Shown here in pieces: positions 1 to 64,000 of a stretch of 64,000 nt of DNA. How positions within the stretch are numbered: position 1 is the first letter of the stretch; the number at the start of each line of letters is the position of its first letter. This DNA comes from Phallusia mammillata. Taxonomy: Eukaryota. A program made the translations under genes and the position numbers. Location of the stretch: positions 7,688,001-7,752,000 of the forward strand of contig OZ281501.1 in NCBI GenBank assembly GCA_965637545.1. The letters are read 5' to 3'. The notes under the pieces are model-generated. The model had not been told where the DNA came from and did no database searches. It saw only the letters and a program-made list of their open reading frames with translations.

Positions 1-42
1 TTCGGGGTAAAAAAACGTTATACGTCCTTCAAAGCAACCTAC

Positions 43-2979
43 CTTTCCGACTGCGAGACCCCCAGATACAGAACAGACGACTCCAACCACTTTGACAAAC
101 AAGGATTTGAGTCTTACTACATCGGGTACTTTTACTCCGTTCAGGAAACACTTAATCTGAGGAATTCCGCTTCCGCCCGCTACAGGCTGAAATACAGTCG
201 GTCGTTTAACAATTTTGACAAACAAATCTGATAGTTTTTTGTCGTTTTGAGATGGTTTGTGCTAACGATGCACCGAAGTTTCGGTTGGCTGTTGCATTTA
301 GGCCGAATATGCCCCTTTGGCGATGTTAAGTTTTCAGCCCGAATGATTTTAATGTTAGAAATTAACTCACAGATTTTCACACAACTGGTCATCGTATTCA
401 GGTAATAACTAATTGTCTCAACAAATATACAAGGCATGTTGTATATAATGTAAATTATACTTAATGTAGTTTATGCATACTTCATACAAACGTGTTGTAC
501 AATACCAGGGACGGATATAATTGCTTTACCATCATACTTTTTTTTAAATATCCATAAGGTATTCTGTCAAAATTATTTTGCCGTTTCGGGTCGAACGTTT
601 TAGGCGAGGACTTTGGTGCATCACCACATACCATATCGCAAAAGAACTTTTCGATGGGATTATAAATTTTTACACAATCATTTTGGAGTATGTTGGAAGA
701 CCTATGTTGTGTACCCATGCACGTACGAAAGGGGTGAACTATAATAGTTTAGAAATGCGAACAACGAATCTTACCGCAACAAACACAGTCAACAGTGCAG
801 CGATTGATACGATTCCAACATTCATCGCAATCCACAGTAGTAGAGGAACATAAAGACATCTATCTTTCACACATCGAATGATAGCTGAAAAGTAACAACG
901 ATTAATAAATTGGAAATTTATGTTGTTTCGAGGCCAGTTGAAAAAAAAATATCTGGCTTTATTCATAACGCTTTTTGCCGAAACGTGAAGATATTAACGA
1001 ACTTTGGCTTAGACGTGAGATATTTAATACTGCAAAGTATTACCACTTTAGACATGAAAAAATAAAAGTACATGTTAATGTTATTTTGAGTCCGGCTTAA
1101 AACAAGATTTCCTGGCATGGAACTCCGGTTTAGATTTACGACATTTTTGTAAAATCTGATCCAAAATGTGAGACATGCTTTCCACTGAATAAGTATTTAG
1201 ATGTCGAAATTTCGTGAGCGAAAAAAATGCGACATGCGTCATAACTTGGAACCTGTCGGTGTCACGTGTCGTATGCAACATTTGTTTCAAACCGATGACG
1301 CGATTTTGGGTATCGTTACAGGGCAGAAAGGCTATTGTGTGCGACCTTAGTGTCTCAAAGGACAAGATGGTGTACAATCTCACAACACATTTTTCCGCGG
1401 ACATATACCTTTGTGACCTATACTGACCTTTTGCTGGGCGGGTTGCCGGTTTCTATTGTTTCATCTGGCGTGACAATGACATGTTAGGTCGCACAATCAA
1501 CAAGCGAACTGGACAGTTTGTCGCCCAGTGTCAACTTACACCCAATCAATTATTGTGACAATACACTGTGAAATGACGTGAATACACGGGCTAAGGTTAT
1601 TGATACACTTCTGGTTTCACCTTAAGGAAATCCTACGTGACTGAGAATAGGCAGCAACTAAAGTGAGCATTGCCATTTTCTATTAGATATTAAAAGATAT
1701 ACATTACATGCAAAGGCCATATATATTGTGCAAAACACACATTACCATGACTAAGCCTCTTTGTCGCTAACAAAACAATGCTGCTCACTGGTTTAAACAT
1801 CATTTTTTCAGACCAGGATTAAACTAGTATTATTTTCGTTTAAATGAAGAGTACCAAACTGTCACAAAAAATTCAATTTCTCAATGTTTGAACCTAGAAT
1901 TTTTTTATCTGTTGCAAAAACGTTAAATTGGTTATGAGAAGAATATCTGTGTGGACACATTTGGGCTTTAAACACAGCCCAATAACTATGTAAAGTGTCT
2001 TACCTTCCTCTACCACTGCCATTTTTAAGTCCATAAGCTGCATGATGGTGATGTTTATCACAACAGCAATGAGTCCAGTGGAAATGCCGATCATCATACA
2101 AACTATCCAACGCTGCAACTGAATCCATTTCCAATCCTGTATAAGGATGAAGGATCGTTGTTAATGGTAAAATGCCATTTCACTGACCTAAGTTTAGTAG
2201 CTCTAGCAACTTTTAAAACCTGGAAAAAACATTAGGCAATACAAAAAGTAACATACTGCAATATACTACCTGCTAGATTAATTTATAATAAGTGCTTAAA
2301 AAGCAGATGCATTATGTGTTTTTATTTCTAACAGGATAAAGTGAAAAAAACTTACTGAGTAAGTCATTTTCCTCTCCTCTTCAATGTGAAGTTCATTTTC
2401 AATGTTATCGTAGTCCAATGCCTGATAAGAAAGACAAGTAGTTATCAAACACAGATTAAAATGCCAAAGTTCAGCAAAAATACAACAGAAATTTTATGAG
2501 ACAAGTTAATGTCAAACACTTTGAAACAAATACCTCAAAATCCACTGCTTTTCTTTGTCGAACAGCATTGGCAACCTGCAAATATATAGGATAAGTTATT
2601 GACAAATAACATAAAACTGCATCAACCAGCTATGTGAACAACTGCTGGCATTTTATGTTTTTCAATTCCATTGTTTAAAACTGCATAACATACACAGTAA
2701 CTTTAGTGTACTGGCTTTTAACTTATTTCTACTATATAGGGGTAATTAAAAAGTACAACGCATTATTTTTACATCATCAACATCTTCTTTCACTGATTGA
2801 TTTGAGTCAATAAAAACAGTGTGCGTTGATTTTAATCCACTTCCACGACTGATACTGCTAACACTTGATTTAAACTCTTCATGTACATTTTCTTCACTGC
2901 CAATGTGCAAAAGATTGTCACTTTCGCTGCCAGTTGGGGAATGGTTTATCCCTGTTGTGGACGTTCCAACATCCATCAT
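43..2979 (-). CDS. CLCN7: CLC-7 (H+/Cl- exchange transporter 7), 5' part; coding exons 2979-2773, 2575-2534, 2421-2356, 2136-2004, 884-775, 186-43; gene continues beyond the window start
   Basis: Manual splicing with GT-AG sites and consistent phases (0,0,0,1,0,0) gives ...[49 protein letters not shown]...[71 protein letters not shown]. This contains the CLC GSGIP signature and matches CLC-7 (SLDYDNSEN...EEERR; [21 protein letters not shown]...GGLAVGKEGP). The N-terminus has a [DE]xxxLL motif (ESDNLL). Confidence 0.95.
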
Positions 2980-3546
2980 ATATGCATTTAAATCTTACTT
3001 CGTAAAAGCAAATTAAGCATCGGTTGATGAGACTTTGTTGCTAAAAATAAAACATCTACTTTATTTAGCATAGATTAAGAGCAGATGCAATAACCAAGAC
3101 AGACATTAAACTACACAAGAACCGTAATTATAAAGTTTTTGTTTAAATAATAATATTACACTTGAGAAACACTTTTCCACTATTTTTTTGTTTAAAAAGA
3201 GAGGTTGTGCCCCTTGCTGATTGAAAGTACTTATTTTAAAAACATTATGATTTACTTTAGGATGAAACTTAATTAAACTGAAAAACTGATTAGACATGTC
3301 AGAAATTGCAACTGTGATTAAACTAATCTGCGCTTGCGCTGCTAAATATATATGGACTACTTTAAAATTGTCTATAAAATTGCACTGCCAGTCAGTTCTG
3401 ATTTGTAGTGGCTTTCAAAATGAACAATTTTTCACAATTAAATGGTCTCTGTTACCAAATAACTACACAAATAATTCTAAAGTTCAAAACAACAAACCAA
3501 ACCAGCTAAATAAAGTCTCTCGCTTGTGTGAAAAAGTTGCACATAC

Positions 3547-3850
3547 GTTGGGGAACCCCCAACTAATCACATGACGAAAATACTTCGAGAAGTTGTTCGT
3601 GAAAGGGGAAAACAAAACATTCTAAACACCAAAACGCAATTGCCAATCTGTGGCTAGACTTGTGTAAAAGGTTGCAACGCTTGTTAAACTTCAAAAAGTG
3701 AAAAATAAACTTGAATAACCGTCCCACACAATACATCTTGTGTATTTTATCGACGGTAGAAACGTATAGCTTTTACCGCTATACGGCGGAAAAGATGCGC
3801 AACTCAAAAATCGGTTGTCTTGAAACCGTTTGATCTGCGGTTAATTGTTA
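3547..3850 (-). promoter_or_regulatory. Probable CLCN7 promoter / non-coding first exon
   Basis: Minus-strand donor GTATGT at 3546-3541 pairs with acceptor TTTTATTTTTAG before 3040, upstream of the ATG at 2979. M-box GTCATGTGAT at 3575-3566; E2F-like GGCGGAAA near 3786. The upstream boundary is a guess. Confidence 0.4.
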
Positions 3851-4352
3851 GAAAAATATAGCCCAATAGACACTAAAAATTATTTAAGACATAGCACCCA
3901 CTCATAACATCAAACATTTGTTTATGCAACAAAATCGTAGGCAAACTGACATTTAATTTTCTTTTATTTATTGCTGTAAAATCTCTGAAAACATCGTTCA
4001 TATTTGTTGAAGCAAAATTGTTCGCAGGTGCTATCAAGGCGACTAACGTAATTTAAACCCGTTTAGTCCCACAGTTTGTGAGCCTGAAGTATGATGGATC
4101 TATGCGCGCCAACGTTTTGTTTGTTCTGTGGTCATGGGTTTAGTCAAAACTCCTAAATTGTCAGATTGAAAGAGTTTTCCAGAAAAGGGAGTCGAGTAAT
4201 TGGCAATAAGTTGGTTTGTGCAGCTCGAAGAAGTAGCTATTACCACAGAACTGTAGTCTAAATATGTGTCTTTATATTTTCTTTGTGAACATTACAATTG
4301 GGATATTTAGCCTACCTGCGATATAACTTCTCAAAAATGGTTCAGTGTATTT

Positions 4353-4878
4353 CAGACTTGGACAACTAGATAATTCTAGTTGTCTAGTTGAGCAAATTAG
4401 AGCAAAATGGCGGTAATTGTAGTTCTAATCTAATTTAGAATTATCGAGTAAGCTCCAATTCTAATTCTAATCTAATTCACAGTTTTCCCAAAATTGCTAG
4501 TTTGTCCAACGGCACTTTTAGGCATGTGATCTGAGCATGCATTTTTTAACCATAACGCACAAAACCATCCAATTAACAAGACCAAACTACATCACTGAAA
4601 CACGTTTATCAGTGAAATTTGGCACTCAGCTCCGTTTAAACACGTTTTAGACGCACCGAATCGTATTGTTTTAAATGTGCAAATCTACAAGTTTAAATTT
4701 GAAACAAACTAAAGTTGATTGGCTTAAATCTAATTCTAGTTTGAATTCTAGTTTAATTTCTAGATTTTGAGAAAATTCTAATTCTAATTCTAATCTAATT
4801 TGCAAAAAAAGGAGATGCTCTAATTTTAATTCTAATCTAATTTGAAAAACCGAAAAAAAATCTAGTTGTCCAAGTCTG
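4353..4878. mobile_element. hAT-superfamily MITE (526 bp)
   Basis: Perfect 18-bp TIR CAGACTTGGACAACTAGA (4353-4370 / 4861-4878), perfect 8-bp TSD GTGTATTT (4345-4352 / 4879-4886), internal AATTCTAATTCTAATCTAAT repeats, no transposase. Confidence 0.9.
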
Positions 4879-6205
4879 GTGTATTTAGCCTGATAATTAA
4901 TCAGTCGGCGATTATCAATGCAATGCAAAGTCATGTGAAGGGACAAATTTTCTTTCAGTCAAACCCAAGACCAGAGGCAAAAACATGTTCAGTGTCCTAC
5001 CTATGGCTGTAGACCACTTTTGTAGTCTCAAGGTAAATTGTCTAGACTATTTGCGGTTACTCAGTAGGCTACAAAACCACACAATTAGCTGCAAGCACAC
5101 ACTGATACTGCCGTTCTTAATTACAGTGCACAGTCGAGATGCACGACCTGTATCTGTTTTTAAAGTCAAATTCATACAGTGCGACATGAATAACATGTTA
5201 GAATACCAAAACTTGCCCGGGTGTGAATACATATCGATTCACTTTTTGCTTGTTGTTTTCTCATTGTTTCTATTTTTGTGGGATCGAATCAATCGTTTTA
5301 AGCGAAATAAATCAAATAATACTGTCCCTATTAGACTCAAAAATGTTCAGTGTTTTGTGTAAGAAGCTGATTCGTTTATTCACCACTGCAGTCTTGCTAA
5401 TTGTAACGTTTATTTTAGGCCTATACGTATTTTTTGACTTATAAGCCACGAAACAAAACACTATCTCCCAGTAAGAATAGTTTCTAATAGGCAGGTTGCA
5501 AAATTAAACGAATATTTGTGCAAATCTTGGTGGTTTCGAATCCACAAACAATTTATGCGATTCCGCTGCCCAATAATTGTGTTCCCGGCGTTCTGGTTCA
5601 CCGGGCAAGCAACTGCGAATGAACTCGTCTGGCCAAACGTTATTTCAGCTCTGCTCAGCAGCATACAAGAGTTGATCAGTGCAGTTTGTTGGAAATTTAA
5701 ATAGCTAGGTTTCCTTTAAGTCTTTTTTTAAAGCGCTATCTTTGTCAATTTCGACTCTGTTATCAAACTACGTTATTCAGATGTATTGATATGACCGCAT
5801 CAAAACATGATGTGACATGCATGAAACACATGTGTTTTGACGTTGCATCGTTAATTTGCAATTCGTCTGTATGCGTACGTGACTTTGATCAGAATAACAA
5901 GCGCATTCATGATTAAGGTGATAGGTACGACCGAGCTGAGGAAAACAATGTGAAAAATGCTTGTTTTGTTTTCATTTTTAAGGGTTGCCGTCAAAAATAC
6001 TCATAAAATTTCATTTTTTGCTGACTGATGCAAATGTAGTCAGAAACAAAAAAACAATGAACATTACTGAATTGTACAGTTCAGATTGAAAGTGTTTATT
6101 TATTTATTATTATTATCTCAACAATCTGTAGGTATCTCTTGCTTTGTGTAGTAACTTTGGTCGTTGGTGTGATAACAGTATAAGGTTGATTTGATTAACA
6201 TTAAA

Positions 6206-7123
6206 ATGGACAACTTGGTTGAATCTCTTGGAGCATCCTTCCAGGTGTCCAAAACTTCCAACAACATTTATGCTAATCACCCACGTTTCGACCAGTACAA
6301 ACAAAAAACTGCAAAGAGTTCTGACCAAAATGTACGCCGAGAAAAGTTTTTAGCCAAACAGAAAGAGCGAAGATTCAATTATCAAAGTCATGTCCGTTGC
6401 TTAGCTTTGGATGAATGGGACAGTGAAGAAGATGACTCAAATTTAAGTGACTCTGAAATGGACACTTCAGAAACAGTCCAAAAGCCACCAAAGCGATACA
6501 AGGATCAACTAATGCTGTCTGAGTGGTTAGTCGAGGTACCCAGTGATTTTGAGCAAGAATGGGTGATGCGTATTTGTCCATTGGGCCGGAGAAACTTGGT
6601 TGTTGCATCAAGAAATCGTACATGTGCCTATTCAAAGAGTGGCTACTGTGTGAACACATTTGCATCAGCATTGCCGGGTGGTAGTTATGATACAAACTCA
6701 GGCTACACCGTTCTTGACTGTGTTTTTAATGAAATTGACAAAACCTTTTATGTCTTGGATGTTATGTGCTGGAATAACCATCCAATGTATGATAGCGAAA
6801 CTGAATTTCGACTTTTTTGGCTTCATGGCAAACTCTCAGAAACACCTGAGCTTGCAGAGTTGACCCCAAACAACTCTTTTAAATTTGTTGTAGTTCAAAA
6901 TTACCCTTGTCACAAAGAATTCATTTCTTCAGCTCTATCAACCACCGACATTGACAAAGTTGATGGTCTTTTGTTTTATCATAAGCGGACCCATTATACA
7001 TTTGGTGCAACCCCTTTGGTTACATGGTTAAAAGTTCACATGTTAAAAGATATCTTAGGAATACCTCCCCCTAATACAAAACATGATATTCAAAGAAGTA
7101 AGCTAGAAATGGAGCATAGCTAA
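6206..7123 (+). CDS. SNUPN: Snurportin-1 (m3G-cap snRNP import adaptor), 305 aa, intronless CDS
   Basis: HPRFDQYK and IBB-like RREKFLAKQKERRFNYQSHVRCLALDEW; QLMLSEWLVEVPSDFEQEW...CPLGRRNLVVAS...SKSGYCVNTFASALPGG; LDCVFNE...YVLDVMCWNNHPMYDSETEFRLFWL; DGLLFYHKRTHYTFGATPLVTWL. These are colinear with vertebrate snurportin-1. ATG at 6206, TAA at 7121-7123. Confidence 0.96.
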   Translation: MDNLVESLGASFQVSKTSNNIYANHPRFDQYKQKTAKSSDQNVRREKFLAKQKERRFNYQSHVRCLALDEWDSEEDDSNLSDSEMDTSETVQKPPKRYKDQLMLSEWLVEVPSDFEQEWVMRICPLGRRNLVVASRNRTCAYSKSGYCVNTFASALPGGSYDTNSGYTVLDCVFNEIDKTFYVLDVMCWNNHPMYDSETEFRLFWLHGKLSETPELAELTPNNSFKFVVVQNYPCHKEFISSALSTTDIDKVDGLLFYHKRTHYTFGATPLVTWLKVHMLKDILGIPPPNTKHDIQRSKLEMEHS

Positions 7124-7735
7124 AACCATCTATTGTACGTTGTCTGTAGCATCAATATTCTTTCCTGACAGGGGCCAAACTTTTAGGAAATTACCTTTCT
7201 TCATTAATGTCACAAAAGTTTTGTATTGATGTTTCCAGACCTAAGCAAACTAGACTATGTTATTTCAGCATGTGTATTCAATAGTCTACGCTTGTGGCCT
7301 AGAAACCTGACTTTCACTTTGCTGTCAATTGGTTTTATTATTTGACAGTCTGCCAGCTGCTTTCACAATGGATAAAACTAAACCCACAGTAGCAAATGGG
7401 TAAGAATAAACATGTATTTTGTACATAACCTATACAGCATGTCAAAAGTTTTTTTTTGTGTGTATAAATTTCATTTACAAAGTATACCGACAACTTTTAA
7501 TATATCAGTTTAGAAGTTGGATCTTAGTCCTACTGGTCTAAACCCAATATTTACTCCATGTAATGTCACTGAATGCTAATAACCAGACCACTAAAAATAT
7601 CCTTCAAGTGATCTTTGCCATAAATGTTAAATCTATATTTATCACAACTTGTTGATGTCAATATTTCGACCCAACCTACTTTAATTATATTGTCAAGTAT
7701 ATATATGGTGAATTATTATTGTTGCCGTGTTTTAG

Positions 7736-10700
7736 TGGTTTTGTGCCAACAACTTTACAACGTAACACTTCTTTGGAAAGCCAAGCAACAACCATAGAAG
7801 GTTCACCATCGCCTGGTTTGCTTCCCTCTTCACCACAAAGCATGCAGTTTTATCCGTCAACCCAACAACAGGTTTAGCGGCCTAGTTTAAATATAACACA
7901 GACATTAAACCTTTAGTGTTAATGTCACCGATTTAACACTGACCTTTAAAATACTTAGGTTTAACCTATTTGGACATTTTTGCAGTGTATTTTTACTGTT
8001 TAACCTTTTGGGTGTAGTCAATTCCAGATAGATGTGTTAAATTATGTTTGTACATGTTGTCAAGGTCAACATAGACTGGCCAACAATACTAATTAAAGTC
8101 TAGCTTATATAAATACTAATTTAGTTCACAAAAAATTCCACTTTGTTGTAAATATTCATGGTTTTCTTGACTATAGATGGTAAATCAACTTGGACAACAT
8201 GCTGCTTTTAATCCATCATTTTTGGATGCAATAAAGGGGGACAAAAAGATGTTTTCCTATCCTTTTTACCCAATCCATACATCCAATGGAGAAACAACTA
8301 TGGACCCAGCAACGGCTAGTGTTGCAAGATCAATAGCTACAGCAGCAGTCCCAACTTCAAATGGATACCATAACCCGCTGATGGGTCCAGCATTTGGGAA
8401 TATGACAGGCATGCCCTCAGTGCCCTATAGTCATCCAGGTGAGTAAGACCACTTTGTCAAATTTATTCACTGAAACAAGGTCATGTTTTGATATGTCACA
8501 TTCATGTTTTGATATCTGCTATAATGTATGTGCTGCTGTTATGATTCCACAAGCAAGGGTTTAACTTTATCTTTGTGTGTATTGAAGTGCGTATAAAGGT
8601 GTCTTTTTTAAACTCTACCATAATTACCCATCAGAAATCAATTAAAATTATACTACTCACCTAAACAGAAAATTCAAGGTTTACTTGATACTGTATAACC
8701 TTTGTGCATACTGACTATCAAATCTATGCTTAGGGTGTTTTATATTTGCTATATATATATATTAAATGTGTATACAGGTATATCCACTTTCTACTGTAGT
8801 TTATTTGTGACAGCGTGACCTTTTTAGGTCTGTATATTGTTTCCACTTCACATCACTTGATGTCACGGCTAATTATTGCCACAGCTGTAAAATGATTGTG
8901 GTACTTATCATTCATATGTCGGACAATTTCTAGCACCCATATAATTCTTCATTATAAGTTAATACCATTGCTAAATGTAAATATGATGTCAACTGTTGTA
9001 ATGTACTCTCTTGCAAAATGGGACTTTTGTACAAGAAAAAATCTGATTAAATACTATATGCCAGGCCTATTAAAGGCGTTATTCCGAATCAATTATTTTA
9101 AATGTCCGTACTTAACTTCTGCTTTTGAGAGCATCAACAATTTGTTTATTCCAAAATTCTTATGTTTTTATTTACTGTCAACAGACATCCAGGGGTTCTT
9201 TATAAATGCTGCAGCCCAGGCTATCAGTGCAGCTCTCAAACCCCTTTCTTTATCCCCACCTGCAACAGCCACAACCCAACGAATGGGAGTTAAATGGCAA
9301 CACACCTCATCAAACAGTGACACCCAATCTGCATCCAATAAACGTCTGTGTATGGAACAAACTCAAACAGGTAAGGTTAACAAATGATTGTCACAAAAAA
9401 GAGTAAAAAAATACCAACCGTGACAATTGTTTGCTGTATAAGTTCTTTAATACTTAATTAATTGACTTTTCTAGTCAATGTCTTGTGTTTTTTTGGGTGG
9501 TAATGTTTTTGTTGTATTCATTTTTCTGTTGTTGAGGATTTTTTTAAGGAATTTCAGAAATAATTTATATTTGCTACCAGGACTTGCTTTTTGTGGCTAA
9601 AGATACTTCTTAAGCTTTATGTCAAAAAAACATCATCTTGGCACAATTGAAAGGTCAACGCAATGAAGTCATAAGTTAATGAGTTTGCAGATGTGCTTTG
9701 CAGCAGACAGACAGTAGACCTCAGTCAAGAAAATGTCACCTTTATGTTGGTTGCAAGCCGCCAGGCAAGCGTTTAGCTACAAAACTGTTGCGAAGATGGT
9801 CAATGCCCAAGGGCGATTCTTGCATCTCTTGTATTTGATGCCCACACGACACTACACCGTAAATTGGTTTTATCTTGAAATCTGTGGAAGCCACAGCAGG
9901 TGTGCTTGCTGGCCTTGTGTGTTGTGATTTGTTAAAATCTCACACAGTCAACGCGTAAATCCGTACAAACTGCCGCTGTGTGCATCAATTTTCCGTGTAA
10001 TTGGCCCCATTGTAAAAGCTTATTCCATCGTGTCAACTTGTTTAATTTTGTGTGGCGTGTAGCCATGGTCTTTACTCAGGTGGTTTGGCGTTCAACACTC
10101 TAAAATGTACAGGAAAAATGTCAAAGTGTCTGCAACAAGTAGCGTACGTGACTGTGACGGAATAAAGGTTTGCCTTCTATTCCCAGAATAAAAACAATAG
10201 AGTTTAAAGGGCTGTTTTCATCATCATTTATTACAGTGGCCTGATAATGACCCCAACATAATGTGTCGTTGATTCTAGGTTAAACAAAAACTTTTGTTTT
10301 CCGCAAAGTCCTCTAAGGTATAACCCACACAAAAGAATTAAAACTTTGGCCCTGGACCGAACGTGGTTGGTACTTTATGCAACATGTATTGGTAGATCGT
10401 TAATACAAAAAAGTACAAAAAATACCTAAACCTTCAAAGGGGTCCGCAACTAGCTTACAGCATCGAAAAGGGTCCGCAAATGCAAAGAGGTTTAGAGTCA
10501 CTGCTCCAATGTTGAAGTTAACGTTACCATAAGACTGGGACTCAAGATGAGCACAAACGTAAAAGCGCTACACCTATTTAACCGTAATTTGGATTTACAT
10601 AGAGCATCGATAAGGGCTTTTTTGAGTCCCCATGGATCTGCATAACGGACCCCTTCGGGACCCATTACCTCACTTTATGGACCTCAGATCTACAAGACAA

Positions 10701-13700
10701 ATGTGTTTACCACATGCTGTGTTTCCCCCCAAAGAATGACAGAGAACAAATAAATCATTTTGTGACATTTACACCAAGATTTCGTTTTACCCAAGCATAT
10801 CACCTTGTGTCTTTTTAAACGGGCAACATTTACCTATTTCAGTCTCGTTTTTGTAAAATAGCCAGAAATTCATGGGTTCTGCTCGTAGCAAGCATTATAG
10901 TGTTTGCATGCTGCCCAATCAATTGCATGTCACGAATGTCAATGGACACTACTTGCAAGGAAAGTAAAAATGGGATTCTTAGACGTGATGTCACCACTCA
11001 CGTTTATTTGCGGAAGAAACGTTAATGATAGCACGACTCGCGACGTCCAGAGAAAAATTGTAATTTTGCGAAACATTTTCCACAAACAATGTCAAGTATT
11101 TACTGGTGTTTTTCTGATGAAATCATTCCTGAAGTTTGCAAATTGCGTTTCAGGTATGCATTTGCCTGCAATCCGTTAAGTTGTGTTTGAACTAACTGCG
11201 AACATAAGAGTGTAATGACAGGAGTTTTTCAGATCCTGCAACTGATCGGTCAAAGCTAGACATATTTTGTTTACCGGCCTTCAATAAAAGTTGGTGCATA
11301 AAAAAATTGCAACCCTTATGTCGCTGTTTAATAAGATGGTGTAGTTTTCTTTCGTAATACCGTACTCCAGGCGTTTGGTGATAGTTGGCAGAATAATAGC
11401 CATACTAATGTGTATTACTAGGTGTAGAAAACTACAATTGAGTTGATCTTTATCGGTGGTTCGGGTTCACCCTTAGACTTACACAACCTCATAGCATGTC
11501 AATCGCACAGGTTTCCGTTTAGTTGGTCGTACACCGTCCCGCAATGCCCTAGACGTCAAACACGGTCACCAGACTGGCACTCCACCCTTGCGCCACCCAT
11601 AAAGTAATTCCCCGAAGTGTCGTTGGCATGTTAACGTTCTGTATGAAAACCGCTTCATCATGGCACGTCCGTCTTCCTCGACCTGGTGGTTTGCATTTGA
11701 TACATGCGATTGGCCGCTTCCTTGTTTCGACTGTCACTTCTCTCTGTTCCACGTTAACCTTTCAAACCGTAGCAGAGATAAATGTCCATTTATCCTTCTT
11801 ATTCCTTCTCTTTGCCCTAGTCTGCCTTTTACCGTTGCACCGACATCTTATAGTGCAAACTCCGTATAACCTTAGTCTTTGAATGCGAGAATAGTGTAAG
11901 ATAAGGGCTACATGATTATTTTAGTACGTTTTACAAACATAGGGTTTTCCCATTCTTTGATTTGTTAGTAGAAAAATCTGCTAATAATAATGTAATTTGC
12001 AATTGTCTTTGCTGTAGATTTTGACCAATGCGCACAGGTCATTGTTTAATATAGTTTTTTGGTTTACTTTTGCACACGAAAGGAAATAATGTTACGTAAA
12101 AACATGTAATACTAAAAGGTTTATACGCCAAAAGCGGTGTCTTTTAATAGCCTGCATCACATAGATGCAGATTTGCGGTGATTTCCGTATTATGCTGGAA
12201 GTAAAACCATGTACGCAAAGCCAATGGGAATACTGTAGAATATGTATATGCGCGTTGACCTTTCGCGGCATATGCCATTTGTTCTGGAAATAGACCACTT
12301 TGCATATAGTATGTAGTTCTGCGTCTTTAACACAAATTAACTTATATCGTCGCAAAAATTGGATACTATAATCTGTGTGGAAAACTGTTGCAGGATACTC
12401 TGCACCCATTGCATACTCTGTTTATTAACGACTCAGGTACAATAACTATAAGTGCTCATCAGTCTTAAATTTGTTGTTTTATTATTTGTTGTTTGATCAT
12501 TTTCGCTGAGAGTAAGAAGCGGTTTGGTAAACTATAGCAGTGATTCTCAACCTTATGCTGTTTTCGTGCCACCTGATGATTTTTCTATCTCTGCGTACCA
12601 CCTAAACACTGATTGAATGATCAAGAGATAGGATGGGTAGACCAAGAAAATTCTTCTTGACTAGGCTAGCATATTTCTAAAACCAGCGAGGCAAGCAATT
12701 ACGAAACAATGTCCCAGGGACAAGTATCGCACAAACCAGGGTTCATCAGTGGGGTCAGTTGAGTTGCAATTTTTGATCTGACTTAATCTTACAGCAAAAA
12801 GCTATTCACGTATACGAGTGTCTTACATCTGGCCACAGGTAAAACAAGCCATTTTTATGGCTCGAAATTAGCCAACCTGTTTTTATGGCTTATTATAAGC
12901 CAAATGGCTTAAGACAAGCCACTTTGACCTAATATAGGCCAACATTTTTTATAAGGCACCACCTAAATGACCCTGGCGTACCAATACTTGCACACATACC
13001 ACAGGTTGAGAACCACTGAACAGCGGCAACTAATTGTATTAAACGTTAAACACAAGGTCGTGTGTACTTTTACAACAAATTTTTTCCACAACTGACCCAA
13101 CCATTGCTTTTGGGGAATTAAGTTTAAACCACTTAAACCTTCGAGATGCAATTGCCCCAGCATAAAGAATAAGGGAGTAGGGCGATCGTCGTGGTGCATT
13201 GTGACCTTTACCGTCGGTGACGTAGCACTTCTGTGGTCACATATTCAACCAAGGCCAGGCCGCCTATGCGGAAGCCTAAGATCAATAAAGCCACTCGGTG
13301 GAATGGCGCGGGCCATAAAAACGCTCTGCGGCAGTCCTGCTTGCTGCGTTTGTTACACTCTTAAGCATGTATTTGTTCACTTTGTTCTTGTAGTTCATAG
13401 CACTTCGTTAGAAATTCGTTGGTTTTTCTGTTCTCGTGAATCATCTAAAAACGTTTTTGTTTGTGTGTAAGAAAGCTTGGTTTGCCTAACATGTTTTTGT
13501 CAAATAAAAGTTATAAGTTACAAGATGCTGTAACAAAACACTTTGGCAGTGTATTGAATGAAGCTGTTTTCAGATCTGGAATCGTTTATCCCTAAATATA
13601 AATATTATGTTGAAATAAGATTACTCGTCAAGTCGTTTAATTCTATGTGAATAAGGTACCGGTGATGCTGTTTTAATAGGAAATAAAATACGACTTATAT

Positions 13701-15390
13701 ATTATCGATTTCAGGACAAAAAAGTACAAAGTACAGTAAAAAATGCTTTAAACAAGCTGTTGAATTTGTAGTATCGTTTGCTATTGAGGCGTAATGTTGT
13801 TTTTGACTCATTTATTTCATTTCGTCGGGCTACATATTGCTTATATTTGAAGCCACGCTTGTTCCAGTGACTCTTAACCCCAAAGCTATCCATCACGTTG
13901 ATTTATCCCAACTCTCACGCTATGTCATTTAGCAAGAGAGTGTCCTTTTTCCGAGTAACTGTCACAGGTGCCCATATTGCCTCCGCAAAGTAAAAAAAAG
14001 TCAGTGTATTTGTATGTTTTTGCGACATGCTGTTGATTTACTGTCTTTCTTCTGGGGAAGTGAAAACCAAAGCTTCAATAAAAATCCGGTAGACTTCCTT
14101 CTGCAAATGTGTTTGGTTTCATGCCCCTGATTTTGTCTTTCATCAACCATGTTGTTATTAGTTTTATCACGTTGCTCTTCTTTCCAAAGTCATAATCTCG
14201 AAAGCGATCTCGAGGGCTCAGGAAATTGTCTTGCCATCAATATATAAAAAAATAACGTAGGTGTTCCCAGTATTCGCTGAACCGCTTCGTGAACCATGGA
14301 CGCATCATTAACCTGCAGAGGAATTTTGGACGTGGGCCACTCTTTCATGTTGCAAAAATTAATTTTCAAAGAAAGTTTTTTATACCAATTTATAGCAGTG
14401 TTTTTTGCCTATTTTGCATTACGATACGCGGGCTTGGTTATTGACAAGATCGAATTATTGAAAGAACGGTATGAAGGTTCCTAATACTTACATATGTCTT
14501 GGGACTTATATATGTCCATTGACTCGGAGTTAAGACACTGCTCTCAACAACCACAATTTTTCTTCTTTGGAGTATAAACTTACTAATTATTCCCCATTTA
14601 TCTTGTAAAAATCGTTTATGGACTAAAGAGGGTGGTCAAAATTTGTGACAAATTCAATCAAAGGCCATAGTTGTCAAATATTTTATTACTTTTCCTTGTA
14701 TATATAAAGTTGCTTTTGTTTACTGATCTGATGACTTTGCCTCGCAGGTTTTAATATTCCGGACTCGATGAACGATCCATCACGTGACCGTCGCTTTTCA
14801 TCGTCACGCTCTGATGGTTTACCCGTCGGTCGCTCCCATCCATCCGGATGTAGAAAACGTCGCAACACCACTGAGTACAACTTAGGTGAGCAAACCTTAT
14901 CAATTTTCTGGCCCTAACAGAAACGTTAAGAGCATATGCAAGTTATGGTTGAAACGTAGATGCAAGATTCTGCGGGTTAAATTGAATTGCTTTTGGTAAT
15001 TGTAGATGAATTTTATAATAGTTGTTGATTTAGAACATTTAGTTGGTGAATTTATTGAAAAACCATAAAACCTTCATTTTATGGCCACAAGTGTTTGAAA
15101 AAAGGCATCAGTTTGAATACACGAACCAGAAATTTTCTCGAACACTTTTTTTTTGTTTTTTTCTCCCAAACCCCATAAAAATGTGCTGCAAGCCTTTGAA
15201 ACACAACAAAAAAAGTTGATTGAACTATGTTTACCAAGGGCGCTTGCTGCTCTTCACAATGAAAGTTTTAGGTTTTTGGCAGAACTTTTTACATGACGTG
15301 ACCCAAGTTATAAATATTCTCTGCTTCAATGTGGAATATATTGTTGACAGATCTTGTCTGCTCTTTGCCCTTTCAGTTGCACCGCAATGA
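7736..15390 (+). CDS. Unidentified low-complexity (S/T/P/Q/A-rich) protein; exons 7736-7871, 8177-8438, 9185-9370, 14748-14885, probable last exon 15377-15390 (stop)
   Basis: Four segments with canonical AG/GT sites (donors gtttag, gtgagt, gtaagg, gtgagc) join in frame (phases 0,1,1,1): GFVPTT...SMQFYPSTQQQ/MVNQLGQHAAFNPSF...YSHP/DIQGFFINAAAQAISAAL...SNKRLCMEQTQT/GFNIPDSMND...GCRKRRNTTEYNL/VAPQ*. First in-frame ATG at 7842. No domain recognised; start and end uncertain. Confidence 0.7.
10340..10700. mobile_element. Two degenerate hAT-MITE fragments in opposite orientation
   Basis: GGGGTCCGCAA motifs and right-end-like GGTTTAGAGTCACTG (ends 10503); reverse-oriented CGGACCCC/GGGACCC segment at about 10610-10700. 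No convincing TSD. Confidence 0.45.
12538..13018. mobile_element. hAT/Charlie-like MITE, probably with a nested insertion
   Basis: Ends CAGTGATTCTCAACCT and AGGTTGAGAACCACTG form an inverted pair; internal AGCCA/TGGCT-rich block at about 12830-12950; flanking 8-mers match only partly (aactatag / aacagcgg). Confidence 0.6.
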
Positions 15391-16515
15391 CTTGTGGGTT
15401 TTGTACGTCCTGTGCAAAGTTGATAACCTTGCTCCGTAGGGAATGTTAAAGGATTTACCGGGAGGCCTTAGTCCATGCTGAAATATATCTGTGTACAACA
15501 TTGCACTTTTAAAGCACAAATGATGTAACCGTAGTTGGGTAGTCGTGAATGTTTTTGAGATCAAACCCAACTAAATGCAGGTCCCTTTAACTGTGCATCT
15601 CATTTGAGCAATGTTTCAAATGTTTTTTGACATAGTTAACGTTTGACATAGTAACCCATTAGGAGCTGGTATACAAACCCGGTCAAAGTAATTTAAACCC
15701 TCAATCATTCAGTGACATATAATGATTTTTTACAAGATCATTCCGAATAGTCGGCATTTTATTTTGACGATCACCGATTATATACGAGTAACTTTTTGCA
15801 AGCATAGTTGACGAAGCAATAGTGCTTCTGAATTACAATCAGTCAAAAAATAGTATTAAACCGGTATATATATTTCACCCATGTGCCAACTTGATTCTGT
15901 TTTACCTCTGCATTCGTATGTGCAGAACGATTTATGATGCCCACATGCCTACAATATATATCGTTTTAAAACTATATGATGACTAATTCTGATTTATAAG
16001 CACTGTAACTCCATTGTCCAAGTCCGGTTTTAACATCTTTGGTCTTGTACTTTTTGCTTCTTTTGCGTGGACGTAAATTTGCATAAAAGCTTTTTGGGGG
16101 CGCAAGCAAAGACATGTTTGTCACAACAACGTGTAGTAGTGGCTATAAATCATGATCAGCTTCGATAATGAGTTTATAATGTCCAAGCATAATTGTCGTC
16201 AGGTCCGTACAATCAAGCAAGACGGACGTTCTGTTAACACTTAACCTTTTTCGCATCCTAAAATACGATTTTATTCCTGCACTTTAAACAGCAACAAAAA
16301 TGTTTTAGGTTTTTTCTGATTGTGTGTTTTTCACTGTTCAATGATTTTTATGTAAGATAACTCACACTGTTTCGAATTTTGCAAAGCACCTTGTAATATA
16401 TACCATGCTTTCCCTATTTGATAAGCGTATGTCATACAAGATGTTAAGACTGTAATACCTAAGAAACCCAAACCAAACGTGGAAGTTCAAATTACCGAGC
16501 GTTATCCTATCTTAG

Positions 16516-16574
16516 CTCGTAAGCGTCCTGGTCTTTGCGGTGGTGAACCAAAGAGCATAGCCTTTGGGCGATAA
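16516..16574 (+). CDS. Candidate alternative terminal exon of the unidentified gene (ARKRPGLCGGEPKSIAFGR*)
   Basis: Acceptor ttatcctatcttag, phase-1 compatible with exon 14748-14885, stop TAA at 16572-16574. Confidence 0.3.
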
Positions 16575-19558
16575 AACGCGACCATTTGACGCTTACTGAA
16601 ACGCCAGACAATGCAAACACTCTGTTTTCCCCATGGAGGGTGTAAGCAGGGTGGCCCATTGTGTACACAGCACACTTAATTTTGTGCTGAATGGTATTGG
16701 GAGGCCACCACAAATGTGATATAAATGTGCAAAGTTTGCAGGAGCACCATTTCATTTTGCTGGAAGTTTTCAACAACTGATAAAATTTAGCGATATGAGG
16801 ACTAATACCAATGCAAACCTTTCTTGCACTATTGCTCACAAGTAAAAATGTTGAAGTTTGCCACATGCTTTGGTGTTTTCCTTGGTTGACTAGACTAAAA
16901 TCAAGTTTAACACCCAATAACGTATTTTATTCAATGATTTTGCCCTGAAAACTTATGTTTCTCAACCGTGTAAAGTATGCATAGCCTTATCTGACTTTGC
17001 CGTTTCGTTTAGCGGCTCACACCCATAAATATCATTGATTTTTATTCCTAAATGACGAAATGTATAAAGCCAAGGCCCAGTTTTACTGATTGTGTTGCAT
17101 TGCTGCGTTTGTGTAATTTGTCATTCAATTTTCCAGTACCTTTTAGATTCCTTTTTATTTGACTTCTAAAAAGCTTGGTTTGTGTACTTTTCAAACACCA
17201 AAAATGGTGAAGATAAATAACTGTTAACTATTTATGTAGGAATGTCCATACGTAAGCAACTCCTCACATGTACATAAGCAATTTGTTTAATCGCACTATA
17301 GTCAATCATTAACGTTCCAACGATAACTGCCTTTGCCTTGTCTTGTCGTGGGTTTTATGATGTCACAACAGGGTTTAGAGGTCAACGCGCTTCGTGGATT
17401 TGCCAACCGGCCACGTGACTTGTTGAACGATCGTCAATGACCCTTGCTCGGTCGTTGACCTTTTTGTAATTGTTTTACGAGTTTACTGCGGAACTGCGGA
17501 CATTGTAGTAATGCAGAAGTAAAAGTTTACGTGTAAACTTTCATCATGTCGTGGCCTCTGAACGAACATGGTTTTAGATTGTGAGTAAAGTTTATTAGTT
17601 TTGCAACCTACAGCAATACGCACTCGTTTTTCGACATACACAATATATACAAACAACATTATGTGAATCTTAAACGGCTAAAGTGCTAGCCATGTTGACT
17701 GAAAACTAAGTTTGTGTATAATTCAAGGTTAATCAGATTTTTTTTAAATAAGGTTGAATATGCATTACCCCTTTATAAACCCAAAATTGCAGGTACTTTG
17801 TATGAAAATTCGACCTATTGGTCCTGATGGATTAAGTAGCCGCCTTACAATATAAACCTAAAACACGATGGAAACAAAATCACAAAATACCTTTTTATGG
17901 GTTATCAGGCTTTACCATTATTGACCTAAACGCAAGGTCGTCGCAAACGCAAAGTGTTGTAATCCTCACTTAATCCGCGTAACGGTTGTTACACGGTACA
18001 GGCTTTCTACCGGTCAAATTCATTTTTGCAAGGTTTCTCAGAACATGCTATTGCTCCTGCATTCGCAACAGGTTAATGTTTATGCTCGATTGCTGTCCGC
18101 ACAAACATTGCGCATGGATCAACAGAATAGTTCGAGCTTTAGTTAATTTCACCACACCTTACTTTGCACCGTTTCTGCATGCGGCTTTGGACATGATTTT
18201 TATCTCATTTTCAACCTTTTTGTTTTTAACCAAAAACGATTTAAGGGTAAGGATTCAGTTTAAGTATTTTTAGTCTTAGGGCGTTCTGTATATTTTAAGG
18301 CAATCATTGCTTTGCATCGCCCCAAACTACTTAAAGTCTTAAAGTGTAGATTGATTTGCGTTGCCCTGGGCAAATAGCCAACGAACAATTCAAATCAAAT
18401 GTGCACTCAGGAGTTTCAGTTTTTTGTTTCTCACCGATTTTGTGTTTGTTAAAATATGCGGTTGAAATTTCTGCATTTGTTTCATAGCTATAGGTTTAAT
18501 GTGTTTTACATTGCGTAAAATAACAAACTGCTCGACTTGCCGGCCCCCTAAGTAGCCTTGATAAGAGGGCACAGCCATTGCCACTATTATTAGTCCGGTT
18601 AAGTACAGACCAAGTGCACTCTGGACAGCCAGTTCCGTTAGCATGTTGCTTGCTTTGCCCAGTCAAGGCTTCCACATCTAAAATAAGCCACCGCACCCAG
18701 CGTTTATTAGTTTACTCTAAGGAGGTGCTTAAACAGAGGATTCGACCGTTTTCATAGAATCTCGCGTCTTGGCATTAACAAACTGTCCAATGTTGATGAC
18801 ACGCTCCTTGGCTCTGCAAGTGGGGAAAACCCTATGGTGACGGTTTAAAGTTTCTGATGTGTACGAGTTCATTTATACCTGTTCGTTAGCGGTGGCTGTA
18901 CGGATTATAGTGACGTAATATAACCTGTTTTGCTTGTGTCTCGTAGCCCTAAGTTGTTTATATTGGTCTGTGCTAATGCTTGTATTAAACCGGCTTGTTT
19001 GGAAATTCATGCAGACCTTGTGTTGGAATCAAATAAAAATACACTTACAATTATAATCGAGTTTAGTTCCGGCATTTTTTAAACTCCTGTTGCTATAATC
19101 TAAGCATTTAATAAATTGTGTTTTTGGTGTGTTTCTGAACATGGCTTGCTTGCTTTTCAAAGAACAACCTATAAAACAGTTTAAAAAGCACAGTGTTTTT
19201 GACAAAGCTTTTCATCTACGCGTAGTGCTTCGCCCAATTCACAATTTCAATGATTTATTCATATCTCCCGAAACCCACAAACTGTCATATCATCTCGTTC
19301 AAAAACCTTGGACCAGTTTTTCTCCTCAATATTACAAACCGCACAGAGCCCTTCCCGTAAAATTTGAACATTGATCCCCCTGCGTTAATTGCTTTCATAA
19401 AATCGGTGCCAGTCGCCGTGTTTGTTGTGTCTGCGTTTCCAGCGTTTATTTCACGCCTGGTAGTTGTTTATGCCGCAAAAATACAACAAACCAGACAAGG
19501 AAGGTGCGTGTTAAAGCCATCGTGTGTTTTCTGGCATTCACAACTGCGGGATTCGACC

Positions 19559-19700
19559 CAGGGGCGTATCCAGAAATTTTTAAAGGGGGGGGGTCGAACA
19601 ATTTTTTCGGGGGGAAATCCCTAATGACGTCATTATGACGTCACACGTCGTTCAAAACGACGCGTTATGCGGCAAAGCACTTTTTCCAAAACTGGCGGTT
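19559..19700 (+). mobile_element. Left end of a hAT-type MITE (CAGGGGCGTATCCAG...GGGGGGG) carrying two CRE palindromes
   Basis: Typical CAGGGGCG(G/T)ATCCAG terminus plus G-run; the matching right TIR was not found, so the extent is uncertain. Confidence 0.5.
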
Positions 19701-21103
19701 TCTAGAACTAAATCTCTTGCTGAAGCGGTAATCCTACTGTTAAGTTGCGCAAAGTCACGAATGCACTAAAGGTGGTAACTGCAGAAGGCATAAATTGTGC
19801 CTGGCAAGTAACAAATTACCCTAATAACATAACTCGATTTACATCGATCTAATGTTTTTGACAAACTATTACGTGTTTGGCGGATCAAAGCATACACAAC
19901 ATTACACGTTTTTAACACTTTTGCATTGTTCAAATGCAAAAACAGTTTGATATGTTGCACTTAGTGCAGTTACCACTTAGCAAGAAACTGCTACCAGCGT
20001 CCAAACCCCCGTTTTTAGTTTTGTACCTTGTTTGGGGGAATGGGCGACTGTTTTGTTAGTTTTGTACAGTGAGCATGAATATAGTGAATGTATTTTAACA
20101 ACAGCTAATGTTAATTTCTGCGCCTCGGTAAAAAAGCGCTTCGGTTCGTTTTTTTACTTTTCTGCTCTTTGATGTATTTGTGGAGATATGTGAGTCATTA
20201 CTCTGACAATGGATCATCACCTGTACACTAAACGTTGCCCACAGACGCATAATATGTTTTGCACCTAACAGTGTAATGATTTAAATAAAACAAAACAAGT
20301 GTCAAGGGGCAATCCTTTTTAAGGTAAAAAATAAAAGCTGTTGAAAATATTTGCATCTGCCTTTTGCTAGGCGTGCATTTTCTACAAAGATGTAAAACGT
20401 ACCAGAACCCAACGATATAAATATAGTTCCAAAACTCATTATGCCCTAATCACAACTTTTTTATGGCATATTTTGCATTTACTCAGGTTTTGATGAAAGC
20501 AACTTCCTATTGACTCTTCAAAACCGGCTATAATTTTCTGCTATTGCGTTGCTTGAAAAATAATTCCATCGACATGGCAATACTTTCAGAGCTTTACGTG
20601 AAAGTAATTTACCAATCTGCTGTGAAAAAAAAAACAGGTTAAAATTTGCAATTAAGACATAGATGAATAGCTGGGATCAGCCCTGAAGTGTCGATGCAAG
20701 CCAGGCGATCACGACACACTTGGTGACCGGCTGATTCGGTATGACGGCTTCAATAGGCCTGGCGTACTATCATTGCTAAAATTTGCACATTTTTGTGTTT
20801 TTTGATGAGATATCACAGCAGTGCTGGTTTGCGGGTTGTTCGTGAAATCGCCTCATGCCAAGCACAGATATCAACCGCGCACGATTTTTCACGTAATTGC
20901 CGTTTACGCGTTGCAACCTTTTTCCGATTAATTGACCTGAGGCGACACGAACATTTTGTGGCAGTTTGTTGCAACTTTCCATGATTTTGAATCCTCTCTA
21001 GGCAGTAATTCTCACTATTTGTAAATGTTTTTTTTTTTCAAGTTTAGCAATGGAAATGTCCTTGTTCTTTGAAATGCATACTTTCGCTGCATATGATTTA
21101 AAC

Positions 21104-21360
21104 CAGTGATTCTTAAACTGTGTGCGCCGGCAAACTAGTGTGTCGTGAGAGATTGTCAAGTTTACTGCGAAATATTTCCTATTTTAAGGTGCAAACATTC
21201 CCTGGTATTTAAGGACTTCATGACGGAATACTAGTTTGCATGACACATTTCAAAGCTCAAATTTCAGTTATTGGTAATGAAAATCTTCCTTACCCACAAC
21301 TTTTATTGTATTTGCCTGCCAAGTGTGCTGCGGAAGGAAATTTTAGTTCTTTAACCGCTG
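21104..21360. mobile_element. Degenerate Charlie-like hAT MITE (257 bp)
   Basis: Ends CAGTGATTCTTAAACT and AGTTCTTTAACCGCTG; 8-bp TSD 7/8 identical (ATTTAAAC 21096-21103 / ATTTATAC 21361-21368). Confidence 0.7.
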
Positions 21361-21494
21361 ATTTATACAATCAGACGCGTTACACTCACTAAAGGTCAGC
21401 TGCAGAACACGGAAAAACCCCTTAAATCAAATAGAGTTTGACGTTGCCTAACATTAAACGACAATTCTACCGATCGATCAATGAACGGTGGTGG

Positions 21495-21620
21495 CAATGA
21501 CGTTGATATCACGTGACACGAATTGGTCGCCAATAGAGCATGACGTGTCGAAATCCCGAGAGAGTCAGTCAGGTCGTGTCGTACGTCAGATATAAATTTG
21601 AGCTTGTGAACTCATACTCT
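21495..21620 (+). promoter_or_regulatory. Promoter-like motif cluster with no assigned gene
   Basis: TGACGT 21498, CACGTG 21510, ATTGG 21522, CCAAT 21530, TGACGT 21541, ACGTCA 21583, TATAAA 21591, Inr-like CTCATAC about 20 bp further. Confidence 0.4.
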
Positions 21621-23759
21621 AAGGTTACGTTGGATTTCACCTTGAAATACTAGATACAATACATTTATCATGTGCTATGCTTAAAACTTTAAACTTCAGG
21701 TGAATGTCCGTTAACCAACTATCCAATGGTCTTTTGTTGGACAAATGTTTTCATTGCTAAATGCCAAACCAAGGTGGAGAATTAAAAAACAAAACTGCAG
21801 AGAGCTTGTATGCAATGATTGCATTTCCTTCGTGTGGGGAACGTCTTAATGTAGCAAAATTTTAGGGCTAATGAATTGTTCTGCGATCTTTATTGACAAA
21901 AAGTTGTCCTGGCCCCTGATGATAACAACAGCAATTGTTAAAAATTTGACTTTTAATCTTGGAACGCATTAGTTCTGCTATACCGGTTTTATTTTCGACG
22001 AAGCTTTGATGTTAAGGAAGTGTCTATATTCATAAAGTTGATTTTGCGTTGCAAGACCTGAACATCATTACAATTTGGATTGTTTTTACTCAAAATGTGT
22101 ACAGTTTGTACGGGGTTCTCGCTTTTTTGTCGATATATGTGTTCCTTGTTTTCGTTTTACGTGTAACCTGCCTGCAATCAAATCCAAATTCAATTTCATT
22201 CACAAATTGAATTTTTATGCAATTAGCATCAGGCGTTTAACACCGCCCACGTAGGATGTCTTGAACCTGGCGTTAAATTCAGCGGCCAAGATCTTTCCCG
22301 GTTTAAGCAAATTCGCGATAACATCACCCCTGTCGCAAACATGCATAGTTGTGGCTTGTGTGAGATCCCAGTATAATATATTACCTTACCTTTATGTTGG
22401 CAAAGAAAATTAATATTGTCGCATTGAAACCATAATTTACGATCCCCTATGTTTCGAGCGTTATTTTGATACGGAAAGGCGATATCTCTTTTCAACTTGA
22501 CATTTAATGCATTTGTCATGCGTTTTTCAAAACTCTCTAGTGTTTAATGATAAAAACAACGGCCCAAATAGACTAAAAAGGCGACGTTCTTTATTTCCGA
22601 AATGTTGTTTACAAATTCCCACACAAACCACTCGAGTTTGTAAATAGTTTTCAAATGTTGTAGTGTTCCAGGGTCACTTTGATAACTTAGCAATGATTTG
22701 GTAAAGACAAATCCATGTGGCGTTTTAACAAACCAACTACAATATTCGAGAAAAGTATTTTTTTGAAATGACACAAACCTTGTCTGTAAGGCCATAGGTG
22801 ACCACAGTCTACAATTTTCTGACGTTGACTTCCTTGATATTTCTGCCTGGCAACTTGGTTTAAAAATCCGTCTATGATTAAGCTATGATAGGTTTTTTTT
22901 ACGTTTGCTTTTGACAAATTGTTTTTGAGTCAAATGCAAGCTCTACTGCTCCATGCCTGTGGGTATTGTTATCTTCTTAACATTGAAATTGTGGTTTCGA
23001 AAATGTATTATGTGGTTATATTGGGCAAAATGGTACAAGTAGTAAGGACATCCTGTTGCTATTGCCAAATGACCTTCGGGTTTTATCATACATATTGTCT
23101 TAATGCTTTTACACCCCCAAATTCATGTACACTTGCAGTGCAGTATGAAAACCACATGTTGTTCTTCACTTACATACTTTTAACGCAATGATTGTATATA
23201 ATTCTCTATAAAGGATTAAATGTGCTCAAATGTATAAGTTTAGTGCGCATATTCATCAGGCGTTTGCTAAACGAGCTTGTGTGTTGATGTAATTGGTCGA
23301 TTGCTTAGTAGATTTTCGTGAAGCATTCTCATGGGAATTGCTAGCGGTTTAAGTTCAGCTCCTGCCCCGAGACGCGGTGATTATCCCTTTTCCTGTTTAC
23401 ATCATCTCCTTTGAGACAATAAACAATATACAATGTTGTACCTATCACCCTTTACCTTTTGTGTATATTTAACTCAATGTCCAATGAGTTACTGAAATTG
23501 GACAGCCGCTCCCGTAGATGAATGACGTACATCGGGCGCAGTCGGGCTCTTGTCCAGCAAATAAACGTCATGTTACCGCAGACAGGAATTGTGACATTTG
23601 ACGGTTGATGTGGCCGCAGGTAACGCAGTTGCACAAATAGGTGTGCCGACGCAAGGTCATAATCACTAAATAAAGCTGCTCAATTGCTGGGTTCGCGTTG
23701 TTAACGTAACGAAATGGAAATGTAGTAGCCTTTACGAGATAAACGGTTAACCTTCTAAC

Positions 23760-23925
23760 CGTTTTCCAACCTTTTTTGTCATGTGCACCCTTTTAGTCGA
23801 TATTCAAATCACCCTACAAAATCTAATTCCCTCATATATGGCAAATGCAGTAGTAACACATAGCACAGACAACCAGTAACACATTAATATTGTGACACAA
23901 ATTCCCCCCTGGTTGGGAACCACTG
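23760..23925. mobile_element. Short Charlie-like hAT MITE
   Basis: Right end GGTTGGGAACCACTG, eroded left end GTTTTCCAACC, flanking TTCTAAC(C/G) duplication (23753-23760 / 23926-23933). Confidence 0.65.
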
Positions 23926-38699: not shown

Positions 38700-38915
38700 A
38701 TTACGCCGAGGAGCTTAATTGTCAGCCAGAGGCTTCGGCGATCCCGCTAAGCGAAAAAGAAGCCTTGACTTATTGACAAACGTTAATCCAGCGCCGCTAT
38801 TCGCTTCGGGGTGTGTTTTAATTCGCGAGTACTGCCTTGCCCGGCCGAGATGGGCTTATGAGTCGTGTAGTTACCGTTAGTCGAAGTTACAATGGGCCTT
38901 CCCATCTATATGCAG
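38700..38915 (+). promoter_or_regulatory. Candidate RAR distal promoter (P1) / non-coding first exon
   Basis: GC-richer block ending in the strong donor GCAG/GTAAAT at 38916; next strong acceptor ttgtcattccatAG at 39880-39881 precedes the long RAR 5' coding exon. The 5' boundary is a guess. Confidence 0.4.
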
Positions 38916-39300
38916 GTAAATAATTAGGTAGCCAGTGATTGTCCTCACGATAGTTTAACATAAAACAGGTACAATCGCACCTACTGTGTCCAGAAATCGT
39001 GCTACTTGTGAATAGTTAAATTCAATGGAGGCATTATAGCCACGATTTATAATAGGTGACAACTGACCACTTTGGGTTATTGTTAGGTCTTTATTTTTTG
39101 ATGCATAATCCCACGGGGGGGCTGTTTTGCTAGTGTTGTTGTTGAACAGGTTTTTCAAAGCTTCCGCGTTTGCCCAAACCTGCGGTCGAACCTGCAGGAA
39201 GCCAGCTTTGCTTCGCCAAATGTACGTATTCTTAATGTAGCAACATCTGGGGCTAATAAAGTATGCGATATAGTGCTGTTTGCGTGGGCTATAGGAAGAG

Positions 39301-39317
39301 TGACTTTGAACTGACCT
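39301..39317 (-). promoter_or_regulatory. Near-consensus DR5 with an embedded third half-site
   Basis: TGACTT-tgaac-TGACCT (minus strand AGGTCA-N5-AAGTCA, 1 mismatch), with TGAACT at 39307-39312. Confidence 0.35.
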
Positions 39318-39922
39318 CTGTTCATTGAAACGTGTACGTGCAGTCGAAAGCGAAGCGCAACATGTCGTAAGATGAAAGTTTCGTGCAGTCATAGAAATTG
39401 CCTTTGAGTTTCATTTTTGACAGATTAGATTGTTTGCAGTTACAAGAAAAGTTTTTTGGTTAAACTACAAATCGATTGAGGTTTGATCTCTATAAGCATT
39501 TTTCTAAATAAACACCATGGTAAATATTTCTAAAGTCCTTCGTAATCGAGTAAACCATGGTTTAAACGCGAACAAAATGTTTTTTTTACAAAAATCGGTC
39601 CGTAAGTAAAGTTAGCCTCTACCGTTTTATGGAGGTATTCCACTGGACTCAAAACTGTTTTTCGCTTTAAAATGGTAACATGTTTTGTAACAACAAACAT
39701 AATTTTGTTGTAGTAATTGTATTACAGTAGTTTGTATGTTAACATTTACCATTGCCGGATGTACGAATACATTTAAATCAGTGGTCGATGAAAGGTTGTG
39801 TTGAGGTTTCAGCTGTTTTGTTGTGTACGTTTGGACAAAAACAAGTTAAACTGCATGTTAACTTGTGTTGTCATTCCATAGACAATAACTTGTTTTGTTT
39901 AAACTCTGCTAAACCGCCAGTC

Positions 39923-40742
39923 ATGGCTGCGAATTTCAACGAACTGGACAGTATCGACCTAGCGTCCCTGGCTATTGGTGGTTGTGGCGGTCTAAAACCA
40001 CAACCTACTACAGCAGGCTACAACCAGCGTTACAACGACAACATCAATGTGACTTATAACAATATAAACGACTGCGTGAGCCGCCCACCTAACTTGAACT
40101 CGTGTGCTGTGAGCGGTGCTGAACCTGTTAATGGCACCGTACCAACAACTGGACCTTACATGCCTCCGTCTGTTGCTGTCAAAAGTGAACCAAACGGTTT
40201 TCACCCAAACGTGCCCCCGAACCAAAACTCTTACCCCCAAGCAGCCCCACCTTCCCAGGGAGGTTTCCCTCCAAATGCTAACCAGCCCCGCAACGCAGCA
40301 TCTACTATGAAAGCGCTTGGTTTTCTGACCGAGCGTACGATCGAAAATTTCTTTAAAGACGGAAAGGGGGTTTCTCACGCCACCCCTTACCCACCTGTTT
40401 CGCGCAAATCGAGCTTAGGGGGACACGCACCCAAACTCGGCGAAACGCTGCCCCCCTTAAAGCGCTCACAGCCCTATTCAAATCCACGTGATATGTATAA
40501 TGCAAATTATCAAAACTATAACGGAGGCGCACTTCCAAATGGCCGTATGATGCAGCACCATCAGGCCTACGCCCACCATAGACGCCAAAATGGGTTACAA
40601 GCGGGTCCCTGGGTCCCAAATGATGGGGGTATGGGTATGGGACCCGGTTTGCCTCCTGTCAAAATGGAATGGAATGAGTTTAACGACCGTGGCATGCTTC
40701 GCCATGATGCTTATGCTCCTAACATGGGGTATTATCCTCATG
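39923..40742 (+). CDS. Large P/G/N/Q-rich coding exon, inferred RAR isoform-1 N-terminal extension (273 codons)
   Basis: Longest ORF in the window, higher GC, strong donor gtgagt; two psi-K-x-E motifs (VKSE, VKME). Confidence 0.85.
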
Positions 40743-43700
40743 GTGAGTTATACAGTTTCGGTGCAAGGTTGTTTATTTTAAAGGATAAATGTGACTTCCT
40801 CGGTTAAACCTAGTTTAGTTTAGGCTGGCGATTCATGTGGTTTTCTTGTACCAACTTGGACAGTGTTGTATATTGTATCAATTTTCATTTTACTAGTTTT
40901 TAAACTGAGCTTTCAGGTGTGCTTGTAACGTTTTTAAGTATTTAACCCTGTGGTATTTTGTTTTCAGATGGCAGCGATCGGCCGATAATTCGTGATGAAT
41001 CGTTTTCACCACCAGGTGGCGTGCACATGAACGGATTTCCAGGAGCTGAACGGATGAGAGGTAGGAGATGTTTTTTATTTGTTTTTTACAACATACACTG
41101 TGCCCATGGTTTCAAATTCCAACTCTTAAGGTTTACTGCGTTGTTCGTTAAAACGTCCAACTGTCAATTGTCAGGCTCAAAGCAAGCTTGTGCCGTTTGT
41201 CTGGTTCAAATTGCAACGATTAAGACAGTTTTAAACCAGCGGCAGTTTGGCATTGACAACTGTATAAAAGTGTATAAGCATGCTTTGGTCTGTTCACAAA
41301 TTGTAAAACTGATGCCTTAAGAACTTCATCAGAAATCGCAACTTAAATTCCAAGTTAAGATTACGTCAAGGCAGTGGGTTTTTCCACTGTATCGTCACAA
41401 TGTCGTCAGACAAATGCGACCACAGCCTGTTTGGTGATACAAGTAAACAACGGGCTTGTGCGGGAATGAGACAGCGCATTTGGTAGCAAGCAATTAATGT
41501 CTGAAAACCTATCACGTTTCGTGGTTCAGTCGAAGGCAAGCCGCTCACAAAAAGACGGAACACCTCAAATTTCCACTTGTCTTTGCCACTCTTTGTTTAT
41601 TATAGTATATACTGAAGAATTTCAAGCTTAGAAAACGCTGTGCTCAGATGAACAAATCTTAAACACAAATTTGGCCATCTACAGAGTTTTAACGAATAAC
41701 ACAGCTTTGCTGTTTGTAAACCGTGAGATATTTACACATATCGGGATATTTGTTGGATTTAAGATTTTTCAACTTTTGTTAATGCACCTTTGTAGCACTA
41801 AACAGCACCGCTTAAAAATTACCCACAAAATAATGTTGTTTATTCATTTCAAAAAAGTTGCTATTACACCATTGACAGAAACTCGCCATTTCTAAACTAT
41901 TTTTTAAGTTTTTAATCTTAGTAGGAAAATGACACCAGCAGTTTGCGAAAACGAGATGCGAAACTACCGTATTTTCCCTTATAAGACCAGTGAAAGTGCT
42001 CTTATAGAAAAGTTTCGGTTATCGTACAGTTTACTTTGTGGTCATTGTCTTGACATGCGGATACAAAACCAAAAGCACAATGTTTTGTTCCGAAACTATA
42101 CCTGCTACGTCTTTGTGATTTAAGTTTCACACGAAATATGAGGATCCGGTTTTGTTGTTGTTGGACCAACAGCTTTTTACAGCAAAGACAATTCATTCCT
42201 GAAAACCTTTTGCGTGATTTTTAAAAATACGTGCTTTCTTCACGTTTTAAAGGTTTTAAAGGGATATTTCAGTTTGTAAGATTACAAAATATACATTAGC
42301 AAGTTATATTTTTACAACCCGTTCAATTTTAGACAATTCCAACTTTTTTCAGCTGCTGTTGATCTAATAAAATGAACTTTAATTGAAAACCTTGATCTGA
42401 AAACAGTTAAAAACATAGAAACATTTTCACTAACTTTGAAAGTTTTGTTTTTCCAACGGTTCCTTTATATATTATTCGGGACTTTGTAAGCTTGGTTTAA
42501 ATGATTCTTAGTTGTTAGAGTAACGGATTTGCTTCAAAAACTGCCCCCAAAGACATGTAAAAAAGACTCAAGGAAAATGCAAGAGTACAAAAGCGCAAAT
42601 ATATCAGAACAAACATGAACAACAAATCTTTGATCTTAATTAAAAAATTACAGTCCGGAAATACGAAGCGGCCACGAAACTTTTCTTATTAAATTATAAA
42701 CATGGCCGTCGTGTCAAGTTGTCCCAAATTCAATTTAAATGTGGCGTGAAGTCATAAAACGTGATTGAAGACTAGACTGGGCGTAACTAACATGTCCAAC
42801 AACCCAGCAACTATTTGAACATGGCAACGTCGACAGATTTTAAAAATTAAACCAAAGTCGACTGTTCTTTTCTATTTTAGGTGCTGGTTTACTGTTCTTA
42901 AAACAACAACATCTGTTTTATCAGTAGCAGATTCGATCTACACATACATATTCAAATACGAACTGTTGCCTTATGCGCTATCTTGTTTATCATTACATCA
43001 TCGCATTACAGCGCTTGCCTCACTTCGTCAAGGATAAAGAGTAAACAATTCCAAAATAACCACTGTCAGCCCCCGCAAGTAGCAGTACAACAACAAAAAC
43101 GCGACACTTTTTAGCACGAAAGTCTTCTGTAAATATTTTGTCCATCTTCAGTTTATTGATGTTTTCTACGCCTCCATGGCTTGTTGCTGTCGTTCGACGT
43201 TAAGCTCCGGAAATTGTCTCTCGTGCATTCGCTCCCTATAATCCGGATGCATTTTCTCCTTCAAGTTTATTTACGCGTTCCGATTTTGCTTGGCCTGAAA
43301 TCTTGTGCTTGGTCTTATTGTAAACAAGTAGGGGTATAACATTTCTTGTCTTTCGCGTGTATTGGGAATATCTGATGAAACCTTTCCCAAGGTTGTCTGT
43401 TTTGTAATTTCGTCACAGGGTGTTCGCAACCAACTCAATTAACTAGTTTTACGCTAATTATTGCGTTAAGATACGTGTTTTAGTTAGTTGATTGTGTTTC
43501 ACAAGACATCTCAGCACGTTTAGTTTATCATTAAATGGATAGATTGACATGTTTGTCTTTGTAAGAAATCAGAATTTGTTTAAATTCAACATTTTGTTTT
43601 AATTAGTTATGGTGGTTTTGAAAACCTTGCTTTTTCCACATATTTTCTGTGAATTTTTACAAATCTTTAGTTAAACTATATTCACTTTTCCTCTACGCGG

Positions 43701-46700
43701 GCCTGACCCCCAATTTCGATAAAGAAAGAGTGGCTCAAATTTATTTAAAGCTACACAAGTAACATATATGTATTTGTCATAGTATGTTGCATTGTGATTC
43801 ACAGGTCCCCAAAATGTGAATTTTACAACAACTTAGTATTTACCAAAGTTCAAGACCTGGAAGTCTCAAGTTTGGTAGTTAATGCATTTCAAACGATTTA
43901 ATTCTTAAGCAATTTACCCACACCTAATCGTTCAAACTCAATCCACTTTAATCTTGCGAAGTCGTGCATCTAAGGTGTGTAGTGGTATACCATGTTGGTC
44001 AGAGCCGATTGTGGTCGCTTGACTTTTTGATCAAGCTTCACTATAAACAAGTACCATGCCGCGTTGTCTGTTGCGTTGGAACAGCATTAAAGAAGTTATA
44101 CAGTGCTGAAGTCATTAACATATAACGCACTCGTTATTTTGTACAGCGGGATTCTCGTTTTGGAATAGATATACGTTGTTTTCCTTCTCTTTACATTTGT
44201 AAGCTTTACAGCTATATTTGTGGTCTATATGGAGATATAAATTTTATTTTGTTAATACTGTACAGGCTAATCACTTAAAACCTGTTTTAATCCATTAAGA
44301 TACTGAGAATCGAGAGTGTTTTCCAAGTAACAGTATCAGTCAATGAATTTACATGGAATATATACATTTCGTCTAACTGGCATATTCAGTTTCCACAAAA
44401 CCACAAGATAAAACATAATAAAACCACATTGTTTCCAATGAAATTAATGCAATGAAACATTTATAATAGTCGTATGGGGCCAGCAATGTGATACATTTGT
44501 CGAATCGAAATTTAAAGCTATTTATTTGCGCTTTCGTAACCTTAACAACGTAAGCCTTTATTCTAAGAAACACACGCAATTCGCTTGCTTCATGAAAGCC
44601 AGTTATTCAGTAATAATTGCAGACCCATCTCACCCATACCAAACCTAGTTCAGCAAATACAAGTTCCAATTAACGATACCAAGGTGCTGATTATTGTCAC
44701 AAGCCAACGGTTAGTTTAATTTTTTCGGATATGTTTTCTCCTGTGCCGGTGGTTAGCTGCTAATTTACCAATTCTTTGATGCTTTTTTGCTCAAAGTTAC
44801 AATGTTTTGCAACAGGAAACATGACCCGTGGGCTTGAGAAGGTTGTTACAAAAAAGACTGAACAATCGCTTGTAAGAATTTGGGTAATGTTATGTGTATA
44901 TTTTTTACATTAACATCAACATTAAAAGGTACGTCTGTTCGTGTGTATGTACAAGTTCATTGTGTACACTAAGGACCACTGTGACCAACGTTGGGTATGT
45001 ACGCAGTAGCCACACACCAATTAAAGCGCAGCATATATTTCATGTGCTCTAAGAAAGAGAATTGGCCTTTCTTTTCCTTTGAGACGTTAAAGTCAAAAAT
45101 TGTAATGTTTGGTATATATATTTCTTAAATTTAAAACCAACAGTTTCTTATCTAACTTAGTAATTTTTACAAATCTCTATTTCGAAATGTTAGAAATTTC
45201 CACATTACAGCAGGCTAAAGGTTACATAAGCGTGGCGCTTATCGTGTTGCGCGTGGCGTATGTCGAAATATCACCGAGGGTAATGAAAACATTTGCAGAT
45301 TCGATTGTAAGATAACAGTTCCCATGTACCACAAAATGATCGTACTTGGACAGATCAAAATTCTCCTTTAGCAGCGAGTGAGATTGTTTGAGTGCATTGT
45401 TTTTATTTCCGTTCTGTAATCCCCTCGGATTTCCGATTTGTAGGTAAATGGCGTGTTGTCTTAACCGGTCGCCATTGACCGAGAGGGGCATTTAATGTTA
45501 TGTAACAAAGACAAGACATGCTTTATATAACCAAAGTAAAACACTGGGAAACAATTAAAAGCCTTAAAAGAACTTTTTTCGTCATGATTTACTAAAAGAC
45601 CCATCGTATACAATGCACACACAATCAAAAACATCCCTTTGACTATATATTTACCATGTTTTCGATAGAATAAATATCTCTTAACAACTAATCACCCAAA
45701 GGGTCACAGATTAAGTAGCCACAATTTACTGGTACGATATCGTCAATAGGCATCATATGGCTCTTTCCTACGTGGTATTGGCTGCAGCCGCAAGCCAACT
45801 GATGGTATCTCTTCAGATCGTTACAGTTTTGCGGCTTAGAAGAGGCACAGAGATAAGTGCGAATATCGTTTTTTACTCAATGGTAGTGGCACTTCATGCC
45901 TAGTGTTGGTAGTATGCCCTGCTTTTCTTTTTCACAAACCCCTTATTTTGTGAAATATATCATGAAAATACGATATGCTTTATTATTTAACGTTTCGACA
46001 AATGCTCATGTCATCATCAGTGATGAGGGGTTACACCAGTTTTTAAACGCTTGAGTCACATAACTTCTATTTGGGCCGTTATTTTTATCATTAAACTTAT
46101 GAAAAGATTTATGTATAGTGTTCCAAAATATATTGGAAGTGATTTGGTGGTCACAAGAAATTGGTTTTCTAGGTTGAAGTAAAGTGTTGCACATTTTGTT
46201 TTGTCCTTTGTTTAATTTTTTCGCTGTTCATTTAAAATAGTTGCCTTGGGCATTAAAAGTATGTTGCAGGCGTTTACGCGGCCTGACAACGCAAATTTGC
46301 TTCGTCGCAGGGCGTAATCCAAATGTTTACACAAACGCGCAAACACAAACAAACTCTGAGCGCCTCCGCACCCTGCCACCCTGTGGCGCTAGAGTGCCCT
46401 CATACAAGCTACAACCGGGTTCAGCGCAAGGTCAGCACCGGCTTGGGGGTTCATCTGGAGGTCACGCCGCGCGTCGAGGCGACCGGTTCCGCATGGTTGC
46501 GCGTGGCTGGAGGCGCTGGTATCTTCTTTGCACTGATTTTATGGTTGCGAGTTTTGCGGTCACACCGGGAATTCATGACCGTATTCGACTATGAGCTTCG
46601 CTTCTAAGGTTCCGCTACGTATGAATGGAATACTAGCACGGGCAATTGGCTTTGCTAAACTTGAATTGGAACTGCGCTGTTGGTTTGTTTCATACGTGGC

Positions 46701-49700
46701 AAACCAAGTGTCATTTCATTACATAGTCAAATATACATTTTCCGAACATTTTTGTTGTAAATTTTCACCTCACAAAAGGATTGTTACCATTTGTTGCAAG
46801 CCATGGCGCTTAAACGGACAGTTTTATGCCGAAAGGATGCATTGAGAGTTATTACGGCCTAATTAGTCACATTTGATACCTAGGCGTCAATGCTCTTCAA
46901 CTCACAACACATCACTGCTTATGTTAGATATTCCTAGGAAAAGGGCAGCTTGCTTGACGTCGGCTGGGTTAAGCCGCTTATTAGCTTAAGACAGCCAATC
47001 GCTCTATCACGACGAGGAAACAAGGTGTACCGTGCGAACGTGAAAACCGGTACCTTTCTCCGTCCCAGCCCAAATCCAGGCACTGATTATTTTACAAACA
47101 CTGTCGCATGTCGCTTGTCTCGTTTAAGTCGTGGGAAAATCAACTTTCGACTTGTGCGATGACTTCTTTGGTGGTTTCGGGAGTGACAACGTGTCCTTGT
47201 TTCTTGGAGATTGTGTTGTAAGGAATCAAAACTCTTACAGTGCTATTGTGATAGCGGTTGTTGATAGTATTCACTATGGCGGTTGGGTGTTTGACCAAGC
47301 TAAGTCCATGGTGTTTTTCATTAGTAATGGTATAGCTACAATACTTAAATTTTTTGCTAGAAAGATTTGTACAAGCCTCTATACAACGTATTAAACCAAA
47401 GTGAATTCCAGTTGCTTATGACAAGCACTTACAAAAACTATCTTTGTCTGTGGTGTGGCTTTCACAATTCTCTACCATCAAACCTGTTTACGAAGCTGGT
47501 GCAGACGAGATCGTGATGGTATGACCGCCGCAAGCTGCTTAACTTGAGCTGCGATTCTTGCCGACTTCATATATCACTTTTAATTAATATCGTACGCTTG
47601 AGGCAATACTACGCAGAATGTTTGATTTCGTTATGCAAAATGCGGTCTATATAAACCGCTTTAGCCGCTTTGAATTCTTTGTACCAACCTCTAGGCGTAA
47701 AACCACCAATAAACATGACTGTTTTGTAAACATAATATCACCATAATATCTTAAGCCCTTAAAATATCTTTCAACGTGGGTATTTCGTCATATCTTAACT
47801 GCATAAAGATCAAACTAATGTCATTTTGGGGTTTTAGGTTCGTTTAGGTTTGAACCTAAGCCCAGTTTTTTTCATTTTCCTTCCTAAAGTTTTGGCTGGC
47901 GCCAATTTCATTAGTGTATCATAACTTTCGCTATAGCGATACTTCAGCATACGTTAAGGATTTCCTATTGGCTGAAAACATCGGTGTGCAACAGGCAAGG
48001 GTCCAACTTGCCTTTATTGAGCTGTAATGGGTTTTGTGATTTCTTGCCATTTCGCAATCATCTTACACAATTCAACTATCCACTTGGGATGCCAAATAGA
48101 ACACAGAATTATAAGTACATGTCCAAGAGCTAGTGTTGAATGTTGCACACTTAAAACATGCTTACGTGCATGTTGCATACTGTGCAATCAAAATATAGAA
48201 AGCAAAACTCATGCCAGGTTTTGTGTGACGTTGTATGGGAAACATGGGTTGGTCTATAATTATTCCAAGTTTTCACAAGCAACCTCTGCAATTACAACTC
48301 CCGGTTTGGTAAGACAATTTCACTGGCTTGCTTTGCTATACCTAAACTTGTTATTCGCTGTCTTTGTAATAACCCTCTTTGTTTTACTCTGGTTAGCCGA
48401 TCTTAAATCCATTGCCCATTATTATATCCGCAAGTGGGCGCTATTGTCACTGTGGTTGCTTTATGTCGTGCCTGTGCAGGACGGACAGTTGCAAAGATTG
48501 ATTTAATTGTATATTTTCTTAACTTTCTTCTCTAAAATCTTTGATGGAATTTAAAGATAAAAATATACCCCAAATATATTTTAGGTTCATATATGAAAAA
48601 TCCCCAACCATATTAAATTTTACTCTGATGGGTTTCCCCCGGTCGTTTAACACATCTTTTGGTTAGCAACTAAGCACGTCGTATAATCGTTTTTGCCAGG
48701 GTAGAATTTGTAGCACAAAAAAGTTTGTAAAATTTCGTATTGCTTTTGGCGGCATGGTTTCATCTAATGTCATACGTTATTGGCAAGCACACTAAAGTCT
48801 AAATACAGACTTCTAGTGTGTAAGTTACGCACATCAGAACATGTTGGCATCAAACTCAACAAACATCCTACAAAATTACGGCGAAAAGCGCAGAGGATGA
48901 TGTTTTGACGAGTTTATCGTGTCGTTACTCAGTTAAGTTAAAACAACACACGTAGCGGTATGTTCATGACGATTCGACCTGCCCTGTGCTGACTGGTAGT
49001 GATATTTCTATCGGAAATGAGTCAATCGCATCCGAACCTAACTGTAATTGACGTGCACTAAACTGATGGATACCTCGCACCTGTCACTTGTACACTTATT
49101 TGGTCTGTGTGACAACTGATTAGTTGTAGGTGTGAGGCGCTACCCCAGTGTTTGTAGAGAGGTTGTAATTGGACCAGACGTAGGATTTTTTACGCATTTT
49201 ATTGATTGACTGCTTTTGTAATTGCTGTGCCCCTTCCGCAAAGATTGCGATTGTTATTCGTTTAACGCTGATTTATTTTTAAAAAAATGCAGTAGCGGTC
49301 GATAATTAACTGAGGTATACTACATCGTTTGACCCTAATTGATCTTTCGGGTAACCTTTAAGCCCTTGGACATAAAAATCGAATTTATTCACATTTTGGG
49401 CAACCAATAAACGTCCCCATTGTCTTTTGGTACAGTTTCACAAAAGAGCTTAATATCAAACAATGCACAAATTACATAACACACAAATATTTTGTTAGAA
49501 CCAAACACGGCGTTGCGGTGACATAACAGTTAAGGGTTACGACTTTATGTACGTCATTGCAACTATCATTTATTACTGTGCATCATTAGTCTATTGTGAC
49601 AATTGCTACCGTTGAAATGACTCATTTAGACGTGATCTCATCGCGCTGTGATCGGTTACTATTCACGAATTCAAACGTTACCAATGGGTGTACGAGATCA

Positions 49701-52700
49701 CATTGCTGTAACATAATCCCTCTCCTTGAATGCTGGGCCTTAGTTCTACAACCTCTGTCATTGTTTTGTCATTAATGGAAAACAGACAAGGGCACATTGG
49801 GTAGTCTGTTTTATTTCACCAGCCCTCTTGGTGAGACTATCAAGCTTTAATACGTGATGTGTCATAATGATTAATTATACATGCCAAATGACGAGGGAAA
49901 TTTATGTAATATACTCTGTTTGCGTAATGTATTCAATTTTGATCGTTTGTAAATGTTTTCTTTTTTTTGAAAGGTTAGAATTTACATCATTTTATGGCGC
50001 AGTTTATTTTTACCTCAATTAACTTTTATACCCAATACCTAACAAGCCGAAGGGTGGGCAAAGAGTCATCTGACTCTTTTTTAAAAGAATTTCTGTCTGT
50101 ATAATAATTACAAACACCATAAATAGAAAAAAAAGGTTTTAAGTGGCTTTGTACAGTCATGCTCTAAAACAAGAAAATTATAATCAAACCACTTAATCAA
50201 TAAGTTATTTAGTCCTTCCTTATGCCCATTTTAAGCAACTTAACATTAAACTGCCGTGAGAGCTATTACGATTTCCATGTAACTTGGCATTGAAACTTAG
50301 CAGAGATCTAACCCCGAGCCATCGATATTCCCGCAGCTGTGCTAGTGGTTGCCAGTATGGGTTGTCTAATATGCTAGATTAGTCTCAAGCAATTACATTA
50401 CAAGGGCGATGACAGACTTTTAAAGCAGCAGCTCTGTGAGATTATTCTTAAGTTGATTCGACCTAACGATTCGTCCCTGTGATAACATTACTGAGGTGTT
50501 GAAAAGGTAATTGGTATTTATTTTCTGTCAATCAAGTACCGTTGGTTTTGCGCAATTGACTTGCTTCCCAGGGGGTTGTGGTTGAAATCTAAGCATCCTA
50601 TACAAGTTTTGTTTGGTAATACAAGCAAACGTAAGAAGAACAAAAAAACTGTTTTATTTTTGCCTTTGTTCTGTTTCAGTGCAAAACATATTAACACGCA
50701 GTTGTTCAATGTTTTTTACTACACTATGTTTTTTGCCAAGTAATGCCAAATTTTGGTGGTTGATAAACCGTTCCCACGATCGTGTAGGCCTTTGTGACGT
50801 CACATAGCATCTCTGGTTTTGCATCTTGAGCAAAGTGACGTGATACTCGATTCGCTTCAACCTGAAAAAAAAACATTTTTGATAAAACACAGCTTTTGCG
50901 TATAGTATTTACTACATAGTTGCACGAAAGTATTGTAGCATGGTATGACTTGACCGTGCAATTTGCAAGTGAACTCAAAGGCATTGGTATTTACCGAGAT
51001 ATTAAAATCAATTATATATTTGCTCTTTCCACAAAGACCGCTCGTATCTACGTATATACTGGTTTATTTCTTAAGTTCGACCTTTAAGATGTTGAACTCG
51101 TCTTAGGTCTTAAGCTTCTGCGGCTGTATGCCCTTGGGAAGATTTGCGCAATTGATATAATTGTTGGCTCAGTCTGATACACAGTCGCCGTGTTATTTGT
51201 AATTATGAGCTGAATGTCGAGTATTTTAAGTAGCACAATTCAACTGGTTGCATGTACAGTCTTTTGATTTGTACTTCATTACGAAACATGTTGTTTTGAC
51301 CTAAGGTTTGGTTGCATCAATGTAACACCGTATTCTAGGGTAATAGCTTTACCATAATTGTTTCCACACAATCTAAGCTAAACAAGACCACGAAAAAATA
51401 GTATAGCTTTGTAATTATGTCAAATTGAACCTGTAGCCTGTACATTGTAACAAATACCCGTTCGGACACTAGGTATCAATTTCCTAAGTCAAAACAATGG
51501 AAATCCAAACAGCCTTAGGCAACGTACTGTTTGTAATAGTTTGCTTTTCCACCCCAAGGGGACGAAAACCCGCCGTTCGTAATCGATTTGAGATTTTCCT
51601 TGATAGAGTGGGCGCCAACCGCTAAGTCTTAATCTGTCTTCTCTATTGTTTTGAACGTAATTCGCTTACACCTTGACGCTGGTATGACCTCATGATCGAC
51701 ACCGGTTCAATGTTGTTACCGTTAATGATGACAGAACATTAAATGGAAAGAATATGCAACAATCTTTTATGACATGTTGTTTTGTGGGGAATTGTAACAT
51801 ACGGTAAAATCTGCGTTATGTATTCGACCAAAAGGTTGAAAAAAATGCATGATATACTCATACGCATGTAAGCTTCCATATCAAGAACATTTTAATGCAG
51901 TTTTTACAATATATAGTCGTGGGTAGATGTGTTGAGGACTTATAGTAAAATATCAGGTTTATTCTGGTAAACGACCAATTTGAAATTCACAATCCTGATG
52001 GTCCCTTTAAATATATGTTCTATGGTAGCAGCCCCCAAAAATGCGGTTTGGCCGAGTTTGCTAGCTGTACTGTTTACTGCTTGTGAACAGATACCTTGTA
52101 GTAGTCACAGGCAGAGCATAATCCTGTTCTTGACATAGTTTCGTATCCGTACCCTTAGCATTGTATTCTGCACTAACGTTTACATTTAGACGAGGTTCAA
52201 TAGCACGCAGCGCATTGAGTAAGCACTTGAACAGGCATATGAAACTACTTGGCCTAGTTCCAATGCCGTGTTAAAAACAACAATCCCATTTGTAAATACA
52301 TTCCTTAAAACGAGATAGGAAAACAATTTTGGTTCAAATTTTTGGGATAATACTGAACAGGTTATTTTTTCCCATAGGTCCAAGTTTCAAACATGTAGGA
52401 TGTAATTTCGAAATATACGTGATGTTAACTTGGCATTTTATTGTTCAATGCAATTATTGGCTTCAATGTTATGTTGCTGGGGTCGGCCAGGCAACGACGT
52501 ATTACGAAACAAATTGTATTAAAATTTATTTACGGTAAATATGACTTCCGCCAATTATTATTCACCCGATGTCACATGTAATTAAATTACTTTTGTTTAC
52601 TGTAACGTGGATCCATTTTTTTTTGTTTTTGGTAGTTTATGTAACTCAGTCATATACGGCACAATTGTAGCGGTATCTTGTGGATGTTTTTTTTTGCGAG

Positions 52701-55700
52701 GAAGTATTTCCTTACTGCTCTGACTTCACACGCTATACCTGCGTTTAGGAGGTCTTCAGACGTTTGCGTGTATTTTGATTGGCACTACGAGGGGAAGCGA
52801 AAATGGGTCTTCCGAGTTCACCAGGTTGTCTAAAATTCATTTTAATTTTATTTCTTGTTTTTCCGTATCCTTTTTTCACATCTGATAACACTAATTTTTT
52901 GATTGGGTTTCTATTGGTAGGCCTAAGTTTAAAAAGTGTCATTTGGTCAACGATGAAATTAAAATGGATCAAAATTCAATTTCCCTATACGCAGAGTAGC
53001 TTAAACGAGCAGTGCAGTACTGGCTGTTTTAAAGCAGGGTTCTGACTACTATGTTAAACAGCCAGTCCTAATTGCTGTCAGTCTTTTACCAAGTTTCATT
53101 TCCAAGTGACAAGCGTTAGTGAAGGCTGTCAGACATTATACTAGAGTTTTTTTGCCATTTCCTTTCTTAACCCATCAATCATACCACACTTACCTGTGCT
53201 GATGACTTAAATCCCATTGGTTCTCACAATAATTTTATTCCGCCTTGTAATGCCTTGCACTCCTGTGAACCCAGTATCTCACCTTTTAACCGCACGCCAA
53301 CACATTAAAGGAAGCCAGCTATCATAGATGTGACCGGAATTGCGATAAAATACGTGGTAACAAAGATATTTACAAAAAATATGAAGAGCATGTGGCCATA
53401 TCCCTTAGTTAATTCACTAACAGTGGTTTAGTAAACATTGCAACATATAGATAAGCATCGAATGAAAAATTTGTAAGCCAATTAATTCATTTTCTTGTTT
53501 GGTAATATTTGTGCTAACCCGTTTCTGTTCCCTAACTGTAAGGTTTATACACTTTTAGATTCATTCAATAGTGATAAAAAGCATGTTTACGATAGGGTAT
53601 GCATAAAAAGTTGGGCTTTAGTTTCTGAAAACCACTTTGGTAATTTACCATTTTGACCCCACGCTTAAACATTAAGGGTTTCTAAACTGGTCTCTGTCCT
53701 TTATTAATTGACACAAAAATGTAATATAAGTTTCGTAGGTTACATAGAAAAAAAAAAAAAAAAAAAAAAAAATTTTCCTAAATTGGTAGACAATAACTTT
53801 CTATATACATAATACGAAAATAGTTTGAGTGAAGAATTTTCGGAAACGTTTAACTTATTTTCGATTTCGGGTTACCTTGATTGATTATGAGTTCACCTAA
53901 ATATTTACTAAACAAAATTCAGAACGAAGTTAGTAGAAAAAGTCAAAAGGTGAACCACAGCATATTTTCCACTTTGTCAAATCTCGATTATCTTTAGCTA
54001 CATTTATTTTACTGTTAATGGGTTACTTTAGCTGACTAACGATCCAGTGTATTTTTAAAACCTTAGCGTCCTCGTTTGACGTTTTGACTCTTCTGTGGTA
54101 CCCAGTATTAAAGCGTTGGTGTAAAAGGATTTATTTGGTTCACCAGCTGAAAGGAAATGTTGACATTTACAGAAGCAGAGGCCGCGTCTTACACAAACAC
54201 ACAATCTATATAATATTATCATTAAACTGTATGCAAGCAGTGGCATCACAGAAATGACCTTTCTATGACCTGTTCCGCGAACTCGCCACGTCTTGCGTTT
54301 TCATCGGTTGTAGGAATTTGATTTTCCTGAGATTCTGTGGTCTGTTGCCATTTCGTTTCCAGTCTGGTTGCGGGTTTGTCGATTTAAATACAAACTGGGC
54401 TTTTTGTACTGTTGCTGTTTCGGGTTGGCCGGTTGCAGGTTGGCGCAGCGCTTGGTTACCACAAATTTAATATCATGCGGAAATACGCAATTCGTACCAA
54501 AGCGGCTACCGACAGGATTGTTTACGTGCAAATGCTGGGCCGCGAGAGAAAGGCGCAGGCGATTAAGAGTCAAAGGCGCGACAGAACGAGAAAAAGGCAA
54601 CCGATGACGAGAGAAGAAGAGAGAAAAAGAGCAATGCGTGAGCGGGGCCGCAGAATTTTTTGGTACTGGTTGCCAAACAGGCATTGGGTGTTTCTGTGTG
54701 TGCTAGGCTTGATGTACTGCGCTGCTGACGACAGTAGTGGCCTTATCCGCCAGCCAGGAAGTCGACATTGCGCCTGATCGCTGTTGTACATTGCATGTAG
54801 TGCGGTGGCCAACGCATTGATAAGAGCATTGCGCCGTGTAATAAACTTGTCAGTTTCCCACGTTTGCAGTTTGAAATAGCTTACCGTAAACCAGTGCAGA
54901 AGCAATCTATATTATACCATTAGTGGAAGCTGTTTTGCAGTGTAAAAACGTGTTGCCAAAAAGCTACCATACATCCGTTATCTGTATGATCTAGTTCGTA
55001 GTTTTTTCTGGATTAAAATAAGTGTAAACTATTTTAGTTTGTCTGCTTGCGTGTTAAACATGCAGTCAGCAGCTCGTTAAACCATCACGTAATGCACAAG
55101 GCGTGGATTTTGCGTGTCTGTTGCCTAATGATAATGATTACCACAATCCAGTGGTACAAGGTCAAACCTGGGTCATCGTGAGGCTCGAATTGTCGAATGT
55201 GTTAATCCAGTTGTCTTGTTACATCACAATGGCCTACCTTAGGGTTTTTCCCGCGTTTTATATTACTGCAGAAAAGATAGCAGATTCAATTTAATTAAAA
55301 GCTTTATTCTATGTTGTAGCTGTTGGAGGCAGATAAATTCGGAAATAATAACCCAAAGCGTTCAAAGTTTGCAGAAAATGTCTGTTTAGATTTTGCCACA
55401 GCCCCAATCAGTTGTTTATGTCGTGACGCAAGCCATATGAATATTGCATGTGGTTTGCGTTGCTCGGGTTTACGAAATTAAGCCCTTGTCTAGTCAGCAG
55501 ACTGTTAAACCTAATTATTATTATACTCTGTGTATTCTGAACAGCTTTGTGACTCAAAACATAGGTTGTCATACACTTTACAAAACACTGCTTGTGGCAC
55601 GTTTCCATGCTGCTGCAAGAGTGACTACAAATAGCAACTTTGCTACAAAAACAACGTTTTGAACCATCAAAAATCAAAATCTTCATCGTAATTTGACTCG

Positions 55701-58700
55701 ATCACTGCCATCATAATGACGATGGAATTTCAACAGCAATGGAGGAATCGCATGAACGGGATTCTGATGGACATTTTTACCCCAACAACCAGCAGTATGG
55801 GTGGGGGTATGGGCAATGGTGTGGGCTGTATGTATGGCGGTATGCATACAGTGATGGATTCACCACCACCTTTGCATAATCTCTCTATTAACCCGCAGAA
55901 TAATTATCACCACAACCAATTTTACCAATGGGAGAACAATCAAAGATGTATGTATTCTCTGTTGTTTTTTTCATGAGGTTTTTAGTTTTTCTCGATGCAA
56001 AGTTGTTTTTAAAACTCCATAAATGTCGATAAGCGATAATTTTCTTGAAAAAAAAACTGTTTGGAAGCCTAAAGCAAAACTATGCATCCAATTAAATTAA
56101 GGTTTAATTAAGAATGTATAAATTTTAATTGTTTTGCCAAACTTTGTGCTCTATGCTTTGCGTAATGAAAAATAGGAAAGTACTGTCACAGTCAACATGG
56201 GGAATTGTTTAGCTATTTTAGCTGTCCGTCAAAAGGAAATCACTTCCGTGCTGTGTTTGTTGATACACCTGGTCAATTTGCAGCCGTATATAGTTGTTTT
56301 GAAATCTGGACAATGTGACCCATTGCAAGTTCACACCGCGCTGTAATCGGTGGTCAAAAAACCCAGCATGTGTATACACCTTAGGCGATGCGTCGTGGTT
56401 TGTTGCCTTTTGCGTCCGAACTAAACTTTTGTTTGTGGCAGGAGCTTCTAACAAGGCACTGTCTAATCACGCAAACTGTTTGCTCTTTACCAAGCGCGCT
56501 TTTTGGATCCCTTCCGAACCATGCGTTGTGCACTACTGCACTGTTAGGTCTTTGGGTCATTTTTTCTTGGCTGGTTACCGAAACTCATATCATGCTACCG
56601 TTTTAAATACGTTATGATAGCAATTTTTGTTTCATGATTCTTAACTAACAAAAGGGCGACAGACCGTATAATGTGTTGTTTAACTTGACAAGTTTGGTTG
56701 TAGCAAGACCAAAACTTTGCCACGCGTCAAGCAGGCATGTGCAAAACGATTTGTTGCTACATAACAGCGTCTTGTTAAACGAGCTTAACGTATATTGGTC
56801 TTGAGGCGAAACGGCACTTCGCCGATCCCGAGGGACAGTGCATTAAATACCCAAGGGAGTGGCAACAAATGATTTGGCGTTGGTTCTGTGATCGTTCTAC
56901 AGGGCCTTAACTGATGTCGGCGACGTTTTATATATAGACACGCCAATGGGGCATGTTTCAGCAAGACTAAAGAATCAAAGTTGCAGCGGTACCTCTTTAT
57001 CCATTGGTCATCTGATATTTTGTCTTAGTGTACTTCCCAACATTACTTTCCAGACCACATACTGGACTTTCTACTAGTCCCACTGGAAAAACAACCACCT
57101 TTTATTTCTATTCCCCTTAGTCCAATGGTATCAATTTACTACAAAAAAAAACATTGTTCTGTTCGAAGTAATAAACTTCAAAACATTTGCATTATGTCTT
57201 TCAGTTCTTATTTCAAGCGCATCCGACCATACAGTTTGTAAGTCTTATGACCTTTTTGACCTTGACAACCGTGAAATTTACCCTTCACTTACCAAAACAA
57301 ATGGACTGACAACCGATAATAACGTCTTTGCTTAGCCGAAATCAATTCCGTGAAAAAAAAAGCAAAAAACTAATAATGTAATCAATTCTTTCTGTGCTTG
57401 CTTGGAAATAAAGTCAAAAACTCTTTGTATCTTATCAATAGTAATGTCGATTATCAGTGTAATTATTAACATTACGCACTCCTTTAAAGCAGAATACAGT
57501 TAAAAATAAGGACTTTTTAAAGATTGTTAAAAATATTGTTATGGCTGAAGCCAAAAATGTCTATGTAGACCATGCTCTAGCCATACCGTCGTCATGAGCG
57601 GGCAAAATATTTGTGTGTTGCAATGTGAACACGATGTGCAATAACGACGCAGCAATACAACTCACGTTGCACAACTATATCAGTCTCGTTTTGCTCACGT
57701 TTTGGCTACGAGATGTTCTTCATTTATTTGTTCGGATAATTTGCCAACACAACGATAGATGACACGAATTCACTGCATCCAACGAGCAAGTCACGCTTGT
57801 ATTCGATCTAACTTCCCCGCATGTGATGTTGTACTGTGACGAGAGTTTGTCACTTTGCGTCGAGTTAACTGCAAAGAAATGTGGTGCAATGGCGTAGGTG
57901 GCCAGCAGAAAGGATGTGAAAATTCTAACCCTTCCCGTTCTGTATACCTTTTTCGTCCAAAACAAAACTTAGCATTAGAATTTTCATCGGTGCAAAATTA
58001 TTTCGGTTGTCAATAAGTGTATTTGGTGTTTTTAGCCCGGTTATCTGTTTTAGGTCCATGTCTAGTCTTTTTAAGTATCTGTGACATTGTAGCTTGTAGG
58101 TGCGTTTTGGATAAGTTGTGTGATAATAGTCTACTTAACTCCTCAAGCTTTTCAAACCAGTTGCATTGCTGCAACCGTCAACTAAAAGCAATTTCTCTTA
58201 CACATAATCTTCTAATCTTCTGTCATCATCCAAGGAATATGACTCACATGTTGTTCAATCTCGTGTCTGTGTTTACCATAAACATTTCTAAACTTTCTGG
58301 CAAACAATTTAAAAATGCATGACCAAGTCTATGCCCTTTATTGGTAACGCAAACTATAATCTAATTACCAAAGTGCGGGATTATGCTTGAAAGTTTTTGC
58401 TGATTTTTTGCCCTTTCATGATTCTTTTGTTGTCGGCGGTGGTGTTTTAACTGTAAACACCTTCGGTAGACGGAGGTAATCAATCTTAATCGTTTTTTTG
58501 TAAGTTTTAAGCAAGCTTTTAAACAATGCGGCGGTCTGTTTAAATACGGCCCCTTATAAGGTATTCCCTCATATGTGTCTATGTTTTTGTGTTCATAAGA
58601 AGTTAATTGCAAGAAATAACGGTTGCATAGGTTTGTGTCCGTATGTGGTTATATGCGATAGGTTGTTGTAGCGCAGGTCGCATGTTTGTCTGCTGTGTTC

Positions 58701-60751
58701 TGTTTTATGTTGTTTGCTCGTCGCCGCATCTCCGCAAACACAAACGGCGTTCCAGGAATTCCAAAGCCAAACTCAACATTTCTGCACCCGTACAGACATT
58801 TAAGTTGTCGACCGTTTTTTGATGTACATAATTCAGACTGCAAGTCCGGCATTTTGCTCGACCCGCTGGCATGACCAACAAACCGCTATTGGCGTTTGAA
58901 ATGCTGACGCAGATGCATTTCAATGCGTCAGAAGTTAACCGTCGCAGATCTGCTGCGTTTGAATGATTAACGAGAGTCGAATGTGCTTTGATGTGGCAGT
59001 AAACAGGCCCCGACTGACTAATTGCGACAAACTGACCGTCAGTGTAATTAGGCTACATGCTGGCAATTTCACGGCCCATTTGTTCATGTACAATGCCAAT
59101 ATCTTAAAATTGCGTTTTACTGCTTGTTGACAGCTTGTACAGCTTGTCGTAAGACCATGGTTTATTGTAGTCGTTTCGATGGACAAATGATTTGCTTTAG
59201 GATAATAAAAACTACAATTGTGTCACTTGCTATCTGATGACTTTGTAAAACGCCTACCCTTGGATGTGTAATACAAAAAGCGACTAGTTTATGGTATTAC
59301 GTTGCACTCTTGATGGCACAACATCAATATTTCGTACAGGTGACATTATTCTAAAAATTGCCCGGGTTTTCCTGCAACCTTTTGTTATTTTAAACAAGGG
59401 AAACCATAGCCCTTCAACCTGTTCGCAGACCACACAGCCATTACCTCTTCCATGTTTGTCATTTAATTAGTTGCAGATCGCACTTAGTATTAGAACCCGC
59501 TTTTCTCTTGTAGTGTATGGAAGCAAAGGCACATTTTGAATTCCTCGTGACTGTAAGAGCAGTGCCAGTGACGCACAACGCAAAATGTCCACAACTCTAC
59601 CACTTTACCGCTTTGTCGTTTGAGTGACACTTGATCAGTTGAGAAGCATGTTGCCTTTAGTGTCTCCGTCCACTCCAACACTCTACTCTCAACGAACACA
59701 CTTTTATGCGTTGTTTTGTGCAAACAAACTGATATAAGTGATTGAGAATGCCCATGTTCACCACGTTTTCAAAAAAAAATGCAAGTAGAAATGTAAAAAC
59801 ATAACATTCTAGGACGAATTAACAACATAAACACATATAGAACCGGTGACAGTGTTCTTAGTCGATGTGTAACTTGCAATCTTGTTAAATTAAAATGCAA
59901 CATCAGTGAATTACCCAGTAGTCTGTGACAAATGGGAAACGTTCTTTCTGCAAGCTTCTGTAAAAGGTTCCTTGATGTGGTTATGGGTGGGGAACGAATG
60001 TTTTAGCCTTGCCTTTACAACTGACAGTTGATGAGCTCTTCCACCTTTCAAGCTGAAATCAGTTGCAAGAGTGTTGGTAGTTATCAAACCTTATGTGTCC
60101 ATCAATAATCTCTGCTCGTTGGTACGCCACGCTGTTTGAAACAACGGCCCTCACCACTTCAAGCGGCCTATGTCGCACCTTACCGGACGAAATACCTCTC
60201 AAAATCACTTCACTGTGCGTTTTTCCACTTTATTTGTGCGTTTCATTCACAATCGATAGAATAGTCGTCATATACTGGTGCATTCTTTTGAGTTAAAAGA
60301 AAGATTATACTCGAACCGTTTGAATCTAAAAACTTCCTGTGGCGTTGTGAACTTGAGTGTCTACTATTTTCAGTATCTTAAGGAAAGCTTGTGTAAACGT
60401 TACATCAAAGTCTTAAACAAATCAAACATAACTTAGTCGTTATTCAACCCTGTCGGTTGGATGTATTGGAATTTCCAACCACACTGTCTATTGGCTTTCA
60501 CTTTTAATCCCCAAGAATTTTATTCATAAAATTAAATTTATTGTATTTTTTTTTCAGCATCACCAGACAGTGTGGGCTTGTCTTCAACTGGGAGCAGCTA
60601 TTCAGGTTCCGAATCCGAAGGTCTAAGCCACGTGGGCCAGTCTTGTCCACCTTCTCCACCACCACCTCCTCGCACCTACAAACCATGCTTCGTTTGTGGC
60701 GACAAGTCATCTGGATATCATTACGGCGTTGCTTCCTGCGAAGGCTGCAAG
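39923..60751 (+). CDS. RAR: Retinoic acid receptor (NR1B), long isoform-1-like form, 5' part: exons 39923-40742, 40968-41060, 60558-60751; continues beyond the window
   Basis: ATG at 39923; CAT G/gtgagt at 40743; ttttcag/AT at 40968; AGA G/gtagga at 41061; tttttttcag/CA at 60558. All phase 1 and in frame. The 93-bp exon encodes [11 protein letters not shown], resembling vertebrate RARalpha1 region A (TPGGGHLNGYP). Linkage across the 19.5-kb intron is inferred. Confidence 0.75.
40968..41060 (+). CDS. RAR: 93-bp phase 1-1 exon, RAR region-A-like ([31 protein letters not shown])
   Basis: Canonical splice sites; PGGxH(M/L)NG(F/Y)P motif shared with vertebrate RARalpha1. Confidence 0.8.
46418..46434 (+). 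promoter_or_regulatory. Perfect DR5 retinoic acid response element
   Basis: GGTTCA-gcgca-AGGTCA. Confidence 0.8.
46448..46464 (+). promoter_or_regulatory. Perfect DR5 retinoic acid response element (second of tandem pair)
   Basis: GGTTCA-tctgg-AGGTCA, starting exactly 30 bp after the first. Confidence 0.8.
53748..53772 (+). repeat. Poly(A) tract (25 nt)
   Basis: Directly visible homopolymer; no associated retroelement body recognised. Confidence 0.9.
54255..54271 (-). promoter_or_regulatory. Perfect DR5 retinoic acid response element
   Basis: TGACCT-ttcta-TGACCT (AGGTCA-tagaa-AGGTCA on the minus strand), at the 5' edge of a GC/purine-rich promoter-like block (54280-54850). Confidence 0.75.
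55159..55175 (+). promoter_or_regulatory. Perfect DR5 retinoic acid response element
   Basis: AGGTCA-aacct-GGGTCA, about 540 bp upstream of the ATG at 55716. Confidence 0.75.
55716..55947 (+). CDS. RAR: Alternative first coding exon of RAR (short, isoform-2-like region A, 77 codons)
   Basis: [23 protein letters not shown]...FYQWENNQR then T/gtatgt (strong donor, phase 1), in frame with exon 60558 (S-SPDSVG...). Confidence 0.8.
60558..60751 (+). CDS. RAR: RAR common exon: region B plus first C4 zinc finger
   Basis: SPDSVG...[36 protein letters not shown]/gt versus vertebrate [38 protein letters not shown]; the intron right after CEGCK is also the vertebrate RAR position. Confidence 0.97.
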
Positions 60752-63189
60752 GTAAAACATAGTGATAGAACAGGGCTGCGTTGGTCTTGAAGTAAAATTG
60801 ATGTCAAGCAAGCGGGTTTTAGTTCGTTAGTAGTTTACCTAAACTACGCTTTGTTAAAAGTACTAATATTTTGTTGCAAAATGCCAGGGAAGACAGTAGT
60901 CCAACCTCAGCTGTTTTTAGATATGTACCCATCGTAAACATAGACAACAGTATGCAAATAAGTTCTAAAATAGAACGGCATGTGTGATATCAACTCACAA
61001 ACAATTTTAAAAGTGAGAAAATATTCCTAATTGCAAGATACCACATCACCATTCAAACCCAGTCCACAAACACTAATGTCTAACAAAGACAATTTCACAT
61101 TAATACAAAATATCCTGCAATGTGTTTTGAACACTGATACAAAATAGACACCACTGCTTGACATGACATGAATTTTGTTTGTAAGACATGGCAGAGGTCT
61201 TGGGAATTCGTGTTTACATCAGTTTTCGTGTGTACTTATCCCCAGCCGTCGTTCCCAATCGTGATGAACATTTGCATATGACGTGAACGCTGCACGTTTT
61301 AGCAGACTGCTTTTGTGGTAAATGTTACATTTCCATTTGCAGTAGGACTTTTTATTTGGGCGCATAAAACGCATGCAATTGACCTTAACAAAAACGTAAC
61401 AGTCAAAAAAACTTGCATATAGTGAACACATTTTGTTACAAATATTTTCTACCCGAAATCATGGTAAAATATTTGTACTAAATCGTGTTCACTAAGCAGA
61501 AGTTGTCTAGTTTTTATCTAGGTCTTTCAAATTTGTTCCTAGATATCAAATTAAAGCTCAAAAGGAAATTAAAAAATCACCATTCCGTTGTTTGACAATT
61601 CAACTAAGCGGTCGTATTTTAGTGAGTTCGCTGCAGTTAATTGCGTTTAGAACACAAACAGTCTCCTAATCAATTTTAATATTGCGGCTTGACAAAACAC
61701 AATCAAAGCCAAGCCGCAATCACGACTGGAACAAAAGACTAAAAGCGGTTGACGTCTCCTGTCATCATTGTTAGCGGGGTACGACGTTAATCGTTCCAAC
61801 AATGAAACCCAGAGTGCAACCCACTTTTGAATATGACTTGATGTTTGGGAACCTGCTGTGATGTGCTGGAAACTCCACCCAGGGGGCATAACGTCGCTGA
61901 TCTGTTTAATGGGCGTAGAATTGTTGACTTGCCTGTGGTTTCCGCACCCATAAATAGCGCATGAGAAATGAGACTTCACTGAAATGACTCCTTTCACACC
62001 GAATTCATTTCTGACAAAGCAGTGGCAAAATTTTGTTTTACCTGGTATGGTCGCAAAAGTAAACACATTTCAAAGCAGTCAACAAGCATCTAATCTAATG
62101 AGGAACAAACAAGTCATTATTTTTCAATGGAACATTACGTTTCGTCAGCAACTTGTGTCATTCTCAAATGAACTGTTGCTGTCGAAACGTCATGTTCCAT
62201 ACAAATATGTATTGGCTTGTTTGTTTCTCGAAAGTATCTTCAAAACCGTTAAGTTGGTACCTAAACATGTATCTAAAATGGAAATAAATCAGTCCCCCTG
62301 CAACTATTCTTGCCACAGGATTATATTTTTCCACAAATAAATTGACTTATTTTTATTTGATCAACCAGTAGTTCATAATGGTCGAAGTACGTAATGTGAC
62401 GTCCTAATGTGAGCTAATGTTGTACGGTCGGTCCCAGAGGAATTGGCGAAACAGAATGACTAACCAACCTTATTCGCATACAATTGTTTCGTTAAGCAAA
62501 CGTTACTAAAAGTCAGTGGTAACGTTCATTGATAATGATAGCCTTGTACTTTATATGCATTGTCCACATATAAAATCGAAATATATTTCACTTTATTTCA
62601 CGTGACTCAAATGGATATAAACGGGTGTAACTGATGTGGTCTTCATATCACTGTTGATGGCATGGGCATTTGCCGAAACTTATGAAAAATAAAGCATGAC
62701 GCTTTTTACGTTTATTTGGGCCGTTATTTTCATCATTAAACTTCTGAACAGATCCGTATATAGTGTTCAAAAATCGAATTTATACAGCAAAATTCTCTTG
62801 TTAAAGAAACGGTACATTCTGTAAAATTAGTGGTAACGATTCCGAATTACATTTGTTAGTTTAATCGATAAAACCAAAACTTGGAAGAAAGCAACTTCAA
62901 CCTGCAAGCAATTTCGCAAAACCGATTTTAATGACCTCGATTTGAAGGCGGGGGAAATAAAGAAGACCGTCGCCACCCTTGATGCCAATGATCGATCGCC
63001 ACTTGTCTTGACAGCTCTGTCGGTTTGTGCGGGTCGCCGCCAAAACGATCGGACATGTGTGTCACTCAGTTTTGACAAGCTGTCGATAGTTGTGTCAACG
63101 TCTTTTTGTTAGCTGCATTCTGTGAGCTTTAAAGCGCTTACAAATACTAAATCAATGCCTTTGGTACTAAAGTACAGTTTATGTCTGGT

Positions 63190-63310
63190 ATTTAAAATTC
63201 CCAATGGGCCTTTGAGGTATCTCCATGGTAGACCTAGAAATATCACAGTAATAAACTTTTCCGCAAATTTATTTTATAAATGGGTCCGCAACATGTAAAA
63301 AAATCTGCAT
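63190..63310 (+). mobile_element. Eroded hAT-MITE remnant
   Basis: TTCCCAA...GGGTCCGCAA motifs similar to the fragment at 10440-10480; no termini or TSD. Confidence 0.3.
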
Positions 63311-63356
63311 CTTAATTGGTTAATCAATCTATAGAAAAACAGCGCGCTACCAATAT

Positions 63357-64000
63357 TTATGTGTCCCCTTCCCTGAAGGGGACACATATTGATTTTACTC
63401 AAAATGTTTTTGTTTTTTTCTTATTTTTTCTTCTACCCAAAGTTTGTCCGACTCGTTTTTCCATCAAATCCTTGATGGATTTGGATGAAATTTACACAGA
63501 TGGTAGATGTAGTTATGTAGATGTGCATCCCACTTTGTTTTTGTTGATAACCCCAGTATTTACCCCGCTAGCCCCCTAAAATGGGTATTTTTTCCCCGAA
63601 GTTTGTCCGACTCGTTTTTCCGTCAAATGTTTGATGGCTTTGGCTGAAATTTACACAAATGGTAGATGTAGTTATGTAGATGTGCATCCCACTTTGTTTT
63701 TGTTGATAACCCCAGTATTTACCCCGCTCGCCCCCTAAAATGGGTGTTTTTACCCCGAAGTTTGTCCGACTTGTTTTACCATCAAATGTTTGATGGATTT
63801 GGCTGAAATTTACACAGATGGTAGATATAGTTATGTAGATGTGCATCCCACTTTGTTTTGTTGATAACCCCGTTATTTACCCCGTAAGCCCCTAAAATGG
63901 GTGAGTTTTTAAACAGTGTCAGAATTGGCTGAAATTTGGATTTCTTGTATAGTATGCCATTTATATGTCCCTATGACGTCAGAAACATTAACGGTTGTTG
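63357..64000 (+). mobile_element. Helentron/HINE-like non-autonomous element with three 159-bp central tandem repeats; may run off the window
   Basis: The 35-bp 5' end matches 30294-30328 with one mismatch, including the 9-bp-stem hairpin; T-rich tract; AGTTTGTCCGAC recurs at 63441, 63600 and 63759. Confidence 0.75.

What the first reader, a model, noticed from the sequence alone, without database searches (positions are those of the whole stretch)
39923..55947. Two alternative RAR N-termini resembling vertebrate isoform 1 and isoform 2
Seen: two separate 5' coding regions both end in phase 1 and join in frame to the exon at 60558. The distal one contains [11 protein letters not shown] (vertebrate RARalpha1 region A: TPGGGHLNGYP). 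The proximal one has LMDIFTP (loosely like RARgamma2 CMETFAP / RARbeta2 CMDVL) and a Trp shortly before the junction, as in vertebrate isoform-2 A regions. Vertebrate sequences are recalled from memory. Inference: the isoform-1/isoform-2 split may predate vertebrate RAR duplications.
Basis: partly seen in the sequence, partly recalled or inferred. Interest (0 to 1): 0.75.

Follow-up and report, generated by a model that had tools for sequence, protein, structure and literature searches.

The report
Ascidian RAR gene: three alternative N-termini
This is the front half of the retinoic acid receptor gene of the sea squirt Phallusia mammillata. Both proposed alternative protein starts are real and spliced to the shared DNA-binding exon, and a third probably exists. 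Their likeness to vertebrate isoforms 1 and 2 rests on gene layout, not on demonstrable sequence homology.

Summary
Transcript contigs from four runs join 55947 to 60558 (GT..AG). They also join the distal unit's last exon (ending at 41060) to 60558. The distal protein is already deposited: Phallusia mammillata RAR (A0A6F9DPR7) is 100% identical over 39923-40742 + 40968-41060 + 60558-60751.

The picture is richer than two isoforms. Ascidian RARs have three N-terminal classes:
- U: far-upstream exons, here about 7368-9370.
- D1: 39923-40742.
- P: 55716-55947.

U and D1 share the small exon D2 (40968-41060), which holds [11 protein letters not shown]. Ciona has the same exon order, and Clavelina has it from D1 onwards.

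The sequence resemblance to vertebrates is weak:
- D2 against vertebrate A1: hhalign P=0.024, shuffle p about 0.002-0.02. It is significant in Phallusia only.
- P against A2: not above chance. The M of LMDIFTP is not conserved among ascidians.
- A wrong-class control match reached p=0.003.

The layout does match vertebrates. Distal and proximal units lie in the same order. All junctions are phase 1, which I checked in a teleost. A Trp lies 5-6 residues before the proximal junction and the junction codon is Ser. All four DR5 sites in the window lie upstream of P.

The finding is real. It is a new member of a known kind. The homology claim is unproven.

The parts
7368..7399 (+). U0: putative first coding exon of the far-upstream (U) class (MDKTKPTVAN-G), donor GT, ends in phase 2
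   Evidence: Inferred. It is in frame with Ua, and the six-exon model has no stop and canonical AG/GT at every junction. It lies 245 nt after the snurportin ORF. In Ciona the corresponding gap is 248 nt. No RNA was laid on it.
7736..7871 (+). Ua: U-class coding exon
   Evidence: tblastn with Ciona Q4H2W2 (P0002) residues 22-64 gives 56% identity, E=9e-5. Splice sites were read.
8177..8438 (+). Ub: U-class coding exon, ends in phase 1
   Evidence: It is an open frame with AG/GT borders and is collinear with P0002.
9185..9370 (+). Uc: U-class coding exon with the conserved DIQGFFINAAAQAISAALKP motif. It ends on 'g' in phase 1 and is in frame with D2.
   Evidence: tblastn with P0002 residues 117-164 gives 50% identity. 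The same motif occurs in Ciona, in Styela (weaker) and in an unnamed tunicate, P0284. In runs X1 and X2 the D2 contig breaks one base before D2. This fits two upstream partners that both end in G.
39923..40742 (+). D1: large coding exon (273 codons + 1 base) of the D1 class, starting at the ATG
   Evidence: 100% identical to residues 1-273 of P0154, Phallusia mammillata RAR. Runs X1-X4 hold 0.59-0.73 of the words of 39923-41060, as expected for exons without the intron. Orthologous N-termini exist in Ciona (P0155), Styela (P0004) and Clavelina (L004 520-1204).
40968..41060 (+). D2: 93-nt phase 1-1 exon shared by the U and D1 classes. It contains [11 protein letters not shown] (41009-41041).
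   Evidence: It is joined to 60558 in contigs of all four runs (loose end = window 41029-41058). It is shared by both isoforms in Ciona (P0002/P0155) and in Styela (P0151/P0004). Run X5 holds D2 words but not D1 words. Even so, its contig carries 879 nt upstream of D2.
46418..46464 (+). Twin DR5 sites (RGKTCA N5 RGKTCA) in the intron between D2 and P
   Evidence: The window has 4 perfect DR5 matches against 0.10 expected, and all four lie between D2 and P. Ciona has a triple overlapping DR5 in the same interval.
54255..54271 (-). DR5 site about 1.3 kb upstream of the P transcript start
55159..55175 (+). DR5 site about 370 bp upstream of the earliest P contig start
55543..55715 (+). 5' UTR of the proximal (P) first exon, with a 5-codon uORF at 55607
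   Evidence: Contigs start at 55543, 55551, 55560 and 55639 with no unmatched 5' letters. No depth is seen upstream.
55716..55947 (+). P: proximal alternative first coding exon (77 codons + 1 base), with Trp at 55929-55931
   Evidence: The joint 55947->60558 (GT..AG) is present in four runs. The exon is held in full by 18 listed runs from 5 studies. Orthologues: Clavelina 67%; C. savignyi, Polyandrocarpa; Ciona genomic 23003-23245.
60558..60751 (+). C: common exon holding region B and the first zinc finger (…[35 protein letters not shown])
   Evidence: A HMMER search returns RARs as the top hits.

Best explanation
The window holds the 5' half of the single RAR (NR1B) gene of the ascidian Phallusia mammillata.

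The exon for region B plus the first zinc finger (60558-60751) receives at least two, and probably three, alternative coding 5' units.
1. A proximal first exon P (55543-55947) with its own transcription start. It lies 4.6 kb upstream.
2. A distal unit D1 + D2 (39923-40742, 40968-41060).
3. A far-upstream unit, inferred here: U0-Ua-Ub-Uc at 7368-9370. It also splices into D2.

All junctions are in phase 1, so any unit can be joined without changing the frame. The result is a set of receptors with the same DNA- and ligand-binding domains but different disordered N-terminal (A / AF-1) regions.

Shown:
- The exon borders.
- Both splices into 60558.
- Identity of the D1 isoform to a deposited protein.
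- Conservation of the classes and their order in other ascidians.

Inferred:
- The U class in Phallusia.
- Separate promoters for U and D1.
- Autoregulation of P through the four DR5 sites upstream of it.

The system works like the vertebrate P1/P2 (A1/A2) arrangement. Common descent of the individual A regions is not established. It is plausible for P and A2 and doubtful for D2 and A1.
For: RNA and the deposited protein:
- joint 55947->60558 in 4 of 4 runs, and D2 joined to 60558 in 4 of 4 runs.
- P contigs start at 55543-55639.
- P0154 (Phallusia RAR) is 100% identical across D1, D2 and C.
- P is held by many small RNA-like runs. D1 is held only in X1-X4. D2 alone is held in X5-X16.

Other ascidians:
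- Searches give the three classes.
  - U: Ciona Q4H2W2, Styela X1, P0284.
  - D1: Phallusia, Ciona X1, Styela X2, Clavelina.
  - P: Polyandrocarpa K7ZRU3, C. savignyi, Clavelina, P0157, P0158.
- the Ciona locus has the order snurportin, U exons, D1, D2, P, C.
- Clavelina has D1, D2, P, C.
- the U model reads 903 nt with no stop and AG/GT at every border.

Comparison with vertebrates and amphioxus:
- phase 1 in Ciona, amphioxus and a teleost. Its RARgamma-A locus has A1 distal and A2 proximal, and both exons end in T before GTAAGT.
- DR5 clusters between D2 and P in Phallusia and in Ciona.
Against: - Only one read-laying run was allowed. The 879-nt upstream part of the X5 contig is assigned to U by arithmetic and orthology only. 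It would imply a 5' end near 7100, inside the end of the snurportin ORF.
- Whether D1 is a true first exon is open. An AG at 39880-81 followed by an open frame makes 39882-40742 a possible phase 1-1 cassette (861 nt) or a trans-splice acceptor.
- The evidence is contigs, not reads. No strand, level or transcription start can be read. The runs are only guessed to be RNA, although they lack all intron depth (table 2).
- No experiment links the DR5 sites to P.
Confidence: 0.85

Rival explanations
1. D2 (the distal unit) is the orthologue of the vertebrate A1 region and P is the orthologue of A2. On this view the isoform-1/isoform-2 split existed in the tunicate-vertebrate ancestor.
For: - hhalign of ascidian D2 against vertebrate A1 places [13 protein letters not shown] on SCTPPG-NGHVNGY, P=0.024.
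- An A1 profile HMM against the Phallusia distal region gives p=0.007, and p=0.002 on the last 46 aa.
- Vertebrate alpha1 and gamma1 share G-H-[LVM]-[NT]-G-[FY]-P.
- Clavelina D2 keeps F.PP.GH.N.Y.
- The distal/proximal order and phase 1 match a teleost.
- Trp and Ser sit at the P and A2 junctions.
Against: - Ciona and Styela D2 lack the motif, and the Clavelina score is not significant (p=0.35).
- The better conserved YPF.F part of A1 is absent.
- P against A2 is at chance: hhalign P=0.24, HMM p=0.27-0.77, Smith-Waterman shuffle p=0.16.
- A wrong-class control is equally strong: the A2 HMM against Clavelina D1 gives p=0.0026.
- More than 30 tests were run.
- Ascidians have three classes and amphioxus has at least six.
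Confidence: 0.17
2. Only the proximal unit is ancestral. On this view three exons descend from one chordate exon lying just upstream of the B-region exon: ascidian P, the small constitutive amphioxus 'W exon' (GDSWDDQRSSNHQSDRCIT) and the 3' part of vertebrate A2. The distal classes U and D1 would be tunicate inventions.
For: - All three are the exon immediately 5' of the B exon and end in phase 1.
- Each has a conserved Trp a few residues before the junction.
- Amphioxus WDDQRSS resembles ascidian W[DE]..QRS. Amphioxus SNHQS resembles alpha2 SNHS.
- The best local alignment of the amphioxus peptide falls at the very end of 5 of 6 ascidian P regions and 6 of 8 A2 regions.
- The last base is T, giving Ser, in ascidian P and in teleost A2.
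- DR5 clusters lie in the neighbouring introns in Phallusia, Ciona and amphioxus.
Against: - The individual alignment scores are not significant (p=0.08-0.4).
- The amphioxus exon is internal and constitutive, not a first exon.
- Its junction lies about three codons away from the vertebrate one in the obvious alignment.
- The evidence is positional and was gathered after the fact.
Confidence: 0.3
3. All ascidian N-terminal classes arose independently of the vertebrate A1 and A2 regions. On this view the shared layout reflects a general habit of nuclear-receptor genes (alternative promoters, phase-1 exons in front of the DBD). The motif matches would be chance in low-complexity, Pro/Gly/Asn/His-rich sequence.
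For: - No test gives a robust signal after correction for multiple testing.
- A wrong-class hit is of equal strength.
- The number of classes differs among subphyla: 3, at least 6, and 2.
- The A regions match no Pfam family.
Against: - Order, phase, junction Ser, Trp and size all coincide for P and A2.
- The D2 motif falls in the exon that occupies the A1-like position.
Confidence: 0.36
4. The distal coding region 39923-41060 belongs to a different, upstream gene and not to RAR.
For: None was found.
Against: - D2 is joined to 60558 in contigs of four runs.
- The deposited Phallusia RAR protein runs through D1, D2 and C into the DBD and LBD.
- Ciona, Styela and Clavelina have the same arrangement.
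Confidence: 0.01

Closest known systems
Vertebrate RARalpha/beta/gamma isoforms 1 and 2 (P1/A1 and P2/A2)
   Same: - Alternative 5' units encode different A regions and join one exon that starts region B.
- The distal and proximal units lie in the same order. In a teleost RARgamma-A locus, A1 lies 6.1 kb upstream of A2 and A2 lies 8.2 kb upstream of B.
- Junctions are in phase 1, and the proximal exon ends in T, giving Ser.
- A Trp lies close to the proximal junction.
- DR5 elements near the internal promoter are a known feature of mammalian P2 promoters (my own knowledge). They are present here as sequence.
   Different: - Ascidians have three coding classes.
- Their distal units are long (about 230-305 aa, against about 57-70 aa) and are coded over several exons.
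- The A2 start M[FY][DE]C[MV][ED] and its invariant Cys are absent.
- The A1 core YPF.F is absent.
- Sequence similarity is not statistically secure.
Ciona intestinalis RAR (UniProt Q4H2W2 and NCBI 'nuclear receptor isoform X1')
   Same: - The gene neighbourhood is the same, with snurportin immediately upstream.
- The exon order is the same: U exons, D1, D2, P, C.
- Phases are the same.
- A DR5 cluster lies between D2 and P.
   Different: - Ciona has an extra U exon (Ud) that was not found in the window.
- Its D2 lacks the H.NGFP motif.
- Its introns are much shorter (D2 to C is 8 kb, against 19.5 kb).
- The Ciona P exon is seen in the genome, but no Ciona intestinalis P-type protein was among the hits.
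Polyandrocarpa misakiensis RAR (K7ZRU3), Ciona savignyi RAR (H2Z1X1) and Clavelina lepadiformis RAR
   Same: - These are P-type proteins. They share the start (M)[20 protein letters not shown], the MDSPPPLQNL block and the end W[DE]..QRS before SPDS.
- The Phallusia P exon is 67%, 54% and 48% identical to Clavelina, C. savignyi and Polyandrocarpa respectively.
   Different: No Phallusia P-type protein was returned by the searches. Only the D1-type Phallusia protein (A0A6F9DPR7) was returned.
Amphioxus RAR (Q8MX80 and NCBI isoforms X1-X6)
   Same: - There are many alternative first exons, all in phase 1, ahead of the B-region exon.
- The exon next to the B exon bears a Trp.
- DR5 clusters lie in the 5' introns.
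   Different: - At least six short alternative first exons join a small constitutive exon and not the B exon directly.
- No first exon shows secure similarity to any ascidian class.

Membership tests
RAR (NR1B) gene | First zinc finger with a CEGCKG P-box, preceded by the RAR-type region B ([25 protein letters not shown]) | tested here: met
   The exon sequence was read. A HMMER search of 1.84 billion representatives returns RARs at the top. These hits carry RAR names.
RAR (NR1B) gene | Second zinc finger and a nuclear-receptor ligand-binding domain downstream | tested here: met
   Both lie outside the window. The loose end behind 60752 reads on into GFFRRSVQKN. P0154, identical over D1-D2-C, has PF00105 and PF00104.
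RAR (NR1B) gene | Binds and is activated by retinoic acid | not testable with these tools
   The Polyandrocarpa orthologue is reported to transactivate with all-trans RA (PMC1500811, read). Nothing is available for Phallusia.
Vertebrate-type RAR isoform 1 / isoform 2 system | Alternative 5' exons that encode different A regions and are spliced to one common exon starting region B | tested here: met
   both joints into 60558 are seen in four runs.
Vertebrate-type RAR isoform 1 / isoform 2 system | A/B junction intron in phase 1, with the distal unit upstream of the proximal unit | tested here: met
   The window is phase 1. Ciona, amphioxus and the teleost RARgamma-A are also phase 1, and the teleost order is A1, then A2, then B.
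Vertebrate-type RAR isoform 1 / isoform 2 system | A1 signature: G-H-[LVM]-[NT]-G-[FY]-P followed by Y-P-F-x-F | tested here: inconclusive
   The first half is present in Phallusia D2 (GGVHMNGFP), with hhalign P=0.024 and HMM p=0.007. The second half is absent. The motif is degraded in Clavelina and absent in Ciona and Styela.
Vertebrate-type RAR isoform 1 / isoform 2 system | A2 signature at the start: M-[FY]-[DE]-[CS]-[MV]-[ED], plus the invariant internal Cys | tested here: not met
The ascidian P consensus starts (M)MNVMEFQEQW and has no conserved Cys. hhalign gives P=0.24 and HMM p=0.27-0.77.
Vertebrate-type RAR isoform 1 / isoform 2 system | A2 signature at the end: invariant Trp a few residues before the junction, and a Ser junction codon (T|C.) | tested here: met
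   Trp lies 5-6 residues before the junction in 5 of 6 ascidian P regions, and 7-11 residues before it in 11 of 11 A2 regions. Both end in Ser. The last base is T in Phallusia, Ciona and the teleost. The chance level for this feature alone is roughly 0.15 for the Trp times 0.25 for the base.
Vertebrate-type RAR isoform 1 / isoform 2 system | Retinoic acid response element at the internal promoter, and induction of isoform 2 by RA | tested here: inconclusive
   The window has 4 perfect DR5 matches (0.10 expected). All lie upstream of P, the nearest about 370 bp from the contig start. Binding and induction cannot be tested here.
Ascidian three-class RAR 5' architecture (U / D1 / P) | The same classes in the same genomic order in other ascidians | tested here: met
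   Ciona locus L001 has the full order. Clavelina locus L004 has D1, D2, P, C. Styela (U, D1) and Polyandrocarpa (P) are known from proteins only. The Styela locus was not on record.

The most novel reading that the evidence does not exclude
Three exons descend from one exon that lay next to the region-B exon in the chordate ancestor: the proximal ascidian exon P, the small constitutive amphioxus exon GDSWDDQRSS…, and the vertebrate A2 exon. That exon was linked to DR5 retinoic acid response elements. On this reading an RA-inducible internal 'isoform 2' unit predates the tunicate-vertebrate split. The phase-1 exon set in front of the DBD would then be an ancient cassette system that each subphylum elaborated differently (2, 3, or at least 6 N-termini).
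Probability: 0.35. Interest if true: 0.55.

Novelty: new member of a known kind. Interest (0 to 1): 0.4.

Why it matters
RAR isoforms with different N-terminal activation regions have distinct developmental roles in vertebrates. When that arrangement arose has not been settled outside vertebrates.

This locus shows that a tunicate with a single RAR gene already runs a multi-promoter, phase-1 exon system. It has a proximal unit flanked by DR5 sites, laid out as in vertebrates. The three ascidian classes are conserved across ascidian orders. I found no description of this in the searchable literature.

This gives a simple, tractable model for three questions:
- What do distinct RAR A regions do?
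- Is RAR autoregulation through an internal promoter ancestral?
- Are the vertebrate A1 and A2 regions older than vertebrates?

The last question is made testable here, but it is not answered.

Tried and rejected
- A word-index protein search with the 273-aa D1 exon found nothing, because of the length limits.
- I first suspected a non-coding upstream exon ending at 38915 (gcag|gtaaat) as the alternative partner of D2. I dropped it in favour of the U exons, which have orthologues in Ciona and Styela. It is not strictly excluded.
- Smith-Waterman shuffle tests were run for all ascidian classes against A1 and A2. The only nominal hits were Ph_D/A1 p=0.024, Ci_U/A1 0.033, Ci_D/A2 0.046 and Cl_P/A2 0.035. 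These show no pattern that follows class.
- hhalign of P against A2 and against A1 found nothing.
- Amphioxus first exons were tested against the ascidian and vertebrate classes. There was one isolated hit, X3 against Styela D1, p=0.002 in 35 tests.
- Pfam found no family on D1, P, Ub or Uc.
- Six literature searches found no paper on ascidian RAR N-terminal isoforms.
- The classical mouse isoform papers (PMC452611, PMC452613, PMC53758) are not held. Statements about mammalian P2 RAREs therefore rest on my own knowledge.
- Several loci could not be fetched. Amphioxus B. floridae was too long. Styela was not on record. P0273 was not on record.
- There is no perfect DR5 in the teleost RARgamma-A locus.
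Full report
**Identity of the locus**

The exon at 60558-60751 encodes SPDSVGLSS…[35 protein letters not shown]. This is RAR region B plus the first zinc finger.

A HMMER search of 1.84 billion representatives returned tunicate and then vertebrate RARs. A word search with the Polyandrocarpa hit named them:
- P0003: Polyandrocarpa misakiensis RAR.
- P0002: Ciona intestinalis nuclear receptor Q4H2W2.
- P0004 and P0151: Styela clava isoforms.
- P0153: Ciona savignyi RAR.
- P0152: Clavelina.
- P0154: Phallusia mammillata 'RAR retinoc acid receptor' (A0A6F9DPR7, 694 aa).

P0154 is 100% identical to the window over 39923-40741, 40968-41060 and 60558-60751. The window is therefore Phallusia mammillata or something indistinguishable from it. 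The distal isoform is already a deposited protein. P0154 carries zf-C4 and the hormone-receptor LBD.

**The observation**

I read the exon borders from the sequence:
- D1: 39923-40742, donor GTGAGT.
- D2: 40968-41060.
- P: 55716-55947, donor GTATGT.
- C: 60558-60751.

D2 ends on g and P ends on t, each one base into a codon. C starts with 'ca'. The junction residue is therefore Ala after D2 and Ser after P.

One read-laying run was available. I spent it on 55000-60999 with four runs.
- Depth is confined to 55543-55947 and 60556-60752. No intron is covered, so these are transcript assemblies.
- The joint 55947->60558 (GT..AG) is present in all four runs.
- In all four runs a second contig ends 30 nt into exon C. 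The letters preceding it are identical to window 41029-41058. This is the D2->C splice.
- The P contigs begin at 55543-55639 with no foreign 5' letters, so P behaves as a true first exon.

Run holdings add the following.
- P is complete in 18 listed runs from five studies.
- D1 is held only in X1-X4 (0.59-0.73 of the words, close to the 0.8 expected for exons without the intron).
- X5-X16 hold about 5% of the words, which is the size of D2 alone.

**A third class**

X5 lacks D1 words. Even so, its D2-containing contig has 879 nt upstream of D2. In X1 and X2 the corresponding contig breaks exactly one base before D2. That is what a de Bruijn graph gives when two upstream partners both end in G.

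Ciona Q4H2W2 and Styela X1 have N-termini unrelated to D1 that run into the same D2-like segment as the D1-type isoforms of those species.

tblastn places the Ciona U-type N-terminus at 7752-7871 and 9145-9276 of the window. Reading the DNA gives U0 7368-7399, Ua 7736-7871, Ub 8177-8438 and Uc 9185-9370. All have AG/GT borders, and Uc ends on g in phase 1. Joined to D2 and C they give 903 nt without a stop, collinear with Q4H2W2.

This class is inferred for Phallusia. It has not been laid against reads.

**Conservation of the architecture**

The Ciona intestinalis locus (L001) runs in this order:
- snurportin: 8884-9753
- U0: 10001
- Ua: 10409
- Ub: 11383
- Uc: 12114
- Ud: 13059
- D1: 16951
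- D2: 17740-17826
- P: 23003-23245
- C: 25969

The window has the same order, including an intronless snurportin ORF at 6191-7123.

Clavelina (L004) has D1 520-1204, D2 1598-1690, P 10001-10234 and C 14280-14477.

Styela supplies U and D1 proteins and Polyandrocarpa supplies a P protein. The three classes therefore predate the split of the ascidian orders sampled.

**Test of the resemblance to vertebrates**

The searches returned vertebrate A1 and A2 regions, which I sorted and aligned.
- A1 shares G-H-[LVM]-[NT]-G-[FY]-P followed by Y-P-F-x-F.
- A2 has invariant M1, a Cys, a Trp and the final Ser.

Distal unit:
- Smith-Waterman with shuffles gives p=0.024.
- An A1 HMM against composition-matched shuffles gives p=0.007 for the whole 305-aa region and 0.002 for the last 46 aa.
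- Ciona and Styela D2 show nothing.
- Clavelina keeps F.PP.GH.N.Y but scores p=0.35.
- The YPF.F core is missing everywhere.

Proximal unit:
- hhalign gives P=0.24 against A2 and 0.86 against A1.
- The A2 HMM gives p=0.27-0.77 for the five ascidian P regions it scored. The sixth gave no hit.

Control: the A2 HMM hits Clavelina D1, the wrong class, at p=0.0026. With more than 30 tests on low-complexity sequence, none of these values is decisive.

**What does match is the layout**

In a teleost RARgamma-A locus (L005) the A1 exon (3001-3169) lies upstream of the A2 exon (9309-9453). A2 in turn lies upstream of the B exon (17664-). Both A exons end one base into a codon, with T before GTAAGT. The B exon starts with two bases. 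The same phase holds in Ciona and in amphioxus.

Ascidian P and vertebrate A2 share several features:
- Each is the unit nearest the B exon.
- Both end in T, giving Ser.
- Both have a conserved Trp, 5-6 residues before the junction in ascidian P and 7-11 in A2.

Amphioxus adds a bridge. Its six or more annotated first exons all join a small constitutive phase 1-1 exon, GDSWDDQRSSNHQSDRCIT. That exon is the immediate neighbour of the B exon.
- Its WDDQRSS resembles ascidian W[DE]..QRS.
- Its SNHQS resembles alpha2 SNHS.
- The peptide's best local alignment falls at the very end of 5 of 6 ascidian P regions and 6 of 8 A2 regions.
- The individual scores are not significant.

DR5 sites:
- The window has four perfect DR5 matches (0.10 expected). 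All lie between D2 and P: 46418, 46448, 54255 and 55159.
- Ciona has three overlapping sites in the same interval.
- Amphioxus has five in its 5' region.
- The teleost gamma locus has none.

**Verdict**

The two alternative RAR N-termini are real, and there is most likely a third. The system works like the vertebrate P1/P2 arrangement.

Descent of the individual A regions from shared ancestors is not shown. My estimates are:
- about 0.45 that P and A2 are homologous;
- about 0.2 that D2 and A1 are;
- about 0.17 that both are.

That the 1/2 split is older than the vertebrate paralogues is classical. I recalled this from memory; the original papers are not held. I found no paper describing ascidian RAR N-terminal classes.

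**Limits**

- The evidence comes from contigs, not reads, and run identities are coded.
- The U class and all transcription starts except that of P are unverified.

Noticed in passing
window 6191-7123 (+): There is an intronless 310-aa snurportin-1 ORF (PF21974 at 7.9e-77, PF11538) immediately upstream of the RAR gene. Ciona has the same neighbour at the same distance (about 245-248 nt before the U0 ATG). Under the U model the long contigs of X3 and X5 would start near 7096-7105, inside the end of this ORF. This could mean overlapping transcripts, an operon-like pair or a trans-splice site.
   Followed up: partly
L001 19126-19164 (Ciona intestinalis); L002 1877 and 15379-17100 (Branchiostoma lanceolatum): DR5 clusters recur in the 5' introns of the RAR gene. 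Ciona has three overlapping DR5 sites (four half-sites) between D2 and P. Amphioxus has one DR5 124 bp before the X1 ATG and four in the intron before the B exon. Each is far above the chance level of 0.06-0.07.
   Followed up: partly
L002 about 8005-8061: Amphioxus RAR has a 57-nt constitutive phase 1-1 exon (GDSWDDQRSSNHQSDRCIT). It lies between all the alternative first exons and the B exon, 11.4 kb upstream of the latter.
   Followed up: partly
window 39880-39922: An AG at 39880-81 follows a pyrimidine-rich run, and the frame is open down to the D1 ATG. This makes 39882-40742 exactly 861 nt (287 codons, phase 1-1). D1 could therefore also serve as a cassette exon within U transcripts, or as a spliced-leader acceptor.
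   Followed up: partly
L004 520-1716 (Clavelina lepadiformis): The public annotation calls D1+D2 as a separate 267-aa gene with no Pfam family. It starts the RAR gene at the P exon. This is probably a split gene model.
   Followed up: partly
window 55607-55624 and 55808: The P 5' UTR holds a five-codon uORF (ATG CTG CTG CAA GAG TGA). Contigs of X1 and X3 carry T>C at 55808, a synonymous change (GGT to GGC).
   Followed up: no
window 63316-63846: Two to three near-identical copies of a short unit lie in the intron after exon C. The ORFs on both strands repeat …TSTICVNF.QIHQ.FDGKTSRTNFG… This is probably a small repeated element.
   Followed up: no
P0272 (amphioxus X3 first exon) against P0004 (Styela D1): Amphioxus MAQASMPGVSPQSS…SAHHSSSG gives a local score of 50 against a Styela D1 segment (…AAQSMPINGAAHHMSGG…). 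The shuffle p is 0.002 in 35 tests. It is isolated and low in complexity, and I did not pursue it.
   Followed up: no
P0288 (Babylonia areolata RAR) against ascidian D1: The mollusc N-terminus has RKMEWFDCSGW. Ascidian D1 ends with VKMEWN.F (Phallusia, Ciona, Clavelina). This is a short shared KMEW string of unknown meaning.
   Followed up: no

What the first reader, a model, noticed from the sequence alone, without database searches (positions are those of the whole stretch)
46418..60751. Putative retinoic-acid autoregulatory module: four perfect DR5 RAREs concentrated upstream of an internal RAR first exon
Seen: four perfect RGKTCA-N5-RGKTCA elements (46418, 46448, 54255, 55159), all within 9.3 kb upstream of the ATG exon at 55716; my manual scan found none elsewhere in the 64 kb. 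A rough estimate assuming about 36% GC gives about 0.1 perfect DR5 per window by chance. Established: vertebrate RAR isoform-2 promoters (best known RARbeta2) are RA-inducible through DR5 elements bound by RAR/RXR. Inference: this invertebrate-chordate-type RAR has a constitutive distal promoter plus an RA-inducible internal promoter. RA-responsiveness of ascidian RAR transcripts has, from memory, been reported; I cannot verify whether this cis-architecture has been described.
Basis: partly seen in the sequence, partly recalled or inferred. Interest (0 to 1): 0.85.

Follow-up and report, generated by a model that had tools for sequence, protein, structure and literature searches.

The report
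Conserved tandem DR5 elements inside RAR
The retinoic acid receptor gene of the sea squirt Phallusia carries textbook retinoic-acid response elements ahead of its second-isoform exon, and four distantly related sea squirts keep one pair of them in the same intron although the rest of that intron no longer aligns, so the receptor gene probably responds to its own signal, as in vertebrates.

Summary
There are four perfect RGKTCA-N5-RGKTCA elements, at 46418, 46448, 54255(-) and 55159, and none elsewhere in the window. Shuffles predict 0.10. This is also the highest count among 7,920 control motif/spacing combinations.

The window is Phallusia mammillata RAR, not Ciona. The 55716 exon is real. 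RNA contigs join 55947 to the DBD exon at 60558, and the mRNA starts with the ascidian spliced leader at acceptor 55543-55544. Its transcription start is therefore not visible.

The key new result is that the twin DR5 (46418/46448) has a counterpart in the same intron, between the A1 and A2 exons, in Ciona, Clavelina and Styela. Each has four half-sites, in 30-bp or 22-bp register. Half-site columns are 81% identical and flanks 26%. The introns are otherwise unalignable. All 12 perfect DR5s in 221 kb of four RAR loci lie in this intron.

The two proximal DR5s are lineage-specific: degenerate in a close relative and absent in the other species.

A selectively maintained RAR/RXR-type response module is well supported. 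RA inducibility, and which promoter it serves, are untested. A published Ciona title reports no RAR upregulation by RA. I rate it a new member of a known kind, of moderately high interest. The scan had already noted the twin on this same window.

The parts
46418..46434 (+). DR5 number 1 of the conserved tandem module (GGTTCA gcgca AGGTCA)
   Evidence: It aligns with the first DR5 of Clavelina, Ciona and Styela.
46448..46464 (+). DR5 number 2 of the tandem module (GGTTCA tctgg AGGTCA), 30 bp start-to-start from number 1
   Evidence: Clavelina has the same 30-bp register. Ciona and Styela have a 22-bp register.
54255..54271 (-). Proximal perfect DR5 (AGGTCA tagaa AGGTCA on the - strand); lineage-specific
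   Evidence: The only candidate counterpart in L001 has 2 core mismatches and an uncertain alignment.
54459..54864 (.). Conserved non-coding block between the two proximal DR5s, with GATA-, ETS- and Fox-like words; candidate promoter or enhancer of the A2 form
   Evidence: 65% identity over 431 columns to L001:257-666, E 6e-34. Sequence.
55159..55175 (+). Proximal perfect DR5 (AGGTCA aacct GGGTCA), 385 bp upstream of the trans-splice acceptor; lineage-specific
   Evidence: The collinear L001 site, AAGTCA tacat CGGTCA, has 2 mismatches.
55543..55544 (+). AG acceptor for spliced-leader trans-splicing of the A2 mRNA
   Evidence: Contigs of X9 and X5 carry GTACGGG + ATTCTATTTGAATA immediately before 55543. 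Sequence context.
55545..55947 (+). A2 exon: 5' UTR 55545-55715, ATG at 55716, donor GT at 55948
   Evidence: The joint 55947->60558 (GT..AG) appears in all four runs laid. The N-terminus is conserved in Polyandrocarpa, Clavelina, C. savignyi, L001 and L002.
60558..60751 (+). Common exon: B region plus first zinc finger of the RAR DNA-binding domain
39923..40742 (+). A1 exon a (start codon of the 694-aa isoform)
   Evidence: 100% identical to residues 1-273 of the P. mammillata RAR P0156. Donor GTGAGT.
40968..41060 (+). A1 exon b, spliced to 60558
   Evidence: The loose end at 60556 in X5 and X1 reads ...GAACGGATGAG, which is the end of this exon.
7752..7871 (+). Candidate first coding exon of a third, most distal N-terminal variant (A0)
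   Evidence: tblastn of Ciona Q4H2W2 (P0003) residues 22-64, 56% identity. ORF 8896-9387 also resembles P0003.

Best explanation
The tandem DR5 at 46418-46464 is a selectively maintained nuclear-receptor response module inside the RAR gene. It has four RGKTCA half-sites that can hold two RXR/RAR heterodimers about three helical turns apart, so on roughly the same face of the DNA. It gives the gene a direct retinoic-acid or RAR input, that is, an autoregulatory loop. The most likely target is the form that starts at the downstream A2 exon, which is SL trans-spliced at 55544. This is the tunicate counterpart of the RA-inducible isoform-2 transcripts of vertebrate RARs. The two further perfect DR5s at 54255 and 55159 flank a conserved block 0.7-1.1 kb upstream of the A2 acceptor. 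They are best read as younger, Phallusia-lineage additions to the same homotypic cluster.

Shown here: the motifs, their excess over chance, the exon structure and trans-splicing, and the four-species conservation of the tandem.

Inferred: binding by RAR/RXR, the sign of the response, the ligand dependence and the promoter served.
For: 1. Excess in the window: 4 perfect DR5s against 0.10 expected, and the top count of 7,920 control cells.
2. The same architecture sits in the same intron in three other ascidians. Ciona L003 19126-19164 has four perfect half-sites with an 11-bp period, against 0.02 expected. Clavelina L004 has two DR5s at 4152 and 4182, 30 bp apart as in Phallusia, against 0.02 expected. 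Styela L005 53371-53409 has four half-sites with an 11-bp period, one imperfect, against 0.10 expected.
3. All 12 perfect DR5s in 221 kb of the four loci lie in the A1->A2 intron, which makes up about 50 kb of that total.
4. Conservation is confined to the half-sites. Pairwise identity is 81% in half-site columns, 45% in the spacers and 26% in the flanks. The four introns give no BLAST alignment at E<0.01.
5. The half-sites fit the RAR/RXR consensus that holds for vertebrates and amphioxus, where 12 of 13 conserved DR5s bound RAR/RXR in vitro (PMC5247814).
6. Against the human RARB promoter RARE GGTTCACCGAAAGTTCA (PMC8997856), the first DR5 matches at 16 of 17 bases in Clavelina and 15 of 17 in Ciona.
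7. The A2 exon is a genuine alternative 5' exon with its own spliced-leader 5' end.
8. Styela also has two extra perfect DR5s in the same intron (52284, 68123). This parallels the two extra sites in Phallusia.
Against: 1. Nothing here shows binding or an RA response.
2. Nagatomo et al. [quoted passage not shown] I could not read the paper. Whether it would have detected an isoform-specific or post-embryonic response is unknown.
3. In every species the module lies closer to the A1 exon than to the A2 exon. In Phallusia it is 5.4 kb from A1 and 9.1 kb from the A2 acceptor. The promoter it serves is therefore open.
4. In run X1 no contig covers 54800-55535 although the intron downstream of A2 is covered. 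This speaks weakly against an A2 transcript that starts as far upstream as the module. The tool warns that gaps in coverage prove nothing.
5. The two proximal DR5s are not conserved even in the close relative L001.
6. Perfect DR3, DR4 and DR6 are also over-represented in the window. Some excess of direct repeats of this hexamer is therefore not specific to spacing 5.
Confidence: 0.6

Rival explanations
1. The module is functional and conserved but is read mainly by another nuclear receptor that accepts direct repeats, such as COUP-TF, TR, NR1H/NR1I-type receptors with RXR, or TR2/4. It would then be a cross-regulatory input into RAR rather than an autoregulatory one.
For: The half-site RGKTCA is shared by many receptors. 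Perfect DR3, DR4 and DR6 are also in excess in the window, and Styela has DR1, DR2, DR3 and DR4 around its RAR gene. Ciona has 17 NR genes (PMC7827873).
Against: Only spacing 5 is conserved across all four species, and it is conserved twice per module. By established knowledge DR5 is the classical RAR/RXR spacing. The first DR5 nearly equals the vertebrate RARB element.
Confidence: 0.15
2. RAR/RXR binds the module, but the main role is ligand-independent or repressive. Unliganded receptor with corepressors would keep one RAR form silent or set its spatial limits. Exogenous RA would then not raise RAR mRNA in embryos.
For: This would reconcile a conserved RARE with the published Ciona title reporting no upregulation of RAR by RA. 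RAR/RXR can mediate RA-dependent repression (PMC5247814 background).
Against: There is no direct evidence. In amphioxus, RAR expression served as the normalised positive control in RA-treatment qPCR. In Botrylloides, RAR is switched on during regeneration together with Raldh (PMC1808485).
Confidence: 0.15
3. The module is an enhancer for the upstream A1 or A0 promoters, or for all RAR promoters, and has no particular link to the A2 exon.
For: In all four species it lies nearer the A1 exon: 1.3-5.4 kb downstream of it, against 3.9-17.8 kb upstream of A2.
Against: Extra perfect DR5s accumulate toward the A2 exon in Phallusia (54255, 55159) and Styela (68123). In vertebrates the RARE-bearing promoter is the internal one.
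Confidence: 0.25
4. The two proximal DR5s (54255, 55159) are non-functional chance or drift products near a real conserved promoter block. Only the twin matters.
For: Both are degenerate in L001, with core mismatches. Neither gives a significant BLAST hit, while the block between them does. No DR5 with 1 mismatch or fewer lies within 4.5 kb upstream of A2 in L002, and none lies near A2 in Ciona or Clavelina.
Against: About 0.1 perfect DR5s are expected in all 64 kb, so two more within 1.5 kb of the exon are very unlikely by chance. Styela shows the same pattern of additional DR5s in this intron.
Confidence: 0.4

Closest known systems
Vertebrate RARbeta2 promoter RARE (betaRARE, GGTTCACCGAAAGTTCA)
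   Same: It is a DR5 of RGKTCA half-sites, in the RAR gene itself, upstream of the exon encoding the isoform-2 (A2) N-terminus and downstream of the isoform-1 exons. The Clavelina and Ciona first DR5s match it at 16 and 15 of 17 bases.
   Different: [quoted passage not shown] The ascidian module is a tandem of two DR5s, kilobases from the A2 exon. The A2 mRNA is SL trans-spliced, so its start site is unknown. RA induction is not shown.
RAREs of the vertebrate RARalpha2 and RARgamma2 internal promoters (recalled from memory, not checked here)
   Same: They show the same logic: an internal promoter for the A2-type isoform carries a DR5.
   Different: The same differences apply as for RARbeta2. 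I could not verify their sequences with the tools.
DR5 cluster of the amphioxus CYP26 locus (Carvalho et al. 2017, PMC5247814)
   Same: It is a homotypic cluster of conserved DR5s around an RA-pathway gene in an invertebrate chordate. It was found by the same consensus, and 12 of 13 sites bound RAR/RXR in vitro.
   Different: The gene is different, so the feedback is negative, through RA degradation. The sites are scattered rather than phased in tandem, and conservation was assessed only within one genus.
Ciona Hox1 epidermal RARE (Kanda et al. 2009, as cited in PMC3227721)
   Same: It is the only experimentally supported ascidian RARE I could trace, and it shows that ascidian RAR/RXR uses such elements.
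   Different: It lies in a target gene, not in RAR.

Membership tests
DR5-type retinoic acid response element | Two RGKTCA half-sites in direct orientation separated by 5 nt | tested here: met
   Four perfect matches. The consensus is as given in PMC5247814.
DR5-type retinoic acid response element | Occurrence above chance and evolutionary retention of the half-sites | tested here: met
   Met for the twin: four species, with half-site identity 81% against 26% in the flanks. Not met for 54255 and 55159.
DR5-type retinoic acid response element | Bound by the RAR/RXR heterodimer | not testable with these tools
   This needs EMSA, ChIP or CUT&RUN.
DR5-type retinoic acid response element | Confers RA-dependent transcription on a reporter or on the endogenous gene | not testable with these tools
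   There are no RA-treatment data. The Ciona literature title is negative for total RAR mRNA.
Autoregulated RAR isoform-2 (P2) promoter of the RARbeta2 type | A separate 5' exon encoding an A2 N-terminus, spliced to the common B/DBD exon | tested here: met
   Joint 55947->60558 and a spliced-leader 5' end. The A2 peptide is conserved among ascidians.
Autoregulated RAR isoform-2 (P2) promoter of the RARbeta2 type | RARE immediately upstream of the TATA box or transcription start of that isoform | tested here: inconclusive
   The start site is hidden by trans-splicing. The conserved module is 9.1 kb and the nearest DR5 385 bp from the acceptor. No shared TATA lies downstream of the modules.
Autoregulated RAR isoform-2 (P2) promoter of the RARbeta2 type | The isoform-2 transcript is induced by RA | not tested
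   No runs with RA treatment were available, and read laying allowed one call only.

The most novel reading that the evidence does not exclude
The ascidian tandem DR5 is the true ortholog of the vertebrate RAR isoform-2 promoter RARE. On this reading, a DR5 of the GGTTCA-CCGAA-AGTTCA type, lying between the A1 and A2 exons of the single ancestral RAR gene, already mediated RA autoregulation in the common ancestor of tunicates and vertebrates. It has been kept for over 500 million years. That would make it one of the very few individual cis-regulatory sites traceable across that split, and it would imply that ascidian RAR is RA-responsive in contexts not yet examined, such as the A2 form, metamorphosis, budding or regeneration.
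Probability: 0.3. Interest if true: 0.8.

Novelty: new member of a known kind. Interest (0 to 1): 0.66.

Why it matters
Ascidian and vertebrate non-coding DNA hardly ever aligns, and ascidians are often described as having a reduced retinoic-acid response. Here a phased pair of perfect DR5s is kept in the same RAR intron across three ascidian orders. It is a ready-made, 50-bp, testable candidate for the RA input into RAR itself.

If it binds RAR/RXR, it gives three things:
- a compact natural RA reporter for ascidians;
- a way to re-examine the reported lack of RAR autoregulation in Ciona, isoform by isoform;
- a rare anchor for comparing cis-regulation between tunicates and vertebrates, at the isoform-2 promoters of RARalpha, beta and gamma.

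It also shows binding-site turnover directly. The core tandem is stable, while satellite DR5s come and go in Phallusia and Styela.

Tried and rejected
- Repeat or transposon origin of the DR5s: no repeat family covers them.
- tRNA or structured RNA at the GC-rich twin region: ARAGORN and Rfam found nothing in the window.
- Local-duplication artefact: rejected by the permuted-motif control on the real sequence, and because the spacers and flanks of the two twin units differ.
- Ciona as the source organism, my first guess from the spliced leader: rejected by the 100% match to the P. mammillata RAR.
- Bacterial-type promoter and terminator scan: uninformative for a eukaryote.
- Lookups of P0003, P0004, P0005 and P0152: no genomic record. 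Styela was reached through cluster member P0270.
- L002, an unnamed ascidian contig: it starts only 4.5 kb upstream of its A2 exon, so it cannot show whether the tandem exists there.
- Amphioxus RAR: I looked among representative hits and found lamprey and fish instead. One row was a human fusion protein, which I did not fetch or use.
- Papers: Fujiwara 2005 (Ci-RAR promoter) and Nagatomo 2003 are not held. No held paper describes DR5s in an ascidian RAR gene.
- The statement that Polyandrocarpa RAR mRNA is RA-inducible rests on my memory only and could not be verified.
Full report
**1. Observation**

A pattern search finds exactly four perfect RGKTCA-N5-RGKTCA elements in the 64 kb. They are at 46418 (+), 46448 (+), 54255 (-) and 55159 (+). 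Dinucleotide-preserving shuffles give 0.10, with a maximum of 1. A second-order Markov model gives 0.11.

Shuffles do not preserve local duplications, so I also used the real sequence as its own control. I counted all 720 column permutations of the degenerate hexamer at spacings 0 to 10. RGKTCA at spacing 5, with four matches, is the single highest of the 7,920 cells. None of the sites belongs to a repeat family. No tRNA or Rfam family lies in the window.

One-mismatch DR5s are not enriched. Perfect DR3 (57248), DR4 (1414, 30670) and DR6 (12740, 14278) also exceed expectation.

**2. The gene and the organism**

The exon at 60558-60751 encodes the B region and first zinc finger of an RAR. The long ORF from 39923 is 100% identical over 273 residues to the RAR of Phallusia mammillata (UniRef A0A6F9DPR7, P0156). 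The window is therefore Phallusia, not Ciona.

The exon map follows from that protein, the splice sites and the RNA contigs:
- A1a 39923-40742
- A1b 40968-41060
- A2 55545-55947, with the ATG at 55716
- common exon 60558-60751

A third, more distal N-terminal variant is indicated by similarity of 7752-7871 and of ORF 8896-9387 to the Ciona cDNA-derived protein Q4H2W2. A snurportin ORF (6191-7123) lies just upstream, as in Ciona. The RAR gene therefore occupies the window from about 7.7 kb to its end.

**3. The 55716 exon is real and trans-spliced**

I laid contigs of four public runs of the same organism on 54800-60799. All four show the joint 55947->60558 (GT..AG). Contigs from two runs end at 55543, preceded by GTACGGG and then ATTCTATTTGAATA. 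From my own knowledge, the second part is the 16-nt ascidian spliced leader, whose last AG coincides with the genomic acceptor AG at 55543-55544. The first part is the end of a template-switch adapter.

The A2 form is thus a separate mRNA with its own 5' end, but that end is made by trans-splicing, so the transcription start is not visible. Runs X5 and X1 also contain the A1b-to-60558 junction.

In X1 the intron downstream of A2 is covered, but nothing upstream of 55536 is. In X5 low coverage continues upstream of 54800. This hints at a start not far upstream of the exon. The tool warns that gaps in contig coverage prove nothing.

**4. A close relative**

A protein search with the A2 ORF found one Logan contig (L001, run DRR090687) from a close relative. 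It has 90% amino-acid identity in the exon, and its non-coding DNA aligns only in blocks.

The strong non-coding match is window 54459-54864 to L001:257-666 (65%, E 6e-34). This block lies between the two proximal DR5s and carries GATA-, ETS- and Fox-like words.

The DR5 at 55159 has a collinear counterpart, AAGTCA tacat CGGTCA, with two mismatches to the consensus. The DR5 at 54255 has at best a counterpart with two core mismatches and an uncertain alignment.

A more distant ascidian contig (L002) has the A2 and DBD exons but no DR5 with one mismatch or fewer in the 4.5 kb upstream of A2. The proximal DR5s are therefore lineage-specific.

**5. The twin is conserved across ascidians**

Through homologues of the common exon I fetched three annotated RAR loci:
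- Ciona intestinalis type A (L003)
- Clavelina lepadiformis (L004)
- Styela clava (L005)

I mapped the A1, A2 and DBD exons in each by tblastn. The perfect DR5s are as follows.

| Species | Site(s) | Arrangement | Expected by shuffles |
|---|---|---|---|
| Ciona | 19126-19164 | GGTTCA ccgaa GGGTCA cacct GGTTCA tggaa AGGTCA; four perfect half-sites, 11-bp period; the only DR5s in 41 kb | 0.02 |
| Clavelina | 4152 and 4182 | GGTTCA cctaa AGTTCA and AGGTCA tacaa AGTTCA; exactly 30 bp apart, as in Phallusia; the only two in 28 kb | 0.02 |
| Styela | 53371-53409 | AGGTCA aacaa AGGACA cacgg AGTTCA ttgaa GGGTCA; Ciona-type array with one imperfect half-site; further perfect DR5s at 52284 and 68123 | 0.10 |

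In every species the array is on the gene's strand and lies in the intron between the A1 and A2 exons. It is 1.3 to 5.4 kb downstream of A1 and 3.9 to 17.8 kb upstream of A2.

By my arithmetic, these introns sum to about 50 kb of the 221 kb scanned. All 12 perfect DR5s, in 8 separate sites or clusters, lie in them. That placement has a probability of about 7e-6 if sites fell at random.

The four introns give no BLAST alignment at E<0.01. In a four-way alignment of the modules the half-site columns are 81% identical pairwise, the 5-nt spacers 45% and the flanks 26%. The only length difference is 8 bp between half-sites 2 and 3. This is the footprint of selection on the binding sites themselves.

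**6. Relation to the vertebrate element**

[quoted passage not shown] The Clavelina first DR5 differs from it at one spacer base. The Ciona first DR5 shares GGTTCACCGAA and differs at two bases. The Phallusia first DR5 matches at 14 of 17.

The likeness, and the shared position between the isoform-1 and isoform-2 exons, are compatible with common descent. Convergence on an optimal RXR/RAR site cannot be excluded. The ascidian module is also not promoter-proximal in any way I could show.

**7. Literature**

No paper in the held library describes DR5s in an ascidian RAR gene. Two relevant papers are not held:
- Fujiwara 2005, Dev Dyn 232:1124, which dissected Ci-RAR upstream elements for muscle, CNS and epidermis (listed in PMC3580780).
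- Nagatomo et al. [quoted passage not shown]

The second is the main evidence against simple positive autoregulation. It concerns embryos and, presumably, total RAR mRNA.

Other context:
- In amphioxus, RAR expression served as the normalised positive control in RA-treatment qPCR, and conserved DR5s around CYP26 bind RAR/RXR (PMC5247814).
- In Botrylloides, RAR is switched on during regeneration together with Raldh (PMC1808485).
- The only RAR cDNA product of the budding ascidian Polyandrocarpa in the database (P0004) is of the A2 type.
- That its mRNA is RA-inducible is my recollection and could not be verified.

**8. Verdict**

A phased tandem of DR5s in the A1->A2 intron of RAR is an ancient, selectively maintained feature of ascidians.

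It is most probably an RXR/RAR-bound enhancer that feeds RA signalling back onto the receptor gene. The following remain to be tested:
- which promoter it serves;
- whether it activates or represses;
- whether the two Phallusia-specific proximal DR5s work.

Noticed in passing
window 6191-7123 (+): An intronless 310-aa ORF resembles snurportin-1. The same neighbour, with Pfam Snurportin1 hits, lies directly upstream of RAR in Ciona (L003 8884-9753). The snurportin-RAR linkage is therefore conserved between Phallusia and Ciona.
   Followed up: partly
window 7752-7871 and 8896-9387 (+): These are candidate exons of a third, most distal RAR N-terminal variant, similar to the N-terminus of Ciona Q4H2W2 (P0003). 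The RAR gene would then span more than 56 kb in Phallusia, against about 21 kb in Ciona.
   Followed up: partly
window 30663-30694: A compact cluster of half-sites on both strands reads as a perfect DR4, an ER3 and a one-mismatch DR1 at once (TGACCC cgta TGACCC aga GGTTCA). It lies in the large intron upstream of the A1 exon. I did not check conservation.
   Followed up: no
window 1414, 12740, 14278, 57248: Further perfect direct repeats of RGKTCA are present: DR4 at 1414, DR6 at 12740 and 14278, and DR3 at 57248. Each class is expected about 0.03-0.14 times. Together with the DR5s this makes nine perfect DR3-DR6 against about 0.35 expected.
   Followed up: partly
window 54459-54864: A 400-bp non-coding block is conserved with a close relative (L001). 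It carries TGATAAG (GATA-like), AGGAAGT (ETS-like) and TGTTTAC (Fox-like) words and a purine-rich stretch. The purine-rich stretch also weakly matches Clavelina about 1 kb upstream of its A2 exon (L004 8977-9030, E 0.37).
   Followed up: partly
window 46247 and L003 18990: The 10-mer TGGGCATTAA lies 171 bp upstream of the tandem DR5 in Phallusia and 136 bp upstream of it in Ciona. AATTGGTTT lies 150-260 bp upstream of the module in Phallusia, Clavelina and Styela. These may be co-factor sites or chance matches.
   Followed up: no
L005 2868, 6832, 7884, 53993: The Styela RAR locus also has a perfect DR2, DR4 and DR1 in the 10 kb upstream of the gene, and a DR3 600 bp downstream of its tandem module.
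   Followed up: no
window 63316-63846: Overlapping ORFs on both strands contain an internally repeated peptide (…YITISTICVNFSQ.HQTFDGKTSRTNFG…). This suggests a repeated or transposon-derived element at the end of the window.
   Followed up: no
same genome, about 11.2 Mb beyond the window (note s1-344581): Another first-stage note reports a minisatellite of DR5 elements in an 'RAR intron' far from this locus. This window holds the RAR gene, so that note may concern a different nuclear-receptor gene. I could not inspect it.
   Followed up: no

Follow-up and report, generated by a model that had tools for sequence, protein, structure and literature searches.

A pair of perfect DR5 elements lies inside the RAR gene of Phallusia mammillata and is probably the Phallusia copy of an ascidian-conserved RAR/RXR response module that regulates RAR itself. 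We put the probability of this reading, which includes binding by the receptors and a response to retinoic acid (RA), at roughly 0.65. The pair was identified in a 64,000-nucleotide stretch of genomic DNA (the window), which was compared with the RAR loci of Ciona intestinalis (L003), Clavelina lepadiformis (L004) and Styela clava (L005). An initial annotation of the window had proposed a cooperative, tissue-restricted RA-response enhancer at this place. In the literature on ascidian RAR cis-regulation, and on the four 17-mers, no description of the module was found.

As annotated, two GGTTCA-N5-AGGTCA elements with starts 30 bp apart are present on the forward strand (Table 1). The general pattern RGKTCA-N5-RGKTCA occurs four times in the window, against about 0.1–0.15 expected (0.10 in shuffles), and the exact form GGTTCA-N5-AGGTCA twice, against 0.01 in shuffles. 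Of 200,000 dinucleotide shuffles of the island that surrounds the pair (351 bp), 0.044% contained at least one DR5 and none contained two or more. Chance is no explanation for the DR5 pair. With the half-sites excluded, the two 30-mers are alike at only 6 of 18 positions and therefore do not result from a recent duplication, which bears out the doubt cast on simple duplication in the initial annotation. The GC-rich setting noted there is also real: the segment 46301-46550 has 60–61% G+C compared with 37.7% for the window, and is the richest stretch of about 300 bp within it. The label "CpG island" is uninformative, because the CpG observed/expected ratio of the window is 0.93. G+C is locally raised around the Ciona module as well, and slightly around that of Styela.

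Table 1. Features of the RAR locus in the Phallusia window and half-site arrays in the other ascidian loci
Feature	Position	Strand	Remarks
Alternative RAR 5' coding exon	14748..14885	+	ATG at 14769; precedes exon 2 in contigs of 4/4 RNA runs
RAR long A/B coding exon, isoform 1 type	39923..40742	+	GT..AG junction to 40968 in RNA contigs; translation equals the P0167 N-terminus
RAR exon 2, last A1-type exon	40968..41060	+	5' border of the module-bearing intron
GC-rich island holding the module	46270..46560		Up to 61% G+C; single-copy within the window; RNA contigs absent
TAATCC, K50 homeodomain (Otx/Pitx-type) motif	46315..46320	+	103 bp upstream of the module
Three forkhead-type motifs	46324..46351		TGTTTAC (+) 46324-46330; TGTTTGC (-) 46339-45; TGTTTGT (-) 46345-51
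DR5-1	46418..46434	+	GGTTCAgcgcaAGGTCA; GGTTCA gcgca AGGTCA, half-sites 1 and 2; aligns with DR5-1 of Clavelina, Ciona and Styela
Spacer between DR5-1 and DR5-2	46435..46447		13 bp
DR5-2	46448..46464	+	GGTTCAtctggAGGTCA; GGTTCA tctgg AGGTCA, half-sites 3 and 4
Additional perfect DR5	54255..54271	-	AGGTCAtagaaAGGTCA; borders a second GC-rich stretch (54.3-54.9 kb); A2 ATG 1.46 kb further downstream
Additional perfect DR5	55159..55175	+	AGGTCAaacctGGGTCA; A2 ATG 0.56 kb further downstream
A2-like alternative first coding exon (predicted)	55716..55947	+	Phase-1 GTATGT donor compatible with the exon at 60558
RAR exon, B domain and first zinc finger	60558..60751	+	RNA loose end after 41060 maps here
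Ciona intestinalis array	L003 19126-19164	sense	Four tandem half-sites
Clavelina lepadiformis array	L004 4152-4198	sense	Four tandem half-sites
Styela clava array	L005 53371-53409	sense	Four tandem half-sites

The genomic context, absent from the initial annotation, turns a proposed RA enhancer into a candidate RAR autoregulatory element, since the module lies inside the RAR gene. The spliced exons of the window encode residues 1-369 of the P. mammillata RAR (P0167) with complete identity. Exon 2 is joined in RNA contigs to exons ending at 14885 and 40742, and onward to 60558; a loose end of the contigs before 40966 corresponds to 14854-14883. The island is intronic, as the RNA contigs contain the splices 40742>40968 and 41060>60558. 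Among solved structures, RAR gamma matches the exon at 60558 best (E = 1.4e-17). This exon shares 95% identity with Ciona RAR, and a full search with it retrieved ascidian RARs. The predicted exon at 55716-55947 resembles the short-isoform RAR N-termini of Polyandrocarpa, Ciona, C. savignyi and Clavelina. The intron bearing the module has A1-type 5' exons on one side and this A2-like exon on the other.

That the module is a functionless chance cluster, or the relic of a repeat or minisatellite, is strongly disfavoured and would be most surprising. A rough estimate from half-site density gives a handful of chance DR5 pairs across about 250,000 windows, and a repeat fragment (45965-46129) adjoins the island directly upstream. 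Self-blast of the window finds 46130-46900 once, the adjoining repeat ending before the island, and RNA contigs from other copies of the repeat end at 46108. Unlike this repeat, the island draws no contigs from other copies and has no second copy in the window. From self-blast of the window and RNA contigs, it thus does not appear to be a fragment of a multicopy transposon, the outcome against which the initial annotation had cautioned. Moreover, three other genera have the same array of four half-sites at the orthologous position, within surroundings that are unalignable.

Other identities of the island were rejected. Rfam gave no match at gathering score (best E = 1 in a search up to E = 10) and ARAGORN no tRNA, and the fold z-scores of the two strands (+1.1 and +1.3) are not those of an unusually stable structure. 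Open reading frames of the island have neither Pfam matches nor homologues, and RNA contigs are absent, so a coding or first exon was discarded. A scan for bacterial-type promoters and terminators was uninformative. Short repeats in the island, namely ATGGTTGCG[C/A]GT (twice), GGTTCCGC (twice) and a third, GGTCAC[G/A]CCG, are within chance. Downstream of the module, RMNGIL is encoded at 46618-46635; these are conserved residues of the A2 N-terminus, and the differences fall only at third codon positions. As neither the Ciona nor the Clavelina module is followed by such a match, it was treated as chance.

In all four species the half-site array follows the last A1-type exon and precedes the A2 exon, as determined from RNA contigs and tblastn. 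The module is thereby kept in three genera besides Phallusia, with both major ascidian clades represented, and perfect DR5s (two direct-repeat RGKTCA half-sites with a 5-bp spacer) occur in each species. All 12 perfect DR5s of the four RAR loci fall within the A1-A2 interval and none in the remaining 171 kb, a concentration with Poisson p values of 5e-8 to 4e-5 per species. Two additional ascidian contigs from an ENA assembly do not reach the module region: L001 ends 4.5 kb upstream of the A2 exon and L002 1.3 kb upstream of the B exon. The distance from module to A2 ATG is 3.9 kb in Ciona, 5.8 kb in Clavelina, 9.3 kb in Phallusia and 17.8 kb in Styela. As to the additional DR5s of the Phallusia interval, the one at 54255 has no counterpart at the same position in Ciona or Clavelina, and the one at 55159 is not kept in the other loci examined.

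Apart from the A2 exon, blastn found nothing alignable in the intron, and its conservation is therefore limited to motifs. In the four-species alignment 15 of 24 half-site columns are invariant, versus 3 of 49 other ungapped columns (Fisher p = 4.5e-7). The base 3' of half-site 3 is T and that 3' of half-site 4 is C in four of four species. Half-site 2 of Styela (AGGACA) deviates from the consensus by one mismatch. The initial annotation had read the invariant half-sites and differing spacers as a sign of selection on binding, and had asked for a cross-species alignment. The alignment was positive: the four half-sites occupy the same place, the spacers and flanks have diverged, and the proposed selection on half-sites gains support. 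This pattern argues that selection would be maintaining direct nuclear-receptor control of RAR across ascidians.

The 30-bp phasing proposed in the initial annotation holds in part. Clavelina shares the 30-bp period with Phallusia, whereas Ciona and Styela both have an 11-bp period, with 22 bp between the starts of the outer DR5s. The inner spacer is correspondingly 13 bp in Phallusia and Clavelina and 5 bp in Ciona and Styela, and the 5-bp spacer creates a third, overlapping DR5 in the latter two species (perfect in Ciona). Both spacings are near whole helical turns, which makes cooperative binding on one DNA face plausible.

The module thus comprises four sense-strand RGKTCA half-sites that form two DR5s, or three overlapping ones in Ciona and Styela. 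The polarity known from DR5 elements is predicted here as well, with RXR on the 5' half-sites and RAR on the 3' half-sites, and two RXR-RAR heterodimers would sit side by side on roughly one face of the DNA. Co-repressors would be held when ligand is absent, and co-activators recruited when RA is present. The RAR gene, probably its A2 isoform, would be tuned in this manner by its own product. From the sequences compared we infer receptor binding, RA dependence, the direction of regulation, the target promoter and cooperativity.

The adjacent Otx/Pitx-type and forkhead-type sites may confine the activity of the module spatially. TAATCC, TGTTTAC, GCAAACA and ACAAACA were all found where the initial annotation had placed them (46315, 46324, 46339 and 46345). 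The three Fox-like matches sit within a CAAAC-rich low-complexity run, and the window contains TRTTKRY at 5.4/kb and TAATCC at 0.47/kb. Taken alone, neither the Fox nor the Otx motifs reach significance in this window. The suggestion that these sites belong to the element gains modest statistical support from two of the other species: a single TAATCC lies upstream of the module in Ciona (124 bp) and Clavelina (161 bp), and at least two TGTTTRY motifs occur within 250 bp upstream in both (p of about 0.01 for the Fox and for the Otx recurrence, each in an independent two-species test). It does not extend to Styela, where TAATCC is absent from the upstream region and the TGTTTRY motifs lie downstream of the module.

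COUP-TF, TR2/4 and NR4A-RXR are also able to bind DR5 elements, and the receptor that binds RGKTCA repeats cannot be told from sequence alone. The module might then be a conserved nuclear-receptor site other than an RA-inducible activator, bound by one of these receptors or serving mainly for ligand-independent repression by RAR/RXR. We consider this distinctly improbable. DR5 spacing is characteristic of RAR/RXR, and it is the sole repeat spacing enriched in the loci examined. The element is in the RAR gene itself, and DR5-1 is like the vertebrate RARβ RARE, spacer included. The ligand-binding domain of a tunicate RAR transactivates with all-trans RA (PMC1500811). Nevertheless, the title of Nagatomo et al. 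2003, as it appears in PMC7827873, states that RAR is not upregulated by RA in Ciona embryos. In addition, these embryos show a weak RA response, and mouse RARE fragments gave zero reporter expression in Ciona (PMC3227721). The lack of RAR upregulation and the weak RA response would suit a repressive or RAR-independent site, and they count, with the silent mouse fragments, against an RA-inducible module.

Preceded by the A1 exons and followed by the A2 exon, the module is placed as the vertebrate P2 promoter is, and the island could itself be an ascidian P2 equivalent, with transcription beginning just 3' of the DR5s. The 5' part of the primary transcript would then be lost by cis-splicing or SL trans-splicing onto the A2 exon, and its RNA would go unseen. 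No stretch of the window is richer in G+C than the island, a TATAAAA follows the Ciona module at a distance of about 100 bp, and the RARβ RARE of vertebrates is promoter-proximal (PMC8997856). Nevertheless, 46301-46700 is untouched by the RNA contigs of four RNA runs, though exons 1 and 2 are covered, and neither a TATA box nor a conserved core-promoter motif is present downstream of the module in Phallusia or Clavelina. ATG frames 3' of the DR5s stop before the candidate donor or reach it out of phase, so a coding exon starting in the island was rejected. A promoter here would require an outron or 5' intron of 4-18 kb. A promoter-proximal element lies within tens of bp of a TATA box or start; in Phallusia, 9.3 kb separate the module from the A2 ATG. 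We therefore regard a promoter in the island as unlikely, and retain an RAR/RXR response module within the intron as the preferred reading.

DR5-mediated RAR autoregulation is a textbook trait of vertebrate retinoid signalling. Tunicates are the closest relatives of vertebrates, and their RA signalling is regarded as reduced. At about 47 bp, the module is a short, mutable target for the question of whether autoregulation is ancestral to both groups. Reporter electroporation is routine in Ciona and Phallusia, and the 5-bp and 13-bp distances between the two DR5s constitute a natural spacing experiment.

Vertebrate Cyp26a1 carries paired DR5 RAREs (R1/R2), and DR5s have reportedly been noted near amphioxus CYP26. 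DR5-type RAREs of amphioxus Hox1 and Hox3 have been described (PMC3227721). Cyp26a1, amphioxus Hox1/Hox3 and ascidian RAR are alike in having several DR5s per RA-feedback or RA-target gene. The two DR5s of Cyp26a1 are about 2 kb apart, whereas those of the ascidian module are adjacent, and neither the Cyp26a1 nor the amphioxus Hox1/Hox3 RAREs form a contiguous array of four half-sites or lie in an RAR gene. The amphioxus RAR gene exceeds 100 kb. In the literature on tunicate response elements, only a Hox1 element was found described. This epidermal RARE of Ciona Hox1 (Kanda et al. 2009) is the sole RARE among the Ciona Hox genes studied, as far as the account in PMC3227721 goes. It belongs to another gene and was validated experimentally, whereas the RAR module was identified computationally, in the RAR gene, across four genera.

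The closest resemblance is to the vertebrate RARβ RARE, GGTTCACCGAAAGTTCA (PMC8997856), of which the ascidian module is best read as the counterpart. Clavelina DR5-1 is identical to the RARβ2 RARE at 16 of 17 positions; Ciona DR5-1, which shares its CCGAA spacer, agrees at 15 of 17. The ascidian and vertebrate elements are both sense-strand DR5s within an RAR gene, between the A1 exons and the first coding exon of isoform 2; both have GGTTCA preceded by G as the first half-site, and both would place RAR under its own response element. They differ in that the vertebrate RARβ2 RARE is a single promoter-proximal DR5, 3 bp from the TATA box, whereas the ascidian module has four half-sites in two or three DR5s, is separated from the A2 ATG by 3.9-17.8 kb and, unlike the P2 RARE, has no detected core promoter or transcript. 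According to the title cited in PMC7827873, RAR of Ciona embryos is not induced by RA. BLASTP of the ascidian against the vertebrate RARβ2 A2 region gave no significant similarity (E = 2.6), and the orthology of the ascidian and vertebrate promoters therefore rests on position alone. Descent of the two elements from one ancestral element is possible, if somewhat doubtful. If true, a GGTTCA-CCGAA-type DR5 ahead of the isoform-2 exon would already have mediated RAR self-regulation before tunicates and vertebrates split, and the element would be among the very few non-coding ones traceable from tunicates to vertebrates. The single vertebrate DR5 would then be a reduced tandem array, or the array an ascidian expansion.

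Exon 60558-60751, whose product includes a 35-residue stretch, gave RAR gamma as its top solved-structure match (E 1.4e-17), and a full-library search with this exon ranked ascidian RARs first (Ciona intestinalis 95%, Styela clava 82%, Polyandrocarpa misakiensis 81%). Residues 1-369 of the P. mammillata RAR protein (P0167) are identical to the translated exons 39923-40742, 40968-41060 and 60558-60751, so the window holds the 5′ half of this RAR gene. The exons were joined by a local script solely for this equality check, and all searches were carried out on unjoined exons. RNA contigs contain the splice 40742>40968, with loose ends leading after 41060 to 60558 and before 40968 to the exon ending at 14885. 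Each of the four RNA runs has contigs in which the latter exon (ATG 14769) is joined to exon 2 from upstream. The exon at 7752 and the ORF containing FFINAAAQAISAALKP are both similar to the long Ciona isoform (P0002). ORF 55716-55947, in turn, matches the N-terminus of the short isoforms of RAR in Ciona, C. savignyi, Clavelina and Polyandrocarpa, and it has a phase-1 GTATGT donor, compatible with exon 60558. Alternative 5′ ends of the gene number at least three or four. The immediate upstream neighbour of RAR is an intronless snurportin-1 gene (6206-7123, + strand; Pfam E 8e-77). Ciona RAR also has snurportin directly upstream (8884-9753 of the Ciona locus, L003), so this synteny is conserved.

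The twin DR5 lies within the 19.5-kb intron 41061-60557, 5.4 kb past the last A1-type exon and 9.3 kb before the ATG of the A2-like alternative first exon. GGTTCAgcgcaAGGTCA (46418-46434) and GGTTCAtctggAGGTCA (46448-46464) are both on the + strand and, as the initial annotation had reported, they are 30 bp apart start to start and sit in GC-rich DNA. The surrounding 300 bp are the G+C maximum of the window (0.60-0.61 vs 0.377). CpG is not depleted in the window (observed/expected 0.93), so the label "CpG island" has no special meaning here. The window has no N runs. RGKTCA-N5-RGKTCA occurs four times in the 64 kb, compared with 0.10 in shuffles and 0.15 expected analytically from half-site density. 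DR5 is also the commonest of the 0-10 bp spacings in the window (DR3, one; DR4 and DR6, two each; others, none). In 200,000 shuffles of the 351-bp island, one DR5 arose in 0.044% and two DR5s never did. When the twelve half-site bases are set aside, 6 of 18 positions are shared between the two 30-mers, so the pair is not a recent tandem duplication.

Contigs of four runs were mapped on 40701-46700. They represent RNA, because the GT..AG joint is present, and they span two exons at 40.7-41.06 kb. Coverage of 46301-46700 was zero in all four runs, so no exon is detectable at the island. Rfam gave no match to the island at threshold (best E = 1 in a local scan), a tRNA search found none there, and both strands were less stable than their own shuffles (z = +1.1 and +1.3). 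Mechanical ORFs across it had neither a Pfam family nor a homologue. The possibility that the segment is a multicopy transposon fragment, raised at the outset, is not borne out: self-comparison found no second copy of the island within the window, and no contigs came from other copies. The same self-comparison detected a repeat fragment at 46046-46129, directly upstream of the island, and the repeat at 45965-46108 attracted many RNA contigs that derive from other copies, match at 90-95% and end at 46108. Elsewhere in the window, the tandem arrays of 158-159 bp units and the 77-bp segments have the appearance of a satellite or mobile-element family.

An ORF (46591-46845, + strand) carries RMNGIL at 46618-46635, some 155 bp downstream of the twin DR5. 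The same six residues occur in the conserved A2 N-terminus (WRNRMNGIL, 55.75 kb), the 18 nt differing at third codon positions only. The similarity extends no further, and neither Ciona nor Clavelina has a counterpart; the match is probably due to chance, or possibly a decayed duplicate.

Coordinates of arrays, exons and repeats (window positions unless a locus is named)
Feature	Position	Strand	Details
Phallusia array	46418-46464	+	GGTTCA gcgca AGGTCA, 13 bp, GGTTCA tctgg AGGTCA
Clavelina array	L004 4152-4198	+	GGTTCA cctaa AGTTCA, 13 bp, AGGTCA tacaa AGTTCA
Ciona array	L003 19126-19164	+	GGTTCA ccgaa GGGTCA cacct GGTTCA tggaa AGGTCA
Styela array	L005 53371-53409	+	AGGTCA aacaa AGGACA cacgg AGTTCA ttgaa GGGTCA
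Extra perfect DR5s	54255-54271; 55159-55175	-; +	1.46 and 0.56 kb upstream of A2-like ATG
Two DR6 repeats (perfect RGKTCA)	12740-12757; 14278-14295	+; -	upstream of exon 14748; one 470 bp before acceptor
RAR 5′ coding exons	7752-7871; 8896-9387; 14748-14885	+	additional to long A/B exon
Dispersed repeat fragment	45965-46129; 62602-62774; 22542-22572		first one directly upstream of island
Tandem repeats	63431-63907; 30418-30717		158-159 bp units
Related 77-bp segments	30289-30365; 63352-63428		palindrome GTCCCCTTCCCTGAAGGGGAC; one before each tandem array

Three more RAR loci, from Ciona, Clavelina lepadiformis and Styela clava, were compared, with the gene on the + strand and exons placed by tblastn. 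This comparison, proposed in the initial annotation as a check, showed that the array is kept at the same RAR interval: each added locus has four sense-strand half-sites after its last A1-type exon and before its A2 exon. The 30-bp period is common to Phallusia and Clavelina. Ciona has an 11-bp period with three perfect DR5s overlapping; Styela also has the 11-bp period, with one mismatch in one half-site. The four-way alignment (alignment A2) is invariant in 15 of its 24 half-site columns and in 3 of the 49 remaining ungapped ones (Fisher p 4.5e-7), these three being an A before half-site 2, a T after half-site 3 and a C after half-site 4. Low-stringency blastn of the RAR intron across species aligned the A2 exon and nothing else, so intron conservation outside that exon is restricted to the binding motifs. 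All 12 perfect DR5s of the four loci fall in the A1-A2 interval (Phallusia 4, Ciona 3, Clavelina 2, Styela 3), where 0.006-0.044 are expected per species (Poisson p 5e-8 to 4e-5); the other 171 kb contain none vs 0.31 expected. The four species cover both main ascidian lineages, Styela belonging to Stolidobranchia and the others to Phlebobranchia or Aplousobranchia.

The Phallusia DR5s at 54255 and 55159 flank a second GC-rich stretch (54.3-54.9 kb), in which the true promoter region of isoform 2 may lie. They have no counterparts in the Ciona or Clavelina loci, and Styela has additional DR5s of its own (L005 52284 and 68123). An ascidian RAR gene was also found on two contigs filed as a metagenome assembly (ENA ERZ25067576, ctg8523 and ctg6664). 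Their B/zinc-finger exon is 88% identical to that of the window, and the A2 exon is also on the first of the two loci (L001). They look like two haplotypes of one ascidian in the sample.

The Fox and Otx/Pitx-type motifs claimed for the island are all in place (TAATCC 46315, TGTTTAC 46324, GCAAACA 46339, ACAAACA 46345), but judged on this window alone they are below significance. A single TAATCC lies upstream of the module at 103 bp in Phallusia, 124 bp in Ciona and 161 bp in Clavelina (chance of at least one per 250 bp: 0.11, 0.07 and 0.13), and at least two TGTTTRY occur in the upstream 250 bp of each (chance about 0.08 each). Ciona and Clavelina alone, which the initial annotation had not seen, provide an independent two-species test (about 0.009 and 0.007). 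The nearest forkhead motif is 2-3 bp from TAATCC in Phallusia and Ciona. Recurrence extends to two further species but not to Styela, where both motifs are missing upstream and five forkhead-type motifs lie within 225 bp downstream. The association with the module is suggestive.

Outer DR5s start 30 bp apart in Phallusia and Clavelina but 22 bp apart in Ciona and Styela. At 10.5 bp per turn these spacings correspond to 2.86 and 2.10 turns, neither more than 0.15 turn off an integer, so in each of the species the four half-sites face roughly the same side of the DNA. A phasing constraint would fit this pattern, but two distinct spacings do not demonstrate one.

The vertebrate RARβ promoter has a single DR5, GGTTCACCGAAAGTTCA, 3 bp upstream from its TATA box and responsive to RAR agonist (PMC8997856). 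The most economical reading is that the module would be the ascidian counterpart of this vertebrate P2 RARE. Two RXR-RAR heterodimers are predicted to bind the module, which would subject RAR, probably its A2 isoform, to regulation by RA and by the receptor itself. All-trans RA was shown to elicit transactivation by a tunicate RAR ligand-binding domain (PMC1500811).

Whereas the vertebrate DR5 adjoins its TATA box, 3.9-17.8 kb separate the ascidian module from the A2 ATG. The module might itself be a promoter whose 5′ RNA is lost by splicing, but this is unlikely, as neither a core promoter nor a transcript is visible at the module. RAR is not upregulated by RA in Ciona embryos, according to the title of Nagatomo et al. 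2003 (cited in PMC7827873). RA responsiveness is weak in these embryos, and a single RARE, the Hox1 epidermal element, is noted for the Ciona Hox genes (PMC3227721). The ascidian A2 region could not be aligned with that of a vertebrate RARβ2. The distance, the Ciona RA data and the unalignable A2 region argue against a simple copy of the vertebrate element. The ascidian module might therefore be active at a different stage (juvenile, adult, budding or regeneration), affect one isoform only, be mainly a repressor site, or be used by another receptor.

Within the searchable literature outside subscription-only sources, no paper was found that contains any of the four ascidian 17-mers or that addresses cis-regulation of an ascidian RAR gene. 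The DR5 RARE and RAR autoregulation are of a well-known kind. What is new is the presence in tunicates with strict positional conservation, the architecture of four half-sites, and a DR5-1 that is nearly identical to the element of vertebrates. Clavelina DR5-1 differs from the vertebrate RARβ DR5 at one position, in the spacer, while Ciona DR5-1 shares the whole spacer with it, two bases within the half-sites being different.
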